From contig CM059432.1 in NCBI GenBank assembly GCA_030390025.1, positions 31,250,001 through 31,314,000 of the forward strand: DNA of 64,000 nucleotides. Reading direction: 5' to 3'. This DNA comes from Squalus acanthias (Eukaryota). The stretch's first letter is position 1. Every line of letters starts with the position of its first letter. The notes under the pieces were generated by a model. The model did no database searches. It saw only the letters and a list, made by a program, of their open reading frames with translations, and was not told the DNA's origin. The position numbers and the translations under genes were made by a program. Shown one piece after another: positions 1 to 64,000 of this stretch.

Positions 1-153
1 TGAATGCTGTGTTTATAAGCAAATGTCAGACTGCACAATTTAAATCCCGACAGATGACGAATGGGCTGATGGGAGCTGTGGAATCGTGCCCCAACATGGG
101 ACATGCTTTCAGGAGAGGAAAGGAGAATAGGGGACAAAATTTATAGAATCACC

Positions 154-1913
154 GGGGGTGGAATTGGGCTTGTTAGCGCCTGTTTTTTGGGCTCTACGAG
201 GCCCCTTAAGGTTCCAAAATGGCATCCATGGTGCGCGCACACACTTCAGGCGTGCAGTGTGCCAGACACCATATTGGTAAAGGGCTCCACGCACCAGCCT
301 ACAGCTTCTCTTAACCTCCCACAGCTGAACACACGTTCAATGGCATGAAGGATCCCCCACCAGCACTATTTAAAAGGATCATCAAATAATTACAGGTTAG
401 TTGCTGGATTGTTTCTTCTGGCTGTTGCAGCAATTCTACACATTTTGGGTGCATTTCCATACTTGTTAAAAGTTTCAATAATCTACAGGTCTGGCTGGTG
501 CTGAAGTACTTTTTTGATGACTTAAAGGCTTGTGCACAAATTAGTTGCTTCCAGACATGGGTGGCCTAGTACAGCTTCCTCTTAGTATTAGCTTGACTGA
601 AAGAATGAGCAGATGCCACGCAGAGTAGGACAAGCTGCTAGAAGAGGGAGAAGGAGGAGGGGGGGGGAAAAGGGCTCTCAGCAGGAGGCCATATCCGCAG
701 AGCAGATCTGTTGGAGAACAGGTTGCAAGATTGCTGTGACGCCCTGGAAGCCCCTTTGTACCCTGGTAGCCAAAGCCATGATGGCAGCAGTCTGAGGTTT
801 CATGGCAGCAAGCTGAGATTGCATGGCAGCAGTCTGAGTTTCCACTGCACCATTCAGACATTGGGTGGCTTCTGCTTGTGCTGCAGTAGAAGCTGAGACA
901 TTAGCCATCAGGCGCTGCATCATGGTTGGCTTCACAGGTGTGTTGATAGAGGTGGCTACCTGTTCCATGTTGAAAAAAATGGGCTCCAAGCTCGGTGCAA
1001 AGCCCTGTGCCAAGTTGGTGCTGGACTCCTCCATGCTCCTTGACATTGAACGCAGTCCTTCTGGCAGGCTTTCCAGTGCACCAAGCATTTGGGTGTGTAC
1101 ACCCATCAGCCTTCTCCTGTAGCCTGGCCTATCGACGTCAACATCTGCAGCAGAACTAGTGTGCAACCTCGCCCTCTAACAAGCTTGCACCTGCGCTATC
1201 CTTTCCCCCAGACCTGGCTCCAGCGCACTTGTGCAGATCCCACCTCCATGCTATCCTTTAAATTACGTGCAGTGTCAGTATCTGAGCTGGTGGCTGCAAC
1301 CGTGCAATCGGGTGGCAGTGTGTCTTAATCTTCACTGTCTTCTTGCTCTTCCTCCACTGCCTGGGTAGGTTCCAGTTCTTGGGTATCTAAAAGGGAAAAG
1401 GGACAAGGGTAGGGTTGTGGTGAGGGGAGAGGAGAAAGTAAGGAGTGCATGCTTACACCACCAGCACTTCTCAGTCCGAAGAGATGTTGGATGAGGGAGA
1501 AGTGCGATGAGAGAAGGGGGATTAGGTATAAGGATACCGTCATCTTCAATGACTCCAATCCCACTGGTGGCCACGGCCTCAGCAATGGCCCTTCCCATAA
1601 TGGCCAGCACTGTCTCCTCCTTGGGAAGTCAGAACATGCAGCGGCACCTCTCCCCCTCCGGTTAGTTCCGGATTTTTCCAGTTGCGCGCCACCTTCTCCT
1701 GCAAGAGAAAGGGAAGAGTATCAGTCGTGCAGGCTAACTTTAAGAAGTGCAAGTTACTAACGATATTGGCCCCCCTGTTGCTGCGTACAGCCAATGAACA
1801 GTGCAGGAAGTGCTGGCGGCATGCAGAAATCATTATAATGAGCAGGCAGCACGAAGTTGGTGATGCGCGATTAACCCACGCCTGGTTTTGGGGGCTAACC
1901 AATTTATAGCCCC
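154..1913. mobile_element. Internally deleted, non-autonomous PIF/Harbinger element
   Basis: Termini GGGGGTGGAATTGG...CCAATTTATAGCCCC resemble the ends of the full element at 21994-26141. The + strand keeps only a degraded transposase start (about 558-700, RRGRRRR...ALSRRPYP). The - strand keeps Myb-partner exon 2/3 remnants (ORFs 1332-1610 and 678-1166, GVHTQMLGALESLPEGL). It interrupts a CR1 3' tail. Confidence 0.8.
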
Positions 1914-2681
1914 ATGAATCCTACAGCACAGAAGGAGGCCATTCAGCCCATCGTGCTTGTGCCAGCTCTTTGAATGAGCTGTCCAATTTAGTCCCACACC
2001 CCAGCTTTTTCCTGCAAATTAGTCCTCTTCAAGTACATGTTCAATTGCCTTTTGAAAGTTCCTATAGAATCTGGTTCTACCACCCTAGTGCGTTCCAGGT
2101 CTTAACAGCCCTCTGTGTGAAGAAATTTCTCCTCATTTCCCCTCTAGTACTTTTGCCAATTCTTTTAAATCTATGTTCTCTGGTTACCAACCCATTTTCC
2201 AGAGGTAAAAGTTTCTCCCTACCTGCTCTATCAAAACCCCTCAAAATTTTGAATACCTCTATAGATCTCCCCTTAACGTTCCCTGCTCTAAGGAGAACAA
2301 TGACAGCTTCTCCTATTTCTCCACATAACTGAAGTCCCTCATCTCTGGTATTATCCTGGTAAACCTCCTCTGTACCCTTTTCAAGGCCTTGACATCCTTT
2401 CTAAAATGTGGTGCCCAGAATTATACACAATACTCTAGCTGAGGCCTAGCCAGTGATTTGTAAAGGTTTAGCATGTCTTCCTTGTTTTTGTATTCAATGC
2501 CATTATTTACAAAGCCAAGTATACCATACATTTTCTTAACCGCTTTATCAACTTGCCCTGCTACCTTCAAAGATGTGTTCATATGCATCCCCGGGTCCCT
2601 CTGCTTTTGCACCGCCTGTCAAAATAGTACCATTTAGATTATACTGCCTCTCCAGTATTTCCAGGATTTCCAGCTCTTCCC

Positions 2682-2718
2682 AGTTCTGATGAAAGGTCAT
2701 CGACCTGAAACGTCGATT
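2682..2718 (+). ncRNA. Minimal type I hammerhead ribozyme motif (first tandem copy, 3' strand of stem I imperfect)
   Basis: AGTT-CTGATGA-A-AGGTC-ATC-GACCT-GAAA-CG-TC-GATT. Confidence 0.6.
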
Positions 2719-2731
2719 TCCAGCTCTTCCC

Positions 2732-2768
2732 AGTTCTGATGAAAGGTCATCGACCTGAAACGTCAACT
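2732..2768 (+). ncRNA. Minimal type I hammerhead ribozyme motif
   Basis: AGTT-CTGATGA-A-AGGTC-ATC-GACCT-GAAA-CG-TC-AACT. Stem I is AGUU/AACU, stem II is 5 bp, stem III is the palindrome ACGU, and the cleavage triplet is GUC. Confidence 0.8.
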
Positions 2769-2965
2769 CTCTTTCTCTCTCCACGGATGCTGCCTGGCCT
2801 GCTGAGTTTTTCCAGCGTTTTCTGTTGTTATTTCGGATTTCCAGCATCTGCAGTATTTTGCTATCATACTGCCTCTCCATGTTGTTTCTCCTAAAGTGCA
2901 TCACTTTACACATATCCGCATTAAATTGCACCTGCCATATGTCTGCCCATTTCACCTGTCTGCCT

Positions 2966-5830
2966 AGAATCATAGAATCATAGAATGGTTACAGCACGGA
3001 AGAAGGCCATTCGGCCCGTCGAGCCCGTGCCAGCTCCTTGCAAGAGCACCTCAGCTAGTCCCACTCCCCCGCCCTTTCCCCGTAGCGCTGCAAATTTCTT
3101 TTCTTCAGATACTTATCCAACTCCCTTTTGAAAGCCGTGATCAGTGCATTCCAGTTCTTAACCACTCACTGCATAAAAAAGTTTTTTCTTATGTCGCCTT
3201 TGGTTCTTTTGTCAATCACCTTAAATCTGAGTCCTCTGGTTCTCGATCATTCTGCCAATGGGAACAGTTTCTCTCTATCTACACTGTCCAGACCCCTTAT
3301 GATTTTGAACACCTCTATCAAATCTCCTCTCAATCTTCTCTGCTCCAAGGAGAACAATCCGAGCTTCTCCAGTCTATCAACATAACTGAAGTCCCTCATT
3401 CCTGGAATCATTCTCGTAAATCTTTTCTGCACCCTCTCTAAGGCCTTCACATCCTTCCTAAGGTGTGGTGCCCAGAATTGGACACAATACTCCAGTAGGG
3501 GCCGAGCCAGTGTTTTATATAGGTTCATCATAACTTCCTTGCTTTTGTACTCTATACCGCTATTCATGAAGCCCAGGATCCCGTAAGCCTTTTTAACTGC
3601 TTTCTCAACCTGCCCTGCCACCTTCAACGATTTGTGCACATATACCCCCAGGTCTCTCTGTCTGTGCACCCCCTTCATTAACCCTTTTGTTTATATTGCC
3701 TCTCATTCTTTCTACCAAAATGTATCACTTCACACTTTTCTGCGTTAAATTTCATCTGCCACGTGTCCGCCCATTTCACCAGACTGTCTATGTCTTCCTG
3801 AAGTCTATCACTATCCTCCTCACTGTTCACTATACTTCCAAGTTTTGTGTCAGCTGCAAATTTTGAAATTGTGCCCTGTAGACCCACGTCCAAGTCATTA
3901 ATATATATCAAGAAAAGCAGTGGTCCTAGAACCGACCCCTGGGAACACCACTGTATACCTTCCTCCAGTCTGAAAAACAACCGTTCACCACTACTCAACT
4001 GTACCTGAACTATTTCCTCTTTAAAGGCAGCCCATTGTTCCATTACAGTTTTGCCTGCCAATGTTTGATTCCAATTTACCTGGGCCAGATCCGTTCTCAT
4101 CCCACTGAAATTGACCTTCCCCCAGTTAAACATTTTCACTCTAGATTGCTCCCTGTCCTTTTCCATAGCTAATCTAAACCTTATGATACTATGATCACTG
4201 TTCCCTAAATGTTCACCTCATGACACTTGCTCCACTTGACCTACCTCATTCCCCAGAACCAGATCCAGCAATGCCTCCTCCCTCGTCGGGCCAGAAACAT
4301 ACTGATCAAGAAAGTTCTCCTGAACACACTTCAGAAATTCTTCCCCTTCTCTGCCCTTAACACTATTACGATCCCAGTCTATATTAGGATAGTTGAAGTC
4401 CCCCATTATTACTACTCTATAATTCTTGCACCTCTCTGTAATTTCTCTGCAAATTTGCTCCTCCATATCTTTCCCACTATTTGGTGGTCTATAGAATACA
4501 CCTAGTAGTGTAATGGCACCTCTATTATTTCTTAACTCTAGCCATTTGATGCTGTCCTTGACCCCTCCAGGACATCCTCCCTCTCCAGCACTGTAACATT
4601 CTCCTTGACCAATACTGCCACACCACCTTCCCTATCTTTCCTGAACACTTTCTAACCAGGAATATTTAATACCCAAGCCTGCCTTTTTTGAACCACGTCT
4701 CAGTTATTGCCACATCATATTCCCATGTGGCTATTTGTGCCTGCAGTTCACTTAACCTTGTTTACTACGCTTCGTGCGTTCACATACATACACTGTAAAC
4801 CCATCTTAGACCATCCTGTATTCTCTTTTAGTTTGACGCCCCTAATCCCTTACTATTTCTCACTTTAGTGCTCTCTGCCTCTCCCAATCCTTTCAGCACT
4901 TTATTTGCGCTTTCCAATGTTAAATCCTGTTGCCCAGGCCAAATTAGTTTAAACCCTCCCCAACAGCACTAGCAAACCTCCCCACGAGGATATTGGTTCC
5001 GACCCTGTTGAGGTGCAACCCATCCGGCCTGTACAGGTCCCACCTCCCCAGAACCAGTCCCAATGCCTCAGGAGTCTAAAGCCCTCCCTCCTGCACCATC
5101 TCTCCAGCCACGCATTCATCTGCGCTATCCTCCTATTTCCATACTCACTCGCGTGTGGCACCGGGAGTAATCCAGAGATTACTACCTTTGAGGTTCTGCT
5201 TTTTAGTCTCTTTCCTAGCTCCCTGAAATCTGCCTGCAGGACCTCATCCCTCTTTCTAGTCATTGGTATGTCATTGGTACCAATATGGACCACAACCTCT
5301 GGCTGTTCACCCTCCCGCCTCAGAATGTTCTGCAGCCGCTCAGTGACATCCTTGACCCTGGCACCAGGGAGGCAACATACCATCCTGGAGTCACGTCTGC
5401 GGCCGCAGAAACGCCTCTCTGCTCCCCTAACTATCGAATCTCCTACCACTATTGCTTTCCCACTCTTCTTCCTCCCCCCCTGTACAGCTGAGCCATCCGT
5501 GGTGCCGTAGACTTGGCTCTGGCTATACTCCCCAGCGGAACCATCGCCCTCACCAGTACTCAGAACCGAATACTGGTTGGAGAGCGAGATGCACTCAGGA
5601 GACTGCTGCACTACCTGCCTGGTTCTCCTCTTCTGTCTGGTGGTCACCCATTCCCTTTCTGCCTGCACACTCTTTATCTGTGAGGTGACCACCTCCTGAA
5701 ACGTGCTATCCACAAATCTCTCAGTCTCATGGATGCACCGCAGTGAAGCCAGCTGCTGCTCAAGCTCCAAAACCCGGAGCTCGAGCTCCTCCAGCTGACG
5801 ACACTTCCTGCACATGTGGTTGTCTAGGAC
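2966..5830 (-). mobile_element. CR1/HER1-type LINE with ORF1, endonuclease, internally deleted RT and 3' tail
   Basis: ORF1 esterase motifs GDSIVRG, CCLPGARVKDV and VHIGTND (4949-5863). Endonuclease motifs MGDFNYPNIDW and LDLVL (4218-4466). RT C-terminus at 3247-3990. (ATTCTATG)n tail on the minus strand near 2966. Confidence 0.9.
4949..5820 (-). pseudogene. CR1 ORF1p (zinc finger/coiled coil plus SGNH esterase-like domain), frameshifted near the C-terminus
   Basis: CRKC...LELRVLELEQQL, GDSIVRG and GTND motifs in the ORF track. Confidence 0.85.
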
Positions 5831-5840
5831 ATGGGAAGAT

Positions 5841-6273
5841 TTATGTCCTACTATCCTGCTCACTATTTACTACATTGCTAAGTTTTGTATCATCCGCAAA
5901 CTTCGAAATTGCACTCCCTATAACCAAGATCAGGTCATTTATATATAACAAGAAAAGCAATGGTCCTAATACTGACCCCTTGGGGACCCCACTTCTTATG
6001 TCTTTCCAGTCAGAAAACCATCCGTTCACCACTAGTCTCTGCCTTCTATCCCTTAGCCAATCATGTACCCAAGTTTCCACCATCCCTTTAATACCGTGTA
6101 CTTCTACTTTCTGAATAAGTCTGTTATGTGGTACTTCTCCCGCATTGCAACAGTAACTTAAAAAAAAAGTACTTCATTGGCTGTAAAGCGCTTTGGGACA
6201 TCTGGTGGTCGTGAAAGGTGCTATATAAATGTAAGTCTTTCATTCTTTCTTTATCAAATGCCTTTTGAAAGTC
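5841..6273 (-). mobile_element. CR1 RT fragment interrupted by a SINE tail (about 6135-6245) and then a solo LTR
   Basis: SGVPKGSVLGPLLFLLYINDL...FADDTKL. Confidence 0.8.
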
Positions 6274-6850
6274 TGTAAGATGTGTAAATTTTTACTCCAG
6301 TCTAACAGTACTTAGAGTTCGGACCCGTATTGGAACAGACAACTCGAGACAAAGATTTCAGGGTAACTATTCTTTACTTAAAATCAACAGCGATTACAAG
6401 CAAGGACAAGCATACATACGTATTAACATCAGCGAGTGATCAGTTCAGCGGTGACTGGTAGGTTCTCTTCTCTGTGCGACCGATCAAGTCGCCCAACTCA
6501 CTGCAGAGCCCCTAGTGTCTTTCGACTGCACTTTATATACCCCAAAACTTAGCAGACCACCCAATGTGTACATGTCCCAGACCACGTTAACAATGGCCAG
6601 TAGTTGTTTTTCTTTCTCCTCTCCTTATCTGTTAGTCAGTGGGCCTCAAGACCGGTTACGCCATTGTCTGAAGAAGTTCTTGTTAACAATGGCTCGAATG
6701 TTTGTTTTGCAGAACTCTCAAGGCCCACTTCCTTATCTGTGATTGTTACGGAATTTGCCCAGTAACACGGCCCTCAGTCTCTCAAGGTATGCTGGTCCAT
6801 TAAATTTGGTCAACTTTGAGCTTAGTCAAGTTACTTGATGTATTCTTACA
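6274..6850 (-). mobile_element. Solo LTR (577 bp)
   Basis: Perfect inverted ends TGTAAGA...TCTTACA. 4-bp TSD AGTC at 6270-6273 and 6851-6854. Minus-strand TATA-like TATAAA at 6532-6537. Confidence 0.85.
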
Positions 6851-6859
6851 AGTCCCATG

Positions 6860-6972
6860 AGGGAAAGATTGGGTTGATTTGCGCCTCTCGTTAGCGCCCC
6901 TAGGGGCCGCTAATGGGGGCGCAAATCCCCTAGCGCCCGGGTGCAGCACCGCTAATGCCTTCCACGAAATTC
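6860..6972 (+). mobile_element. Harbinger left-end fragment
   Basis: GGGGAAAGATTGGGTTGATTTGCGCCTCTCGTTAGCGCC closely matches the left end of the full element (21994-22080). Confidence 0.7.
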
Positions 6973-7652
6973 AGCATTTAGAATTACAAAGATTCACGAC
7001 CCTCTGAGAGAAGAAATTCCTCCTCATCTCTGTCTTAAATGGGCGACCCCTTATTCTGAAACTATGCCCCCTAGTTCTAGATTCCCCCACGAGGGGAAAC
7101 ATCCTCTCAGCATCTACCCTGTCAAGCCCTCTCACAATCTTATATGTTTCAATAAGATCACCTCTCATTCTTCTAAACTCCAATGAGTATAGGCCCAACC
7201 TGCTCAACCTTTCCTCATAGGACAACCCCTTCATCCCAGGAATCAACCAAGTGAACCTTCTCTGAACTGCCTCCAATGCAAGTATATCCCTCCTTAAATA
7301 AGGGGACCAAAACTGTACGTAGTACTCCAGGTGTGGTCTCACCAACGCCCTGTACAGTTGTAGCAAGACTTCCCTACTTTTGTACTCCATCCCCCTTGCA
7401 ATAAAGGCCAACATTCCATTTGCCTTCCCAATTACCTGCTGTAGCTGCATGCTAACGTTTTGTATTTCATGTACGAGGACACCCAGATCCCGCTGTACCG
7501 CAGCATTCTGTAGTCTCCCTCCATTTAAATAATATTTTGCTTTTCTATTCTTCCTACCAAAGTGGATAACCTCACATTATCCCACGTTATACTCCATCTG
7601 CCAAATTTTTGCCCATTCACTTAACCTATCTATATCACTTTGCAGACTCTTT

Positions 7653-9163
7653 GGCCGCGATTTTGCCAGCGCTCAGAGGACGGGTTTGGAGGCGGGTCAG
7701 AGGTTAAAGTAGTTTTGATTGACGGCGGGTTCCGCACCCGCCGTCAACCCACCTCCACACAACCTTCCCAAGCGTCGGGTCCCCGATTTGCGAATGGACC
7801 CGACACCTAGCGGCAGGAAACGGATTAAAGGCAATTAACTGCCTATTAACAGGTACTTGTGAGCAGTTTTCAGGGTCTTTTTTGATTTTCCAGTTTCTGG
7901 GTCGGGTTTCACGGCATCCGGACAACACGCCAGGTAAGTATGGCGTGTTGTGAGTCTGGTCTGATGTTTCTGAAAAGATGACAGCTACAGAAGTGGTGTC
8001 AAGGATGCAATGTTGCATATGGTGAGTTTCAGAGCAAAGAAAATGTTGGTTACTGCATTTTTAATACATATACAGATTTCTTTAGCTTACAAGTTTTTAA
8101 ATCCAACTGTATGTCCAATGCCACCTCATTGGGAGAACCTCTCTCACCAGTGACAGATCACTTCTGTCATCTCACCTGCAGCTGCCATCTATTCCAGCAA
8201 CATCAGAGCCAATGAAACAATCAGAACTTGGTCCTCCGAATCCATCCACAATCATCCCCAACACCAACCTCATCATCAACCTTCGCCGCCATCACCTGAT
8301 GCTGCACTGGACACAGGGCATCAGCCCCTGACAAAATTGCTGGCCGGGAGGCCAGTGATGGCATCACCATGGCCAGACTTTCTTCACTTGATGCTGTAAA
8401 CCCTGGCTGCCACATGATGCGCCAGGTTGACACCATCCCACACCAGCACCATGAGGCAGGGGGTGGCGGGGGGAGTTATGACTGAACAATCACTGGAACT
8501 CAGTAAGTCACTTCTCAATGTGCGCTCAGATCTGTCCAATAAGGGGCACTTTTTGAAAAAGATATTTCACTGTATGACAACACATTACCAGAAACTTCAC
8601 ATGGACATTGGCTAAACCTCTCAAGTGCCCACCCTTGTGTGTTGTTAGTTGGTATGCTTGCAGTAGAATGAAGGTGAGTCTGAGAGGTGGCTAGTGAGAT
8701 GGGGAAGTGATAAAGTGATGGAGAGTTTTGGGTGGAGGTGCAAGGTAAGTTGGTGTCCTGGGGAGGTCTCTTCCACCCTTGGAAGGGAAGAGAACCTCCC
8801 TGCATACTGTGACTCCCTCCATAAACATATGGAGGGAGTCATTGGAGAGCCTGGGAGCAAGAGTTCACCTTTGTGCAGTGATTGTCAGTGTTTTCAGCAA
8901 CTCAATACTGTCAAACACTGAAAAATCAACTGTCAAAATAAAATTGTGCATGGTCCCTTTAAGGAAACTAGCAGATGACGCGTCATCAAATGACGTCATC
9001 AGACCCGCTTCCTGTCACTTGGCCGGTAAGCCTGCAGGGCGGGCTTAACAAGGCCAATCATGGGAAAATCACGTCTGTAGAGCGGAGGTAGCTGGGAACG
9101 GGACTGGAACCCGGAAATCAGCTGACGCGCACCCATCCCGACACCGAGGAGAAAATCGCGGCC
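7653..9163. mobile_element. Non-autonomous DNA transposon, probable second Harbinger family
   Basis: Perfect 12-bp TIR GGCCGCGATTTT...AAAATCGCGGCC. It splits the CR1 sequence GCAGACTCTTT|GTGTCCTCCTCACA. The interior resembles Myb-gene intron and promoter segments seen at 27220-27445 and 59400-59700. Confidence 0.75.
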
Positions 9164-9900
9164 TAAGTGTCCTCCTCACAACTTGCTTTCCCACCTATCT
9201 TTGTATCATCAGCAAATTTGGCTACAGTACACTCGGTCCCTTCATCCAAGTCATTAATATAGATTGTAAATAGTTGCGGCCCCAGCACTGATCCCTGTGG
9301 CACCCCACTAGTTATAGTTTGCCAACCTGAAAATGACCCATTTATCCCGACTCTCTGTTTTCTGTTAGTTAGCCAATCCCCTATCCATGCCAATATATTA
9401 CCCCCAACCCCGTGCACTCTTATCTTGTGCAGTAACCTTTTATGTGGCACCTTATCGAATGCCTTCTGGAAATCCAAATACACTACATCTACTGGTTCCC
9501 CTTTATCCACCCTGCTTGTTACATCCTCAAAGAACTCTACTAGATTTGTCAAACACGATTTCCCTTTCATAAAACCATGTTGACTCTGCTTGATTTTATT
9601 ATGATTTTCTAAATGTCCTGCTACTACTTCCTTAATAATAAATTCCAGCATTTTCCCAATGACAGATGTTAGGCTATCAGCCTATAGTTTCCTGCTTTCT
9701 GTCTCCTCCTTTCTTGAATATGGGCGTTACATTTGCGGTTTTCCAATCCGCTGGGACCTTTCCAGTGTCTAGGAAATTTTGGAAGATTACAACCAATGCA
9801 TCCACTATCTCTGCAGCCACTTCTTTTAAGACCCTAGGATGCAAGCCATCAGGTACAGGGGACTTGTCAGCCTTCAGTCCCATTAGTTTGCCTAGTACTT

Positions 9901-10164
9901 AGTTTAGAAGGGATTTGAGGGGAAATTTCTTCACCCAGAGGGTTGTGGGGGTCTGCAACTCATTGCCTGAAAGGGTGGTAGAGGCAGGAACCCTAACCAC
10001 ATTTAAAAAGTACTTGGATGTGCACTCGGGATGCTCTAACCTGCAGGGTTACGGACCAAGAGCTGGGAAGTGAGATTAGGCTGGATAACTCTTTGTTGGC
10101 CGGCGTGGACACGATGGGCCGAAATGGCCTCCTTCTGTGCTGTAACTTTCTATGATTCTATGAT
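9901..10164 (+). mobile_element. CR1 3' end fragment inserted antisense into an older CR1
   Basis: Highly similar to 54988-55247. Ends in TTTCTATGATTCTATGA. Confidence 0.85.
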
Positions 10165-11142
10165 ACTTTTTTCTCCAGTGATAGTGATTGTTTTACGTTC
10201 CTCCCTCCCTTTTGCCCCTTGATTTAACTCTATTATTGGAAAGCTTTTAGTGTCTTCTACCATGAAGACTGATACAAAATATTTGTTCAAAGTCTCTTTC
10301 ATTTCCCTATTTCCCATTATTAATTCCCCAGTCTCATCCTCTAATGGACCAACGTTTACTTTAGCTACTCTCTTCCTTTTTATATACTTGTAGAAGCTGT
10401 TACTGTCTGTTTTATATTTCTTGCTAGTTTACTCTCCTAATCTATTTTCTCCCTCTTTAATTTTTTTTTCATCCTTTGCAAGTTTCTGAACATTTTCCAA
10501 TCTTCTGCCCTACCACTAATCTTCGCAACATTGTATGCCTTTTCTTTCAATTTGAAACCCTCCTTAACTTCCTTAGTAAGCCACGGATGGTTCATCCTTC
10601 TCATAGAGTCTTTCTTTCTCACTGGAATATATCTTTGTTGCCCCCTGGTCCTAGACTCTCCAACCAGCAGAAATAGTTTTTCTCTATCTACTCTATCAGT
10701 TCTCCTTAATACCTTGATGTCAATCAAATCACGCCTTAACCTTCTAAATTCCAAGGAATGCAACTCTACTTTATGTAATCTCTCCTCGTAATTTAACCCT
10801 TGGGGTCCAGGTAACATTCTGGTAAATCAACGCTACACTCCCTCCAAGGCCAATATATCCTTCCTAAGAGTGGTGCCCAGACCTACTCATAATAACATAA
10901 GAACTATGAGCAGGAGTAAGCCACATGGCCCCTCAAGCATTCAATAAGATCTTGGCTGATCTTCGACCTCAACTCCACTTTCCTGCCCTATCCCCATATC
11001 CCTTACTTCCTCTGGAGTCCAAAAATCTATCTATCTCAGCCTTGAATATACTCATGATGTGGAGATGCCGGCGTTGGACTGGGGTGGACAAAAATGAGAA
11101 GTCGCACAACACCAGGTTATAGTCCAACAGATTTATTTAATT

Positions 11143-11181
11143 TTACAAGCTTTCGGAACAGTTCGCTCCTTCGTCAGGTAA
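11143..11181 (-). ncRNA. Minimal hammerhead ribozyme motif (left arm)
   Basis: Reverse complement of 11390-11428. Confidence 0.7.
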
Positions 11182-11389
11182 GTTAGCAGTGAGAGAATCT
11201 CCCAGAATTCACAATTTAAACACAGACAAAATATATTCAAATCTTTCCTACATCAAAGAGCACAGCCAAGACAATGACCCCCTGGGACACATCTCATTGT
11301 CTTGGCTGTGCTCTTTGATGTAGGAAAGATTTGAATATATTTTGTCTGTGTTTAAATTGTGAATTCTGGGAGATTCTCTCACTGCTAAC

Positions 11390-11428
11390 TTACCTGACGA
11401 AGGAGCGAACTGTTCCGAAAGCTTGTAA
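11390..11428 (+). ncRNA. Minimal hammerhead ribozyme motif (right arm)
   Basis: TTAC-CTGACGA-A-GGAGC-GAACT-GTTCC-GAAA-GC-TT-GTAA. Stem I is UUAC/GUAA, stem II is GGAGC/GUUCC, stem III is the palindrome AGCU, and the triplet is CUU. Confidence 0.7.
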
Positions 11429-12789
11429 AATTAAATAAATCTGTTGGACTATAACCTGGTGTTGTGCGACTTCTCATTTTTGAATATACTCAACAACTGA
11501 GCATCCACAGCACGTTGGGCATAGAATTCCAAAGATTCACAACCCTCTGAGTGAAGAAATAACTCCTCATCTCAGTCATTAAAGGCCGACCCCTTATCCT
11601 GAGGCTATGCCCCCTAGTTCTAGACTCTCCAGCCAGGGGAAACAATCTCTCAGCATTTCCTCTGTCAATCCCCCCTCAGAATCTTATATGTTTCAATGAG
11701 ATCACCTCTCATTCTTCTAAATTCCAGAGTGTATAGGCCCAATCTACTGAATCTCTCCTCATAGGACAACCCTCTCATCCCAGGGATCAATCTAGTGAAC
11801 CTTTGTTGTACCGCCTCTAAGGCAAGTATATCTTTCCTTAAATAAGGAGACCAAAACTATGCACTGTACTCCAGGTGTGGTCTCACCAGAGCCCTGTACA
11901 ATTATAGCAGGACTTCCTTACTCTTGTACTCCAACCCTCTAGCAATAAAGGCCAACATGCAATTTGCCTTCCTAATTGCTTGCTGTACCTGCATGCTAGC
12001 TTTCTGTGTTTCTTGTACTAAGACACCCAAATCTCTCTGAACACCAACATTTAATAGTTTTTCACCATTTAAAAAATATTCTGTTTTTCTATTCTTCCTA
12101 CCAAAGTGAATAACCTCACATTTCCCCACATTATACTCCATCTGCCACATTATTGCCCATTCACCTAGCCTGTCTATATCCTTTTGCAGGCTATTTGCGT
12201 CCTCCTCACATCTTACTTTTCCACCTAGCTTTGTATCATCAGCAAACTTGGATACATTGCACTCGGTCCTTTCATCTAAGTTATTAATATAGGTTGTAAA
12301 TAGCTGAGCCTCAATCACTGATCTTTGCGGCACCCCACTAGATACAGCCTGCCAATCTGAAAATGACCCATTTATTCCTACTCTCTGTTTTCTGTCTGTT
12401 AACAAATCCTTTATCCATGCTAATGCCTTACCCCCAACCCCATGTGCCATTATCTTGCTTAACAACCTTTTATGTGGCACCTTATCGAATGCCTTTTGGA
12501 AATCCAAATATACTACATCCACTGGTTCCCCTTTATCTACCCTGCTAGTTACATCCTCAAAAAACTCTACTAAATTTGTCAAACATGATTTACCTTTCAT
12601 AAAACCATGTTGACTCTGCCTAATCATATTATGATTTTCTAAGTACCCTGTTACCACTTACTTAATAATGGATTCCAGCATTTTCCCGACAACTGATGTC
12701 AGGCTAACTGGCCTGTTGTTCCCGGTTTTCTCTCTCCCTCCTTTCTTGAATAGCGGGGTTACATTTGCTACCTTCCAATATGTCGGACA

Positions 12790-13184
12790 GGATCAGGGGG
12801 CGTTCTGCAGCCGCGGCGGCGCTACATAAAGGGCAGGTGTCGGGTGGCCATTCATATTTTGGCCGACTACCAGCACCTGCCACTTTCCCTTTCCCCAGTG
12901 GTCTGGCAGAGCCCCGGTGCATGCAGCGCTAGACCTCTCCCCTTTAATCAGGGGAGGAGGCCTGCAATGACGCGGCGCTACATGCTGTCGCACATGGCGC
13001 TGTTGTACATAGCGCCGTGAACTTCAGTAGTAGCGCCCCAAGAAGGAGGTGGAGCACTTCCACCTCCTGCTTGGGGTGCTACTACTGAATTTCCGGCAGA
13101 GGGGCGCTAACTTTTTCGGGGCGCTTAAATTAGCGCCCTGGCGATGTTAGCACCTCAAAAGGGGCGCCACTCAATTTTCCCCCC
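12790..13184. mobile_element. Harbinger terminal fragment
   Basis: GC-rich, with repeated TAGCGCC/GGCGCTA motifs. Ends CTCAATTTTCCCCCC, whose reverse complement matches the GGGGGAAAAATT TIR. Confidence 0.7.
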
Positions 13185-14099
13185 AAAATATTTGTTTAAA
13201 GCCTCTACCATTTCCTTGTTCCCCAATATAATTTCTCCTGTCACAGCCTGTAAGGGACTAATGCTTACTTTTGCTAATCTGTTCATTTTTACACACTTGT
13301 AGAAGCTCTTACAATCTGGTTTTATATTTCTTACTAATTTACTCTTATATTCTATTTTCTCCCTTTTTATCAATTTTTTGGTCATCCTTTGCTGCTTTCT
13401 AAAGCTCTCCCAATCCTTAGGTTACGACTATTCTTTGCAACATTATAAGCTTCTTCTTTTCATCTAATACTATCCTTAACTTCTTTAGTTAGCCACAGAT
13501 GGATCACTTTGCCCGTGGAGTTTTTATTTCTCAATGGAATGTATATTGGTTGAGAATTTTGGAATATTTCTTTAAATGATTGCCACTGCTTATCTACTGT
13601 CATACCATTTAATCTAATTTCCCAATCTACCTTAGCCAACTTGCCCCTCATGCCTATGTAATTGGCTTTGTTTAAGTTTAAGATTCTAGTGTCAGACTTT
13701 AGAATTTCACTTTCAAACTCAATGTGAAATTCTATCATATTATGATCACTCTTTCTTAGAGGATCTTTTACTATAAGTTTACTAATTTACCCTGTCTCAT
13801 TACACAAAACAAGATCTAAAATAGCCCATTCCCTGGTTGGTTCCATGACATATTGTTCTAGGAAACTGTCTCGAATACATTCCATGAACTCGTCCTCCAG
13901 ACTACCCTTGCCAATTTGATTTGCACAATCTATATGCAGATTAAAGGCCCCCACGATTATTGTATTACCTTTGTTACAAGCTCCTATTATTTCTTGATCA
14001 ATACTCTGTCCAATGGTATAACTACTGTTTGGGGGGCCTATAAACTACTCCCACCACTATATTCTGCCCCTTGATATTTCTACTGTTACTTTTTTAGTT

Positions 14100-14975
14100 A
14101 GCTCACAGTACTCCAGGTGTGATCTAACCAGGGCTTTGTGTAGCTGTAGCATAACCTCTACCCCCTTGTATTCTAGTCCTCTAGATTTAAAGCCCAGCAT
14201 TCCATTATCCTTTTTGATTATTTTCTGTACCTGTCCATGACATTTTAATTATCTATTTACATGGACCCTCAAGTCTCTTTGGACCTCCACTGTTTTTAGC
14301 TTTTCACCATATAAAAGTACTTTGTTCTATCCATTTTAGGAACAAAGTGGATGACCTCACATTTGCCTAAATTAAAATCCATTTGCCACAGTTTTGCCCA
14401 TTCGCTTAATCTATTAATAATTCTTTGTCATTTTATGCTTCCATCTACACTGCTTACAATGCTGCCTATCTTTGTTCCATCGGCAAACTTGGATATGTGG
14501 TTTTCTATCCCATCATCTAAGTCAGTAATAAATATGGTGAATAGTTGAGGCCCCAACACAGATCCCTGCAGGACATCTCTAGTCACATCCTGCCAATTAG
14601 AGTACCTGCCCATTAGTTCTACTCTCCTGCTGCTCAGCCAATTTCCTAAACAGGTCAATAATTTGCCTTCAATTCCATGAGCTTCAACTTTAGCTAACAG
14701 TCTCTTATAAGGGACTTTATCAAATGCTTTCTGGAAGTCCATATAAATAACATCCATAGACAGTTCCCTGTCCGCTACTTTAGTCACCTCCTCAAAAAAT
14801 TCGATCAGGTTCGTCAGGCATGACCTACCCTTTACAAATCCACGCTGGCTCTCTCTGATCAGCTGAAAATTTTCAAGGTGTTTCATCACTCTATCCTTAA
14901 ATATAGACTCTAGTAATTTCCCAACAACAGATGTTAGGCTAACTGGTCTATAATTCCCTGGTTTCCCTCTCTTAC
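14100..14975 (-). mobile_element. CR1 RT fragment
   Basis: ORF 14428-14988: [26 protein letters not shown]. Confidence 0.9.
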
Positions 14976-16232
14976 ATGAGATCGGCAAGCTGCAGACACC
15001 TGCTAAGCATCCTGAGGCAGCTCATCGGCGAAGAGGATTTTATGGGCCGTTGTTTAGGCTGCATGTAAACCCTGTTTTCTTGAACCACGTCAGGGTAACC
15101 CAACTTTATAAAGTGGTCCTCAAACTAACCTTACTTTGGCCTATGCAAAGGGCCTAACACCTATTTCAGGCATGAGCCCTGGATGCCTCATTGTCTGCCT
15201 TTAACAATATGGCGGGTGCCGCACATCTGGTGTGTAATGAGCGGCACGCCCCGCCCACCCGCCATATTGGATGCTTCGGCAAATATCTAGGCCCATTTCT
15301 TTTGCATCACCCTTCTGAACGGATTCATTTTTAATATTAAGACTACCAACAGTGTAGTAGATTAAGATTGATATGAATCACAGTGATCGATGATATAAGA
15401 GGGGCAAGTGAGTACATGGTTGATAAATTATGTGTGGAGGATTGTGTGGGTTTGAGTGGCTGACTGTGTGGTTCATCATAGCTGATGTTGTGAAACACAG
15501 CATGGCTAACTGCATGGGTGAGTCAATGGGTGACCATGTTTAACTGCAAGTGTCTGTATGAGTGATTGCAGGGGCGATTAAGTGTCCAAGGCATTTTATT
15601 CTCTCTGTATGCTATTTTTAGTGCGTCCATTAGTGTGTTTACAAAGTTCCTGTCTGCACTATTTTAATGCAGATGTTAATCTGTTAATTTTAAATAGTGC
15701 ACAGAGAGAGTTAAACCCCTAAGTGACAGTGATAATGATTCTATGAGTATAGCTGATTACTTGGGTAATTGTAAAGGTGGCTGTATGAGCAACTATCTGA
15801 GTAACGTTGTGGGTAACTTCATAACTAAATGGGTAGGTAAGTGTATGGGTGTCTGTATTAGTCAATCAGTGATGTATAGTCAATCAAGAAAGAGCAAGAA
15901 AGAAAGCCAATGACATTTACTTTTTCTGCAAATGAATCACTTAGAAGTAAAAAGAGAAAGAGCTGGAAATACTCAGCAGGTCAGGTAGCATCTGTGCAAA
16001 AACAGCAGTTGACCTTTCAGGCCTTTGGCCCTTCTTCAAGGCTAGGAGATGATTAAGATGAGCAAAATTTAAAAAGGAACACAAGGATAGGCAAAAAAAA
16101 CACATCGGCACACAGAAAAAGAAATAGAATGATCTGCAAAGTGCTTGTGTGGAGGACAGGAGGTGATTAGATGGAAGGTGTGATATTAGCAGGAGACATA
16201 AGGAGAGAAATAAAAGATATATATGAGACACA

Positions 16233-17846
16233 GAGGCCGCAAAATTCGGGGGTGTAGCGCAGGCCATTAAGGCCGGTTTTGCTGAAAAAATGGCGGCCAC
16301 CTCGCTTCCGCCCATTTTTGGTGCGGAACATGGCAGCCGCCATTTTGGGGAGGTCGTTAGCGCTGCCAATGCTGCATTCACCTCCCACAGCAAATATGCA
16401 TCAAATAAATCAAATATACATCAAATATGCAGATCGTGTCATCAATCGGTATGCAATGCCTAAATTGACACACTACTGTGATTTTGGACATTGCTGCTCT
16501 GGATACCGCCCTCTCCAAACCACGCACGGAAGAACGTGCGTGCAGCAGTACTACAGAGATGCTGCCAGTGCTTCTTAAAGTGACACACACATCTTTCAGG
16601 TAAATTTCAATTTCAGCTTTTGGACTGATTTATTTTTACATTTTTATTGGAGTAGTGGCTTGGTGCAATACATTTAAAATGTTGTTAAAGTTTGCAGCGA
16701 ATGTAGGGAGTGCTGCCGGACGCTTGCAAGGCTTTTGATGTCAAAGGAAGGCCTCTGAGAACACCACTTGCTCACAGTTCTGGGGGCTCTAGTTGCAGTC
16801 TCTCTTGGGCTTCAACATCACATGGAGATGAAGCAGAGATAACAAAGGGGACAAGCTGCTCGTATAGGGAAGAGGAGGACGTAGAGGGGGAAGAAGCTGA
16901 AGAGGAAAATTCAGAAGAGGAGGAAGCGTCAGGAGGGTGGCAACCCAGACAGCCCCTTTCTGGCCGGGATATCCAGGATCAAATCATCCGCCTGTGGTAC
17001 CAGTGAACACAACTCCAATTCCCCTTTCAGCATTAGTCCCACACCTTATCTTCCCTCTGTTACTGACCATCACAGTGTCCTCTTGGCCACATTGCTGAAA
17101 TAAAAGCCACCACAAAGCAAACTTTCAAATCACCCAAATTCATATTACATCAAAAAATCAACTAATCACCCTTGTGCATTCCCTTAGTGACTGTCTTGCG
17201 TGTGCCTTTGCCTATCCTAGTAATGTCATGCAGTGCTACCCCAGTGGCTGCAGCATGGCTGGTGGAAGGCTGCTGACTTTCAGTGGGGGACACTGTAGAT
17301 GGCCTTGCAGGACGACCTCGAGGAGTTGGTGGCTGGGAGTTCATCTTCTTCTTATTCTTATTCTTCTTCCTTGTACATCAGAAGAGATTGCGGGATGAGG
17401 GAGAAGTGGGATGTGAGAAGGAGGATAATGTATGAGGATACCAGCATCTGGTATTCTTTCAGCCCCGCCGCTAGCCACGGGCTCAGCCATGCCCCTGCCA
17501 AGAATGGCCAGCACCGACTCCTCCAAGGGTGTAAGGTGAAGCTAGGAATGTGTGGTGTGCCTCGTGTTTGGTAGAGATTGTTAGTGATGGGGGGATTGTG
17601 CATTGAGCAGAATAGCCAAAGTTTTTGTCAGTTTCCCTGATTTGACAGATTACACTGATTGCTGGCTGTGTGGGGGGGGGTTGGGGGAGGGGGGAACAGC
17701 GCAGTCAGTATCAGAGCAGTGAATGACTGACCGTAACTTCAGGATTTCCGCGTTACAATGCGCATGCTCTACATCCTGAAGTTGTGGTCAGTTTCAAAGG
17801 GGTAAAGACAGCGAACGTTGTTATTACCCATCGCAAATTCTGGGCC
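16233..17846. mobile_element. Heavily deleted Harbinger derivative
   Basis: Ends GAGGCCGCAAAATT...AATTCTGGGCC. The + strand has an acidic transposase-like C-terminal tail (EEEDVEGEEAEEE...DQIIRLWYQ). The - strand has Myb-partner exon 2 (EESVLAILGRGMAEPVASGG) and its C-terminus (QQPSTSHAAATG). Confidence 0.75.
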
Positions 17847-17981
17847 ATTATTGAAGTTCACTTTATCTATTTACTTTTGAATCATTAATCCTTGAATAAT
17901 ATCTCCTTAAGCCTTCTCTTTTCTAGAATAAACAGTTCCAGCCTCTTCAATCTTCCCATAGCTCAGATGTATTTATTGAGG

Positions 17982-18796
17982 TGTAGTACGGTGACTAGAA
18001 CTGTACGAGTACCGCAGGTGTGTTTTAAGGAAAGGATTAGTCGGACTGACCTGGGGTCTGCTAATGTTATACTGCTATTGATTTATCTTTATATTGTAGT
18101 AATAATAGCTTTTGCCCATTAAGTGAGGAAGTATAAGCCAATTTAGATGCAGTGACCACTGATCTGTTGAATTAAGATAACCTTAAAGCAACGAACAGTT
18201 TAATAATTAAAAGACATTCCAGTGCATATATTTCAGAGGGCTTTAATAAGTTGATAACAAGTTCTGCAGAAGGGAACATCTGCGACTACATCATCCTTTT
18301 CAGAAGCAGGAGATTGGCATGGAATGGTACAGATTTATAATTAGAAGTTTCACTTGGTAGGCTAGTAACAAGAATGAACCTAGCGATCAGATAATAAAGT
18401 AGGGGAGTTGTGCTGGTTTACGCAAAAAGAACCTGTTAAAACTAAAGTTATTGATAAGTGACAAGGGAAGAAGCTCATTAAAATTCACCTTATATGGAAT
18501 TGTATCAGGTAATGCAGAAATGTGTGGATTGTCATATAGAAGGGGTAATAAAAAGATATAAAAAGTGGGTGTTGGAACAGAGTTTTAGGAGTCGAAAGTC
18601 TGCAGCCTATATTCGGAGCTCAAAACTGTACTGCCTTTGAGTCTTCCTGCTAAAACATGCAAGGTTTTGTCATAAGTATTGATGTTAAGTGTATGTTTCA
18701 TTATTGTGTACTTAATAAATCTGTGACAAAACGACGTTCAAAGTTGTGACGCCTATTGATTTGAGGAGTAGATAATAAGTAAGAAGACACATTACA
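17982..18796 (+). mobile_element. Probable solo LTR
   Basis: TGTAGT...ATTACA ends, TATAAAA at 18557 and AATAAA at 18714. No clean TSD seen. Confidence 0.5.
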
Positions 18797-19139
18797 CCTC
18801 CTCCTCTAACATTGGCCACATTTGTGCCTTATACAGACTTATTATCACCTCCTAGGATTTGTGCTCGATCCCTCTGGTGATACACTCCAAGATCCGATTC
18901 GTTTACCTTACTGATACGGCATACTGTTTTCAGTGAATTATCCACCAATACGCCTAGATTCCTCTCCTCTCTTGTGTGCCCTGGAGTCTAGAGTCATTTA
19001 GCTTAAATCCCCACTTGTTATTTGCCTTTCTGAGTCTCATTACCTTGCATTATTCTTCCCTATTAGCCCACCTTCCCAATCTATCCAGATCCTTTTTTAT
19101 TTGGTTTGCCTCTTTCCTATTGTTGATAACCGTCCCCCG

Positions 19140-19415
19140 TGAGTGCTCACTGTTGGAGATGCGGCCTTTCAGATGAGACGTTAAACCAGAATCCCGTCTG
19201 CCCTCTTGGGTGGAAGTAAAAGATCCCACGGCACTATTCGAAGAAAAACAAGGGATTTCTCCCTGTGTCCTGGCAAATATTTATCCCTCAACCAATATCA
19301 CTAAAAAAAAAGCAGATTATCTGGGTCATTATCTCATTGCTGTCTGTGGGACTTTGCTGTGTGCAAATTGACTGCTTAGTTTCCCTACATTTACAACAGT
19401 GACTACATTTCAAAT
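19140..19415 (+). mobile_element. Deu-domain (SacSINE1/AmnSINE-like) SINE fragment
   Basis: Core ...TCCTGGCAAATATTTATCCCTCAACC...CATTGCTGTCTGTGGGAC...TGTGCAAATTG, recurring at 27545, 41215, 41700 and 49715. Confidence 0.6.
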
Positions 19416-19985
19416 TCACCCCCAACAACTGACATCTGTTCCTATACGTGCGTCCCTTATTTGATTACAAAGCTTATGGTCCATCAGGGTGAAATGATGA
19501 ACTACAGGAGACAATCATTGTTACTTCCCTTCCCTTCCTGTCTCTCATTACATCCACATTAGTCGCAGATAGCCCCAGCTCCATTAGAAAGTTCTTTTCG
19601 CAGTTTGTCTTTTCAATCTCCATGAAGTAATATGTATCCCTTTATGCATTGTCAACCCATGTCGTTCATAAATCAGGTCTCTGGAGTGTCTATAATATTG
19701 TAGCCTTTGTTTCTATCAAGGAACTCCAAGTCTTCCATTTTATTTCTATGGCTTCTGGCATTCATATATAGTATCTTGAACCATCCATTTTACTCACTAC
19801 CTAGACTGATGTGTTTATTTTTTCATTGGTTCCCCATGTGGTATATCCTGCTCTCCAGGGGTTCTCAACCAGGGGTCCACAACCCCCTAGGTTTCAAGAT
19901 TTAGGTGCCCCTAGGTGTGAAGATTTCAGAGGGTCTTCTAGTTGGTTTGACTCATCAATATGCAGGGGAGACTACTGGGGGTGGT

Positions 19986-20906
19986 GGGGGGTGAAATTGG
20001 ATTAGGCCCGAAAACAAGCGCGGGGATCGTGATGCACAATCGGCCTGTGCCCGTTGAAAGGAGTGCAGGCAGCACGTAAAATTCGTGCTGTATGTTAATT
20101 ATAATGATAGCAGAACACAGTCCATCGCTGAGCACACAGCTGACTGTGCGCTCAGCAGGGGGCTGAAGTTCGCGATGTTCACGCGAGGCTAGCTTGACTT
20201 AAAGCTAACCTGTGTCTCTTAAAGGCACTCTGCACCTCTTAAAGGTAAGCTGCCTTCTGGTGATGAAAATTTTTATAACTGCTTCAGCATAAATCAAAAT
20301 GGCTCAACAGGCCTGGGAAAGGGCACCCAGGGACGGGGACACAACACTCGCGGCCTTGGGTGAGTCAACACTCGAAGAGAGGTTCTCTACCAACATGGGG
20401 CCAGGAAGCCCTCCAGAAACACTAAGAAGGATGTGGGACCAGATCGTTGAGGCGATCACTGTCAGCAGTGTCACCCCCAGGACGTGGCTCCAGTGCCCAA
20501 AGAAATTTAATGATCTCAGACGAGTGGTCAAGGTCAGTGAATGCACCTTCAAAAGCCATCTCCTACCAACTGTACCACTAGCCTCACACACTGCTCAGTG
20601 CATGACACCCCATCACTCACTTACCAACAGTTTCTACCAAACACGAGGCACACCTCACATTCCTAGCTTTACCTCACTCTCACACTCTTACCACTTCCTC
20701 ACACCCACATCACATAGCTTGAACACTCTGTCAATTATTCAACCATGACAGCCACATCACCCAAACACATTTCACCACACTCTTGTAGGAATGGGGTAGC
20801 ACATAACCGGAACCAACAGAACTTAACCGGTGAGGGTCAGGCTCGCCTGCATCACCTCACCCCCTTGGACAAGACGATGCTGGCCATTCTTAACAGGAGC
20901 ATGGCT
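19986..20906 (+). mobile_element. Older Harbinger derivative with Myb/SANT gene exons 1-2 (continues at 26483-26578)
   Basis: End GGGGGTGAAATTGG. ORF 20299 reads MAQQAWERAPR...WDQIVEAITVSSVTPRTWLQCPKKFNDLRRVVK followed by a GTCAGT donor. Exon 2 ...LAILNRSMA resumes as DPMASSGAERIQD at 26483. Confidence 0.8.
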
Positions 20907-22302
20907 TGAAAGGATTATTACTAGTCCTAGCCCTTTTCGGGCCTCCCCAGATCAGGCGTACTCCCCTGACGTTCACCTTCAACTAAAGTTAGAGGCAGCT
21001 GGATCCTAAAGATGCTTAATTGGGTCTAAAGGTCCAGACTATCTCTCCCTAAAGGAAAGGAACAACCTGAAGATGTTACCGTCCTCCAGATAGCACTTTT
21101 AATAAGTTTAGCTAGACTGTAACCTTCCGGATATTATGAGGGTCCGGAAAACTCCTTCAGAATTCTGCAACTCTTCACCAAAGAGTGTACAGAGATTGAG
21201 TTTGCGAGTTTGATACAGAAGTACTATGTGAGACAATTCTAAAAAAATACAGATTTATTAAAGAACCGACATGTAGTTTCCAGCTGGTGATTCAATTGCA
21301 ACTTTAACAATTCCAAAAACAAAAAGCTTACAATTCTTATCATCAGAGATCCTTATTCTCAAATCTTAACTGCATTACATTTTTACATTTCTTACTTAGT
21401 CTTATTCCAGAATATCCACCAAAATCAAATACCTTTGATCCCCGAGACTTAAAGAGTTGAAAACTTAGAGCTTGCCTCTGAAGTCTGAGAATTCTGTGAA
21501 TTCTGTGAACTGCTTTGCCCCTTCCAGCGAATTCTGTCTTCCCATTTGAAAATTCTATATTTATACCCTTTCTCAGTGGTATATCCTTTGTAGTTTTCTG
21601 TTGATGTAAGCTAATTATCTCTAGTCATTTTTCTGTTGACCCCTGCTATTCTTACAGTTTGTTCAGCTTGTAGCATTCAGACTCGTGCCTCTACCTTTAG
21701 GTGTTTCTAGCTTATCATAAAAAACAGTTGTAACAGATGTATCTATTTGATGCCATTCTTAGCAAGGTCTTCTGTTTAATTCTTAAGTCACCTCAGCTGG
21801 TTTCAACACAGACTTCGTGTCTCCTAGGTGTTCTAAGTTCAACACAAAAACAATGTGATGGCAGTGGTTCTATTGATGTCATATTTATGAAAGTCTTCTG
21901 TTTGTATCTTTTTACAACATGTAAATTAAAAACACTTCAACTGGGTACACCATTGTCCTCCTAGCCACCTCAACTGGTTGCATTAAGAATTATGGGGGAA
22001 AAATTCAGTTGGTTGCGCCTCCCGTTAGCGCCTTAAGAGGGCGCTAATGGGGCGTTAAGGCGCTAACGCCCGGGCGCAGCGCTGTTTGCGCCGCTCGAGA
22101 ACTTAACTTGAGATTGTGCGGCGGCGCTAAAACTTACCGCTGCGACCACCTGCGCGCGCAGATTGTGACGTCATTCCATGGTGCAACGCCCTTGGGGCGC
22201 CCCGGAGCAGAAATTGAGTGGCGCCCCCTGCCTTACCGCCTGGCGCTTCCAACGACCGGAAGACTGGAACGTTATCAATCGGTGTGGGGCTGGGGGGGGC
22301 GC

Positions 22303-22310
22303 TATTTAAA
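22303..22310 (+). promoter_or_regulatory. Putative TATA box of the transposase gene
   Basis: TATTTAAA about 200 bp upstream of the ATG. The same CTATTTAAA lies upstream of the transposase remnant in the 154-1913 copy. Confidence 0.45.
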
Positions 22311-22505
22311 GGGGGCCTCTTCCTGTCTTTTTCTGTGGTCGACATTTATGCACCACTCGTTCTGAGAGAGAGAGAGAGATTCGGAGAGAGAGAGAGAGAG
22401 ACTTCTACATTGACTCAACGCTTTGTGAGGTAGTTTGGCCTAGTTCATCCTAACTTTGCTGCTACTTTAGTTGCTGTACCTCATTACTTTTCTGGCAAAG
22501 AGAAT

Positions 22506-23666
22506 ATGGGGGCTGCAATGATTGGGGGCGTCGTCCTGCTCCAGCTCAATCGGAGGATAGTGAGATGCAGACAGAGAGTGGCAATGATGGCCAGACGGAG
22601 GAGGGCCATCAGGCGCATGTACAGGAGAGCTTACCCTCCCAGGGTATATCGTGAACAGCTCTCCTACATCCATATGTCCGAGGAGCTGTGTTTGCGAAGG
22701 CTGCGATTCAGCAAGGAGGTGGTCACTGAGCTCTGCCACCTGCTGCAGCCAGATCTGCAGCCTCAGCTGAGGTCCAGGACGTCTCTGTCGGTGGCAGTGA
22801 AGGTCACAGTGGCTTTGAACTTCTACGCCACTGGCTCATTCCAAGCTGCTGTTGGGGACCTCGCCAATATCTCCCAGTTTGCGGTGCATCGCTGCATCCG
22901 GCAGGTCACCAATGCCCTCTTCAGAAGGAGACGAGACTTCATCTCTTTCCCTATGACCCCAGACAAGCAGCATGACTGTGCTATGGGCTTTGCGAGGGTA
23001 GCGGGCTTCCCCATGGTGCAGGGCGCCATTGACTGCACGCATGTGGCTTTGCGTGCTCCGCGAGAGAATGCAGAGGAGTTCCGGAACAGAAAGGGGTTCC
23101 ATTCCTTGAATGTGCAGTTGGTCTGTGACCACAGACAGGTGATTCTCGCTGTCAATGCCCACTATCCGGGCAGCTGCCACGATGCTTTCATCCTGTGCCA
23201 GAGTACTGTGGCAGAAATTTTCGAGGCACCGCATCAGCCAGTTGGTTGGCTTCTGGGGGACAAGGGGTACGCATTGAGCACCTGGCTGATGACACCGCTC
23301 CGTGCGCCAAACACCCCTGCTGAGCTGCGGTACCAGGAAAGCCAACAAGCAACCAGGAACATTATTGAGCGCACAATCGGCGTGCTGAAACAACGATTCC
23401 GCTGTCTGGACCATTCCGGAGGAGCCCTGCAGTACTCGCCTGAGCAAGTTTCGAAATTCGTAGTCATGTGCTGCATGTTGCACAACATGGCAATCCTCAG
23501 GACGCAGCCAATGCCACCAGGCCTTGCAGCACCACAAGAGGAGGAGGAGGAAGAGGAGGAACAGGACGAGGACGATGATCAGCAGCAGCACCAAGGCAGG
23601 AGGGCGGCCCACAATGGTCAAACTGCAAGGGCCGTCCGTCAACGACTAATAGCAAGCCGCTTCTAG
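22506..23666 (+). CDS. Harbinger transposase (HARBI1-like, DDE_Tnp_4 family), intact 386 aa
   Basis: Motifs RLRFSKE, LNFYATGSFQ, GFPMVQGAIDCTH, NRKGFHSLNVQLVCD, PGSCHDAFI, LLGDKGY, RNIIERTIGVLKQRFRCL and CCMLHN. Acidic C-terminal tail. No stops. Confidence 0.95.
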   Translation: MGAAMIGGVVLLQLNRRIVRCRQRVAMMARRRRAIRRMYRRAYPPRVYREQLSYIHMSEELCLRRLRFSKEVVTELCHLLQPDLQPQLRSRTSLSVAVKVTVALNFYATGSFQAAVGDLANISQFAVHRCIRQVTNALFRRRRDFISFPMTPDKQHDCAMGFARVAGFPMVQGAIDCTHVALRAPRENAEEFRNRKGFHSLNVQLVCDHRQVILAVNAHYPGSCHDAFILCQSTVAEIFEAPHQPVGWLLGDKGYALSTWLMTPLRAPNTPAELRYQESQQATRNIIERTIGVLKQRFRCLDHSGGALQYSPEQVSKFVVMCCMLHNMAILRTQPMPPGLAAPQEEEEEEEEQDEDDDQQQHQGRRAAHNGQTARAVRQRLIASRF

Positions 23667-23960
23667 GGCCCCTGCCATTGCTACAAACACGAATCAACCC
23701 AGCACGCAACCCCTAAGCCGGCCAAGGCACCAATAATTCCAACCACCAGCCATGTATATTTTGAATACAGAAACTTATTTATTGTACAAACTCTGTGTGT
23801 GTCAATTCCTCATGACAAACTCATAGAAATAAACACAAAAAAACAGTCAATAACATAACTGGTTCTCACAACCTGGAGATAACGTCCAAAACACTAAACA
23901 AAAGTTGGGCCATGAACCTCGGCCTTTAATAAAAAAATGACCAGTATTTTGGCACACCTC

Positions 23961-25784
23961 CTACATTTTGCCCTTCGAGGGTGATCTCCTTCCCTTGCGC
24001 ACTTCCCCCCTTCTAACCCTACTGCTCCTCCGTAATGGGACCTCAGTGGCTGCAGCAAGGCTGGTGGAAGGCTGCTGCTCGTCAGACCCTGACACTGCAG
24101 ATGCCCCTGAAGGACGGCCTCGACCACTTCTGGGCCTGGAGGGCCCGGCTGCAGACTGCACCAACTCTGCATGGGCGGCAGCAGTCTGTCCTACAGGCGG
24201 TGGCAAGTGCAGTGGAGAAGTGACAGTGTTGGCAGCAGGAATGCTGTCATCGTGAGAGAGGACAGCAACTCCCTGCTCGCCCGACACACTGGCACTCCCA
24301 CGGGGCAGCACTTCAGCATCCGGAGCAATTTGCCGGAGAACAGATTGCTGGCCTGCTGCGGCGCGGTGACAGCCCCGGGGACATGTGCACGAACCATCGA
24401 GGATGGCAGCAGTCAGTGCTCGCGTAGCCTCAATCTGAGTCTGCATGAGAGCAGTCTCAGATGGGTTCCTGGCAGCCAGTGACTGAATTGCAGCACTAAG
24501 CTTTAGTGTGGCATCCGCCTGTGCTACAGCGAAGTGCTCCACACTCCTTGCCAGTGCCTCAATGCATTCGGGCACCCTTCCCACTGCACCCATGAGCTCA
24601 GTGTGCATGCCCACCGCCTGGCTGTTCATTTCTGCAATCAGCCGCTCCTCCTCTGCGTCCATTGCAGTAGGAGTGTCTGGCATACTCTCCCTCTGGGGAG
24701 AAGGCTCCCGTTCTTCCCTACCCCCCCCCATGGCGTTGCTGCAGCCCGCTGGGTCCTGGAGCTTCACCATCATCAGCCCCTTCCCCCCTGCTCCCCTCCG
24801 GGGAAGGCGTGTTCCCAGTGTGGCCATGGGCTTCCTCGGGAGAGGGTGGCACTGATGCTCCGGCTTCCTCTTCCTCCTCAGCTGCAGCATCACTCCCAGT
24901 GGCAGCTTCAGGGACCATCTCCTCAGCTGGTGAATCACCATCTGAAAGCAGGGAGGTACAAGAGTGGCTTTAGCGTGAGGACAGGGTGGCAGTAAGGGAG
25001 GAATAAGTGCAGCGAGTTAGCAAGTTGGATTGAAAGTGTCAAAGGCTGGTATTGTGAGGGACAAGTGGAAGGACAGAGGACAAAAAGGTGATGACCTTAC
25101 CATTGCTGTCCACAACGGGGTCAGCGTCCCCAGTGGCGACGGGACCGATCACCCGGCTTGCCACAATCCTGTGGACGCGCTCCTCCAGATCGCTGAGGGG
25201 TTGCAGCTGAAGCCGCCCTCCACCCGTCCGTTGCTGCTGTCTCCGATTATGAGCCAGCTTAGCCTGCAAGAAAAAGGACAGCATCTGAGTAAATATACAG
25301 CCATGGTCTTGCCTGATGTGCCTCCCATAGGTGAATAGCCCTTACAATATGCAGCCATGGTCTTGCCTGATGTGCCTCCCATAGGTGAATAGCCCTTACT
25401 GTATGCAAAGTGTGGAATATGTGTTTGTGTTTGATGAAAGGGCCATAGGTGTTGCATGAGTGTTGTGCATTGGGGTTTTAAGACCCTCTGGCCATATAGT
25501 GAGGTTGAGATGGAGGGATGGAGAGGTATTGAGAAAAAGCCACTCACCCTGACGACCCGAGTGAGGTCGTTGAATTTTTTGCGGCACTGAACATGGGTCC
25601 TGGGCACCATGCTCCTGGAGGAGACGCTCTGAGCCACCTCGCTCCACACTCTTCTGAACTCGCGTGGCAAAGGCCTCCTGCCACTCTCCGGGAACAGCAT
25701 GCATCGTCTGCACTCCACTGCGCCAACCAGAGCATCCAAGGCCCGCTCGGTGAAGCGATGAGCGCGTTCTCTCACCCTCTCCAT
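23961..25784 (-). CDS. Harbinger Myb/SANT-like DNA-binding protein, 3 exons (25784-25548, 25263-25101, 24941-23961), one apparent frameshift at 24721-24729
   Basis: Exon 1 reads MERVRERAHRFTERALDALV...RRVWSEVAQSVSSRSMVPRTHVQCRKKFNDLTR. Introns are GTGAGT...TTGCAG and GTAAGG...TTTCAG. Exon 2 reads AKLAHNRRQQQRTGGG. About 459 aa if one G is removed from the G9 run. Confidence 0.85.
25292..25399. repeat. 54-bp tandem duplication in intron 1 of the Myb gene
   Basis: AATAT(A/G)CAGCCATGGTCTTGCCTGATGTGCCTCCCATAGGTGAATAGCCCTTAC occurs twice. Confidence 0.95.
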
Positions 25785-26578
25785 GCTTGGCAGCAAAATG
25801 GATTACAGGTCTCTCCAGGCTGAGATTCAAGGCTGCAATGAGCAGGGTGTGGCTGGGGAGCAAGTGGCCCCCCCCGCTTTAAGAAGTGTCCGGCGCCAGT
25901 TTGTCTGTGTTCCCTCGCTAACTGGCAGCAGCTGCGCTGCGCTCGTGCGCTGAGGTAGTGCCTCACTCCTAGGCCTTTGCGCCTTAAGAGAGGTGTGCAG
26001 CGCCTAATTTAGCGCTCCACTCACCTCCCGGGGCGGTAAAAGTGAAGTTTCCTGTCAGTGCCGATAATTAGCGCCAGGCGCTAATATTTGCGCTCGGATG
26101 ATATTTGCGCCCCAAATGGGGCGCGACCTAATTTCTACCCCTATGTCTCCTGTCTTTCATTTGATGTCAAATTTACAAAGGCATATGTTTCTTTAATTTA
26201 TGTGATTAATTTTGAAGTGTTGGTTTATAACACTTTAACCAGGGTATGGTATTGTCTTTTTTCTCAAGCTACAGACTTTGGGAACCTCTAACCTTCTGCT
26301 TCAATGAGGCTATTGTTTCAGTGTCAACAACTTATCTTATCTCAAAAGTTTGTATTCTGTTTACAGCTTTTCCTTGTTGAGGCTTTCAGACCTTCAAGCC
26401 CAGTTTGTCATGTTTAATAAAGTCAGAATTCTTTCATAGGATGGTGTATTTTTCTGAAATATGGCGTATTCCTTCACAGGCTGACCCCATGGCCAGCAGC
26501 GGGGCTGAAAGAATACAAGATACCGGTATACTCATGCGTTATCCTCCTTCTCACATCCCACTTCCCCCTCATTCCACA

Positions 26579-27445
26579 GGCCGGGATTTTACTAACCTCG
26601 GCGGGTCAACGGCGGGCGACATCGGTGGCGGGTCCCGACCCCATTGCTGTCTCCATCCCGTTGTCCAAAATTAACTTACCTCAATGGGGTTTGTTAAGCA
26701 ATGGAATACTCTCCACTTGCCTGGATGAGTGCAGCTCCAACAACACTCAAGAAGCTCGACTCCATCCAGAACAAGGCAGCCTGCTTGTTGGCACCCCATC
26801 CACCACCTTAAACATTCACTCACTCCACCACCGGCGTACCGTGGTTGTAGTGTGTACCATCTACAAGATGCACTACAGCAACTCGCCAAGGCTTCTTCGG
26901 CAGCTCCTCCCAAACCCTCGACCTCTTCCACCTAGAAGGACAAGGGCAGCAGGCGCATGGGAACAGCACCATATCCAAGTTCCCCTCCAAGTCACACACC
27001 ATCCTGACTTAGAAGCATATCGCCGATCCTTCATCGTCGCTGGGTCAAAATCCTGGAACTCCCTCCCTAACAGCACTGTGGAAGTACCTTCACCACACGG
27101 ACTGCAGCGGTTCAAGAAGGCGGCTCACCACCACCTTATCAAGGGTAATTAGGGATGGGCAATAAATGTTGGCCTTACCAGCGACGCCCACATCCCATAT
27201 ACGAATTTTTAAAAAAGCCCTCCCAGCGCATTTCCCAGCCAATTAGAGGAAGCGGGTCTGATGACATCATTTGATGACGCGTCATCAGCCGGTTTCCTTA
27301 AAGGGACCATGGCCAGCTTTATTTTGACATTTGTGCTGTCAGTGTTCTATAGCATTGAGATGCTGCAAACACTGACACTGACTGCACAAAGGCACAGGGC
27401 TGCACCCAGGCTCTTCCATGACTCCCTCCATATGCTTACGGGAAG
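26579..27445 (+). mobile_element. Fragment of the 7653-9163 transposon family, interrupted by a LINE
   Basis: Starts GGCCGGGATTTT. 27245-27345 is close to the reverse complement of about 8900-9012 (GATGACGCGTCATC motif). Confidence 0.65.
26700..27215 (+). mobile_element. 3' fragment of a second non-LTR retrotransposon family
   Basis: Encodes MEYSPLAWMSAAPTTLKKL-like RT C-terminus. Tail AGGGATGGGCAATAAATG is shared with 30781 and 47664. Confidence 0.75.
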
Positions 27446-27544
27446 GGGTGCCTCAGAAGCAAAAAGGTTGAGAACCCCTGCTATACTCCATACACTTACC
27501 TGCTGCATCAGTGTCTGTGCATGGACCATTATTTAATAGCCTCT

Positions 27545-27785
27545 GAGCATGGGAGTTCTCTTGGTGTCCCGGTCATCTATTATACCTCAACCAACAACTA
27601 AAAATAAACAGATGATCCCGTCATTTATTTCATTGCTGTTTGTGGGACCTTTCTCTGCACAAGTTTTCTGCTGCGTTTCCTAGATTGCAACAGTGACTGC
27701 ATTTCAAAAAAAAGTACTTCATTGGCTGTAAAACACTTTGGGGCACACTGAGGTTGTGAAAGGCGCCATGTAAATGCAAGTTCTT
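27545..27785 (+). mobile_element. Deu-domain SINE 3' fragment
   Basis: Same core as 19140 plus the tail GTGAAAGGCGCCATGTAAATGCAAGTTC. Confidence 0.6.
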
Positions 27786-28073
27786 TTTCTTTGTTTTGTT
27801 CAGGACCCCTGGTCATAGCTGCAAAACACCCTGGCTATCCCCAATTATAGGACCCCTTACAACTACCAGTGATCTGATGGCGAGCATTTCTCTTCTCCCA
27901 GAGGTAACCCCTTGTTCAAGGGGCCATGGTGTTGCTCTTGATTACCCTTCCCCTGTGCTTCTATCCTTAGGTGTTGAGAACATGGACAAGTCCAGACCCA
28001 CAGAGTTTTCAGCACTGGTTGATTCTGTCTCCTCCTGTGGATGGTCAACCACTTTCTCTCCTCTGCTTTATTT

Positions 28074-28837
28074 GGGGCAGAAATTAGGCTCGCCACGGGT
28101 GAGTACACACTATGTACTCACCCGTGGACAGAACGAAAGTGCCGGTTTCTTGCATGCACTGCGCATGCGCAGGAAACCGGCACTTCCGTTCCCCTGAAGG
28201 AAGGGGCTCAGAGGTCGAACGTGCACGCCGGAGAGGCAGCGCGTAGACCTCGCACTTCGTTTTTTTTTTACAGGTTCCTCCGTGAGGGTAAGCACGGAGA
28301 AGATACACTTTGAAAAAGGAGGCGCAAGGCCTTCTTTTAACAAGGTAAGTGGTGATTTTATTCAAATTTAAACATTTTTTTCACAGATTTATCTTTTTTA
28401 ATTACTTTAAAGAAAGGTAAGTTTAGTTTTAGCCCCGTTAAAAAGTGTAATTATTTTTTTCAAAAGTTTAAATTTTTGTTTAAAATAGTTAATTTATGTT
28501 ATTTATAGTTATTTTAAAAATGTGATGTTTTTTTTAATTTATTTGTAGTTTTAGGGAGGTTTTGGGGCTGATTTGTATTCATAGATTTGACAGGGCTTCT
28601 GTCAAATCTATGAATGAAAGATGGTCTGCTGCTATTGGCTCTCCATGGCCCACGTGATCCCAGGGGACGCATCGCACTAACTGCGCCCCTGGGATACGCA
28701 AGCCCTGCGCGCCGGCAGTTGGAGGAGGCCCAGGAGCCGAATTCCCCGCGGGCCCAGAGGTCAACGGCAGGCGCGGTAGGTAGGTGCGCGCACGATCCTT
28801 GCACCCGCGGGAAGCCAGGGAGCCAAATTTCTGGCCC
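28074..28837. mobile_element. Harbinger-type MITE
   Basis: TIRs GGGGCAGAAATT...AATTTCTGGCCC. GC-rich ends, AT-rich centre, no coding capacity. Confidence 0.75.
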
Positions 28838-29909
28838 ATCAACTCTCTTTATCTGTGTGGAATGTGTTTTGCAGAAATCTGTCTCCTCCACATAAGCTGC
28901 AGAGAGTAACCAGTTGGTCTTTGTGCTCAGCATTCTTCTACTCAAGAATCACAACTCTCTGCTACTGCATGTACATACACGTCTATTATATACTTTACAG
29001 TACCAGGATATCCCACATTGTTCATACCGCACATATCACCAGTCTAGCTCCTCATCCTGCAGTTTATGCTACTCTAGACTTAATTAATGAGATACTTCTC
29101 AGTTACCTTCCTGGTCTTGTACATTCAGACCACTCAGTCTCACTATTGAAATCCTGTCCAGTTGAAAATTGTTTCCTTACCTTCTTTCAGTAAAAACTCC
29201 CTCTGTCAGCAACTTTCAGCTCAAGCAGCATCTCGCTAGCACAACCTTATTTGATACCTACAGGAATCTGGTAATTCAATTGAGAATTAACTCTGCTTTC
29301 TTAGCATCTACCTTAATTCACATGTATAATTAGCACAATCCAATTAACTTATTAACTTTGCAGTTAAATTACTTAATTTAAAAAAAACAGCCCAATATGC
29401 ATAATTCTTGGACAGCCTCAGTTACACCATCACACTAGCAACACAGTCACTATCTACAACTCATCTTCTTACCGAAGGATTTTGGACTTTTTGATATGAA
29501 CTTTTTGGTGCCTGCTCTTTTAAGTAAGACTAAGTAAGGCCTATGGAGCGGGAACTGTCAGGGCGATGCTTCCCGGGAACTGTGAGATGGATAAAGAAAT
29601 GAACATGAACCCCTAGATTAGAAGGTGAACACTTGGTAAATTACCATAATTGAAGGGTAACTCAAGTGCAAACAAAACACTCAAAATGAAATTACAGGTA
29701 GACTAATTTGGGATCAATAGCCTATTGAGGAACAGACCATGTATAAGAGCATAACATAAGAACATAAGAAATAGGAGCAGGAGTAGGCCATTTGGCCTTT
29801 CGAGCCTATTCAATAAGATCATGGTTGATCTTCTACCTCATCTCCACTTTCCTGCACTATTCCCATATCCCTTGATTCCCTTATTATTCAAAAATCTATC
29901 GAGTATGTA

Positions 29910-30845
29910 GTGTATGACCTTCCCTCCATCATAAGGTCAGAAATGGGAAAGTTTGCACAGTGTTCAGTACCATTCGCAATTCCCCAGATAACAAAGCAGT
30001 CCATGCCCACATGCAGCAAGACTTGGACAACATTCAGGCTTGGGCTGATAAACGGCAAGTAACATTTGTGCCACACAAGTGCCATGCAATGGACATCTCC
30101 AACAAGAGAAAGTCTAACCACCTCCTCTTGGCATTCAATAGCATTACCATCATCAAATCCCCCACCAGCAACATCCAGGGGGTCACCGTTGACCAGAAAT
30201 TTAACTGGACTAGCCACATAAATACTGTGGTACAAGAGCAGGTCAGAGGCTGGATATTCTGTGGCAAGTGACTCATCTCCTGAAAACCCAAAGCCTTTCC
30301 ACCATTTACAAGGCACAAGTCAGGAGTGTGATGGAATACTCTCAACATACCTGGATGAGTGCAGCTCCAAAAACACTCAAGAAGCTCGGCACCATCCAGG
30401 ACATAGCAGCCCGCTTGATTGGCACCCCATCCACCACCTTAAACATTCACTCCTTCCACCACCAGCACACTGTGTCTGCAGTGTGTACCAGCTACAAGAT
30501 GCACCGCAGCAACTTGCCAAGGCTTCTTCAACAGCACCTCCCAAACCCACGACCTCCACCACCTAGAAGGACAAGGGCAGCAGGCGCATGGGAACACCAC
30601 CATCTCAAAATCCCCTTCCAAGTCGCACACCATCCTGACTTGGAAATATATCGCTGTTCCTTCATCGTCACTGGGTCAAAATCCTGGAACTCCCAACCTA
30701 ACAGCACTATGGGAGTACCTCCACCACATGAACTGCAGCAGTTGAAGAAGGTGACTCACCACCACCTTGTCAATGGCAATTAGGGATGGGAACTAAATGC
30801 TGGTCTTGCCAGTGATGCCCACATCCTGTGAATGAATAAAAAAAT
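29910..30845 (+). mobile_element. 3' fragment of the second non-LTR retrotransposon family (RT C-terminus)
   Basis: ORFs 29960-30271 (MQQDLDNIQAWADK) and 30268-30783 (IYKAQVRSVMEYS). Confidence 0.8.
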
Positions 30846-31361
30846 ACAATGGAGCAAAGCCCTCTGGGTAGTAATCGCTAGCTTGGCCAAAATCAAAGAG
30901 CATGCTGGATCTTGTTATTGCTCAAAGCTGCCTTGAGCTGTCTGTACTTACTGCAGTGAGATATAAACAAGGGAATAGACAAGACAGTTACTCTGCTAGA
31001 CCATGGTAAATGAGAGGAAAATAATGCTATTCTGCACAGCAACAACTTCAGGAGAAAAGATATAAAACATGCAGGCTTGCAGTAATTTGCAGGAGACCAC
31101 ACGGAGTATTCAAGGAAGAATTAACCTCCTCAACTCTCCCAGTAGAAGGATTTGATCACCCATCCTTCTGAGTTATACTCACCAGGGATAAGGTAGTATG
31201 ACATCCATTACCTGGAAAAACTGTTGTGTTTTAATGTCAATAAAATTATTTAGAGAATAAACTATACTAGAGCCAGACTTGGTTGGTTATTGCCTTTTGA
31301 GACCAATAAAAGAGAAAACCCTATATTACCTTCTCTCACAGCTCAACAAGTTTTATCCCTT

Positions 31362-31476
31362 ATATAACAACAGAAAACGCTGGAAAAACTCAGCAGGCCA
31401 GGCAGCATCCGTGGAGAGAGAAAGAGAGTTAACGTTTCAGGTCGATGACCTTTCGTCAGAACTGTTTTATCCCAGA
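31362..31476 (-). mobile_element. Short Penelope-like insertion with a hammerhead
   Basis: 14-bp TSD AAGTTTTATCCCTT (31348-31361 and 31477-31490). Near-identical to the reverse complement of 2731-2829. Confidence 0.8.
31427..31463 (-). ncRNA. Minimal hammerhead ribozyme motif
   Basis: Reverse complement reads AGTT-CTGACGA-A-AGGTC-ATC-GACCT-GAAA-CG-TT-AACT (GUU triplet). Confidence 0.75.
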
Positions 31477-31657
31477 AAGTTTTATCCCTTTCTCCTCTAC
31501 TCTCCTGAAAGCAGAAGTTGTTGCTAGAGTAAGTTTACACAGGTGCCAGCTCCAATATGTCACCTAACTCGTCACGCTGCCACATTTCCCTACAATTCTT
31601 CCTTGGCTCTGAGGTGCTTTGAGCCATCCTGAGGTTCTGAAAGATGTTATATAAATT

Positions 31658-31800
31658 CCTTCCTTCCGTCCTTCCTCTCTCCCTCCCTCCCTCCATCCAA
31701 CCCTCCCTCCCTTCCTTCCTCCCTCCCTTCTTTCCTTTCTTCCTCCCTCCCTCCCTCCATCCATCCATCCCTCCCTCCCTCCCTTCCTCCCTCCCTTCCT
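31658..31800. repeat. (CCCT/CCTT)n polypyrimidine microsatellite
   Basis: Visible directly in the sequence. Confidence 0.95.
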
Positions 31801-32189
31801 GTCCATTTTAACCTCTAATAACATTTTCTATATTAAAGGCACTTTAGTAGTTTTTAATTTACCTTGTGCATTCTCATCTATTCCTTTTAATCTCGGGGGT
31901 ATCTTGAACTATAGGACTTGACTTAGTGTTTGAATAAGAAAGTCTCCTAGTTCTGATGCATGCATGAATCGGCTTGAGTTCACCTTAGCAGTAAAAGCTT
32001 TTATAGTGATGGCTGAGTCTGGAAAAAATCTGAGCACATCAGCAGAAAATTAATTTGCTTCACAATAATTCAGTAACAAAAATTAGTTTAAGTTAGTAAC
32101 TAATTTAAAAGCAAATACCATTAACTTTTTTATTACATTTTATGTATTTAGGGCTCATTAAGATTTTAGTGTTATACAACTATAACAAA

Positions 32190-32472
32190 CGCAACAGCAA
32201 CAACTTGCATTTATATAGGGCCTTTAATGTAGTAAAACATCACAAGGAGCTTCACAGGACAACAATCAGAAAAACATTGACACTGAGCCAAAGAAGGAGA
32301 CATTAGGACAGGTGACTAAAAGCTTGGTTAAAGTGGTAGGTTTTAAAGAGCGTTATAAAAGAGGAGAGAGACAGAAGGTTTAAGAAGGGAATTCCAGAGC
32401 TTAGGGCCTAGACGGCTGAAGGCACAGCCACCAACGGTGGGGCAAAGAAGTGAAGGATGCACAGGAGGCCAG
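32190..32472 (-). mobile_element. L2 LINE 3' fragment
   Basis: Similar to 63455-63755. Confidence 0.7.
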
Positions 32473-33984
32473 ACTAACATTAACTAATGGGTTCATGGGT
32501 TAGATGCAGAATCCAATCCACTCTGCTCCAATAATGTGGCACCCAAGAGCACTGCCTACTGTTTCATGTGACAATTTTCCATTCACCATCAAAACTGCAA
32601 ATAATGGAGATCTAAAATAAAATGAAGACTAACCACTTGCTCGGATGGATGACAACACTCAAGAAGGTCTACACGACCCAGGACAAAGCAGTTTGCTTGA
32701 TCGGTGCCCCTGTCATCAGGCTCAATACCCCCTATCTGCAGCGTCCTGTGGCTACAGTATGTACAATCTACAGATGCAATTCACCAACTCAGCAAGGTTT
32801 CTTTGACAACACCTCCTTCCCCTGCGACCTCTAACACCGAGGAGGAAAAGGGCACCAATGATGTGGGGAAACCATCACCTCCAAGTTTCACTTCAAGTAA
32901 GGATGGTGTTTGACTTGGATAGTCAAATCTAACACCATCCTGACTTGAAGGTGCAATGTCATTGGGTCAATATCCTGGAATTCCCTACCTTACACTATCG
33001 TGGAATATCATCTTCACAAGGATTGCAGCAGCTCAAGGAGAAGGTCCACCACCACCTTCTCAGAGCCACTAAGGAGAGGCAATAAATGCAACCTTGCCAG
33101 TGTCACCCACATCCTGAGAACAAAAGACAACAGAAAATGCCAGGAAACATAGCAGGCCAGTCAGCATCTGTAGAGGAAAATGTAAACGCCTGAAAAAATC
33201 TGAAAATGGAAAAGTAGTAGAATTGGGAACAAAGGCGGGTGGTGGCCGGGTAAACAGATACTCCAACCGTATAGAGGAAGTTAATGGGTTGAATGACCTG
33301 CAAACTGCTTAAAAGGAAAGCTGGAAACTATACAGTGATCTAAAAGATCATCTTAGTGAGGCAAGGAAAACCCTTGACTTTGTGCGATTGTGTAAAACAG
33401 GTGATAATGAGTTGACAGCCCATTTTATATCTTTCCTGATTTTTATTTTCATTCAAGTCAATGAAAATAAAATTTGGGGGAAATGGAAAACGGGCTGTCG
33501 CCTCACTACTACCCGTCTTACACAAATGCACAAAATCAAGATCTACCCAATTAAAAGAATGAAAGAAGATGTACATAGCTAAGGGAAAAGGTGAAAAAAT
33601 GGGGGAAATTGAGAGAAAAGAATGGAACCACTTTTTGCAGTGTGCCTTTTAATTCATCCAGTTTCTAACGTTTGGTAGCTAAACACTAAAGGATTGAAAT
33701 GTGTGTCATGGCAAGATTTGGTTTGCACAGTGGGCAGCCTGTGTGAGCGCACAACCAGCAGCCAAGAAACCTTCAGTGCTGCTGCAGCTACTTAAAGAGC
33801 TGCAACAACCATTTAAAGAGTCACATTTGAGCTGAGCAGGAAGCTTAAGTGACTGAAAGTGAAAGACTGCAGTGAAATGGAAGGTGCACTTCCAGATATT
33901 CTGATGAAAACCGTGGGGTAGAAATAGAAAATGAGTGCTACGCAGCCAAATTTATAGGCCCATTTCTGGATGCTCCATGATTAT

Positions 33985-35790
33985 CATAGGATCATAGAAA
34001 TTTATGGGCACAGAAGGAGGCCATATGACCCATCAGTCAGAATTTTCCCATAAAAAAACGGGTAGGTTTGAGGTGTGCTATCCAGCCTAATCCCACTTTC
34101 CAGCTCTTGGTCCGTAGCCTTGTAGGTTACAGCACTTCAAATGCATATCCAAGTACTTTTTAAATGTGATGAGCATTTCTGCCTCTACCACCCTTTCAGG
34201 CAGTGAGCTCCAGACCCCCACCACCCTCTGGCTGAAAAATGTTCTCCTCAACTTGCCTCTAATCTTTCTACCAATTACTTTAAATCTATGCCCCCTGGTT
34301 ATTGACCTCTCTGCTAAGGAAAATAGGTCCTTCCTATCCACTCTATCTAGGCCCCTCATAATGTTATACACCTCAATCAAGTCTACCCTCAGCCTCCTCT
34401 GTTCCAAAGAAAACAACCCCAGCCTATCCAATCTTTCCTCATAGTTAAAATTCTCCAGTCATAAATCTCCTCTGTACCTTTTTGAGTGAAATTCCATCTT
34501 TCCTCTAATGTGGTGACCAGAACTGTACACAGTACTCTAGCTGTGGCCTAATTAGTGTTTTATACAGTTCAAGCATAACCTCCCTGCTCTTATATTCTAT
34601 GCCTCGGTTAATAAAGGAAAGTATCCTGTATGCCTTCTTAACCACCTTATCTACCTGTCCAGCTACATTCAGGAATCTGTGGACATGCACTCCAAGGTCT
34701 CTCTGTTCCTCTACACTTCTCAGTGTCCTACCATTTATTGTGTAATCCCTTGCCTTGTTAGCCCTCCCCAAATGCATTACCTCACACTTCTCCGGATTGA
34801 ATTCCATTTGTCACTTTTCTGCCCATCTGACCAGTCCATTGATATCTACAGCTTTCTTCCTCACTATCAACCACACGGCCAATTTTTGTATTGTCTGCAA
34901 ACTTCCTAATCATGTCCCCTACATTGAAGTCTAAATCATTGATGTATACCACAAAAAGCAAGGGATCTAGTACTGAGACCTGTGGAACCCCACTGGAAAC
35001 AACTTTCCAGTCACAAAAACATCCGTCGACCATTACCCTTTGCTTCCTGCCACTGAGCCAATTTTGGATCCAAATTGCCACTTTCCCTTGGATCCCATGG
35101 GCTTTAACTTTTCTGACCTTGTCAAGAGCCTTGCTAAAATCCATGTAGACTACATCAAATGTACTACCCTCATCAAACCTCCTTGTTACCTCCTCATAAA
35201 ATTCAATCAAGTTAGTCAGATATGACCTTCCCTTAACAAATCCATGCTGACTGCCTTTGATTAATCCGTGCCTTTCTGAATGACGATTAATACTGTCCCT
35301 CGGAATTTTTTCCAACAATTTGCCCACCTGACCTGTAATTACTCGGTCTATTCCTTTCTCCCTTTTTAAACAATGGTACAACATTAGCAGTCCTCCAGTC
35401 CTCTGGCACCACACCTGTAGCCAGAGAGGAATGAAAAATAATGGTCAGAGCCTCTGTTATTTCCTCCCTTGCTTCTCTGAACAGCCTGGGATACATTTCA
35501 TCCGTGCCTGGCGATTTATCTACTTTCAAAGATGCTAAACCCCTTAATACTTCCTTTCTCACTATGTTTATCTCATCTAATATTTCACTCGCCTCCTCCT
35601 TAACTACAATGTCTGCATCGTCCCCTCTTTTGTGAAGACAGATGCAAAGTATTCATTAAGAACCATACCCACGTCTTCCGTCTCCACACACAAGCTTCCT
35701 TTTTGGTCTCTAATAGGCCCTACTCTTTCTTTACCTATTCTCTTGCTCTTTATATATTTATAAAACATCTTTGGCTTTTCCATGATTATA
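33985..35790 (-). mobile_element. CR1 LINE RT and 3' UTR fragment
   Basis: ORFs 34087-34431, 34505-34807, 34782-35414 and 35287-35562 carry CR1 RT motifs. Confidence 0.9.
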
Positions 35791-36302
35791 CTTGTCAATG
35801 ATTCTTTCTAAAAAAGGCTTTACTTTTCATGTGTAATATCCTTGTAGTTCTACTGAGACTGCAAAGTAAGCAAATATTTCTGGCATGTCTCATTTGCATC
35901 TTATGTCATTAAATATTTGTTTCGTTTTTTTTGCGTGTTTTTTTGTAAATTATGTACATTGCAAGCAAATCAAGACTTGCAGAGAAAGCTATAAATTATT
36001 TCTCATTTCAAGTTTGTTACTGGCTTGCCTAGTGAAATTGTTTTTATAACATCGTTGAATAATATTCAAGCTTTGCCATGTTGTTTTATGTTTAATCAAA
36101 GAAGGTTCACTTGTGCCAGCAGTTGTACACAATATATGGCTTGCAATGATTTAAAGACTGTATTGCAATGGTTGTTGCTAAATCATGAAATAATTGAACA
36201 GTTTACTGAGTTCAAACTGGTGTCTGCAGAGCCTGGAATCCCCAAACTCCATCAGATATTTGTCTCTCTGGAGCTGAAGAGACGACAACACAGTATAGAA
36301 TC

Positions 36303-37895
36303 TGTAAGGGTTTTCTCTGAACCTGTGAGATTCGTGTGGCTCTGTGCAGCCTGGATGCTAGTGTGGATTTAGGCCTTGTTGCCTGTTCTGGTCTCCAGCC
36401 AGTCTGGGAGCACTAGACACCTGTGAGTGGTTCGACCCACTCGCCCTTACGGTTCTGACACTGGACTTAGATGCGAGAGCAGTAATGGAGAGAAACCTCA
36501 GGTAGACCCGGTTGAATGGTACGAAATGGAAAATCTTTATTGCATATTATTCAAGATTACGAAATACATGTCATAAGCACAGATTAATGACATTACAATC
36601 TTACACGCAGTTATGTAACTAATTTCAGGGAAACGAGGAACGAACGACACATCGTAAATGGGGGCACACATTACAGTTATCCTTAAAACTTAAACCCTCC
36701 CCTATCAATACTTGCTCTAAACTAGACTTGTAGGATCGAGACTCATGCTCACCACTCGTGATAACTCGGAGAATTCCGAAAACTCTGATCGGATGTTTTT
36801 CCACCGCAGCACCTGATCGCCCACGTGTTGGTCAGGGGTCTCTGTACCCCACTTGTTTACTCGTTTCTGCTCCGGCTAGCAGGCTGGAACGTCTGCTGTC
36901 ATGAAGATCTGTGTTGACCTTGGATTCCCGATCAAAACCTACAAAGTTCACTTATTTCGGGCGCGGTCGGGGTTTACTGACCGTGACGAGATGTATTGTC
37001 GTCTTCTCTTCTCATCTCATCTCCTCTCATCTCATCTCATCTCATCTCGGGCCTTCGGTTCCAACACCATTTACCGACTTCTCGGGATGGTGCGCCCGTT
37101 TCAAGGCTTCACAGCCCAGTTCCACACAGATCTTCGCGGCAAGCCACGAGGCAGATCCTGGCGGATCGTAAAGTTCAACAGTCTTTCAAAAGAGACACGA
37201 GGCAAGCAGGAACAAGACGGCGAGTCAAGAGCAGCCATGAGGATAAACGCCAGCAGGATAAGAGAAAGATGGACGGTTGGAGCTTGCAGTTATAGTGCAA
37301 AACTCTTCCTTTTCCCGCCCAACCTTAATGTCTTTTCTTTTGTTAGGGTTTGGCGCTCAAATTTCTTGTATAGGGTGATTTCCGTTTTAATGGGTTTCGG
37401 GGATACTCATAACTGTCTGAGTACCTGTTAATACTTTCCCATTGTTTAATCGGTCGGTGTTCTCCCTGGAGGGGTTTTGGGGCTCCCAAATGTTTTCTGT
37501 AACTACCCGCTAACGGCTCTCTCATCGTAGAGTCGTTGGGATTTTGCATATTAATGTCTTTGGATGGGTTCTTGATTACTTGGTACAATAGCCCTTATTC
37601 GCACCTGGGAGACCGATTTCAGTATTTATGTGTATACTGCAAACCCATGATGTCTCGTGTATTATCTTAAATGTGCTTAGTCTTGATCGATCTTGCACAA
37701 ATGTTTATTGGAACGCCATCTTGTCTGCCTGTCGAAAAGTCTAGAATGTTCTGCCACGAGGCGTGGCGGCCATTTTACAAGCTGCTTGTGTCCACTTTGA
37801 AAACCTGACAGCATTCTGCTGAAATAAAGCTGTTTGAACGAAACTATGTGTTTTTCTCCTTATTTATAAAATCATGATATATTGCGAATTCTACA
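36303..37895 (-). mobile_element. Long solo LTR (1593 bp)
   Basis: TGTA...TACA ends. 4-bp TSD AATC at 36299-36302 and 37896-37899, inside a CR1-like tail (ATAGAATC|ACAGAATCATACAGCACAG). Minus-strand AATAAA near 36536-36541. CpG-rich, with (TCTCA)n at about 37005-37047. Confidence 0.8.
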
Positions 37896-38375
37896 AATCA
37901 CAGAATCATACAGCACAGAACGAGAATTATCTATTCTTTATTTGTTGACTTACTGGATGTTCTTTCTGTTGCTGAGTACTGATTTCCTTTGGTGAGCTGG
38001 CCTGTCTTTAGCTGGTCTTTACTTTGCCGGGTCTCACCCAACCACCGGCAGCCCCAAAGTAAACATGCCGGAATCGGTAAGGCTGGCCAGTGGGAAGGTC
38101 TGGGAAAAAGTAGGTTGGGAGTTGGCAGCACAAGTGTGGCACTTTGCTTCCAGGTTTGCCAGTCTTTGCTGAGGATTGCCAGAAGTGTGCCAATATTTAC
38201 AGGTGATTCCCAGGATCGTAGCAATATTTGCAAGGGGTCCCTGGAGTGTGTCAATTTTTGTAAGTTGTCCCCAGGAATTCTTGCAACAGGTCCCTCAGAA
38301 TGTAGCAATATCTGCAGAGGTCCCCAGGAATATGTCAGTATGCAGGGGGTCCGTAGGAGTATCTCAATATTTTCA

Positions 38376-38721
38376 GGTGTCCCTGGAGTGTGCCAATATT
38401 TGAAGGGTGTCCCTGGAGTGTGCCAATATTTGAAGGGTGTCCCTGGAGTGTGCCAATATTTGAAGGGTGTCCCTGGAGTGTGCCAATATTTGAAGGGTGT
38501 CCCTGGAGTGTGCCAATATTTGAAGGGTGTCCCTGGAGTGTGCCAATATTTGAAGGGTGTCCCTGGAGTGTGCCAATATTTGAAGGGTGTCCCTGGAGTG
38601 TGCCAATATTTGAAGGGTGTCCCTGGAGTGTGCCAATATTTGAAGGGTGTCCCTGGAGTGTGCCAATATTTGAAGGGTGTCCCTGGAGTGTGCCAATATT
38701 TGAAGGGTGTCCCTGGAGTGT
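38376..38721. repeat. 30-bp minisatellite, about 11.5 identical units within a degenerate array (about 38180-38980)
   Basis: Unit GGTGTCCCTGGAGTGTGCCAATATTTGAAG. Confidence 0.97.
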
Positions 38722-39059
38722 AACAATATTTGGAGGAGGTTCCCTGGAGTGTATCGGTGTTTGCAGGGGGTCCCTAGAGTGTAACACTATTTGCAGAGGG
38801 TCGTTGGAGTGTATCAATATTTGCAGACATCCCTGGAAGTGTGTTAGTATATTCAAGGGTCCCCAGGAGCATATGAATGCTTACAAGGTATCTCCAGGAG
38901 TGTCTAAATGTTTGCAAATGGTCCCAGATGTTTGCAGGGGGTTGTTGGAAGTACATAGATAGTTGCAGAGGGACCCTGCACAGAAAATCATTGACTTCAA
39001 AGGAGAAAGCAGAAATGATATACACTGAAGGAAAATATCTGAGGCTGCTGCTTCTTTAT

Positions 39060-39445
39060 AAGAACATAAGAACTAGGAGCATGTGTAGGCCATACGGCCC
39101 CTCGAGCCTGCTCCGCCATTCAATAAGATCATGGCTGATCATCGACCTCAACTGCACTTTCTCACCCTATCCCCATATCCCTTGATTCCCTTAGTGCCCA
39201 AAAAAACTATCGATCTCAGTCTTGAAGATACTCATTGACTGAGCATCCACAGACCTCTGGGGTAGAGAATTCCAAAGATTCACAACCCTCTAAGTGAAGA
39301 AATTTCTCCTCATCTTAGTCCTAAATGGCTGACTCCTTACCCTGAGATGATGACCCCAAGATCTAGACTCTCCAGCCAGAGGAAACAGTCTCTCAGCATT
39401 TACCCTGTCAAGCCCTCTAAGAATTTTATACGTTTCAATGAGATA
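39060..39445 (-). mobile_element. CR1 3' fragment
   Basis: LIETYKILRGLDRVNAERLFP...RRNFFT, plus the tail. Confidence 0.85.
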
Positions 39446-39660
39446 TGCTTCATGGCTCCAAGTCCATAAATTTAAAGATTCTTCAATTGAGGTGTTATTG
39501 TCTGTAATCCAGGAAAGGAGGGCCCCAGTTATTTTTGGTCCTGAGGGAAGGAGGCCCATGGAAAGAGATGGCCTTAGCAATTCCTGCACAGCTACTTTAT
39601 GCTGGAAGAAGTTCACTAACCTCTCCAGGGCAGCCAAGGTAACAGGAGGCAGTCATGTCT
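39446..39660 (+). pseudogene. Degenerate Harbinger Myb/SANT exon 1 remnant
   Basis: HKFKDSSIEVLLSVIQERR..IFGPEGRRP...CWKKFTNLSRAAK followed by GTAAC. It aligns with exon 1 at 25784-25548. Confidence 0.6.
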
Positions 39661-39899
39661 TGCAACAATGCACTGTAATAAGCATGTTTCCCAGTTGCAG
39701 CCACCTAATCTTCACTGTGAGGAACACCATATGTGACTTGACACCTATGCACAGGAGGTACCACTATATTCTTCACACCCTCTTTCATCTCCTGTTTTTT
39801 AACTCACAGCTGAATATGTACAGCAATAGTAGAAGACTAATGCCATCATCTATTCTCATTAAGGAATGCCTTCTCAAACCTGGCTTGCAATCCAAATGA

Positions 39900-40445
39900 T
39901 GGCCTCAACTGGAGTATTGTGTCCAATTCTGGGCACCACACTTTAGGAAGGATGTGAAGGCCTTAGAGAGGGTGCAGAAAAGATTTACAAGAATGGTTCC
40001 AGGGATGAGGGACTTCAGTTACGTGGATAGACTAGAGAAGCTGGGGTTGTTCTCCTTAGAGCAGAGAAGGTTGAGAGGAGATTTAATAGAGGTATTCAAA
40101 CTCATGAGGGGTCTAGACAGAGTGCATAGAAACTTTTCCCATTGGCAGAAGGGTCAAGAACCAGAGGACACAGATTTAAGGTGATTGGCAGAAGAACCAA
40201 AGGCGACATGAGAAAATGCTTTTTTATACAGCGAGTGATTAGGATCTGGAATGTACTGCCTGAAAGGGTGGTGGAGGCAGATTCAATCGTGGCTTTCAAA
40301 AGAGATTTGAATAAGTACATGAAGAAAAAAAAATTGCAGGGCTACAGGGAAAGGGTGAGGGAGTGGAACTAGCTGAAGTGCTCTTGCAGAGAGCCAGCAC
40401 GGGCTCGACGGGCCAAATGGTCTCCTCTGTTCTTTAACCATTCTA
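39900..40445 (+). mobile_element. CR1 3' fragment
   Basis: KALERVQKRFTRMVPG...RRLRGDLIEVFK. Confidence 0.9.
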
Positions 40446-41214
40446 TACACAAGGTCCCGGTAGATCCACAAAGTAAAGTTGTGCCTTGCTGAGGGTGTGT
40501 TGGAAAAGAGTGAAAGATAAATGGATGTATTCTACGCGAGCTGAGGATAATCATCCCCACCCTTCCAGTGTTAAGTTACTGAATGCACTATCCTCAGCTC
40601 AGTAGACAGTGAGTGTGTTTTGTTTAGGTGAGAGAACTGGGTGGATTTTATTCACAGAGTAAAAGCCTGAAGTGGAAAACACACCAGCAGAATTCTTTCC
40701 TGTGGTTGTTTTGGATGAGTTATTGAATCTGACATTGTGAAGGAGCTAAATTAAAGCTTGCAGTTGAAATAACATGATCGATGAAGAAGTCGGGTTAATG
40801 AATTTCTTTACTTGTGATTATTAAGCTTTTTCCCTGCATTTCCCTCACTATCTCTCCCTAGCTCCTTCCCATCAATGATACCATCAGAACCCCATTGTTA
40901 AGTATTGTTTAAATCAACGGGAACAGACAGAACACAAGGAATGCCGATTTCTAAATCTCCTTCTAACACTACCTCTTGCTAGGGTAGAGTTACGTTGGTG
41001 TCTTCTACCCTCTGGGACCCAACTGAATTGATCGCTCTTCATGTCTGAGACCAGGGAGTGGCTGGTGTTAGGCTACTCAATGACTGGGAGTATCACAGCA
41101 AAGCTTCGCACTACCAAAAAAAAATGCATTAACTAGCTATTCATTTAATTGCTGTTTGTGGGATCTTGCTGTAAATTGGCTGCCATTGCACCTACATAGA
41201 AACAATCACTTCAA

Positions 41215-41655
41215 AGAAGGAACTTGCATTTATATAGCCCCTTTCAAAACCTCAAGATGTCCCTAACCGCTTTACAGCCAATGAATAACTCTTGAAGTGT
41301 AGTCACTGTTGTAATATAGGAAGCGTGGCAGCCAATTTGTGCACAGCAAGGTCCCACAAACAGCAATGAGATAAACGATCGGATTATTTGTTTTTACGGA
41401 AGGTGGTTGTAGGATAAATATTGACCACCGGGGAGAACTCCCCTGCTCTTTTTCAAATGGTGCCATGGAATTTACATCCACCTGAGAGGGCAGATGGTTT
41501 AACGTCTCATTCAAAAGTCGGCACCTCTGGCAGTGCAGCATTCCCTCAGTACTGCACTAAAGTCCAGATTATACGCTCAAATCCTGGAGTGAGGTTTGAA
41601 CCCAAAACCTTCTGACTGAGAGGTTGGAGTGCTGCCACTGAGTCAAGGTTGACAG
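41215..41655 (-). mobile_element. tRNA-derived Deu-domain SINE (near full length)
   Basis: The reverse complement has a tRNA-like head (TGACTCAGTGG...GGTTCAAACC), the Deu-like core and an L2-like tail. Confidence 0.65.
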
Positions 41656-43561
41656 CTGGCTTTTATTCATCAGTGCATCAGCTTGACTTAATTGATAGCA
41701 CTCTCGTCAATGGGTCAAAATCGCCCACGTCAGGGTTTAATATAGGCTGACAGTCCAGTGCAGTCCTCAGAGGGAGCTGCCCTGCCAAAAGTTGTGTCCT
41801 TCGGACGTTGAAATGAGTTGACCTCTGTTCTAGTGGTGCAGGTTGATTAAAGATCCCAGGGGTGCTATTCTCGGTGTAATGGCTAACATTCTTCCCTCAA
41901 CCAACACCACCAAAAATAGATTAACTGCTCATTCATCTCATCACCATCTGTGGGATGTTACAGCCTGTCTGAGTGTTTGTCTACACAACAACAATGCCTG
42001 CTCTTCAAAATAATTCATGTATTTGGTAAAGCTCTTTGTACACTTCAGCTTGATAAATGCAAGTATATGGTTCCATACTTTCTTATGTTACAACTCTCTC
42101 TCTTAGAGATGCAACAGTACATTCAGAAGAAAGCCATGCATTTATAAAGTGTTTCTGCGCCAGTGGTTTTGTGGTAGTCTCGTACTGAGCTGCTGCTTAC
42201 CAATCGACCTTATTTGAAAAGAATAATGATGGTATCCATACCGGCAACAACTGTGAAGATAATTGGAACATGATTGGTAAATGAATCATGCAGAAATCCA
42301 GCCAGCCGAACAAAGGCATTTGCATAGGATGTGGAAAAGCACTCCACAAACCCATTACATAGCGATCACAATCTGCATGTAGAATGCCAGGACAGGCCCA
42401 TTATTAACAAACAATAAAAAAGAACTGGCTTGCTCTTGGGTAAAGATAGCGGGCAGTAGCTGTCTCCTGAATAGATTGTATAAATTGTGAAGAACTGATG
42501 TTATTGTACGCATTTGGGCCTTGCCTGAGTGCTCTAGTGTCACATTCCCACCTCTGCTCTATAATGATGTTCTTGTAGGAGTTGAACACATCTGTCTCCT
42601 CAGAAACAATAAAAAGCTGATTGTTCTTGAAAAGCATGCAAATGTTAGCACTGTTTTGGGGATGTTTGTATTATAATTGCCATGAATTCGCATTAATGAG
42701 GCCTGTTGGGGCCTATCACCATATTTTCTGACTTTAACTCATTCTATCTCCAGCTGAGCAGAGAAAGTTAAGGGGAGATTTAATAGAGATGTTCAAAATT
42801 ATGAGGGGTTTTAATACAGTAAATGAGGATAAACTGTTTCTACTGATGGGTGGGTAGGTAACCAAAAGAAACAGACTTAAGATAATTGGTAACAGAACCA
42901 GAGGGCAGATGAGGAGAATTTTTTTCACACAGCGAGTTGTTGTGATCTTGGAATGCGCTGCCTGAAAGGGCGGTGGAAGCAGACTCAATAATAACTTTCA
43001 AAAAGGAATTTGATATATACTTGAAAAGGAAAAATTTACAGAGACTGCAGCGGACTATAAACAGTGGGATCTGTTTTTAAATAGAAATAAATGAAGTGCA
43101 TTCATGACCTCCGGACCTCCCAAGTGCCTCACAGCCAACGAAGGGCTTTTGAAGCGTAGTCATAGTTGTAATGTAGGCAAATTACATCTCACGTTGCTTT
43201 TATATTGCAGGACGTGTCATGGGCAAGTGACCTAAGTGTGTTGCTGTCCTGTGCTTGCGTTCCAATAGCACAGCCCGTCTCCTGGTTGCATAGGGAATGC
43301 CATGTTAACTGGCTGTGACAGTCTGGCTAGTTATGCACTCCCAAAGTATTGGTGTCATCATGATGTCAACAACAAGTGGCGCCGCTGCAGGGGAAGACTG
43401 TATCCGCGATGATGTCATGGTGTTGCTTCACTACAAGGATTGCTCTGCTGCTGCTGCTGGAACAGTTGTTACTGACCCCCAGGAAATCCAGCGGCATTCA
43501 AAAAGAACCATTAACAAATGGGTTTACTAGTTACTACCTGGTACCCGAGACCCGCGTGTTA

Positions 43562-43978
43562 GGAACATAGGAACAGGAGTAGGCCATTCAACTCCTCAGG
43601 CCTGCTCCCCCATTCTATTAGATCATGGCCGATCTGCACCTCAAATCCATTTACCCACCTTTGCTCCATATCCCTAGATCGATTTCAGTCTTGAAAGCTC
43701 CAATTGACCCTCAGCATCCCCTGCCTCTTGGGGGAGAGATTTCCAAATTTCTACTACCCTTTGTGTGAAAAAGTGCTTCCTGATTTCCCTCCTATATGGC
43801 CTAGCTCAAATTTTAAGATTATGTCCTCTTGTTCTTGAATCCCCCACCCAGAGGAAATAGTTTCTCTGTATCTACCCTATCAATTCCTTTTAACATTTTA
43901 AACACATCGATCCGATCACCTGCCAGTCTCCTACACTCAAGGGAATACAAGCCAAGTATATGCAACCTGTCCTCATAA
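43562..43978 (-). mobile_element. CR1 3' fragment (older subfamily)
   Basis: Tail GGAACATAGGAACAGGAGTAGGCCATTCA and RT C-terminal similarity. Confidence 0.8.
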
Positions 43979-44029
43979 GGTATTGTTGCCACCCACCGGT
44001 GTTAACGGTGGGTGGCAACAAGGGCAATA

Positions 44030-46600
44030 TAGAGTTATAGAGTCATAGAGTTATACAGCACAGAAAGAGGCCCTTCAGGCCCATCGTGTCCGCGCCGGCC
44101 ATCAAGCCCTGTCTATTCTAATCCCATTTTCCAGCACTTGGTCTGTAGCCTTGTATGCTATAGCGTTTCAAGTGCTCATCTAAATGTTTCTTGAATGTTG
44201 TGAGGGTTCCTGCCTCGACCATCCTTTCAGGCAGTGAGTTCCAGATTCCAACCACCCTCTGGGTGAAAAAGTTTTTCCTCAAATCCCCTCTGAACCTCCT
44301 GCCCCTTATCTTGAAACTATGCCCCCTGGTTATTGACCCCTCTACTAAGGGGAAAAGTTCCTTTCTATCTACCCTATCTATGCCCCTCATAATTTTGTAC
44401 ACCTCAATCAGGTCCCCCCTCAGCCTTCTCTGCTCTAAGGAAAACAACCCCAGCCTGTCCAGTCTCTCTTCATAGCTGAAGCGCTCCAGCCCAGGTAACA
44501 TCCTGGTGAATCTCCTCTGCACCCTCTCCAATGCAATCACATCCTTCCTATAGTGTGGTGAACAGAACTGCACACAGTATTCCAGCTGTGGCCTAACTAG
44601 CGTTTTGTACAGTTCCATCATAACCTCCCTGCTCTTATATTCTATGCCTCAGCTAATGAAGGCAAGTATCCATATGTCTTTTTAACCACCATATCTACTT
44701 GTCCTGCTGCCTTCAGGGATATATATACATGCACACCAAGGTCCCCTGATCCTCTGTCCTTCCTAGGGTTCTACCATTCATTGTGTATTCCCTTGCCTTG
44801 TTAGTCCTCCCAAAATGCGTCACCTCACACTTTTCAGAGTTAAATTCCATTTGCCACTGTTCTGCCCATCTGACCAACCCGTCTATATCGTCCTGTAGCC
44901 TAAGGCTTCCCTCCTCGCTATTTACCACTCCACCAATTTTCGTGTCATCTGTGAACTTACTGATCATACCTCCTACATTCATATCTAAATCATTAATGTA
45001 CACTACAAACAGCAAAGGACCCAGCTCCGAACCCTGCGGTACACCACTGGACACAGGCTTCCAGTCACAAAAACAACCTTCGACCATCACCCTCTGCCTC
45101 CTGCCACTAAGCCAATTTTGGATCCAATGTGCCAAATTGCCCTGGACCCCATGGGCTCTTACCTTCTTGACCAGCCTCCCGTGCGGGACTTTGTCAAAAG
45201 CCTTACTGAAGTCCATGTAAACTACATCAACTGCACTACCCTCATCCACACTCCGTATCCCATCCCCCTGCCAAGTTAGTTTAAACCCCCCAACAGTACT
45301 AGCAAACCTCCCCGCAAGGATGTTGTTCCCGTTCCGGTTCAGGTGCAACCCGTCCGACTTGTACAGGTCCCACCTTCCCCAGAGCAGACCCAGTGATCCA
45401 GGAAACTAAAGCCCTCCCTCCTGCACCAACTCTTTAGCCACGCATTCATCTGCTCTATCCTCCTATTCCTATACTCACTAGCACGTGGCACTGGGAGTAA
45501 TCCAGAGATTACAACCTTTGAGGTCCTGCTTTTTAATCTGCTACCTAGCTCCCTAAATTCTTGTTGCAGGACCTCATCCCTCTTTCTACCCATGTCGTTG
45601 GTACCAATGTGAACCACGACCTCTGACTGTTCGCCCTCCCCCTTCAGAATGCCCTGCAGCCGTTCAGTGACATCCTTGACCCTGGCACCAGGGAGGCAAC
45701 ATACCATCCTGGAGTCACGTCTGCGGTCACAGAAACATCTATCTGTTCCCCTTACGATAGAATCCCCTATCACTATTGCTCTCCCACTCTTTTTCCTCCC
45801 CTCCTGTGCAGCTGAGCCACTCGTAGGTCCACGGACTTGGCTCTTGCTGCATTCCCCTGAGAAACCATCTCCCCCAGCAGTATCCAAAACGGAAAATCTG
45901 TCGGAGAGGGAGATGGACCCAGGGGACTCCTGCACTACCTTCCTAGTTCTTTTACTCTGTCTGGCGGTCACCCATTTCCTGTCTGCCTGTGCACTCTTTA
46001 CCTGCGGTGTGACCACCTCGTTAAACATGCTATCCACGAAGATCTCAGCTTCGCGGATGCTCCACAGTGACTCCAGCCGCAGCTCCAGCTCCAAAATGCG
46101 GATTTTGAATAGCTGCAGCTGGAGACACTTCCTGCACATGAGTTTGCCCTGACACCAAAAGTGTCCCTGACTTCCCACATAGCACAGGAGGAGCACTCCA
46201 TGGTGCCGAGCTGCCCTGCCATGTCCTACCCTTAATTTACTCCCTTTACTTCCTTTAAATTACAGAATATCAAATACACTAGGGACCTTACTTCCCTTTA
46301 AACACTACTTACTATAAACTAGAGACCTTACTTTCACTTTAACGACTGGACTGTAGAAATACTCACCAGGTCCTACTTCCCAATCAGCTCCTTCCCTGGT
46401 TGTGACATCACTTTAGCAGTTTCGCAGTTGTTATTGTATGACTGCTCCCGCTCTCAGACTCTTTTCTGGGTGTAAAGTAAGAGCCAATTCCTACAGGGTG
46501 AAAAGTTAGGAAAAACAAAGGCGAAGCAAGGGAGCTCCTCCTTCCACTCCTCACCTGACTCCCTGACTCACCCAACTCGCAGTACTCTGTTTAAACCGCA
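44030..46600 (-). mobile_element. CR1 LINE with 5' UTR and ORF1 joined directly to mid-RT (endonuclease deleted)
   Basis: ORF1 esterase at 45339-46222. Junction near 45250 (...TWQGDGIRS|VDEGSAVDVVYMDFSKAFDKV). RT C-terminus at 44118-44621. Confidence 0.88.
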
Positions 46601-46638
46601 CTCAGCATGGGAATGTAGGTCTATCAATATAACATTAC

Positions 46639-47190
46639 AATGACCCCGAGCTTCCGGACGCCTGTCACTTTAATTCCCTGCTTCATTCCCACTCTGACCT
46701 CTCCGTCCTCGGCCTCTTACACTGTTCCAATGAAGCTCAACGTAAGCTCGAGGAAAAACACCTCATCTTTCGATTAGGCATTTTACAGCCTTCTGGACTC
46801 AACATCGAGTTCAACAATTTCAGACTATAACCTCGGCCCCTATGTTTTCTTTTCTCTCTCACATGGCAGCTGCTGATGATTCTGCCATTGTCATTTACAC
46901 CTCAGTTAGAGTCATCTTTTGTTTTTTAACTTGTCCCATTACCATCTCCTTTTGCCTTGCACCATCATCCCTTTTGTCTTTCAAACTCTCCTGCCTTCCA
47001 TCCTATCACACATCTTTCCTTTGTTCTTTCCTCCCTTCCCCCTTTCTCTGCCCCACATTTGCTTAAATACTGTTACTTCTTCAACTTTTTTCAGTTCTGA
47101 CGAAGGGTCATCGACCTGAAACGTTAACTCTGTTTCTCTCTCCATGATGCTGTCTGACCTGATGAGTGTTTCCAGCATTTTCTGTTGTTG
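46639..47190 (+). mobile_element. Penelope-like element 3' part: GIY-YIG endonuclease C-terminus, UTR and hammerhead
   Basis: My translation of 46639-46830 is NDPELPDACHFNSLLHSHSDLSVLGLLHCSNEAQRKLEEKHLIFRLGILQPSGLNIEFNNFRL*, matching the HFN...H...R...E...GLN pattern of PLE endonucleases. Confidence 0.85.
47093..47129 (+). ncRNA. Minimal hammerhead ribozyme motif
   Basis: AGTT-CTGACGA-A-GGGTC-ATC-GACCT-GAAA-CG-TT-AACT. Confidence 0.78.
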
Positions 47191-47864
47191 TTTAACATTA
47201 CAACTGCCTGTTTCACAAGCATAAATAGTGACACACAGTTGCACTGATCATAATGGTCTCCGTACTGCAAAGCACAGTCCAGCACAGCAGTGGAACACAG
47301 ACCAGCACCCAACACTGATAGCATGCAGAGTTCATTCTCCCCAGCCTCACCTTGTCTGCCCTGTCTATCTCTGTCAGGGAAAGGTCCACACAGTGCAGGA
47401 ATGTGAAAAGTGCGTTGCAACCACGTACAGACTGGCTGAGAGATCAGCCTGTCTACAGCCAGAACAAAATGGTGATCCTGGCATCTGGTGACAATGGCAG
47501 GATCCATTGGCATTTTCCATCAGCACTTTGCCTCTGGACAAGGAATGAAATCTGCTGATTAGGTGGTATTCTCTTCCACAGAGGCAGTAATACAATATAA
47601 ACATTACCACACGGACTCAAGCGGTTCAAGAAGGCGGCTCACCACCACCTTCTCAAGGGCAACTAGGGATGGGCAATAAATGCTGGCCTTGCCAGTGACG
47701 CCCAGATCCTATAAGCAAATAATTAAAAAAATGAATGCGGCTCAATTTTTACGTGCCACTTACAGAAAACATGTTTGTTAGACATTCTTTCCTCTTCATG
47801 AATCAAGGGAAAGCTCCCAGCTGGGACTACTCAACAGTCTCAACCAGTTTTCAAAGCAAGCCAT

Positions 47865-48235
47865 TCCCTTCTCTCCAGCCCCTGGCCTTCATTTCCTCTC
47901 TCTATCTAGCCCTTGGTCTCCAGTTCCATTCTCTTCAGCGCACAATCTCCAGCCCCCTTCTCTCCTGCCAATGTTCTCCAGTCCTCTCTCTCCAGCCTCT
48001 GTTTTCAAGTTCCCTTCTCTCCAGCCCTTCGTCTCCAGCTCGCTTCTCTCCAGCCCTTCGTCTCCAGCTCGCTTCTCTCTAGCCCTTGGACTCCAGCTCT
48101 CTTCTATCCAGCAACTGCTCTCCAGATCCCCTCTGTCCTTCCCCCAGTCTCCAGGTCCTCATCCGTCAGCCCCTGGTCTCCAGTTCCCCTTTCTCCAGCT
48201 CACTTTTCGCCAATTTCTAGACTCCCACTCCCCTC
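47865..48235. repeat. Degenerate CT-rich tandem repeat (TCTCCAG motif)
   Basis: Recurrent CTCTCCAGC, including a near-perfect duplication of TTCTCTCCAGCCCTTCGTCTCCAGCTCGC at about 48015-48072. Confidence 0.75.
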
Positions 48236-49714
48236 TCAAGTTCATTGTCCCTGTGCACGTGCAGTGGCAGCAGGATGTGGAACAGTGTGCATTAAAATTA
48301 AATGTGTTGCTGTCTGGGAGCCATTGTGATGCATTTTTATGCATGGGGCATAGTTTATTTAATTCATTTATTTTTTGGCTGGAAAGTAGGTAATCATTTT
48401 ATAGATCGGTTGCCTTAAATGTGGGCATATACAATACCTGTGTTTTATGAAGTCACTGTACATACACAGAATCATAGAATTTCACAGCACAGAAAGGACC
48501 CATTCGACCCATCATGCCTGTGCCAGCTCTCTAAAAGTGCTATCCATTTATAGCCATTCCCTTGCCTTTGCTAATTCCCCTTTAATAATATCTTTTTTAA
48601 ATGTTCATCCTGTTCCCTTTAACAAGACCAGCCGAAAAGAAGCAGAAGAGAGAGCGTGCAACAAGCGATGCTCCCCACAACTGTTTCCATCTTGCTTGCC
48701 TATGCCTTTGCTTGTTTCTTCCATCTGTTGTGACCTAGATCTAGAGAAGAGGTTGAAGAAAGGGGGAAGGACAGAAGAAGAATCACTGACATTGCCCCAG
48801 CGAAGAGGGGAGAAGACATGCTGGAGGGTGTGTGTGTATGGGACTGAATAAAATCATAAAACCAACAGCAGGAACTCACAAAGTGGTGCTCATTTACTGA
48901 ACAATTTCTTATTGCTCGTAGACAGAAGCAGAGACTTTCAAAGCAAACTGAAGACAAGCACTGTCCTTGTAAGATGAAACAGCCACATAATAAGCAGCTC
49001 AGTTAGTTAAATAATGAGCAACTCCACAAAAAGCTTGATCTCCTGTTGCTGTTAGAGGTAGATTTTGTACCCTATCATGAAATCAAAGTTATCAACCAAG
49101 ATGACTGCAGCCACAGTAGGAACTGTAGAGCTTCATGTGATATGTGGTCCATGATCAGAAAATTCTCAAACTTCAAATAACCATCTTTAAATCATGAGTC
49201 AGAATTCATTTTGAAGTAATTGGCCCCCTTTAACTATGGTTAGCAATAACATGCCACTTTTGTTTAGTAGTTGAAATCTTACAGCTAAGAAGACACAGGA
49301 CGGTAGATTTTACAAATCGGCAAATTCTTGATAGGCCCCCCTTGTCACCGCTCCCACAACCCCGCTGTCGTTTGCCCCCGCCCCCACCCCCCTCCAGTGG
49401 GCAAGGCTCCACACTTAGAGGCAGCATTTGTAAAAGTTATCATAGTAAATAACTAAGTACTGGATTGAAGTTGCCTAAACCTATTTCACATAGGACCCTT
49501 ACAGCAAGCAGATGGAAAGGATATAATCCCATCAGCCAAACTATGATTCTAGAGGTGAAGGAACAGTTGACTAATCCACCGCACCACACAACCCCCTGTG
49601 GTGGTCCTGGTGCTATTTAGGGTTTGGAGGAATTATAATGGAGTATAAGATAAAGATAGAAAATCTTGGAAATACACAGCAGGAACAAAGAAAGAAAGAA
49701 AGAAAGAACGAAAG

Positions 49715-50115
49715 ACTTGCATTTATATCGAGCCTTTCACAACCTCAGGATGTCCCAGAGTAGTCACTGTTGTAATGTAGAAAATGCAGCAGCCAATTTG
49801 CGCACAGCAAGGTTCCACTAAAAGCAATGAGAAAATGACCAGATCATCTGTTTTAGTGATGTTGGTTGAGGGATAAATATTGGCCAGGCTATTGAGGAGA
49901 ATTCCCCAGCTCTTCAGATAGTGCCATGGGATCTTTTACGTCCACCTGAGAGGGCAGTTGAACATCTCATATGAAAGGAGTTACCTCCAACAGCACAGCA
50001 CTCTGTCAGTACTGAAGTGCCAGCCTAGATGATGTGCTCAAGCTTTGGTGTGGGACTTGAACCTGTAACCTTCTGACACAGAGGCAAGAATGCTGCCACT
50101 GAGCCACAGCTGAAC
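49715..50115 (-). mobile_element. tRNA-derived Deu-domain SINE with a (GAAA)n tail at 49686-49712
   Basis: Homologous to 41215-41655. Confidence 0.65.
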
Positions 50116-50348
50116 ACCTTTATAAGCAGCTGTAAAGGGAAAAGGCAGATTAACATTACGAGTGTGGACTATTTATCAGAAATGGGAACCTTGAAGATAA
50201 ATGGAACCCTAATGGGACTGAAAAAAGGGCAGAGTGGGGAAGGGGAAGGAAGAAAGATAATTGGCAGAATTCACAACACGTTTTTTGAAAAGCTGGCATG
50301 AGGTGAAAACACGTGGAGATCACCTGAGTAAGGCAAGTAAAATATTAT

Positions 50349-50450
50349 GTTCAGATGAAAGGCCATCGGCCTGAAACGTCAACTCTGTTACTCGCTCCAC
50401 AGATGCTTCCTGACCTGCTGAGTCTTTCCAGCCTTTTATGTTTTTATTTA
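50349..50450 (+). mobile_element. Older Penelope-like fragment with a mutated hammerhead core
   Basis: GTT-CAGATGA-A-AGGCC-ATC-GGCCT-GAAA-CG-TC-AAC followed by the family's CCACAGATGCT..CTGACCTGCTGAG segment. Confidence 0.7.
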
Positions 50451-51729
50451 AAATATTATGGGATTGATTTTCTATTGGGGTTCTCCCAATTGGCTGCCAT
50501 GACTTTGTGCATTTTCCCTAGTGAAATAGACAAAATGAATGGCCTGGGAAAACAAGGTTGGAGATTTGGAAACAATCTCCTGCTGTTGCTTGTTTTTTTG
50601 GGCTGGAATCTGGATATTGATGAGAGGAAACACAGGACAGTGAGTTCCATTTATAGTTCATTATGTAAATGCACCACCCGGTGAGGTACTGAGCCACGCA
50701 GAACAGGAAGATCCCAAGCCTGATCTCTGGGCTGCGCTGTATCAGCTAATCTCATCTTCAATGTCTAGAAATTCCTCCATTTATCCCACGGGGTAAGTTT
50801 GACTTTAATTATTGGATAAAAGAATTCAAATCACAAGAACTGCTTTTGTGGCACTTTGTGAATGTTAGAAAACAGAAGTTGAGAATGGAGTCAAAGCACA
50901 CAGAATCATTCAATTCCTAACAATACCCAAAGTACATAGCATCAAATATAATAACTGTGATGTAAATATTTCTTCTTTGGGCTCTGTATTGGTTACTATA
51001 AATATGCATGAGTAATATAAATGACTATCTGTAGCTGTCGGTATATATTAAATATGTATGAGTGTTCATTTATATGGGTGTACATGAGCAACTATTAAAG
51101 GTGGAACATTGGATGTAATATAAAAATCTTCAAAAATATAAGTGAAAAGGCAATCTTGTAACATTTTTCATTTTAGTCCAATTTGCAACAGCCGTGCTCA
51201 GAGAATGCAATGAATCAAGTCTTAATGGGAATCACTGAATGGCATATTGTACGATATATTTCATGCTGTACTATGAATGATGCAATATTTGGGGTCTTCA
51301 CTTCTGCTTCTCAGTAGCCACACTATGGGGAGCTGGGGCAAGTTTAACTCCCAGCGTGCAGGCTGTGCCATTACACAGGGGGCAGCAGCTGTTGGGGTGC
51401 TGAGAGTCTGTGCAGGTGTTGGCCCCGAAACATCTCTTAATGAGGCCAAAACCTCATATTGTCTTTGAAGCTACCGAACAGCACAGCAAATGCTCAGAGC
51501 CCATATAAAACAGGCACTTCATGGGAAGCCCTTCCCATATATTGGGTCCTTTCTCTTAAATTGGACTAATTTATTTGGATTTGCAAATAGTTACTGGGGT
51601 AGAAATTCATCTTGTGCGGTCGCACAAAACGGGCAATATCGTATCTGCCGCCCATTCTATTCCACGCCCCATATTCAGTCCCATTAACTTCCACAGCACT
51701 GAATATCAGGCGGGGAGTATAACAGACTC

Positions 51730-54700
51730 AGGCGGGGGGGAAGAGGCGAAGGAGAGCAATAGTGATAGGGGATTCAATAGTTAGGGGAGCAGACAGGCGT
51801 TTCTGCAGCCGCAGACGTGACTCCAGGATGGTATGTTGTCTCCCTGGTTCCAGGGTCATTGATGTCACTGAACAGCTGCAGGGCATTCTGAGGGGGGAGG
51901 GTGAACAGCCAGAGGTCGTGGTCCATATCGGTATCAATGACATAGGTAGGAAGAGGGATGAGGTCCTGCAGGCAGAGGTTAGGGAGCTAGGGAAGAGGTT
52001 AAAAAGCAGGACCTCAAAGGTAGTAATCTCCGTATTACTACCAGTGCCACGTGCCAGTGAGTACAGAAATAGGAAGATAGAGCAGATGAATGCGTGGCTG
52101 GAGAGATGGTGTAGGAGGGAGGGCTTTAGATTCCTGAGGAATTGGAACCGTTTCTGGGGGAGGTGGGACCTCTACAAGCCAGACGGGTTGCACCTCAATG
52201 GGAACGGTGCCAATATGCTTACGGGAGGGTTTGCTAGTGCTGTTGGGGAGGGTTTAAACTAGCTTGGCAGGGGGATGGGAACCTAAGTATGGAGTCAATA
52301 GGGAGGGAAGAAAAACTGGAATTGGAAAACAAAAACGTCGAAAGTAAATTGGAAGGACAGAGGAATCAAGGGCTAGATAATAGTCAACAAGGAGGTTTGC
52401 CTCTACTAAATGGTATATACTTCAATGCAAGGAGTATAGCGAACAAGGCAGATGAGCTGAGGGCACAGGTAGATACTTGGGACTATGATATTATAGCTAT
52501 TACAGAGACGTGGCTGAAAGAGGGGCAGGTATAGCAGCTCAACATTCCTGGTTACAGGATTTTCAGATGGGATAGAGAGGGCGGTAAAAAGGGAGGGGGG
52601 TTAAAGAAATTATTACAGCTGTGAGTAGGGATGATATGTTGGAGGAATCATCAAACAAGGCCATATGGGTCGAATTGAAAAACAAAAAAGGGGCGATCAC
52701 ACTGCTGGGAGTGTACTACAGACCCCCAAACAGTGAGAGGCAGATAGAAGAAAAAATATGTGGACAAATTTCTGAGAAGTGCAAAAACTATAGGGCAGTA
52801 ATAGTAGGGAATTTCAACTACCCCAATATTAACTGGGATAAAATTAGTGTGAAGGGTATAGAGGTTGCGGAATTCCTAAAATGCATCCAGGAGAACTTTT
52901 TTGCCAGTATGTAGCAAGCCCAACAAGGGAGGGGGTGGTCTGGACTTAGCTTTAGGGAATGAAGCTGGGCAGGTAGAAGGTGTATCAGTGGGGGAGCATT
53001 TTGGTGCTAGTGACCATAATTCTGTTAGATTTAAGGTAGTTATAAAAAAGGACAAGGATAGACTAGGAATAAAAATTCTAAATTGGGGAAAAGCAAATTT
53101 TGCTAAGCTCAGAGGGGATTTAGCCATAGTGGACTGGAAACAGCTACTTGAAGGTAAATCAGTGTCAGAGCAGTGGGAGGTTCAGACCAAATATGTGTCC
53201 TTAAAGAAAAAAGGTGGGACTAACAAATCTAGAGCCCCCTGGATGTCTAGAGACATACAGGGTAGGATAAAGAAAAAAAGGGAGGCGTATGACAGATACC
53301 GAGGGCTAAATACTCCAGAATCTTTAGAGGAGTACAGAAAGTGCAGGGGTGCAATTAAAAAGGATATTAGGAAAGAAAAGAGAGAGCATGAAAAATGCTT
53401 GGCAAGTAAATTCAAGGAAAACCAAAGATGTTTTATAAATATATTAAGAGTAAGAGGATAACTAAAGAAAGGGTAGGGCCTATTCGAGATCATGAGGGTA
53501 ATCTGTGTGTGGAGGCAGGAGACGTCGGTAGGGTTCTTAATGAATACTTTGCATCTGTTTTCACAAAAGAGAGGGGCGAAGCAGACATTGCTATCAGGGG
53601 GGAGGAGTGTGAAATATTAGATGAAATAAACATAGTGAGAGAGGAAGTATTAAGGGGTTTAGCAGCTTTAAAAGTGGATAAATCCCCAGGCCCGGATGAA
53701 ATGTATCCCAGGCTGCTAAGCGAAGCAAAAGAGGAAATAGCAGAGGGCCTGACCATCATTTTTCAATCCTCTCTGGCTTCAGGTGTGGTGCCGGAGGACT
53801 GGAGGACTACTAATGTGGTACCCTTGTTTAAAAAGGGAGAAAAGGATGGACCGAGAAATTACAGGCCAGTCAGCCTCACCTCGGTGGTGGGAAAATTATT
53901 GCAAAGAATTCTGAAGGACAGGATAAATCTTCATTTAGAAAGATACGGATTAATCAAGGATAGTCAGCGCGGATTTGTTAAGGGAAGGTCGTGTCTGACA
54001 AACTTGATTGAATTTTTTGAGGAGGTAACAAGGAGGGTAGATGAGGGTAGTGCGATTGATGTAGGGTATATGGACTTTAGCAAGGCTTTTGATAAGGTTC
54101 CACATGGCAGACTGGTCACAAAATTAAAAGCCATGGGATCCAGGGCAAAGTGTCAAGTTGGATTCAAAACTGGCTCGGAGACAGCAAGCAGAGGGTAATG
54201 GTTGATGGGTGTTTTTGTGACTGAAAGGCTGTTTCCAGTGGGGTTCTGCAGGGCTCAGTACTAGGTCCCTTGCTTTTTGTGGTATATATCAATGATCTAG
54301 ACTTGAATATAGGTAGTATGGTTAAGAAGTTTGCAGATGATACTAAAATCGGCTGTGTGGTTGATACTGAAGAAGGAAGCTGTAGACTGCAGGAAGATAT
54401 CAATAAATTGGTCAGGTGGGCAGAACAGTGGCAAATGGAATTCAATCCGGAGACGTGTGAGGTAATGCATTTGGGGAGGGCTAACAAGGAAAGGGAATAC
54501 ACATGGTCGGACATTGAGTAGTGTCGAGGAACAAAGGGACCTTGGAGTGCATGTCCACAGATCCCTGAAGGTAGCAGGCCAAGTAGATAAGGTGGTTAAG
54601 AAGGCATACAGAATGCTTGCCTTTATTAGCCGTGGCACAGAATACAAGAGCAGGGGGGTTATGCTTCAACTGTATAAAACACTAGTTAGGCCTCAGCTAG

Positions 54701-55248
54701 AGTACTGCGTGCAGTTCTGGTCACCACATTACAGGAAAGATGTAATTGCACTAGAGAGGCTACAGAGGAGATTTACAAGGATGTTGCCGGGCGTAGAGAA
54801 TCTTAGCTATGAGGAAAGACTGGATAGGCTGGGTCTGTTTTCCTTGGAACAGAGGAGGCTGAGGGGAGACCTTATTGAGGTGTATAAAATTATGAGGGGC
54901 ATAGATAACGTGGATAGAACGGACCTATTTCCCTTAGCAGAGGGGTCAAAAACCAAGGGGCACAGATTTAAAGTAATTGGGGTAAGGTTTAGAGGGGATT
55001 TAAGGGGAATTTCTTCACCCAGAGGGTCGTGGGGGTCTGGAACTCACTGCCTGAAAGGGTGGTAGAGGCAGGAACCCTAACCACATTTAAAAAGTACTTG
55101 GATGTGCATTTGGGATGCTCTAACCTGCAGGGCTACGGACCAAGAGCTGGGAAGTGGGATTAGGCTGGATAGCTCTTTGTTGGCCAGCGCGGACTCGATG
55201 GGCCGTAATGGCCTCCTTCTGCGCTGTAACTTTCTATGATTCTATGAT
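51730..55248 (+). mobile_element. Long 5'-truncated CR1/HER1 LINE (ORF1 esterase part, ORF2 endonuclease plus RT, 3' UTR); ORF2 disrupted
   Basis: ORF1 at 51762-52262. Endonuclease motifs YFNARSI, IAITETW, VYYRPP, GNFNYP and SDHN (52289-53461). RT at 53428-55065. Tail TTTCTATGATTCTATGA. Confidence 0.95.
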
Positions 55249-55493
55249 GATGAACAGACGGTCGATGCGGTACCACCCGTTTAACATGACTGCTCGAGAC
55301 GAATTTCTGCACCACTGTGTTTGTTTAGCTGTTTAACCGTTCAGCTGCTTTGCTAGGAATAAACTCAGTGAGGGCTTCTTAAGTCTCTGCAACTGTTCCC
55401 CAACAATATTTAATTATGTGGTGCCACATGGTTTAAAGCCACAACCTCTTTCTCAGACGTAAAGGCAACGTACCTAATATAAAATAGTATTAT

Positions 55494-55800
55494 GACACGG
55501 TGGCATAGTGGTTAGCACTGTTGCCTCACAGCGCCAGGGACCCGGGTTCAAATCCAGCTTTGGGGGACTGTCTGTGTGGAGTTTGCACATTCTCCCCGTG
55601 TCTGCGTGGGTTTCCTCCGGGTGCTCCAGTTTCCTCCCACAGTCCAAAGATGTGCGGGTTAGGTTGATTTGGGTATGATAAATTGACCCTTAGTGTTAGG
55701 GGGATTAAATACGTGGGGTTACGGGGATAGGGTGGGATATGTGTCGGTGCAGGCTCGATGGGCCGAAATGGCCTCTATCTGCATTGTGGGGATTCTGTGA
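55494..55800 (+). mobile_element. HE1-type V-SINE (tRNA-derived)
   Basis: A box TGGCATAGTGG, B box GGTTCAAATCC, V-domain TGTGTGGAGTTTGCACATTCTCCCCGTGTCTGCGTGGGTTTCCTCCGGGTGCTCC, and CR1-like tail GATGGGCCGAAATGGCCT. Confidence 0.88.
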
Positions 55801-55914
55801 AATTCCCTTGGGCATCCTTTTGTGACTTCAGACTGTGGGAGAAGAGACGTGTTAGACAGATATATTTGTACTTTAGGTAATCTATTGGGAAGAAAGAACT
55901 TTCATTTAGAACTT

Positions 55915-56555
55915 AAGAACATAAGAAATAGGAGCAGGCGTAGGCCATATGGCCCTTCGAGCCTCCTCCGCCATTCAATAAGATCATGGCTGATCTTCTA
56001 TCTCAACTCCACCTTCCTGCGCTATCCCCATATCATTTAATTCCCTTAGTATCCAAAAATCTATCGATCTCTGTCTTGAATATGCTCAACGACTGAGCAT
56101 CCACAACCCTCTGGGGTAGAGAATTCCAAAGATTCACAACCCTTTGAGTGAAACAATTTCTCCTCATTTCAGTCCTAACTGGCCGACCCCTTATTCTGAG
56201 ACTGACCCCTAGTTCTAGACTCCACAGCCAGGGAAACATCCTCCCTGCATCTACCCTGTCAAGCCCCTTAAGAATTGACGTAAGAAAACTTCGAGGCACT
56301 TCGTCTAAGCGTTAACCAAAGCTTTAATCAACTCTTTTTCAACATGGAGATCGAGTAGTGTCCTTCACTAGTTCCTGTTGAGGAATGTCCTAAGCAAGCT
56401 GGGCCCATGCCCGAGTATTTATACTCTCCCTGGACAGCGCCACCAGCAGGCCGCCCAGTATTACTTCATACATGAATGACAAGATTCATGTCAAGAATTT
56501 TATCTGTTTCAGAGATCACCTCTCATTCTTCTAAACTCTAAGGCATATAGGCCTT
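55915..56555 (-). mobile_element. CR1 3' fragment split by a small solo LTR
   Basis: ILKGLDRVDAGRMFP...RVVNLWNSLP. Confidence 0.85.
56276..56493 (-). mobile_element. Short solo LTR (218 bp)
   Basis: TGAC...GTCA ends. 5-bp TSD AGAAT at 56271-56275 and 56494-56498. Minus-strand TATAAATA near 56416-56423. Confidence 0.78.
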
Positions 56556-57244
56556 GTAGTTCTTCTCTGATGTACCTCCACCAGGAGGAGCAGGAGTGCT
56601 TCCCCCAGACCTCCAAGCAAACCTGTTACCTCCCAAGCAATCGGACCCCCAACCCCTCCCCAAATCCGATGCCCTTCTGATGTCCTCCATTCCCCTGATC
56701 TCTCCGGCCCCTTCCATGATCTTCTCCCCTCCTCCCCCAATCTCTCCTGCCCCCTCCCCCCACCCCGCTACTCAACCATCAGTGTCCCCCCGACCCCGAT
56801 ATCTCCAGGCTCCCACATCAATGGCCACCCCCCAAACCTGATCTCTCCGGGCCCTCCTATCAATATTCCCGCCCCGACCCCTGATCTCTCCAGGCCCCCC
56901 CATCGCTGTCTCCCCCCCACCCCCACCTGACCCCTGATCTCTCCCTCCCTCCTCTCCGCTCCCCGGCTGTGGCCTGGAGCCAAAGGCCTACCAACCCGAC
57001 AGCCCGCCAGCTTCTCAATCTGGCTGGCTGCAGCTCGGAAATTAAGTCCAAAAATGGTAATCAGGTCCTGTCTTTAAATTCGGCAGGACCAACTGCACCC
57101 CCGCCACCCCACCCTGCCCCACTGCTCCGTTTCTACCCCCCGTTAATATTGGGGCCAATGTTTCAGGTCGTTGACCTTTCATCTGAACTGGAATACCTCT
57201 AGACTTGACTATTCCAACTCCTGGCTGGCCTCCCACATTAATAC

Positions 57245-57722
57245 GTATTAATTCTTTAAATGCTAGCCATTGCTTCTCTACTGTCATACCTTTTAATGTA
57301 GTTTCCCAATCTACCTTAGCCAACTCGCCCCTCATACCTACGTAGTTTGCTTTGTTTAGATTTAAGACCGTAGTTTCGGATTTAACTAAGTCACTTTCAA
57401 ACTCAATATAAAATTCTATCATATTATGGCCACTCTTCCCTAAAGGCCCCTTTACTACAAGGTTATTAATTAGCCCTTTCTTGTTGCACATTACTGGATC
57501 TAAAATAACCTGTTCCCTTGATGGTTCCTCAACACACTGATCTAGAAAACTATCTTGCATACAATCCATGAATTTGTCCTCCACACTATTACTGCAAATT
57601 TGGTTTGCCCAGTTTATATGTAGATTAAAGTCCCCCATGATTACTGTATTACCTTGTTACATGCGCCTCTAATTTCATGATTTATACTCTGCCCTGCATT
57701 ACAACTATTGTTTGGGGGCCTA
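57245..57722 (-). mobile_element. CR1 endonuclease fragment
   Basis: MGDFNLHINW...GPLGKSGHNMIEF. Confidence 0.85.
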
Positions 57723-58629
57723 TAAATGCTGGCCTAGCCAGCGACACCCGCATCCTGTGAATGAATTTTTAAAAAACCCTACTTTTCATATAGGTCCAGG
57801 GGATCTTTAACATCCACTTGAAGAGAATGACGGGGCTCCTGTTTAACATGCTCAAGTCCTGGAGTGTGGCTCGAACCCATAACTTTCTGATAATCAGAAT
57901 GCAGTCAACTGAGCCATGTAGACATTGAGGTGAGGCCACTAGGGATTTTATATATGAGATTGTCGGATAACAGTAGATGTTTCCTCCTGTGTTGCCCTCT
58001 CTTTCGATCCTGAGCTCTCGGCCTTAGCCTCCAAAGACCGGCCTTTCTGAGGGGCTGCTATGTCTCAAGCCTTATTTATTTTCAAAGAAATAGCAGAATG
58101 TAAAGGGCAGCCCCAACCCTTCAGCAGCTGCTGGTGCCTGAGATCCCATCATCTGACCCCTGTGATACTCCCAGCACGTCTTGCATTGTTAGGACCACCA
58201 CAAACATTAGGCTGAACCAATCTTGTGATGGGGGCGAGGTCAGCTCAGCAGAACGCAGGCGCATGCAGCATCTGGAAGTAGCAGACGAGTGGCTCTGAGC
58301 CAAGGCCTCTACTCCTCAGGCGCTAGGTGCATCTGTGCCAGAGTATATTCTCCATCCTGAATTACCTTATCAAGTAACTAAAATGATCAGTTCTTTGATT
58401 TTGGCATGTGTTATCATGGGCACTGGCCAGTGGCCACCCAATACTACTTTTCCATAAAGGCTGTTTGTTATGTGTGAGTCATGCACCAGCGTAGGTGTAA
58501 CTATAAAACAAATTATCTGTATATTAAATAACTACTGCATCTTTTTTGTAGAATGCTAACAGATTTTGTTATATGGAATACCTCTGCATTTTTTTTGTAT
58601 TTCTTGCTTCAATTTCCAACTACAAAATA

Positions 58630-60680
58630 GACTAGAAATTGCGGTCAGAATCGTACCTCCGAAGTACGCATCCGACCCGCGAAACAATTCTCAGAACTTC
58701 CTCCTGGAGCCCAGGTTGCGAAGAGTTGTGGTCTTAGGCCTCCAGGTGGACGGCAGCGTAAAGGCCCACAGATCCCAGGGACACAGGCAGTTCGGTAGCG
58801 TCCCTGGGATCACATGGGCCCAGTCCTCCAATGACAAAGGAGAATTTCATTGCAATCATTTATGAAGGGAATCCCCTAATGATATGCAATGGAATCCCCA
58901 AATAATGGTACAATGTACTGAATTGCAAATTTATTCATAAGTTCCTTCATTGTACCAATCTCAATAAAAATTATTTTTTTTTATAAATAATTTTAAACAT
59001 CTTAATCCGGGCCAATATTTGCATAAACTCATTTAAAGTGTATGTGCATAATTTTGGATTTTTAAATGTTTTATTTAAGCCGTAGATATACCCTTACGCT
59101 GATGCAAGCAGGCCCTACACCTGCTTTTACCAGCTGTAAGCGTTGCGTGGCCAGTTGCTGGGCAGTTGTTGGGTGAATAGCCCAACTCTGCAACAGCAAT
59201 ACTCAGTTTTCAGGCGGTTCGGACGATCTGTCAATACATAGCTTGACAGATCGCATGTTCCCTATTTCGCGCAAGCTATGCGGAAATCCGGAACTTGCGG
59301 GGCCTTTCAAACGGAATACGATAGCGTACTCTAGGAGATCAACACAGCCTGGTTGCACATTGCACAGGAGGGCACAAGCAGGGATGTAGTCAGGAGGACC
59401 TGGGTGCAGTGTCGCAAACATTTCAATGATCTCAGTAGATCAGGAAACATTAGTACAAAGCCACACTCAACCTCATCCTGCTGTGCCTCTCATCACATCC
59501 CCATCACTCTGCCTTCCCTACCCTACTCCTGCATATCCTTACTCACACCAACTTACCTTGCACCTCCACCCATCCCTCTCTATCTACATTATCACTTCCC
59601 CATCTTACTAGCCACTCCTCACACTCACCCTCATCTGAGTCCAATCATACCAACTAACAACACACAAGGGTCGGCACTTGGGTGTTTTATGCAATGTTGA
59701 TGTAAAGTTTCTGTTAATGTGGTGTCAAACATTGAAACCTTTATTTTCAACACTTTGCGTTCTTGGACAGTATTGTGAGCACCTTTGGAAGTGGCTTAGT
59801 GAGTTGCAGTGAATGGTGAGACATAATGGTACCCCCCCTGCAATGATGCTGGCGTGAAAGGAATGGCTTGGGCGTTGTAGGGATGCTTTATGGTGTTGGT
59901 GTGGGGTGGTGCCAACCTGGCATGTCATGTGGCAGCCAGGGTGTACCGCGTCAAGTGAAGTAACTCTGGCCATGGTGAGGCCATCCCTGGCCTCCCAGGC
60001 AACAATGTGATCGGGTGCTGATGCCCTGTGTCCTGTGCAGCATCAGTTGATTGCGGAGAAGGTTGGTGTTGTTGTTGGTGCTGCTGGTGTTGGGGCTGAT
60101 CGTGGTCAGATTCTGAGGACCAAGGTGAGAGAGTTTCAAGGGCTCCGATGCTGATGGAATAGATGGCAGGTGAAGTAGAGATGACAGAAGCGATCTGTCA
60201 ATAGTGGGAGAGGCAATGAGGTCAGACTGGCTGGAGACGCGAGTAAAAACTTGCAGCATTCTGAATCTGTAGTGGAAATACAGTTTAGAGAAGCTAGTGG
60301 CTAAGGAAACATTCTCAATCTGCTGGGAGCTTTGACTTGACATTTGTAGCTGTCAAATCATCAGCTGATTCCATGGCCACTGACCTCCCGCCTCAGCTTC
60401 ACAGACGATGTCTAGGCACAGTGGGAAACCGATGGGTGATCTGTCAAATTCAAAAAGCTGGGAAAAAACCATTGTTAAGTGGCTGTAAACAAGGCCACTA
60501 ATGATTTTAATTGCCTCCCCTGCCGCTGCGTGTCGGGTCTGCTCAGCGCTGATAGACCTGACATTTGGTAAAGGCGCATGACGGTGGGCTGACAGCGGGG
60601 TCCCGACCCGCTGGGGAAGAAACACTTTCCCACCCGACCAGCCACTGATCGCGCCCGCTGACCCTCTGCAAAATCCAGCC
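58630..60680. mobile_element. Composite Harbinger-derived remnants (MITE-like part plus Myb exon remnant)
   Basis: Start GACTAGAAATTGCGG. RRTWVQCRKHFNDLSRSG at about 59390-59445. End GCAAAATCCAGCCC. Confidence 0.6.
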
Positions 60681-60759
60681 CGTTAATTCTGTTTCTCTCT
60701 CCACAGATGCTGCCTGACCTGCTGAGTATTTCCAGCATTTTCTGTTTCTATTTCAGACT

Positions 60760-61530
60760 GTTTGCAACCTTAGTGTCATATTTGACCCCGAGATGAGTTT
60801 CTGACTACAAAATTGCGCCGACTACGAAATTGCGCCATCACTATGACCGTCTATTTCCAGCTCCAGAATATCGCCCGTCTCTGCCCCTGCCTCAGCTCAT
60901 CCGCTGCTGAAACCCTCATCTATGCCTTTGTTACCTCTAGAATTGATTATTCTAACACACGCCTGGTTGGCATCCTACGTTCTACCCTATGTAAACTTGA
61001 GGTCATCCAAAACTCGGCTGCCTGTGTCCTAACTCGCTCCAAGTCCCGTTCACCCATCACCCCTGTGCTGACCTACATTGGCTCCCAGTTAAACAATGCC
61101 TCGATTTCAAAATTCTCATCCTTGTTTTCAAATCTCTCCATGGCCTCGCCCCTCCCTATCTCTGTAATCTCCTTCAGCCCCACAACCGCCACCCCCCCCC
61201 CCCGCCACCCCCTGCCGAGATATCTGCGCTCCTCTAATTCTGCCCCCTTGAGCATCCCTGATTACAATCGCTCAACCATTGGTGCCCGTGCCTTCTGTTG
61301 CCTAGGCCCTAAGCTCTGGAATTCCCTGCCTAAACCTCTCCGCCTCGCTACCTCTCTTTCCTCCTTTAAGATCTCCTTAAAACCTACCTCTTTGACCAAG
61401 CTTTTAGTCACCTACCCTAATTTATCCTTAAGTGGCTCGGTGTCAAATTTGTTGTCTTTTAATACTCCTGTGAAGCGCCTTGGGAGGTTTTGCTACGTTA
61501 AAGGCGCTATATAAATACAAGTTGTTGTTG
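60760..61530 (+). mobile_element. L2-clade LINE 3' fragment
   Basis: NIARLCPCLSSSAAETLIYAFVTSRIDYSN...IQNSAACVLT...GPKLWNSLP, ending in a (GTT)n tail. Confidence 0.88.
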
Positions 61531-62004
61531 AAGTTTTTGGAATATTTTACAGATGAGCAGCTTTTAAGCAAGTACAGAGCTGGGGGAAAGGGGGCCCTTA
61601 GAAGAATAAAAGGGAAAGTCTGTGATAAGCTGACGTGCACAAGAAAATGTACTATTAGCCGAACAAGTTATATTCCCTTAATAGACACAAAGAGAAAAAA
61701 ATCAGCAATTAATACTTGCAGGAAGATCTAATTTATTATCACATATTGTGTTTCCATAGTAAAATAGTTGTGCCAGTTGTGTGACAGTGGGGATGACAAG
61801 CCAGTTGTTTCTACACAAAGCCAATTACATATTCGTGCAAAAATTGGAACAATAAACTTATTAGAATTAATGGGTTGCATTGGCAACCCTTGCAGAAATT
61901 AAGATGAAAGGCCTAGCTAGACGTATTCATTTATAGCCTCTGAGTATTACAAACGTTTTGTAAATTTATGATTTGACCACACTACATGACAGCACAGAGT
62001 TGTA

Positions 62005-62150
62005 ATTGCCTCAATCGTATATTTCCCTCCACCGTGGTTGACATGGCCCTCGATCGTGTGCATCCCATTTCCCACACTTCTGCTCTTCACCCCTTCCCCT
62101 CCCTCCCAGAACCACGACAGAGTTCCCCTTGTCCTCACCTTCCAGCCCAC
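62005..62150 (+). mobile_element. Penelope-like ORF fragment (RT-endonuclease linker)
   Basis: FPSTVVDMALDRV...SAL and, in a shifted frame, DRVPLVLTFQP. Confidence 0.6.
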
Positions 62151-63451
62151 CGCGATATCCCCCACCCCACCCCAGACACCGATCGCTCCCACCCCCAGGG
62201 CTCGCGATTCCCCTTCTGAGCACTCGTGATCCCATCTCCGGCCACCGGTCACTTACCTGTGGGCCACCGTGGCGCTAGCAGTGGCCCTGAACTTCCAGCA
62301 CTTAGTTGCGTGACCTCCTTCCGCAGCGCCTTCTCTATGTGAATGAGGACTGAGACCCAGTTACCGGGACTCCTCAGACCTCGCCATTGTTGTGGGTGGG
62401 GGGGGGGGGTCCTATACTGGGTGCTCCCAAATTTCTAGCGCTACAGCTTTGAGCTCCATTTGAATCTGAAAAGACTGTTAAATCAGTTCTGCTGTTTGAA
62501 ATGTTCAAACAGTTAAGCGTGCCTGCTATAAGATTCAATCGGTAACTGCAACAGGTGCTGTGGCACTGACCCAAAGACCAGTAAATTTGCAAGTGAGACC
62601 GCACCTTTTTTGTGGGGGTGATACTGGCACCAACACCTTGCAGCTTCACAATAGCTTTTTTTTTAAATTAGCACAGAAAGGGATTTAGTATGAGGTTGGT
62701 ACGAGAACAGTGCCCTCGACAAATATATCCCATTGCTGGAACAGAAGGACTCTGACAATCCAGGGTTTGAAGCTTTAGCTGGTACACATTCTTTATACAA
62801 TATTAAAATATCAAGCTGATTTCAGGCCTGGCTTGGCATACAGTACATCTGATCTGGACTGTCATCTCTGGAAATAGTCAGCAATGAAAACGGGCTGCAT
62901 TATATTCACAAAGAGATACATTCGGAATATGATTTACATTCTGTTATATCTTTATCGCTTGTTTTCCAGCTCTTGCTTTTGAAACATTTGAAACCAATTA
63001 CACAAATTTTTCTAATGATTGGCATTTTGTGGCTGCGTTGTCTACAGTCAGTCAGAGTAATGTTGGATGAAGCTCACCCAGCAGGTGACTCTTTCTCTGA
63101 CTATTTTTTTTCATTCCACCCTTTCCTCCCTCCCTTTTTCTTCCATCCCCTTCTGGAGAAGTTGACTCACATTGAGGTACGGTACCATCTGCCTGCCATA
63201 CCTCACCCATGGTGCCGTATGTGAACCAAGATAAGCCGCTTTATTCCCCCTACCTAATCAGAGGCTTTGAGGCCGATTAAAGGGCCCCTACCGTTACCAT
63301 GCTAATCATTCGAAAAATCTGCACAATTGGTTTCATTTCTCAATAGCAAAAGGTAGAAGACAAGTGAAAGAGAAATAAGTGCTAGTAAATAAGACTCAGA
63401 CTGTATCTCATTGTTAAAATAATGCTGCCTGTTTTCATTGCTGATATTTCA

Positions 63452-64000
63452 ACAATAACAACAACAGCTTGTATTTATATCGCGCCTTTAACCTAGTAAA
63501 ACATCCCAAGGAGCATCACAGGAGCGATTATCAAACAGAATTTGACACCGAGCCACATAAGGATATACTGTATAAGGGCAGATGTCCAAAAGCTTAGTCA
63601 AAGAGGTAGGTTTTAAGGAGCGTCTTAAAGGAAGAAAGAGAAGTAAAGAGGCGGAGTGGTTTATGGGGGGAATTCCAGAGCTTAGGTCCTTGGCAGCTGA
63701 AAGCCCGGCCATCAATGGTGGAGCAATTAAAATCAGGGATGCTCAAGAGGCCAGAATTAGAGGAGCGCAGATATCTGGGAGGGTTGTGGAGTTGAAGGAG
63801 ATTACAGAGATAGGGAGGGACGAGGCCATGGAGGGATTTGAAAACAAGGATGAGAAGTTTGAAATTGAGGCGTTGTTTAACCGGGAGCCAATGTAGGTCA
63901 GCGAGCACAGGGGTGATAGGTGAACGGGACTTGGTGCGAGTTAGGACACGGGCAGCAGAGTTTTGGACGACCTCAAGTTTACATAGGGTAGAACGTGGGA
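63452..64000 (-). mobile_element. L2-clade LINE 3' fragment (runs off the window)
   Basis: LADLHWLPVKQRLNFKLLILVFKSLHGLVPPYL...KTLLKTYLF. Confidence 0.9.

Follow-up and report, generated by a model that had tools for sequence, protein, structure and literature searches.

Two head-to-head copies of the 3′-terminal part of a young Penelope-like element in Squalus acanthias, likely made in one event by priming from both target overhangs

Insertions of Penelope-like elements (PLEs) with a head-to-head arrangement are known from the rotifer Adineta, where Pen2 and Pen2a place an inverted, 5′-truncated copy beside a direct one, with a target-site duplication (TSD), a 30-40-bp tail at a single end and partial tandems in long copies (PMC3846280; scheme in PMC8557442). 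How the inverted repeats and the one-sided tail of these telomerase-related elements arise is 'undefined' according to PMC8557442, and PMC3846280 leaves the question to experiment. The first in vitro system for a PLE, Poseidon of Anolis carolinensis (PAc; Frangieh et al. 2024, PMC11167929), stops short of their formation. In that system the anole protein cuts and extends both strands, a dimer is predicted, and two start sites of the reverse transcriptase (RT) bound the tail. Related geometry is found in L1, for which PMC2837659 describes twin and dual priming, in which both TSD overhangs prime, the TSDs flank two inverted fragments, and microhomology occurs at the target ends and at the centre. 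Minimal hammerhead ribozymes (min-HHRs) are also known from metazoan PLEs, and dual copies on opposite strands, 100-700 bp apart, were already noted by Cervera and De la Pena (2014, PMC4209133).

The window analysed is a 64,000-nt stretch of Squalus acanthias (CM059432.1, 31,250,001-31,314,000), in which two arms of 189 nt each (11089-11277 and 11294-11482) are 100% complementary across a 16-nt gap. Among the 11 inverted repeats of at least 40 nt found in the window, this hairpin alone is perfect, and its fold has a z-score of -40.9 (0/100 shuffles). The arms, the gap and the 13-bp TSD are as given in a preliminary description of the locus, the TSD copies lying at 11042-11054 and 11480-11492. 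The insert proper comprises 425 bp (11055-11479), and stops at 11479 because the final 3 nt of the right arm are the first 3 of the second TSD copy. An unpaired 34-nt tail (11055-11088, minus strand) ends, in terms of the full element, at the A of the ATG of the ORF (+1 in the intact copy L031), and continues into the left arm, a sense pseudo-LTR (pLTR) on the minus strand; arm and tail together correspond to element positions -221 to +1, and are 100% identical to L031. The right arm is a sense pLTR on the plus strand without a tail, which, taken with the loop and the 2-nt microhomology GA common to both arms (11276-11277, centre overlap -2), corresponds to positions -239 to -33. The 16-nt loop (11278-11293, plus strand) has the length reported for it, but this 'spacer' is element 3′ UTR (-237 to -222) of the right arm only. 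The start points are 37 nt apart, and the tail-less arm extends 18 nt further 5′ than the tailed arm. Besides the 2 nt at the centre there are 3 nt of microhomology at each outer end, where the terminal TCA of the left TSD copy matches the element beyond the tailed end and the initial TTG of the right copy matches it beyond the tail-less end.

Unlike in Pen2 and Pen2a, both arms are reduced here to the pLTR, which turns the entire insert into a palindrome of 425 bp. In Pen2a and in the anole element the tail extends into the ORF, whereas here it stops at the start codon, and TSDs of this family are 12-14 bp long (49 of 56 loci kept for statistics) as compared with the 8-10 bp quoted for rotifer copies.

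The parent unit, found elsewhere in the genome (L031), is 3,026 bp long and has an intact 892-aa ORF (RT and GIY-YIG). L031 is laid out as a 532-bp partial unit, the full 3,026-bp unit and an inverted arm; L118 and L119 likewise have a partial tandem forming pLTRs. The ORF matches RVT_1 (E = 1.4e-8). Pfam GIY-YIG gave no direct match to it, and its C-terminus is 39% identical over 290 aa to P0009, across the Pfam GIY-YIG hit of the latter, with the GIY-YIG stretch, the CCHH motif and the linker cysteines in line. PLEs with an endonuclease (EN+) are defined by CCHH with two cysteines between GIY and YIG (PMC8557442), and the ORF reads VVYLIRCSKGC...YIG, with the two cysteines in that place, followed by two histidines; the one-sided tail of 30-40 bp that goes with EN+ PLEs is also present. 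Linker cysteines C-x3-C-x2-C (PCHGNLCKAC) lie ahead of the EN as in the Neptune and Nematis clades (PMC8557442), so placing the element apart from PAc, which is of another clade. The best homologues of the ORF are shark proteins (79-91%), unnamed or 'uncharacterized'; a PDB sequence search gave 0 hits at E ≤ 0.1, and NCBIfam gave weak RT matches alone, all below cut-off. Neptune is likelier than Nematis in a vertebrate. The vertebrate PLE groups named in 10.64898/2026.07.22.740005 are Neptune and Poseidon. Identity to L031, this ORF and the hammerhead variants described below support the Penelope-like origin, the inverted truncated structure and the minimal hammerhead that had been proposed. 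The term 'protein-free' suits the coding content of the insert only and not its origin, as the insert was most likely made by the RT-endonuclease of the family itself.

The genome contains 552 exact copies of the hammerhead. For the first 100 hits, neighbour pairs within 10 kb were head-to-head in 23 cases, tandem in 1 and tail-to-tail in 0, and the 21 loci behind the first 30 hits comprised 13 inverted, 6 simple and 2 unresolved insertions. The inverted palindrome, already described in print, is the commonest product of this family. A short palindrome with the centre of the hairpin was matched at 26 loci, and the centre junction of the hairpin occurred once among these 26 matches. A non-LTR retrozyme, which would form tandem head-to-tail units and amplify as a family of its own, was rejected on the head-to-head arms, this single-copy junction, and the one tandem and 0 tail-to-tail pairs in those 100 hits. 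Sister insertions show 41 arm-to-arm differences in 12,130 sites, so that the probability of finding none in 189 is 53% and perfect arms are ordinary at the age of the family; 'very recent', as the insertion was called, thus applies to the family, and the perfect arms do not mark this copy out. Other subfamilies are probably young too, rather than older, since the difference between arms is just 0.4% there and the TSD copies match exactly in 21 of 23 cases.

The insert sits in the C-terminal end of ORF2 of a decayed LINE on the minus strand (10891-12657, of which only the part from the RT to the 3′ end is delimited), dividing its last coding stretch between ...LSIF and KAEIDRFL..., with RVT_1 upstream of the insert. 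By its C-terminal motifs this host is probably of CR1 type, in agreement with the earlier placement inside a CR1. The window has 82 long ORFs, and a scan of 50 of them gave only TE domains and no host gene domain. This target is a recurrent hot spot, as exact junctions at it number 18 among 15,136 tailed ends (0.035 expected), and 152 with at most one mismatch. True site-specificity was rejected, because just 0.12% of tailed ends are here and 55 of the 56 kept loci lie elsewhere. Spread of a composite CR1-PLE as one piece was rejected as well: inserts sharing the site vary in length (186-2,174 bp), in centre and in subfamily (85-100% identity to L031), and the hosts around them are 77-90% alike.

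Junctions were compared in 72 resolved inverted rows, of which 56 loci were kept for statistics and 16 rows left out; L106 is missing from the kept set, having been removed by the de-duplication key. All 72 rows, 48 of them not selected by the tail, have one tailed and one tail-less end, one arm ending at the start codon and the other approximately 35 nt earlier. Tail length in the 56 loci has a median of 39 nt (range 20-49). Mean microhomology at the two outer ends is 1.98 nt (n = 51) and 2.26 nt (n = 54), as compared with 0.72 and 1.04 nt in shuffles, none of 5000 of which reached these values. Microhomology is lacking at 9 of 72 tailed and 10 of 72 tail-less ends, and extra bases precede the TSD at 9 tailed and 3 tail-less ends of the 72 rows. 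TSD length rises with summed microhomology (rho = 0.46), so that the true nick is placed only to within 1-2 nt. Around a 12-bp core the target profile shows symmetry, the combined logo being symmetric partly by construction. Five of 6 unselected simple insertions end at -33 to -39, indicating that this site acts as a priming end. The arm that reaches further 5′ is the tail-less one in 30 of 56 loci and the tailed one in 26. At the centre, an overlap of at least 2 nt is found in 26 of 56 loci, or 26 of the 40 that lack filler, where chance would give 15%, and 16 of 56 centres have filler instead. The lengths of the two arms correlate (rho = 0.54, p = 0.009, n = 22; rho = 0.60, p = 0.04, n = 12).

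Judged by their similarity, both arms of an inverted insertion share one donor. In 25 loci of other subfamilies the arms differ by 0.4% within a locus and by 6.4% between loci; in 40 young loci, 6 locus-private bases are shared by the arms (0.00055 versus 0.00001 per site); and two 7-kb palindromes have 7 and 21 differences in approximately 3,000 sites within, as compared with 33-36 between. A first test for a common donor gave 7 minor-allele cases, none common to both arms, which look like later point mutations. Later conversion between arms could add to their likeness, and the 38 arm differences against 6 shared private bases in the young loci weigh against it.

Hammerhead motifs were reported on each strand, and they are present at 11390-11428 (plus) and, as its mirror, 11143-11181 (minus) as putative min-HHRs, judged by sequence, variants and folding. 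On the plus strand, stem I (UUAC/GUAA, 11390-93/11425-28) is followed by the core CUGACGA (11394-11400), a bulged A (11401), a 5-bp stem II (11402-06/11412-16), GAAA (11417-20), and then GC and UU, with cleavage predicted after 11424 (triplet CUU). The motif thus has the min-HHR core, CUGANGA, helix II, GAAA and NUH with a short helix I. The palindrome described as stem III exists, but it is just the 4 nt AGCU, whose only possible partner is a second copy of itself. According to PMC4209133, metazoan min-HHRs share the core boxes, the 4-bp helix I, the unpaired base between 9 and 10.1, G10.1-C11.1, the palindromic 15.2-16.2 and the absence of helix III; they differ in the triplet, CUU being the one here, and Schistosoma families have a helix II of 7-8 bp as compared with 5-6 bp here. 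Sharks are not named as hosts in the passages of that paper considered. Among 37 sequence variants from the fetched loci, found with a pattern which had the core boxes but neither the bulged A nor the GC as prerequisites, the unpaired A between 9 and 10.1 and the palindromic GC at 15.2-16.2 were present in 37; helix II had at least 4 bp, loops had 3-8 nt, N7 was any of the four bases, and helix I had one compensatory change (L016). Rfam had been suggested as a check, and its search returned no hammerhead family at E ≤ 5 (0/10 hits) or E ≤ 10 (0/1); its microRNA hits were under gathering scores and reflect a generic hairpin.

Because each strand has one hammerhead, no dimer can form in cis. The trans dimer was modelled at -12.1 kcal/mol, as compared with a cofold minimum of -18.5 kcal/mol, and published min-HHRs cleave weakly or need protein (PMC4209133, PMC11167929). 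Read-through RNA of the hairpin, in which the antisense arm is transcribed first on either strand, would fold at -353 kcal/mol, and modelled pairing of stem II falls from approximately 0.28 in a single arm to approximately 1e-20 in the complete insert. The competition of hairpin and ribozyme folding suggested before is therefore predicted to be one-sided, the hairpin burying the ribozyme; the siRNA or ADAR substrate and the DNA cruciform, suggested likewise, are hypothetical. The hammerhead came along with the parent pLTR as a passenger; the PAc hammerhead, also upstream of the start sites, is dispensable for insertion (PMC11167929).

The hairpin is a dead-end product in which the 3′ end of a young PLE stands twice, head-to-head, and we consider it likely that it was formed in one event by priming from both overhangs. 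A dimer of the element protein would cut the two strands 12-13 nt apart at a loosely palindromic target, leaving two 3′ overhangs, each of which would pair by 1-3 nt with sense RNA, at the start codon in one case and approximately 35-40 nt upstream in the other. Two RTs would then copy toward the 5′ end of probably one RNA, with the trailing RT displacing the cDNA made by the leading RT, and both would stop after approximately 200 nt, the cDNA ends being joined through the 2-nt microhomology. We infer these steps from the end products, and one RNA is indistinguishable from two RNAs of one donor locus. The main text of PMC11167929 reports no RNA-DNA homology at initiation and does not treat inverted insertions, in contrast to the 1-3-nt microhomology of the genomic junctions and the strict use of one of each start site here. 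In L1 (PMC2837659), only a minority of insertions arise by twin priming, the second site being internal and variable and the fragments not overlapping, whereas here twin priming would be the main outcome, and its two fixed sites and the full overlap of the arms would make a palindrome.

The closest alternative is that the overhangs primed on two RNAs of one donor locus, one per subunit of an asymmetric dimer, as proposed for L1 under the name of dual priming (PMC2837659). This would account for the TSD, the outer microhomologies, the centre join and the full overlap of the arms with no strand displacement, and a single active donor per germ cell would likewise give similar arms; it offers no simple reason why the ends never share a start site (72/72) or why arm lengths correlate, and we regard it as unlikely. 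We give still less credence to self-priming, in which cDNA or antisense RNA forms a fold-back at a microhomology and serves as its own template, the second end being joined later (PMC3846280), even though it is the sole published explanation found for the head-to-head geometry, and the excess of microhomology at the centre and the common donor agree with it. A fold-back copy cannot reach beyond the 5′ end of its template, but in 30 of 56 loci the tail-less arm goes further 5′, by 18 nt here, and fold-back from the tail-less arm cannot supply the tail; nor does self-priming predict microhomology at both outer ends or the -33 to -39 end of simple insertions. The arm lengths alone would also allow a jump to an antisense RNA whose 5′ end is fixed near -35. 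The data fit twin priming from both overhangs better than published self-priming.

That the insert is a functional or self-propagating non-coding element, be it an siRNA/ADAR hairpin, a ribozyme switch or a non-autonomous retrozyme-like unit, we find very improbable. The stable fold of the read-through RNA, the hammerhead features retained in the variants and the small RNAs reported against Penelope copies in rotifers (PMC3846280) would suit such a role, but the single occurrence of the centre junction means that the unit has not spread, the conservation is that of the parent element, the scanned ORFs nearby have only TE domains, and the ribozyme fold is predicted to be excluded from read-through RNA. 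Least credible is an assembly error in which a single pLTR copy was collapsed or folded back. Perfect palindromes are sometimes artefactual, and among the assembled contigs from 8 public runs (4 + 4) no listed piece bridges the centre or the whole locus, which is uninformative in such repeats; against an artefact stand the exact 13-bp TSD, the LINE frame contiguous on both sides, the unequal arms, and 71 more rows with the same anatomy and varied lengths, centres and arm-to-arm differences.

Priming from both overhangs may further be the programmed way in which PLEs integrate, with a dimer, a 12-13-nt stagger, two fixed starts and one sense RNA, a generalization toward which we lean by a narrow measure. 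Two published views count against priming from both overhangs: variable TSD length is ascribed to second-strand cleavage after TPRT in PMC8557442, and self-priming on an antisense template is preferred in PMC3846280. In the openly accessible literature searched by title and abstract we found no twin-priming mechanism for PLEs. If true, programmed twin priming would explain the inverted pLTR, the one-sided tail, the narrow TSD range and the hot spot at the CR1 end, and self-priming from an antisense template would no longer be needed.

The hairpin is one of hundreds of a described kind, and is the smallest complete record of a PLE integration event. The added value is mechanistic, in the numbers that a young family provides: a stagger of 12-13 nt, starts at +1 and approximately -35, one each per event, primer pairing of 1-3 nt and a symmetric target. 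If the proposed mechanism is true, a vertebrate retroelement routinely writes perfect palindromes of approximately 160 bp to 7 kb by way of a double-strand break, and these palindromes would steadily supply potential dsRNA and unstable DNA.

The palindromic insert in the window is real, and its identity as a palindrome derived from a Penelope-like element (PLE) is near certain. The left arm (11089-11277) and the right arm (11294-11482), both 189 nt long, are 100% complementary and are separated by a 16-nt gap made up of element 3′ UTR that belongs to the right arm. The perfect hairpin and 16-nt spacer of the preliminary description were thus recovered, as was its 13-bp target-site duplication (TSD), with copies at 11042-11054 and 11480-11492. 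The TSD coordinates place the insert proper at 11055-11479, the last 3 nt of the right arm also being part of the second TSD copy. Among 11 inverted repeats (at least 40 nt, within 3 kb) in the whole window, these arms are the sole perfect case. At 33373-33540 an 81-bp inverted repeat, imperfect (77%) and interrupted by a gap of 6 nt, showed no PLE motif match, and a larger imperfect inversion was seen close to the window end at 60973-64000. The ORF2 end of the host LINE, which we take to be a CR1 from its ORF2 motifs, is readable on the minus strand in both flanks, the insert splitting ...LSIF from KAEIDRFL..., and an RT fragment of the LINE lies upstream of this broken end. None of the assembled public contigs examined bridges the insert locus or demonstrates its transcription, contigs being uninformative in repeats.

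Domain scanning of 50 + 3 of the 82 window ORFs of at least 110 aa gave LINE and Harbinger domains, plus three low-complexity matches with no passing stretch, and no host gene domain was found among them. A Harbinger-type transposase (DDE_Tnp_4, 410-aa frame, plus strand) and a Myb/SANT frame facing it on the minus strand occupy 22434-25802, and at 4949-5866, 45339-46259 and 51723-52262 a GDSL-like esterase domain is encoded in LINE ORF1 frames that adjoin endonuclease and RT fragments.

When one arm was used as query against its own genome, the 40 that were scored among 1,141 candidates were all 100% identical (223 nt, arm plus extension). At L031, the intact copy used as reference, two arm matches 3,026 bp apart flank an intact 892-aa ORF carrying RVT_1. 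The C-terminus of this ORF is 39% identical to a turtle protein across the latter's Pfam GIY-YIG match, and the aligned part includes CCHH and a linker C-x3-C-x2-C. According to the available text of PMC8557442, RT, GIY-YIG and CCHH together mark endonuclease-bearing PLEs, and the linker motif marks the Neptune/Nematis clades. The Penelope-like origin proposed earlier is borne out. The closest homologues of the ORF are shark proteins (79-91% identical). The genome contains 552 exact hammerhead copies, 179 junctions of terminal repeat (pLTR) and ORF start (at most 1 mismatch) and, in all subfamilies, 15,136 exact 17-nt ends of the tail, the element end of ~30-40 nt that is unpaired at one arm only. 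Loci L032-L057 comprise several subfamilies 83-98% identical to L031, diverging most in hammerhead loop II; their arms and TSDs are near-perfect, and therefore many PLE lineages seem to have been recently active side by side.

The hammerhead proposed for each strand was borne out as a sequence motif at 11390-11428 (plus) and 11143-11181 (minus), and the Rfam search that had been suggested as a check gave no hammerhead family. Judged by sequence, the motif fits the minimal hammerhead (min-HHR) as described in the accessible part of PMC4209133. In 37 variants from the fetched loci, helix II retained at least 4 bp and loops were 3-8 nt, N7 took all four bases, position 17 was U in 33 variants and C in the other 4, and one variant had a compensatory change in helix I; the bulged A and palindromic GC, neither imposed by the search pattern, were present in 37/37. 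Min-HHRs are described, in the portions available of PMC4209133 and PMC11167929, as cleaving weakly and as dimers, or only with protein. Folding prediction gave a helix II pairing probability of ~0.28 in a single arm versus ~1e-20 in the full insert, and a hairpin energy of -353 kcal/mol for the insert RNA. Because helix II pairing collapses in the full insert, and because the antisense arm is transcribed first whichever strand is read, an inactive ribozyme is predicted in read-through RNA. The functional role speculated for the hairpin is unsupported.

Such palindromes are common in this genome. In the first 100 of the 552 hammerhead matches, neighbour pairs within 10 kb were head-to-head in 23 cases, tandem in 1 and tail-to-tail in 0, and the first 30 matches represented 21 loci, with 13 inverted, 6 simple and 2 running off the stretch; two of the 13 look like one segmental duplicate. 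At L058-L061 (G000:C1), two identical-looking inverted insertions 64 kb apart probably reflect segmental duplication, and L120 (3651-4591) holds a chain of short tandem segments with atypical end points, every segment joining part of a pLTR to ~105 nt from the start of the ORF. Arms of 40 young inverted loci differed at 41/12,130 sites, so 0 differences in 189 nt are expected 53% of the time. The available text of earlier papers already describes inverted pLTRs of which only one end is tailed (PMC3846280; PMC8557442), as well as pairs of minimal hammerheads on opposite strands 100-700 bp apart (PMC4209133), and the window insert is a further case of this arrangement.

The junctions of 117 loci were examined, yielding 72 rows with TSD and both outer ends (18 from tail-selected, 23 short-palindrome, 25 hammerhead and 6 hot-site searches; L106 was left out and L089 is a duplicate). 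The short-palindrome search found nearly the window's centre at 26 loci, once with its exact junction; the window was counted elsewhere and L048 and L049 were left out, giving the 23 rows. In 72/72 rows, with the A of ATG as +1, one arm stops close to +1 (its final matching base lies at -15 to +12, mostly 0 to +5) and the other at -27 to -45, and two-tailed or two-tail-less palindromes numbered 0/72. The window's left arm covers -221 to +1 and its right arm -239 to -36; each has 3 additional nt matching element and TSD alike, and 2 nt at the central junction are common to both. Statistics used 56 rows, excluding the window, 6 site-selected rows, 2 of distant families and 7 with a TSD outside 11-16 bp. 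The TSD was 12-14 bp in 49/56. Excluding rows with extra bases, mean microhomology was 1.98 nt at the tailed end (51 rows) versus 0.72 shuffled, and 2.26 nt at the tail-less end (54 rows) versus 1.04; shuffling ends among targets reached the observed value in 0/5000 trials at either end. The centre had an overlap of at least 2 nt in 26/56, versus 15% by chance, and filler in 16/56. Fillers at L009 (1412-1439, 27 nt templated from element positions -153 to -126), L094 (63 nt resembling an ORF piece) and L002 (84 nt) suggest that the template was switched while the centre was being joined.

Built from 49 independent sites, the target profile mirrors itself around a 12-bp core: it shows C at -7 and -1, T at +1 and +5, and the corresponding mirrored bases; its ~7 bits are biased upward by the small sample, and its symmetry is partly by construction. 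With a score of 4.7, the window site exceeds the 99th percentile of 2,494 flank positions (4.0) and falls short of the average real site (6.3). Further copies of the host LINE repeatedly carry an insertion at this position: exact junctions number 18, the window included, where 17,414 exact empty sites and 15,136 tail ends would predict 0.035, and 152 junctions have at most 1 mismatch. This hot-site offset holds 34/43 of the junctions lying within 30 nt of the anchor, and 3-nt pairing is available at both ends. Since length, centre and subfamily differ, these insertions are independent events, and since they represent only 0.12% of tail ends, the hot site is not a specific target. A second recurrent target, probably another host repeat, is seen at L035 and L065, whose 12-bp TSDs and flanks almost coincide (L091 is similar). 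At L074, a simple tail-less insertion, the 12-bp TSD starts like the hot site.

Both arms of a locus stem from a common donor. Within 25 loci of other subfamilies, 17/4,062 sites differ, versus 6.4% between loci, and 6 locus-private bases are common to both arms in the 40 young loci. This PLE family also made two palindromes of 7.1 kb (L118, 942-8078; L119, 1029-8178), in which 21 and 7 of ~3,000 sites differ within and 33-36 between, and 3/4 ORFs are open for 892 codons. Each arm comprises a complete unit and part of another, so the template must have exceeded one unit, and only one of the two arms has the tail.

The simplest account of these palindromes, which we consider probable, is twin priming. 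A dimer would cut both target strands with a stagger of 12-13 nt. The two 3′ overhangs would then anneal to the sense RNA over 1-3 nt, one of them at the start codon and the other ~35-40 nt further upstream, a pair of RTs would run towards the RNA 5′ end, and the cDNA ends would join through microhomology. If priming failed at one end, the outcome would be a simple insertion, which could have either type of end; unselected simple insertions ended at -33 to -39 in 5/6 and at +2 in 1/6. That a single RNA serves both overhangs is slightly favoured: one RNA copied twice would explain why each start site is used strictly once and why arm lengths are linked, the correlation being seen in two subsets (one with the hammerhead required in both arms, rho 0.54, n = 22; the other with rho 0.60, n = 12), although the overhangs may instead prime on two RNAs from a single donor. 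Self-priming on an antisense template, as presented in the available part of PMC3846280, is improbable: it does not predict microhomology at both outer ends, and pure fold-back cannot make the tail-less arm the longer one, whereas the tail-less arm reaches further 5′ in 30/56 and the tailed arm in 26/56.

As far as the accessible text of PMC11167929 goes, an anole PLE in vitro cuts and extends both strands, with two start sites bounding the tail and a predicted dimer, in line with twin priming; its start site is stated to be non-homologous to the cut DNA, which conflicts with the present account. L1 twin priming, in the part available of PMC2837659, yields non-overlapping fragments, unlike the PLE arms here. 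No paper with a twin-priming model for PLEs was found in the literature searched, which mostly lacked subscription papers, including core PLE studies. The PLE family to which the hairpin belongs makes the question of PLE integration directly testable.

Follow-up and report, generated by a model that had tools for sequence, protein, structure and literature searches.

A full-length two-gene Harbinger-type insertion with an open transposase gene and a frameshifted Myb partner in Squalus acanthias, probably movable only in trans

Ends, insertion site and transposase gene

Within a window of 64,000 nucleotides from Squalus acanthias (assembly GCA_030390025.1, contig CM059432.1, positions 31,250,001 to 31,314,000 of the forward strand), a full-length Harbinger-type element of 4148 bp spans positions 21994–26141 and carries an intronless transposase gene on the plus strand and a three-exon Myb/SANT partner gene that is convergent to it. 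Both terminal inverted repeats claimed in a sequence-only reading of this stretch are present, the left one at 21994–22005 (plus strand) and, by comparison of the two ends, the right one at 26130–26141 (minus strand), although they are short and imperfect, with 10 of 12 letters paired and G as the first letter. They are flanked by the two copies of the TAT target-site duplication that the same reading had noticed (21991–21993 and 26142–26144), each recognizable in the sequence and at an empty-site joint. Such ends together with a 3-bp duplication would arise by chance with a probability of about 6e-7 per end pair, or about 0.02 over 200 × 200 (40,000) candidate pairs. The ends and the 3-bp duplication are fixed because contigs from public runs join 21990 directly to 26142, namely one contig of run X2 (depth 33.3) and one of run X12 (depth 7.97), and the letters omitted at this joint (4151) equal those of the element (4148) plus one copy of the duplication (3). 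Two-letter target duplications were dropped as candidates, as they would leave the element ends asymmetric.

Five X12 contigs depart just before 21994 with dissimilar flanks (agreement 0.55). The insertion site is a degenerate tandem repeat that is itself high in depth in the public runs, and further joints in contigs, from 21948 and 21985 to about 26142–26155, indicate empty sites at paralogous loci. The one that joins 21990 to 26142 may be a paralog rather than an allele at the insertion locus; because of the repetitive flank and these other joints, we do not claim an insertion polymorphism.

The transposase open reading frame (22506–23666, plus strand) encodes 386 amino acids and matches DDE_Tnp_4 with an E-value of 1.2e-36; it is unbroken, and the motifs GAID, HD, GDKGY and IER listed in the sequence-only reading are all found in it. 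Residues D176, D226, D252 and E288 each agree with the majority of homologs, and D176, D252 and E288 are kept together in 50 of the 108 homologs that span these three positions. On the basis of familiar motifs and of a predicted model (pLDDT 82), in which they occupy strand, strand-to-helix and helix positions, we take D176, D252 and E288 to be the catalytic triad. The fold matches of this model are weak (TnsB, piggyBac and integrases, best E 0.003), with none at an E-value of 0.001, and a sequence search of the PDB returned no relative, the best hit (E 0.051) being unrelated. An N-terminal helix, seen in the sequence and the predicted model, is rich in arginine. Three residues are atypical: Q277 has no counterpart among 113 homologs, 105 of which have N; Q280 stands where 96 of 114 have H; and M321, a residue found in none of 101, stands where 73 homologs, and also other copies of the element, read V. 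A protein search returned 339 matches at an E-value of 1e-30 or better, the 120 best of which are mostly shark and ray proteins annotated as “putative nuclease HARBI1”; the best among those listed, from Pristiophorus, is 65% identical over 90% of the query. In the interval between the convergent stop codons (23667–23960), AATAAA occurs on both strands as putative poly(A) signals (23828–23833, plus; 23778–23783, minus), and an Rfam search of 21500–26700 gave no match.

The ratio of observed to expected CpG is 1.14 in the first 300 bases of the element and 0.72 over its final 357, compared with 0.38–0.39 outside the element. The earlier description of CpG-rich ends that had not decayed thus applies to the ends only, since the interior has decayed (0.40 in exon 3 of the partner gene and 0.00 in its intron 1, with 0.56 for the whole element). 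The subterminal regions are also set apart by the motif TWGCGC, with seven occurrences in the CpG-rich left region (22006–22304) and six in the right one (25785–26129), giving 13 in both ends as compared to one in the 3.4 kb between them; the whole window holds 44, where 20.6 are expected. The pattern was picked post hoc from inspecting the sequence, and these counts are to be read accordingly. The motifs of the left end are candidate binding sites of the Myb protein.

Several Harbinger-like remnants lie elsewhere in the window (693–838, 6861–6947, 13059–13183, 17238–17321 and 20476–20539), and Myb fragments were observed at 20413 and 59335. It had been proposed that the element drove the related deleted elements around it. 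Because the remnants are only 67–81% alike to the element, they read as older relatives and not as deletion products of its family; subterminal TWGCGC clusters like those of the element recur at the ends near 6860 and 13180, so that such a remnant may have been cross-mobilized by a relative.

The Myb/SANT partner gene and its frameshift

The partner gene lies on the minus strand. Exon 1 (25548–25784) encodes a Myb/SANT-like domain (Myb_DNA-bind_5, E 3.4e-08) and is 56% identical to the Pristiophorus protein P0126; exon 2 (25101–25263) is 58% identical to the same protein over 38 residues (E 9e-10); and exon 3 (23961–24941) comprises 73 codons in the frame of exon 2 and a last stretch of 252 codons, encoding a conserved region and a basic tail, in another frame. 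Two predicted GT-AG introns separate them, at 25264–25547, which includes a 54-bp tandem duplication (25292–25407), and at 24942–25100, across which P0126 is continuous. As P0126 is colinear with all three exons, the canonical introns of the sequence-only reading are supported by homology. Of 79 joints in the public runs, the 15 shown include none that coincides with a predicted intron, and a contig of X12 runs from intron 1 into exon 1; that X12 and X19 are RNA is a guess, and these joints weigh neither for nor against expression.

The claim that the element is complete fails in exon 3. Spliced as the sequence stands, the partner message reaches a stop after 207 of about 459 residues, directly behind a run of nine C on the plus strand (24721–24729, with the premature stop at 24718–24720). 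In silico splicing, homology and contigs all locate a frameshift here. P0126 matches exon 3 up to the run with its residues 201–264 (E 0.003) and the other frame past the run with residues 266–553 (E 6e-21). Of 67 Myb relatives, 6 match this downstream frame past the run at E < 0.05. The other two frames contain 11 and 6 stops. A protein search with the C-terminal frame alone found nothing at an E-value of 0.001, and a pairwise comparison with the Narcine protein P0122 reached an E-value of 0.12 only; the C-terminal homology was thus reached through relatives found with the Myb exon.

Contigs lacking four letters at 24721, in which the frame is kept open, occur in all four public runs compared. 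The deletion accounts for the entire depth in X12 (220.5 of 220.5) and X19 (136.7 of 136.7), with one contig each, and for 102,623 of 942,264 (11%) in X1 and 58,176 of 385,354 (15%) in X2, with nine contigs each, where the remaining depth belongs to unreadable short contigs or to other run lengths, perhaps including nine. Other copies of the family thus appear to keep the partner frame open at this position, and the partner gene of this copy is broken, barring an assembly error in the nine-C run. It therefore follows that this copy is likely unable to move by itself.

Such an assembly error would make the copy intact and autonomous. The break is located in a homopolymer whose length was read from the assembly, so that an error there is conceivable, and the rest of the element has the look of an intact one, with 252 open codons downstream in the partner, 386 in the transposase and CpG-rich ends. 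What makes this reading improbable is that the copy differs from the contigs shown by four letters, a homopolymer slip larger than the usual error of accurate long reads, and that the departures at Q277, Q280 and M321 and the imperfect ends also set the copy apart from an intact one.

Alternatively, the frameshift could be real but harmless, if the 207-residue partner bound both the element ends and the transposase and the copy were self-mobile. The short product would retain its Myb domain and the exon 2 stretch, message decay is not expected from a stop in the last exon, the arginine-rich N-terminal helix of the predicted model might import the transposase unaided, and partner proteins of about 220–300 residues exist in other families, presumably including that of zebrafish Harbinger3_DR. 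For partner proteins, lengths of 300–400 aa are also given (PMC9710019). The part lost here, which has a basic tail at its end, aligns in all nine of the relatives chosen, although in two the alignment is loose, and the zebrafish transposase needs interaction with the Myb protein to enter the nucleus (PMC2836001, PMC3016246, PMC9710019), which makes a harmless frameshift quite improbable. A complex of transposase residues 1–340 with the lost C-terminal region, predicted without alignments, scored 0.01, which speaks neither for nor against a contact between them.

The reading of a broken partner can be placed within what is described for characterized members of the group. The Myb protein binds the Harbinger ends as well as the transposase and carries the latter into the nucleus (PMC2836001, PMC3016246, PMC9710019), after which the DDE transposase excises the element, in most cases cleanly, and inserts it so that 3 bp of the target are duplicated (PMC2836001, PMC3016246). 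For Ping/Pong and Harbinger3_DR both proteins are known to be required for transposition (PMC2836001, PMC3016246). In the Arabidopsis HDP1/HDP2 pair, the Myb protein depends on its C-terminal part to bind the transposase-like protein (PMC5339849), an analogy that is limited by HDP2 being a distant plant protein. At the present locus, the element would have inserted into the degenerate tandem repeat, and slippage would then have lengthened the homopolymer in exon 3. The resulting 207-residue product would retain the Myb domain but lack both the basic tail and the conserved region at the C-terminus, and by analogy it would likely fail to recruit or import the transposase. An intact copy elsewhere could supply the partner protein, by which this copy might be mobilized in trans.

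Copy number, relatives and age

As many as 39,168 contigs of X1 and 64,509 of X2, from 99% to under 90% alike, align to the 5.7-kb stretch around the element. Summed depth, which is not the same as copy number, ranges from 236,000 to 1,400,000 in bins of the element and from 20,000 to 45,000 in the nearest flank bins; on a rough reading, the family has hundreds to thousands of copies. Contigs from organism B (X19) cover 30 of 30 bins, making the family many-copy in at least two organisms. The runs of organisms C–F contain 0.36–0.41 of the words and were not counted as evidence.

These numbers bear on the case that the sequence-only reading had itself set against a transposon, namely a single-copy domesticated locus. 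A domesticated gene pair such as HARBI1/NAIF1 has some precedent among the relatives, as several shark and ray proteins fall into five clades that are 76–92% identical across species and look domesticated. We exclude a domesticated single gene here because of this multiplicity of copies in two or more organisms, and tens of thousands of contigs, the retained ends and duplication, the empty site and the broken partner all go against it. In a tree built from the 104 rows (of 121) that fill 230 or more of the 291 core columns, the transposase falls, with modest local support, among transposon-like copies from Pristiophorus, a placement that suggests a shark host, and away from the five conserved clades, and the closest annotated protein among the matches listed is about 65% identical over most of its length. 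Domestication of this locus is accordingly most improbable, and a two-gene, multi-copy Harbinger-type transposon of a chondrichthyan family, as originally proposed, is what the sequence and the contigs describe.

Taken as a whole, the locus is in our judgment probably a full-length insertion of a many-copy, two-gene Harbinger-type family with an open transposase gene and a frameshifted Myb partner, likely non-autonomous and movable only in trans.

The description of the element as young was weakly borne out. This copy is separated from five high-depth X12 contigs by 34 of 1483 letters (2.3%, a figure that leaves out two low-depth X12 pieces inside the element with 14 differences in 172 letters and 16 in 175), and at 6 of the 30 variant rows shown inside the element (among 40 shown of 344), at least 98% of the depth in each of X1 and X2 carries another letter, so that some letters of this copy are almost private to it. 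At the mutation rate of the epaulette shark (7e-10 per site and generation, with an upper bound of 14.1e-10; PMC10587355), a difference of 1% corresponds to 7–14 million generations and six letters to 1–2 million, estimates that are inflated by the decay of CpG, by the structure of subfamilies and possibly by a difference in species, as the public runs may stem from another species than the window (best share of words 0.68). The insertion is likely recent for a shark repeat but millions of generations old, and in sharks neither open frames nor unspent CpG say much about youth.

Classification and meaning for shark Harbinger elements

The element combines the features that define PIF/Harbinger (PHIS) elements in the broad sense: a DDE_Tnp_4 transposase with an acidic triad, a separate Myb/SANT gene, terminal inverted repeats, which in this group begin with A or G (PMC4482050), a 3-bp duplication and dispersed copies. 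Its length of 4148 bp is close to the average of about 4124 bp given for autonomous families (PMC4482050). The narrow PIF/Harbinger group of Han et al. 2015 (PMC4482050) is defined by a TWA duplication, whereas the one found here is TAT (ATA on the other strand), which fits none of CWG, TNA and ANT, a single site being unable to give the preference of a family. The same source asks for two intact open reading frames in a potentially active element, and the partner here is frameshifted. Because it departs on both points, we file the element as Harbinger-type in the broad sense only.

Like zebrafish Harbinger3_DR, the element has two genes (DDE transposase and Myb/SANT), short terminal repeats beginning with G, clustered subterminal motifs and a 3-bp duplication. 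The two differ in target (CWG in zebrafish, TAT here) and in origin, as Harbinger3_DR is a consensus whereas the shark element is a natural copy, with a frameshifted partner of about 459 residues if read through. Natural two-gene Harbinger elements also exist in coelacanth and teleosts, another lineage that we compared by description only: Harbinger is reported to be still accumulating in coelacanth (PMC5381603, PMC9179366) and to be transcribed in gar, zebrafish, cod and medaka (PMC9179366). HARBI1/NAIF1 and MSANTD1-4 share the protein domains but are described as syntenic host genes (PMC9392472), in contrast to the ends, duplication and many copies found here. HARBI1-type and Myb-like proteins of elasmobranchs (Pristiophorus japonicus, Heptranchias perlo and others; RefSeq/UniRef) include none that is near-identical and are annotated as genes rather than as elements.

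In cartilaginous fish, the shark genome papers found, on whale shark and grey reef shark (PMC8455134, PMC12498223), carry Harbinger only as an entry in their repeat summaries, while the accessible text of a 2022 survey (PMC9179366) has it undetected in the elephant shark and calls for other cartilaginous fish. Our literature search, which covered few subscription journals, found no paper on a full two-gene elasmobranch Harbinger. In kind the element is ordinary, one more Harbinger family, but as an anatomically complete two-gene element in a shark it fills the gap stated by that survey.

A more far-reaching reading is that the family is a living, natural two-component Harbinger system of sharks, in which intact copies still transpose, prefer a target other than TWA and mobilize defective copies in trans; we regard this as tentative and rather unlikely. 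If intact copies are active, the family would offer a vertebrate system that needs no reconstruction for work on the two-protein mechanism, of which no solved structure turned up in the sequence search. Its insertions would also generate variation in a lineage where point mutations are few and mutation rates are among the lowest of vertebrates.

Other elements and repeats in the window

The two-gene Harbinger-type transposon at 21994-26141 (hereafter the main element) is inserted in a degenerate tandem repeat that occupies about 21640-21993 and 26142-26330, with units of roughly 130-190 bp and many copies across the public sequencing runs. Within the predicted intron 1 of its Myb partner gene lies a 54-bp tandem duplication (25292-25407), the copies of which are 95% alike.

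Two other elements in the window resemble it at their ends. The older, Harbinger-like element at 6859-13183 has ends 78% and 67% alike to those of the main element, carries clusters of the TWGCGC motif, is flanked by the triplets CAT and CAA, and contains other repeats internally. The element at 51596-55313, which holds a long repeat as an internal insertion, begins with 12 letters identical to those of the main element's right end, and its ACT duplication is a second target in the window other than TWA, the target-duplication criterion of the narrow PIF/Harbinger group.

A perfect inverted repeat at 11089-11482, in which a 16-bp loop separates a pair of arms of 189 bp each that are 100% complementary to one another, sits as an insertion inside a LINE-like fragment and is either a fold-back element of very recent origin or an artefact of assembly. 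At 38286-38916, there is a minisatellite with a 30-bp unit and a perfectly homogeneous core.

Harbinger-type Myb proteins of other species

The Harbinger-type Myb protein P0131 and its cluster, which comprises several isoforms, are at least 90% conserved among Hypanus, Mobula, and Hemitrygon and represent a possible domesticated Harbinger partner protein. In P0008, annotated in the sawshark Pristiophorus, a Myb domain is fused N-terminally to a Harbinger transposase within one protein; this fusion is either genuine or an artefact of gene prediction.

Conserved HARBI1-annotated clades in sharks and rays

In the tree of homologues of the main-element transposase, shark and ray proteins annotated as "putative nuclease HARBI1" include five clades with cross-species identities of 76-92%, namely P0005/P0006, P0010/P0014, P0009/P0018/P0019/P0023/P0024/P0032/P0105, P0026/P0030/P0065, and P0038/P0040. 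Three of the five span both sharks and rays, or shark orders distant from each other, and the catalytic glutamate is absent from 14 of the 16 proteins that make up the five clades. HARBI1 is the sole transposase-side domesticated protein named in the available part of PMC9392472. Judged by their sequences, the five shark and ray clades look like domesticated Harbinger transposases additional to HARBI1.
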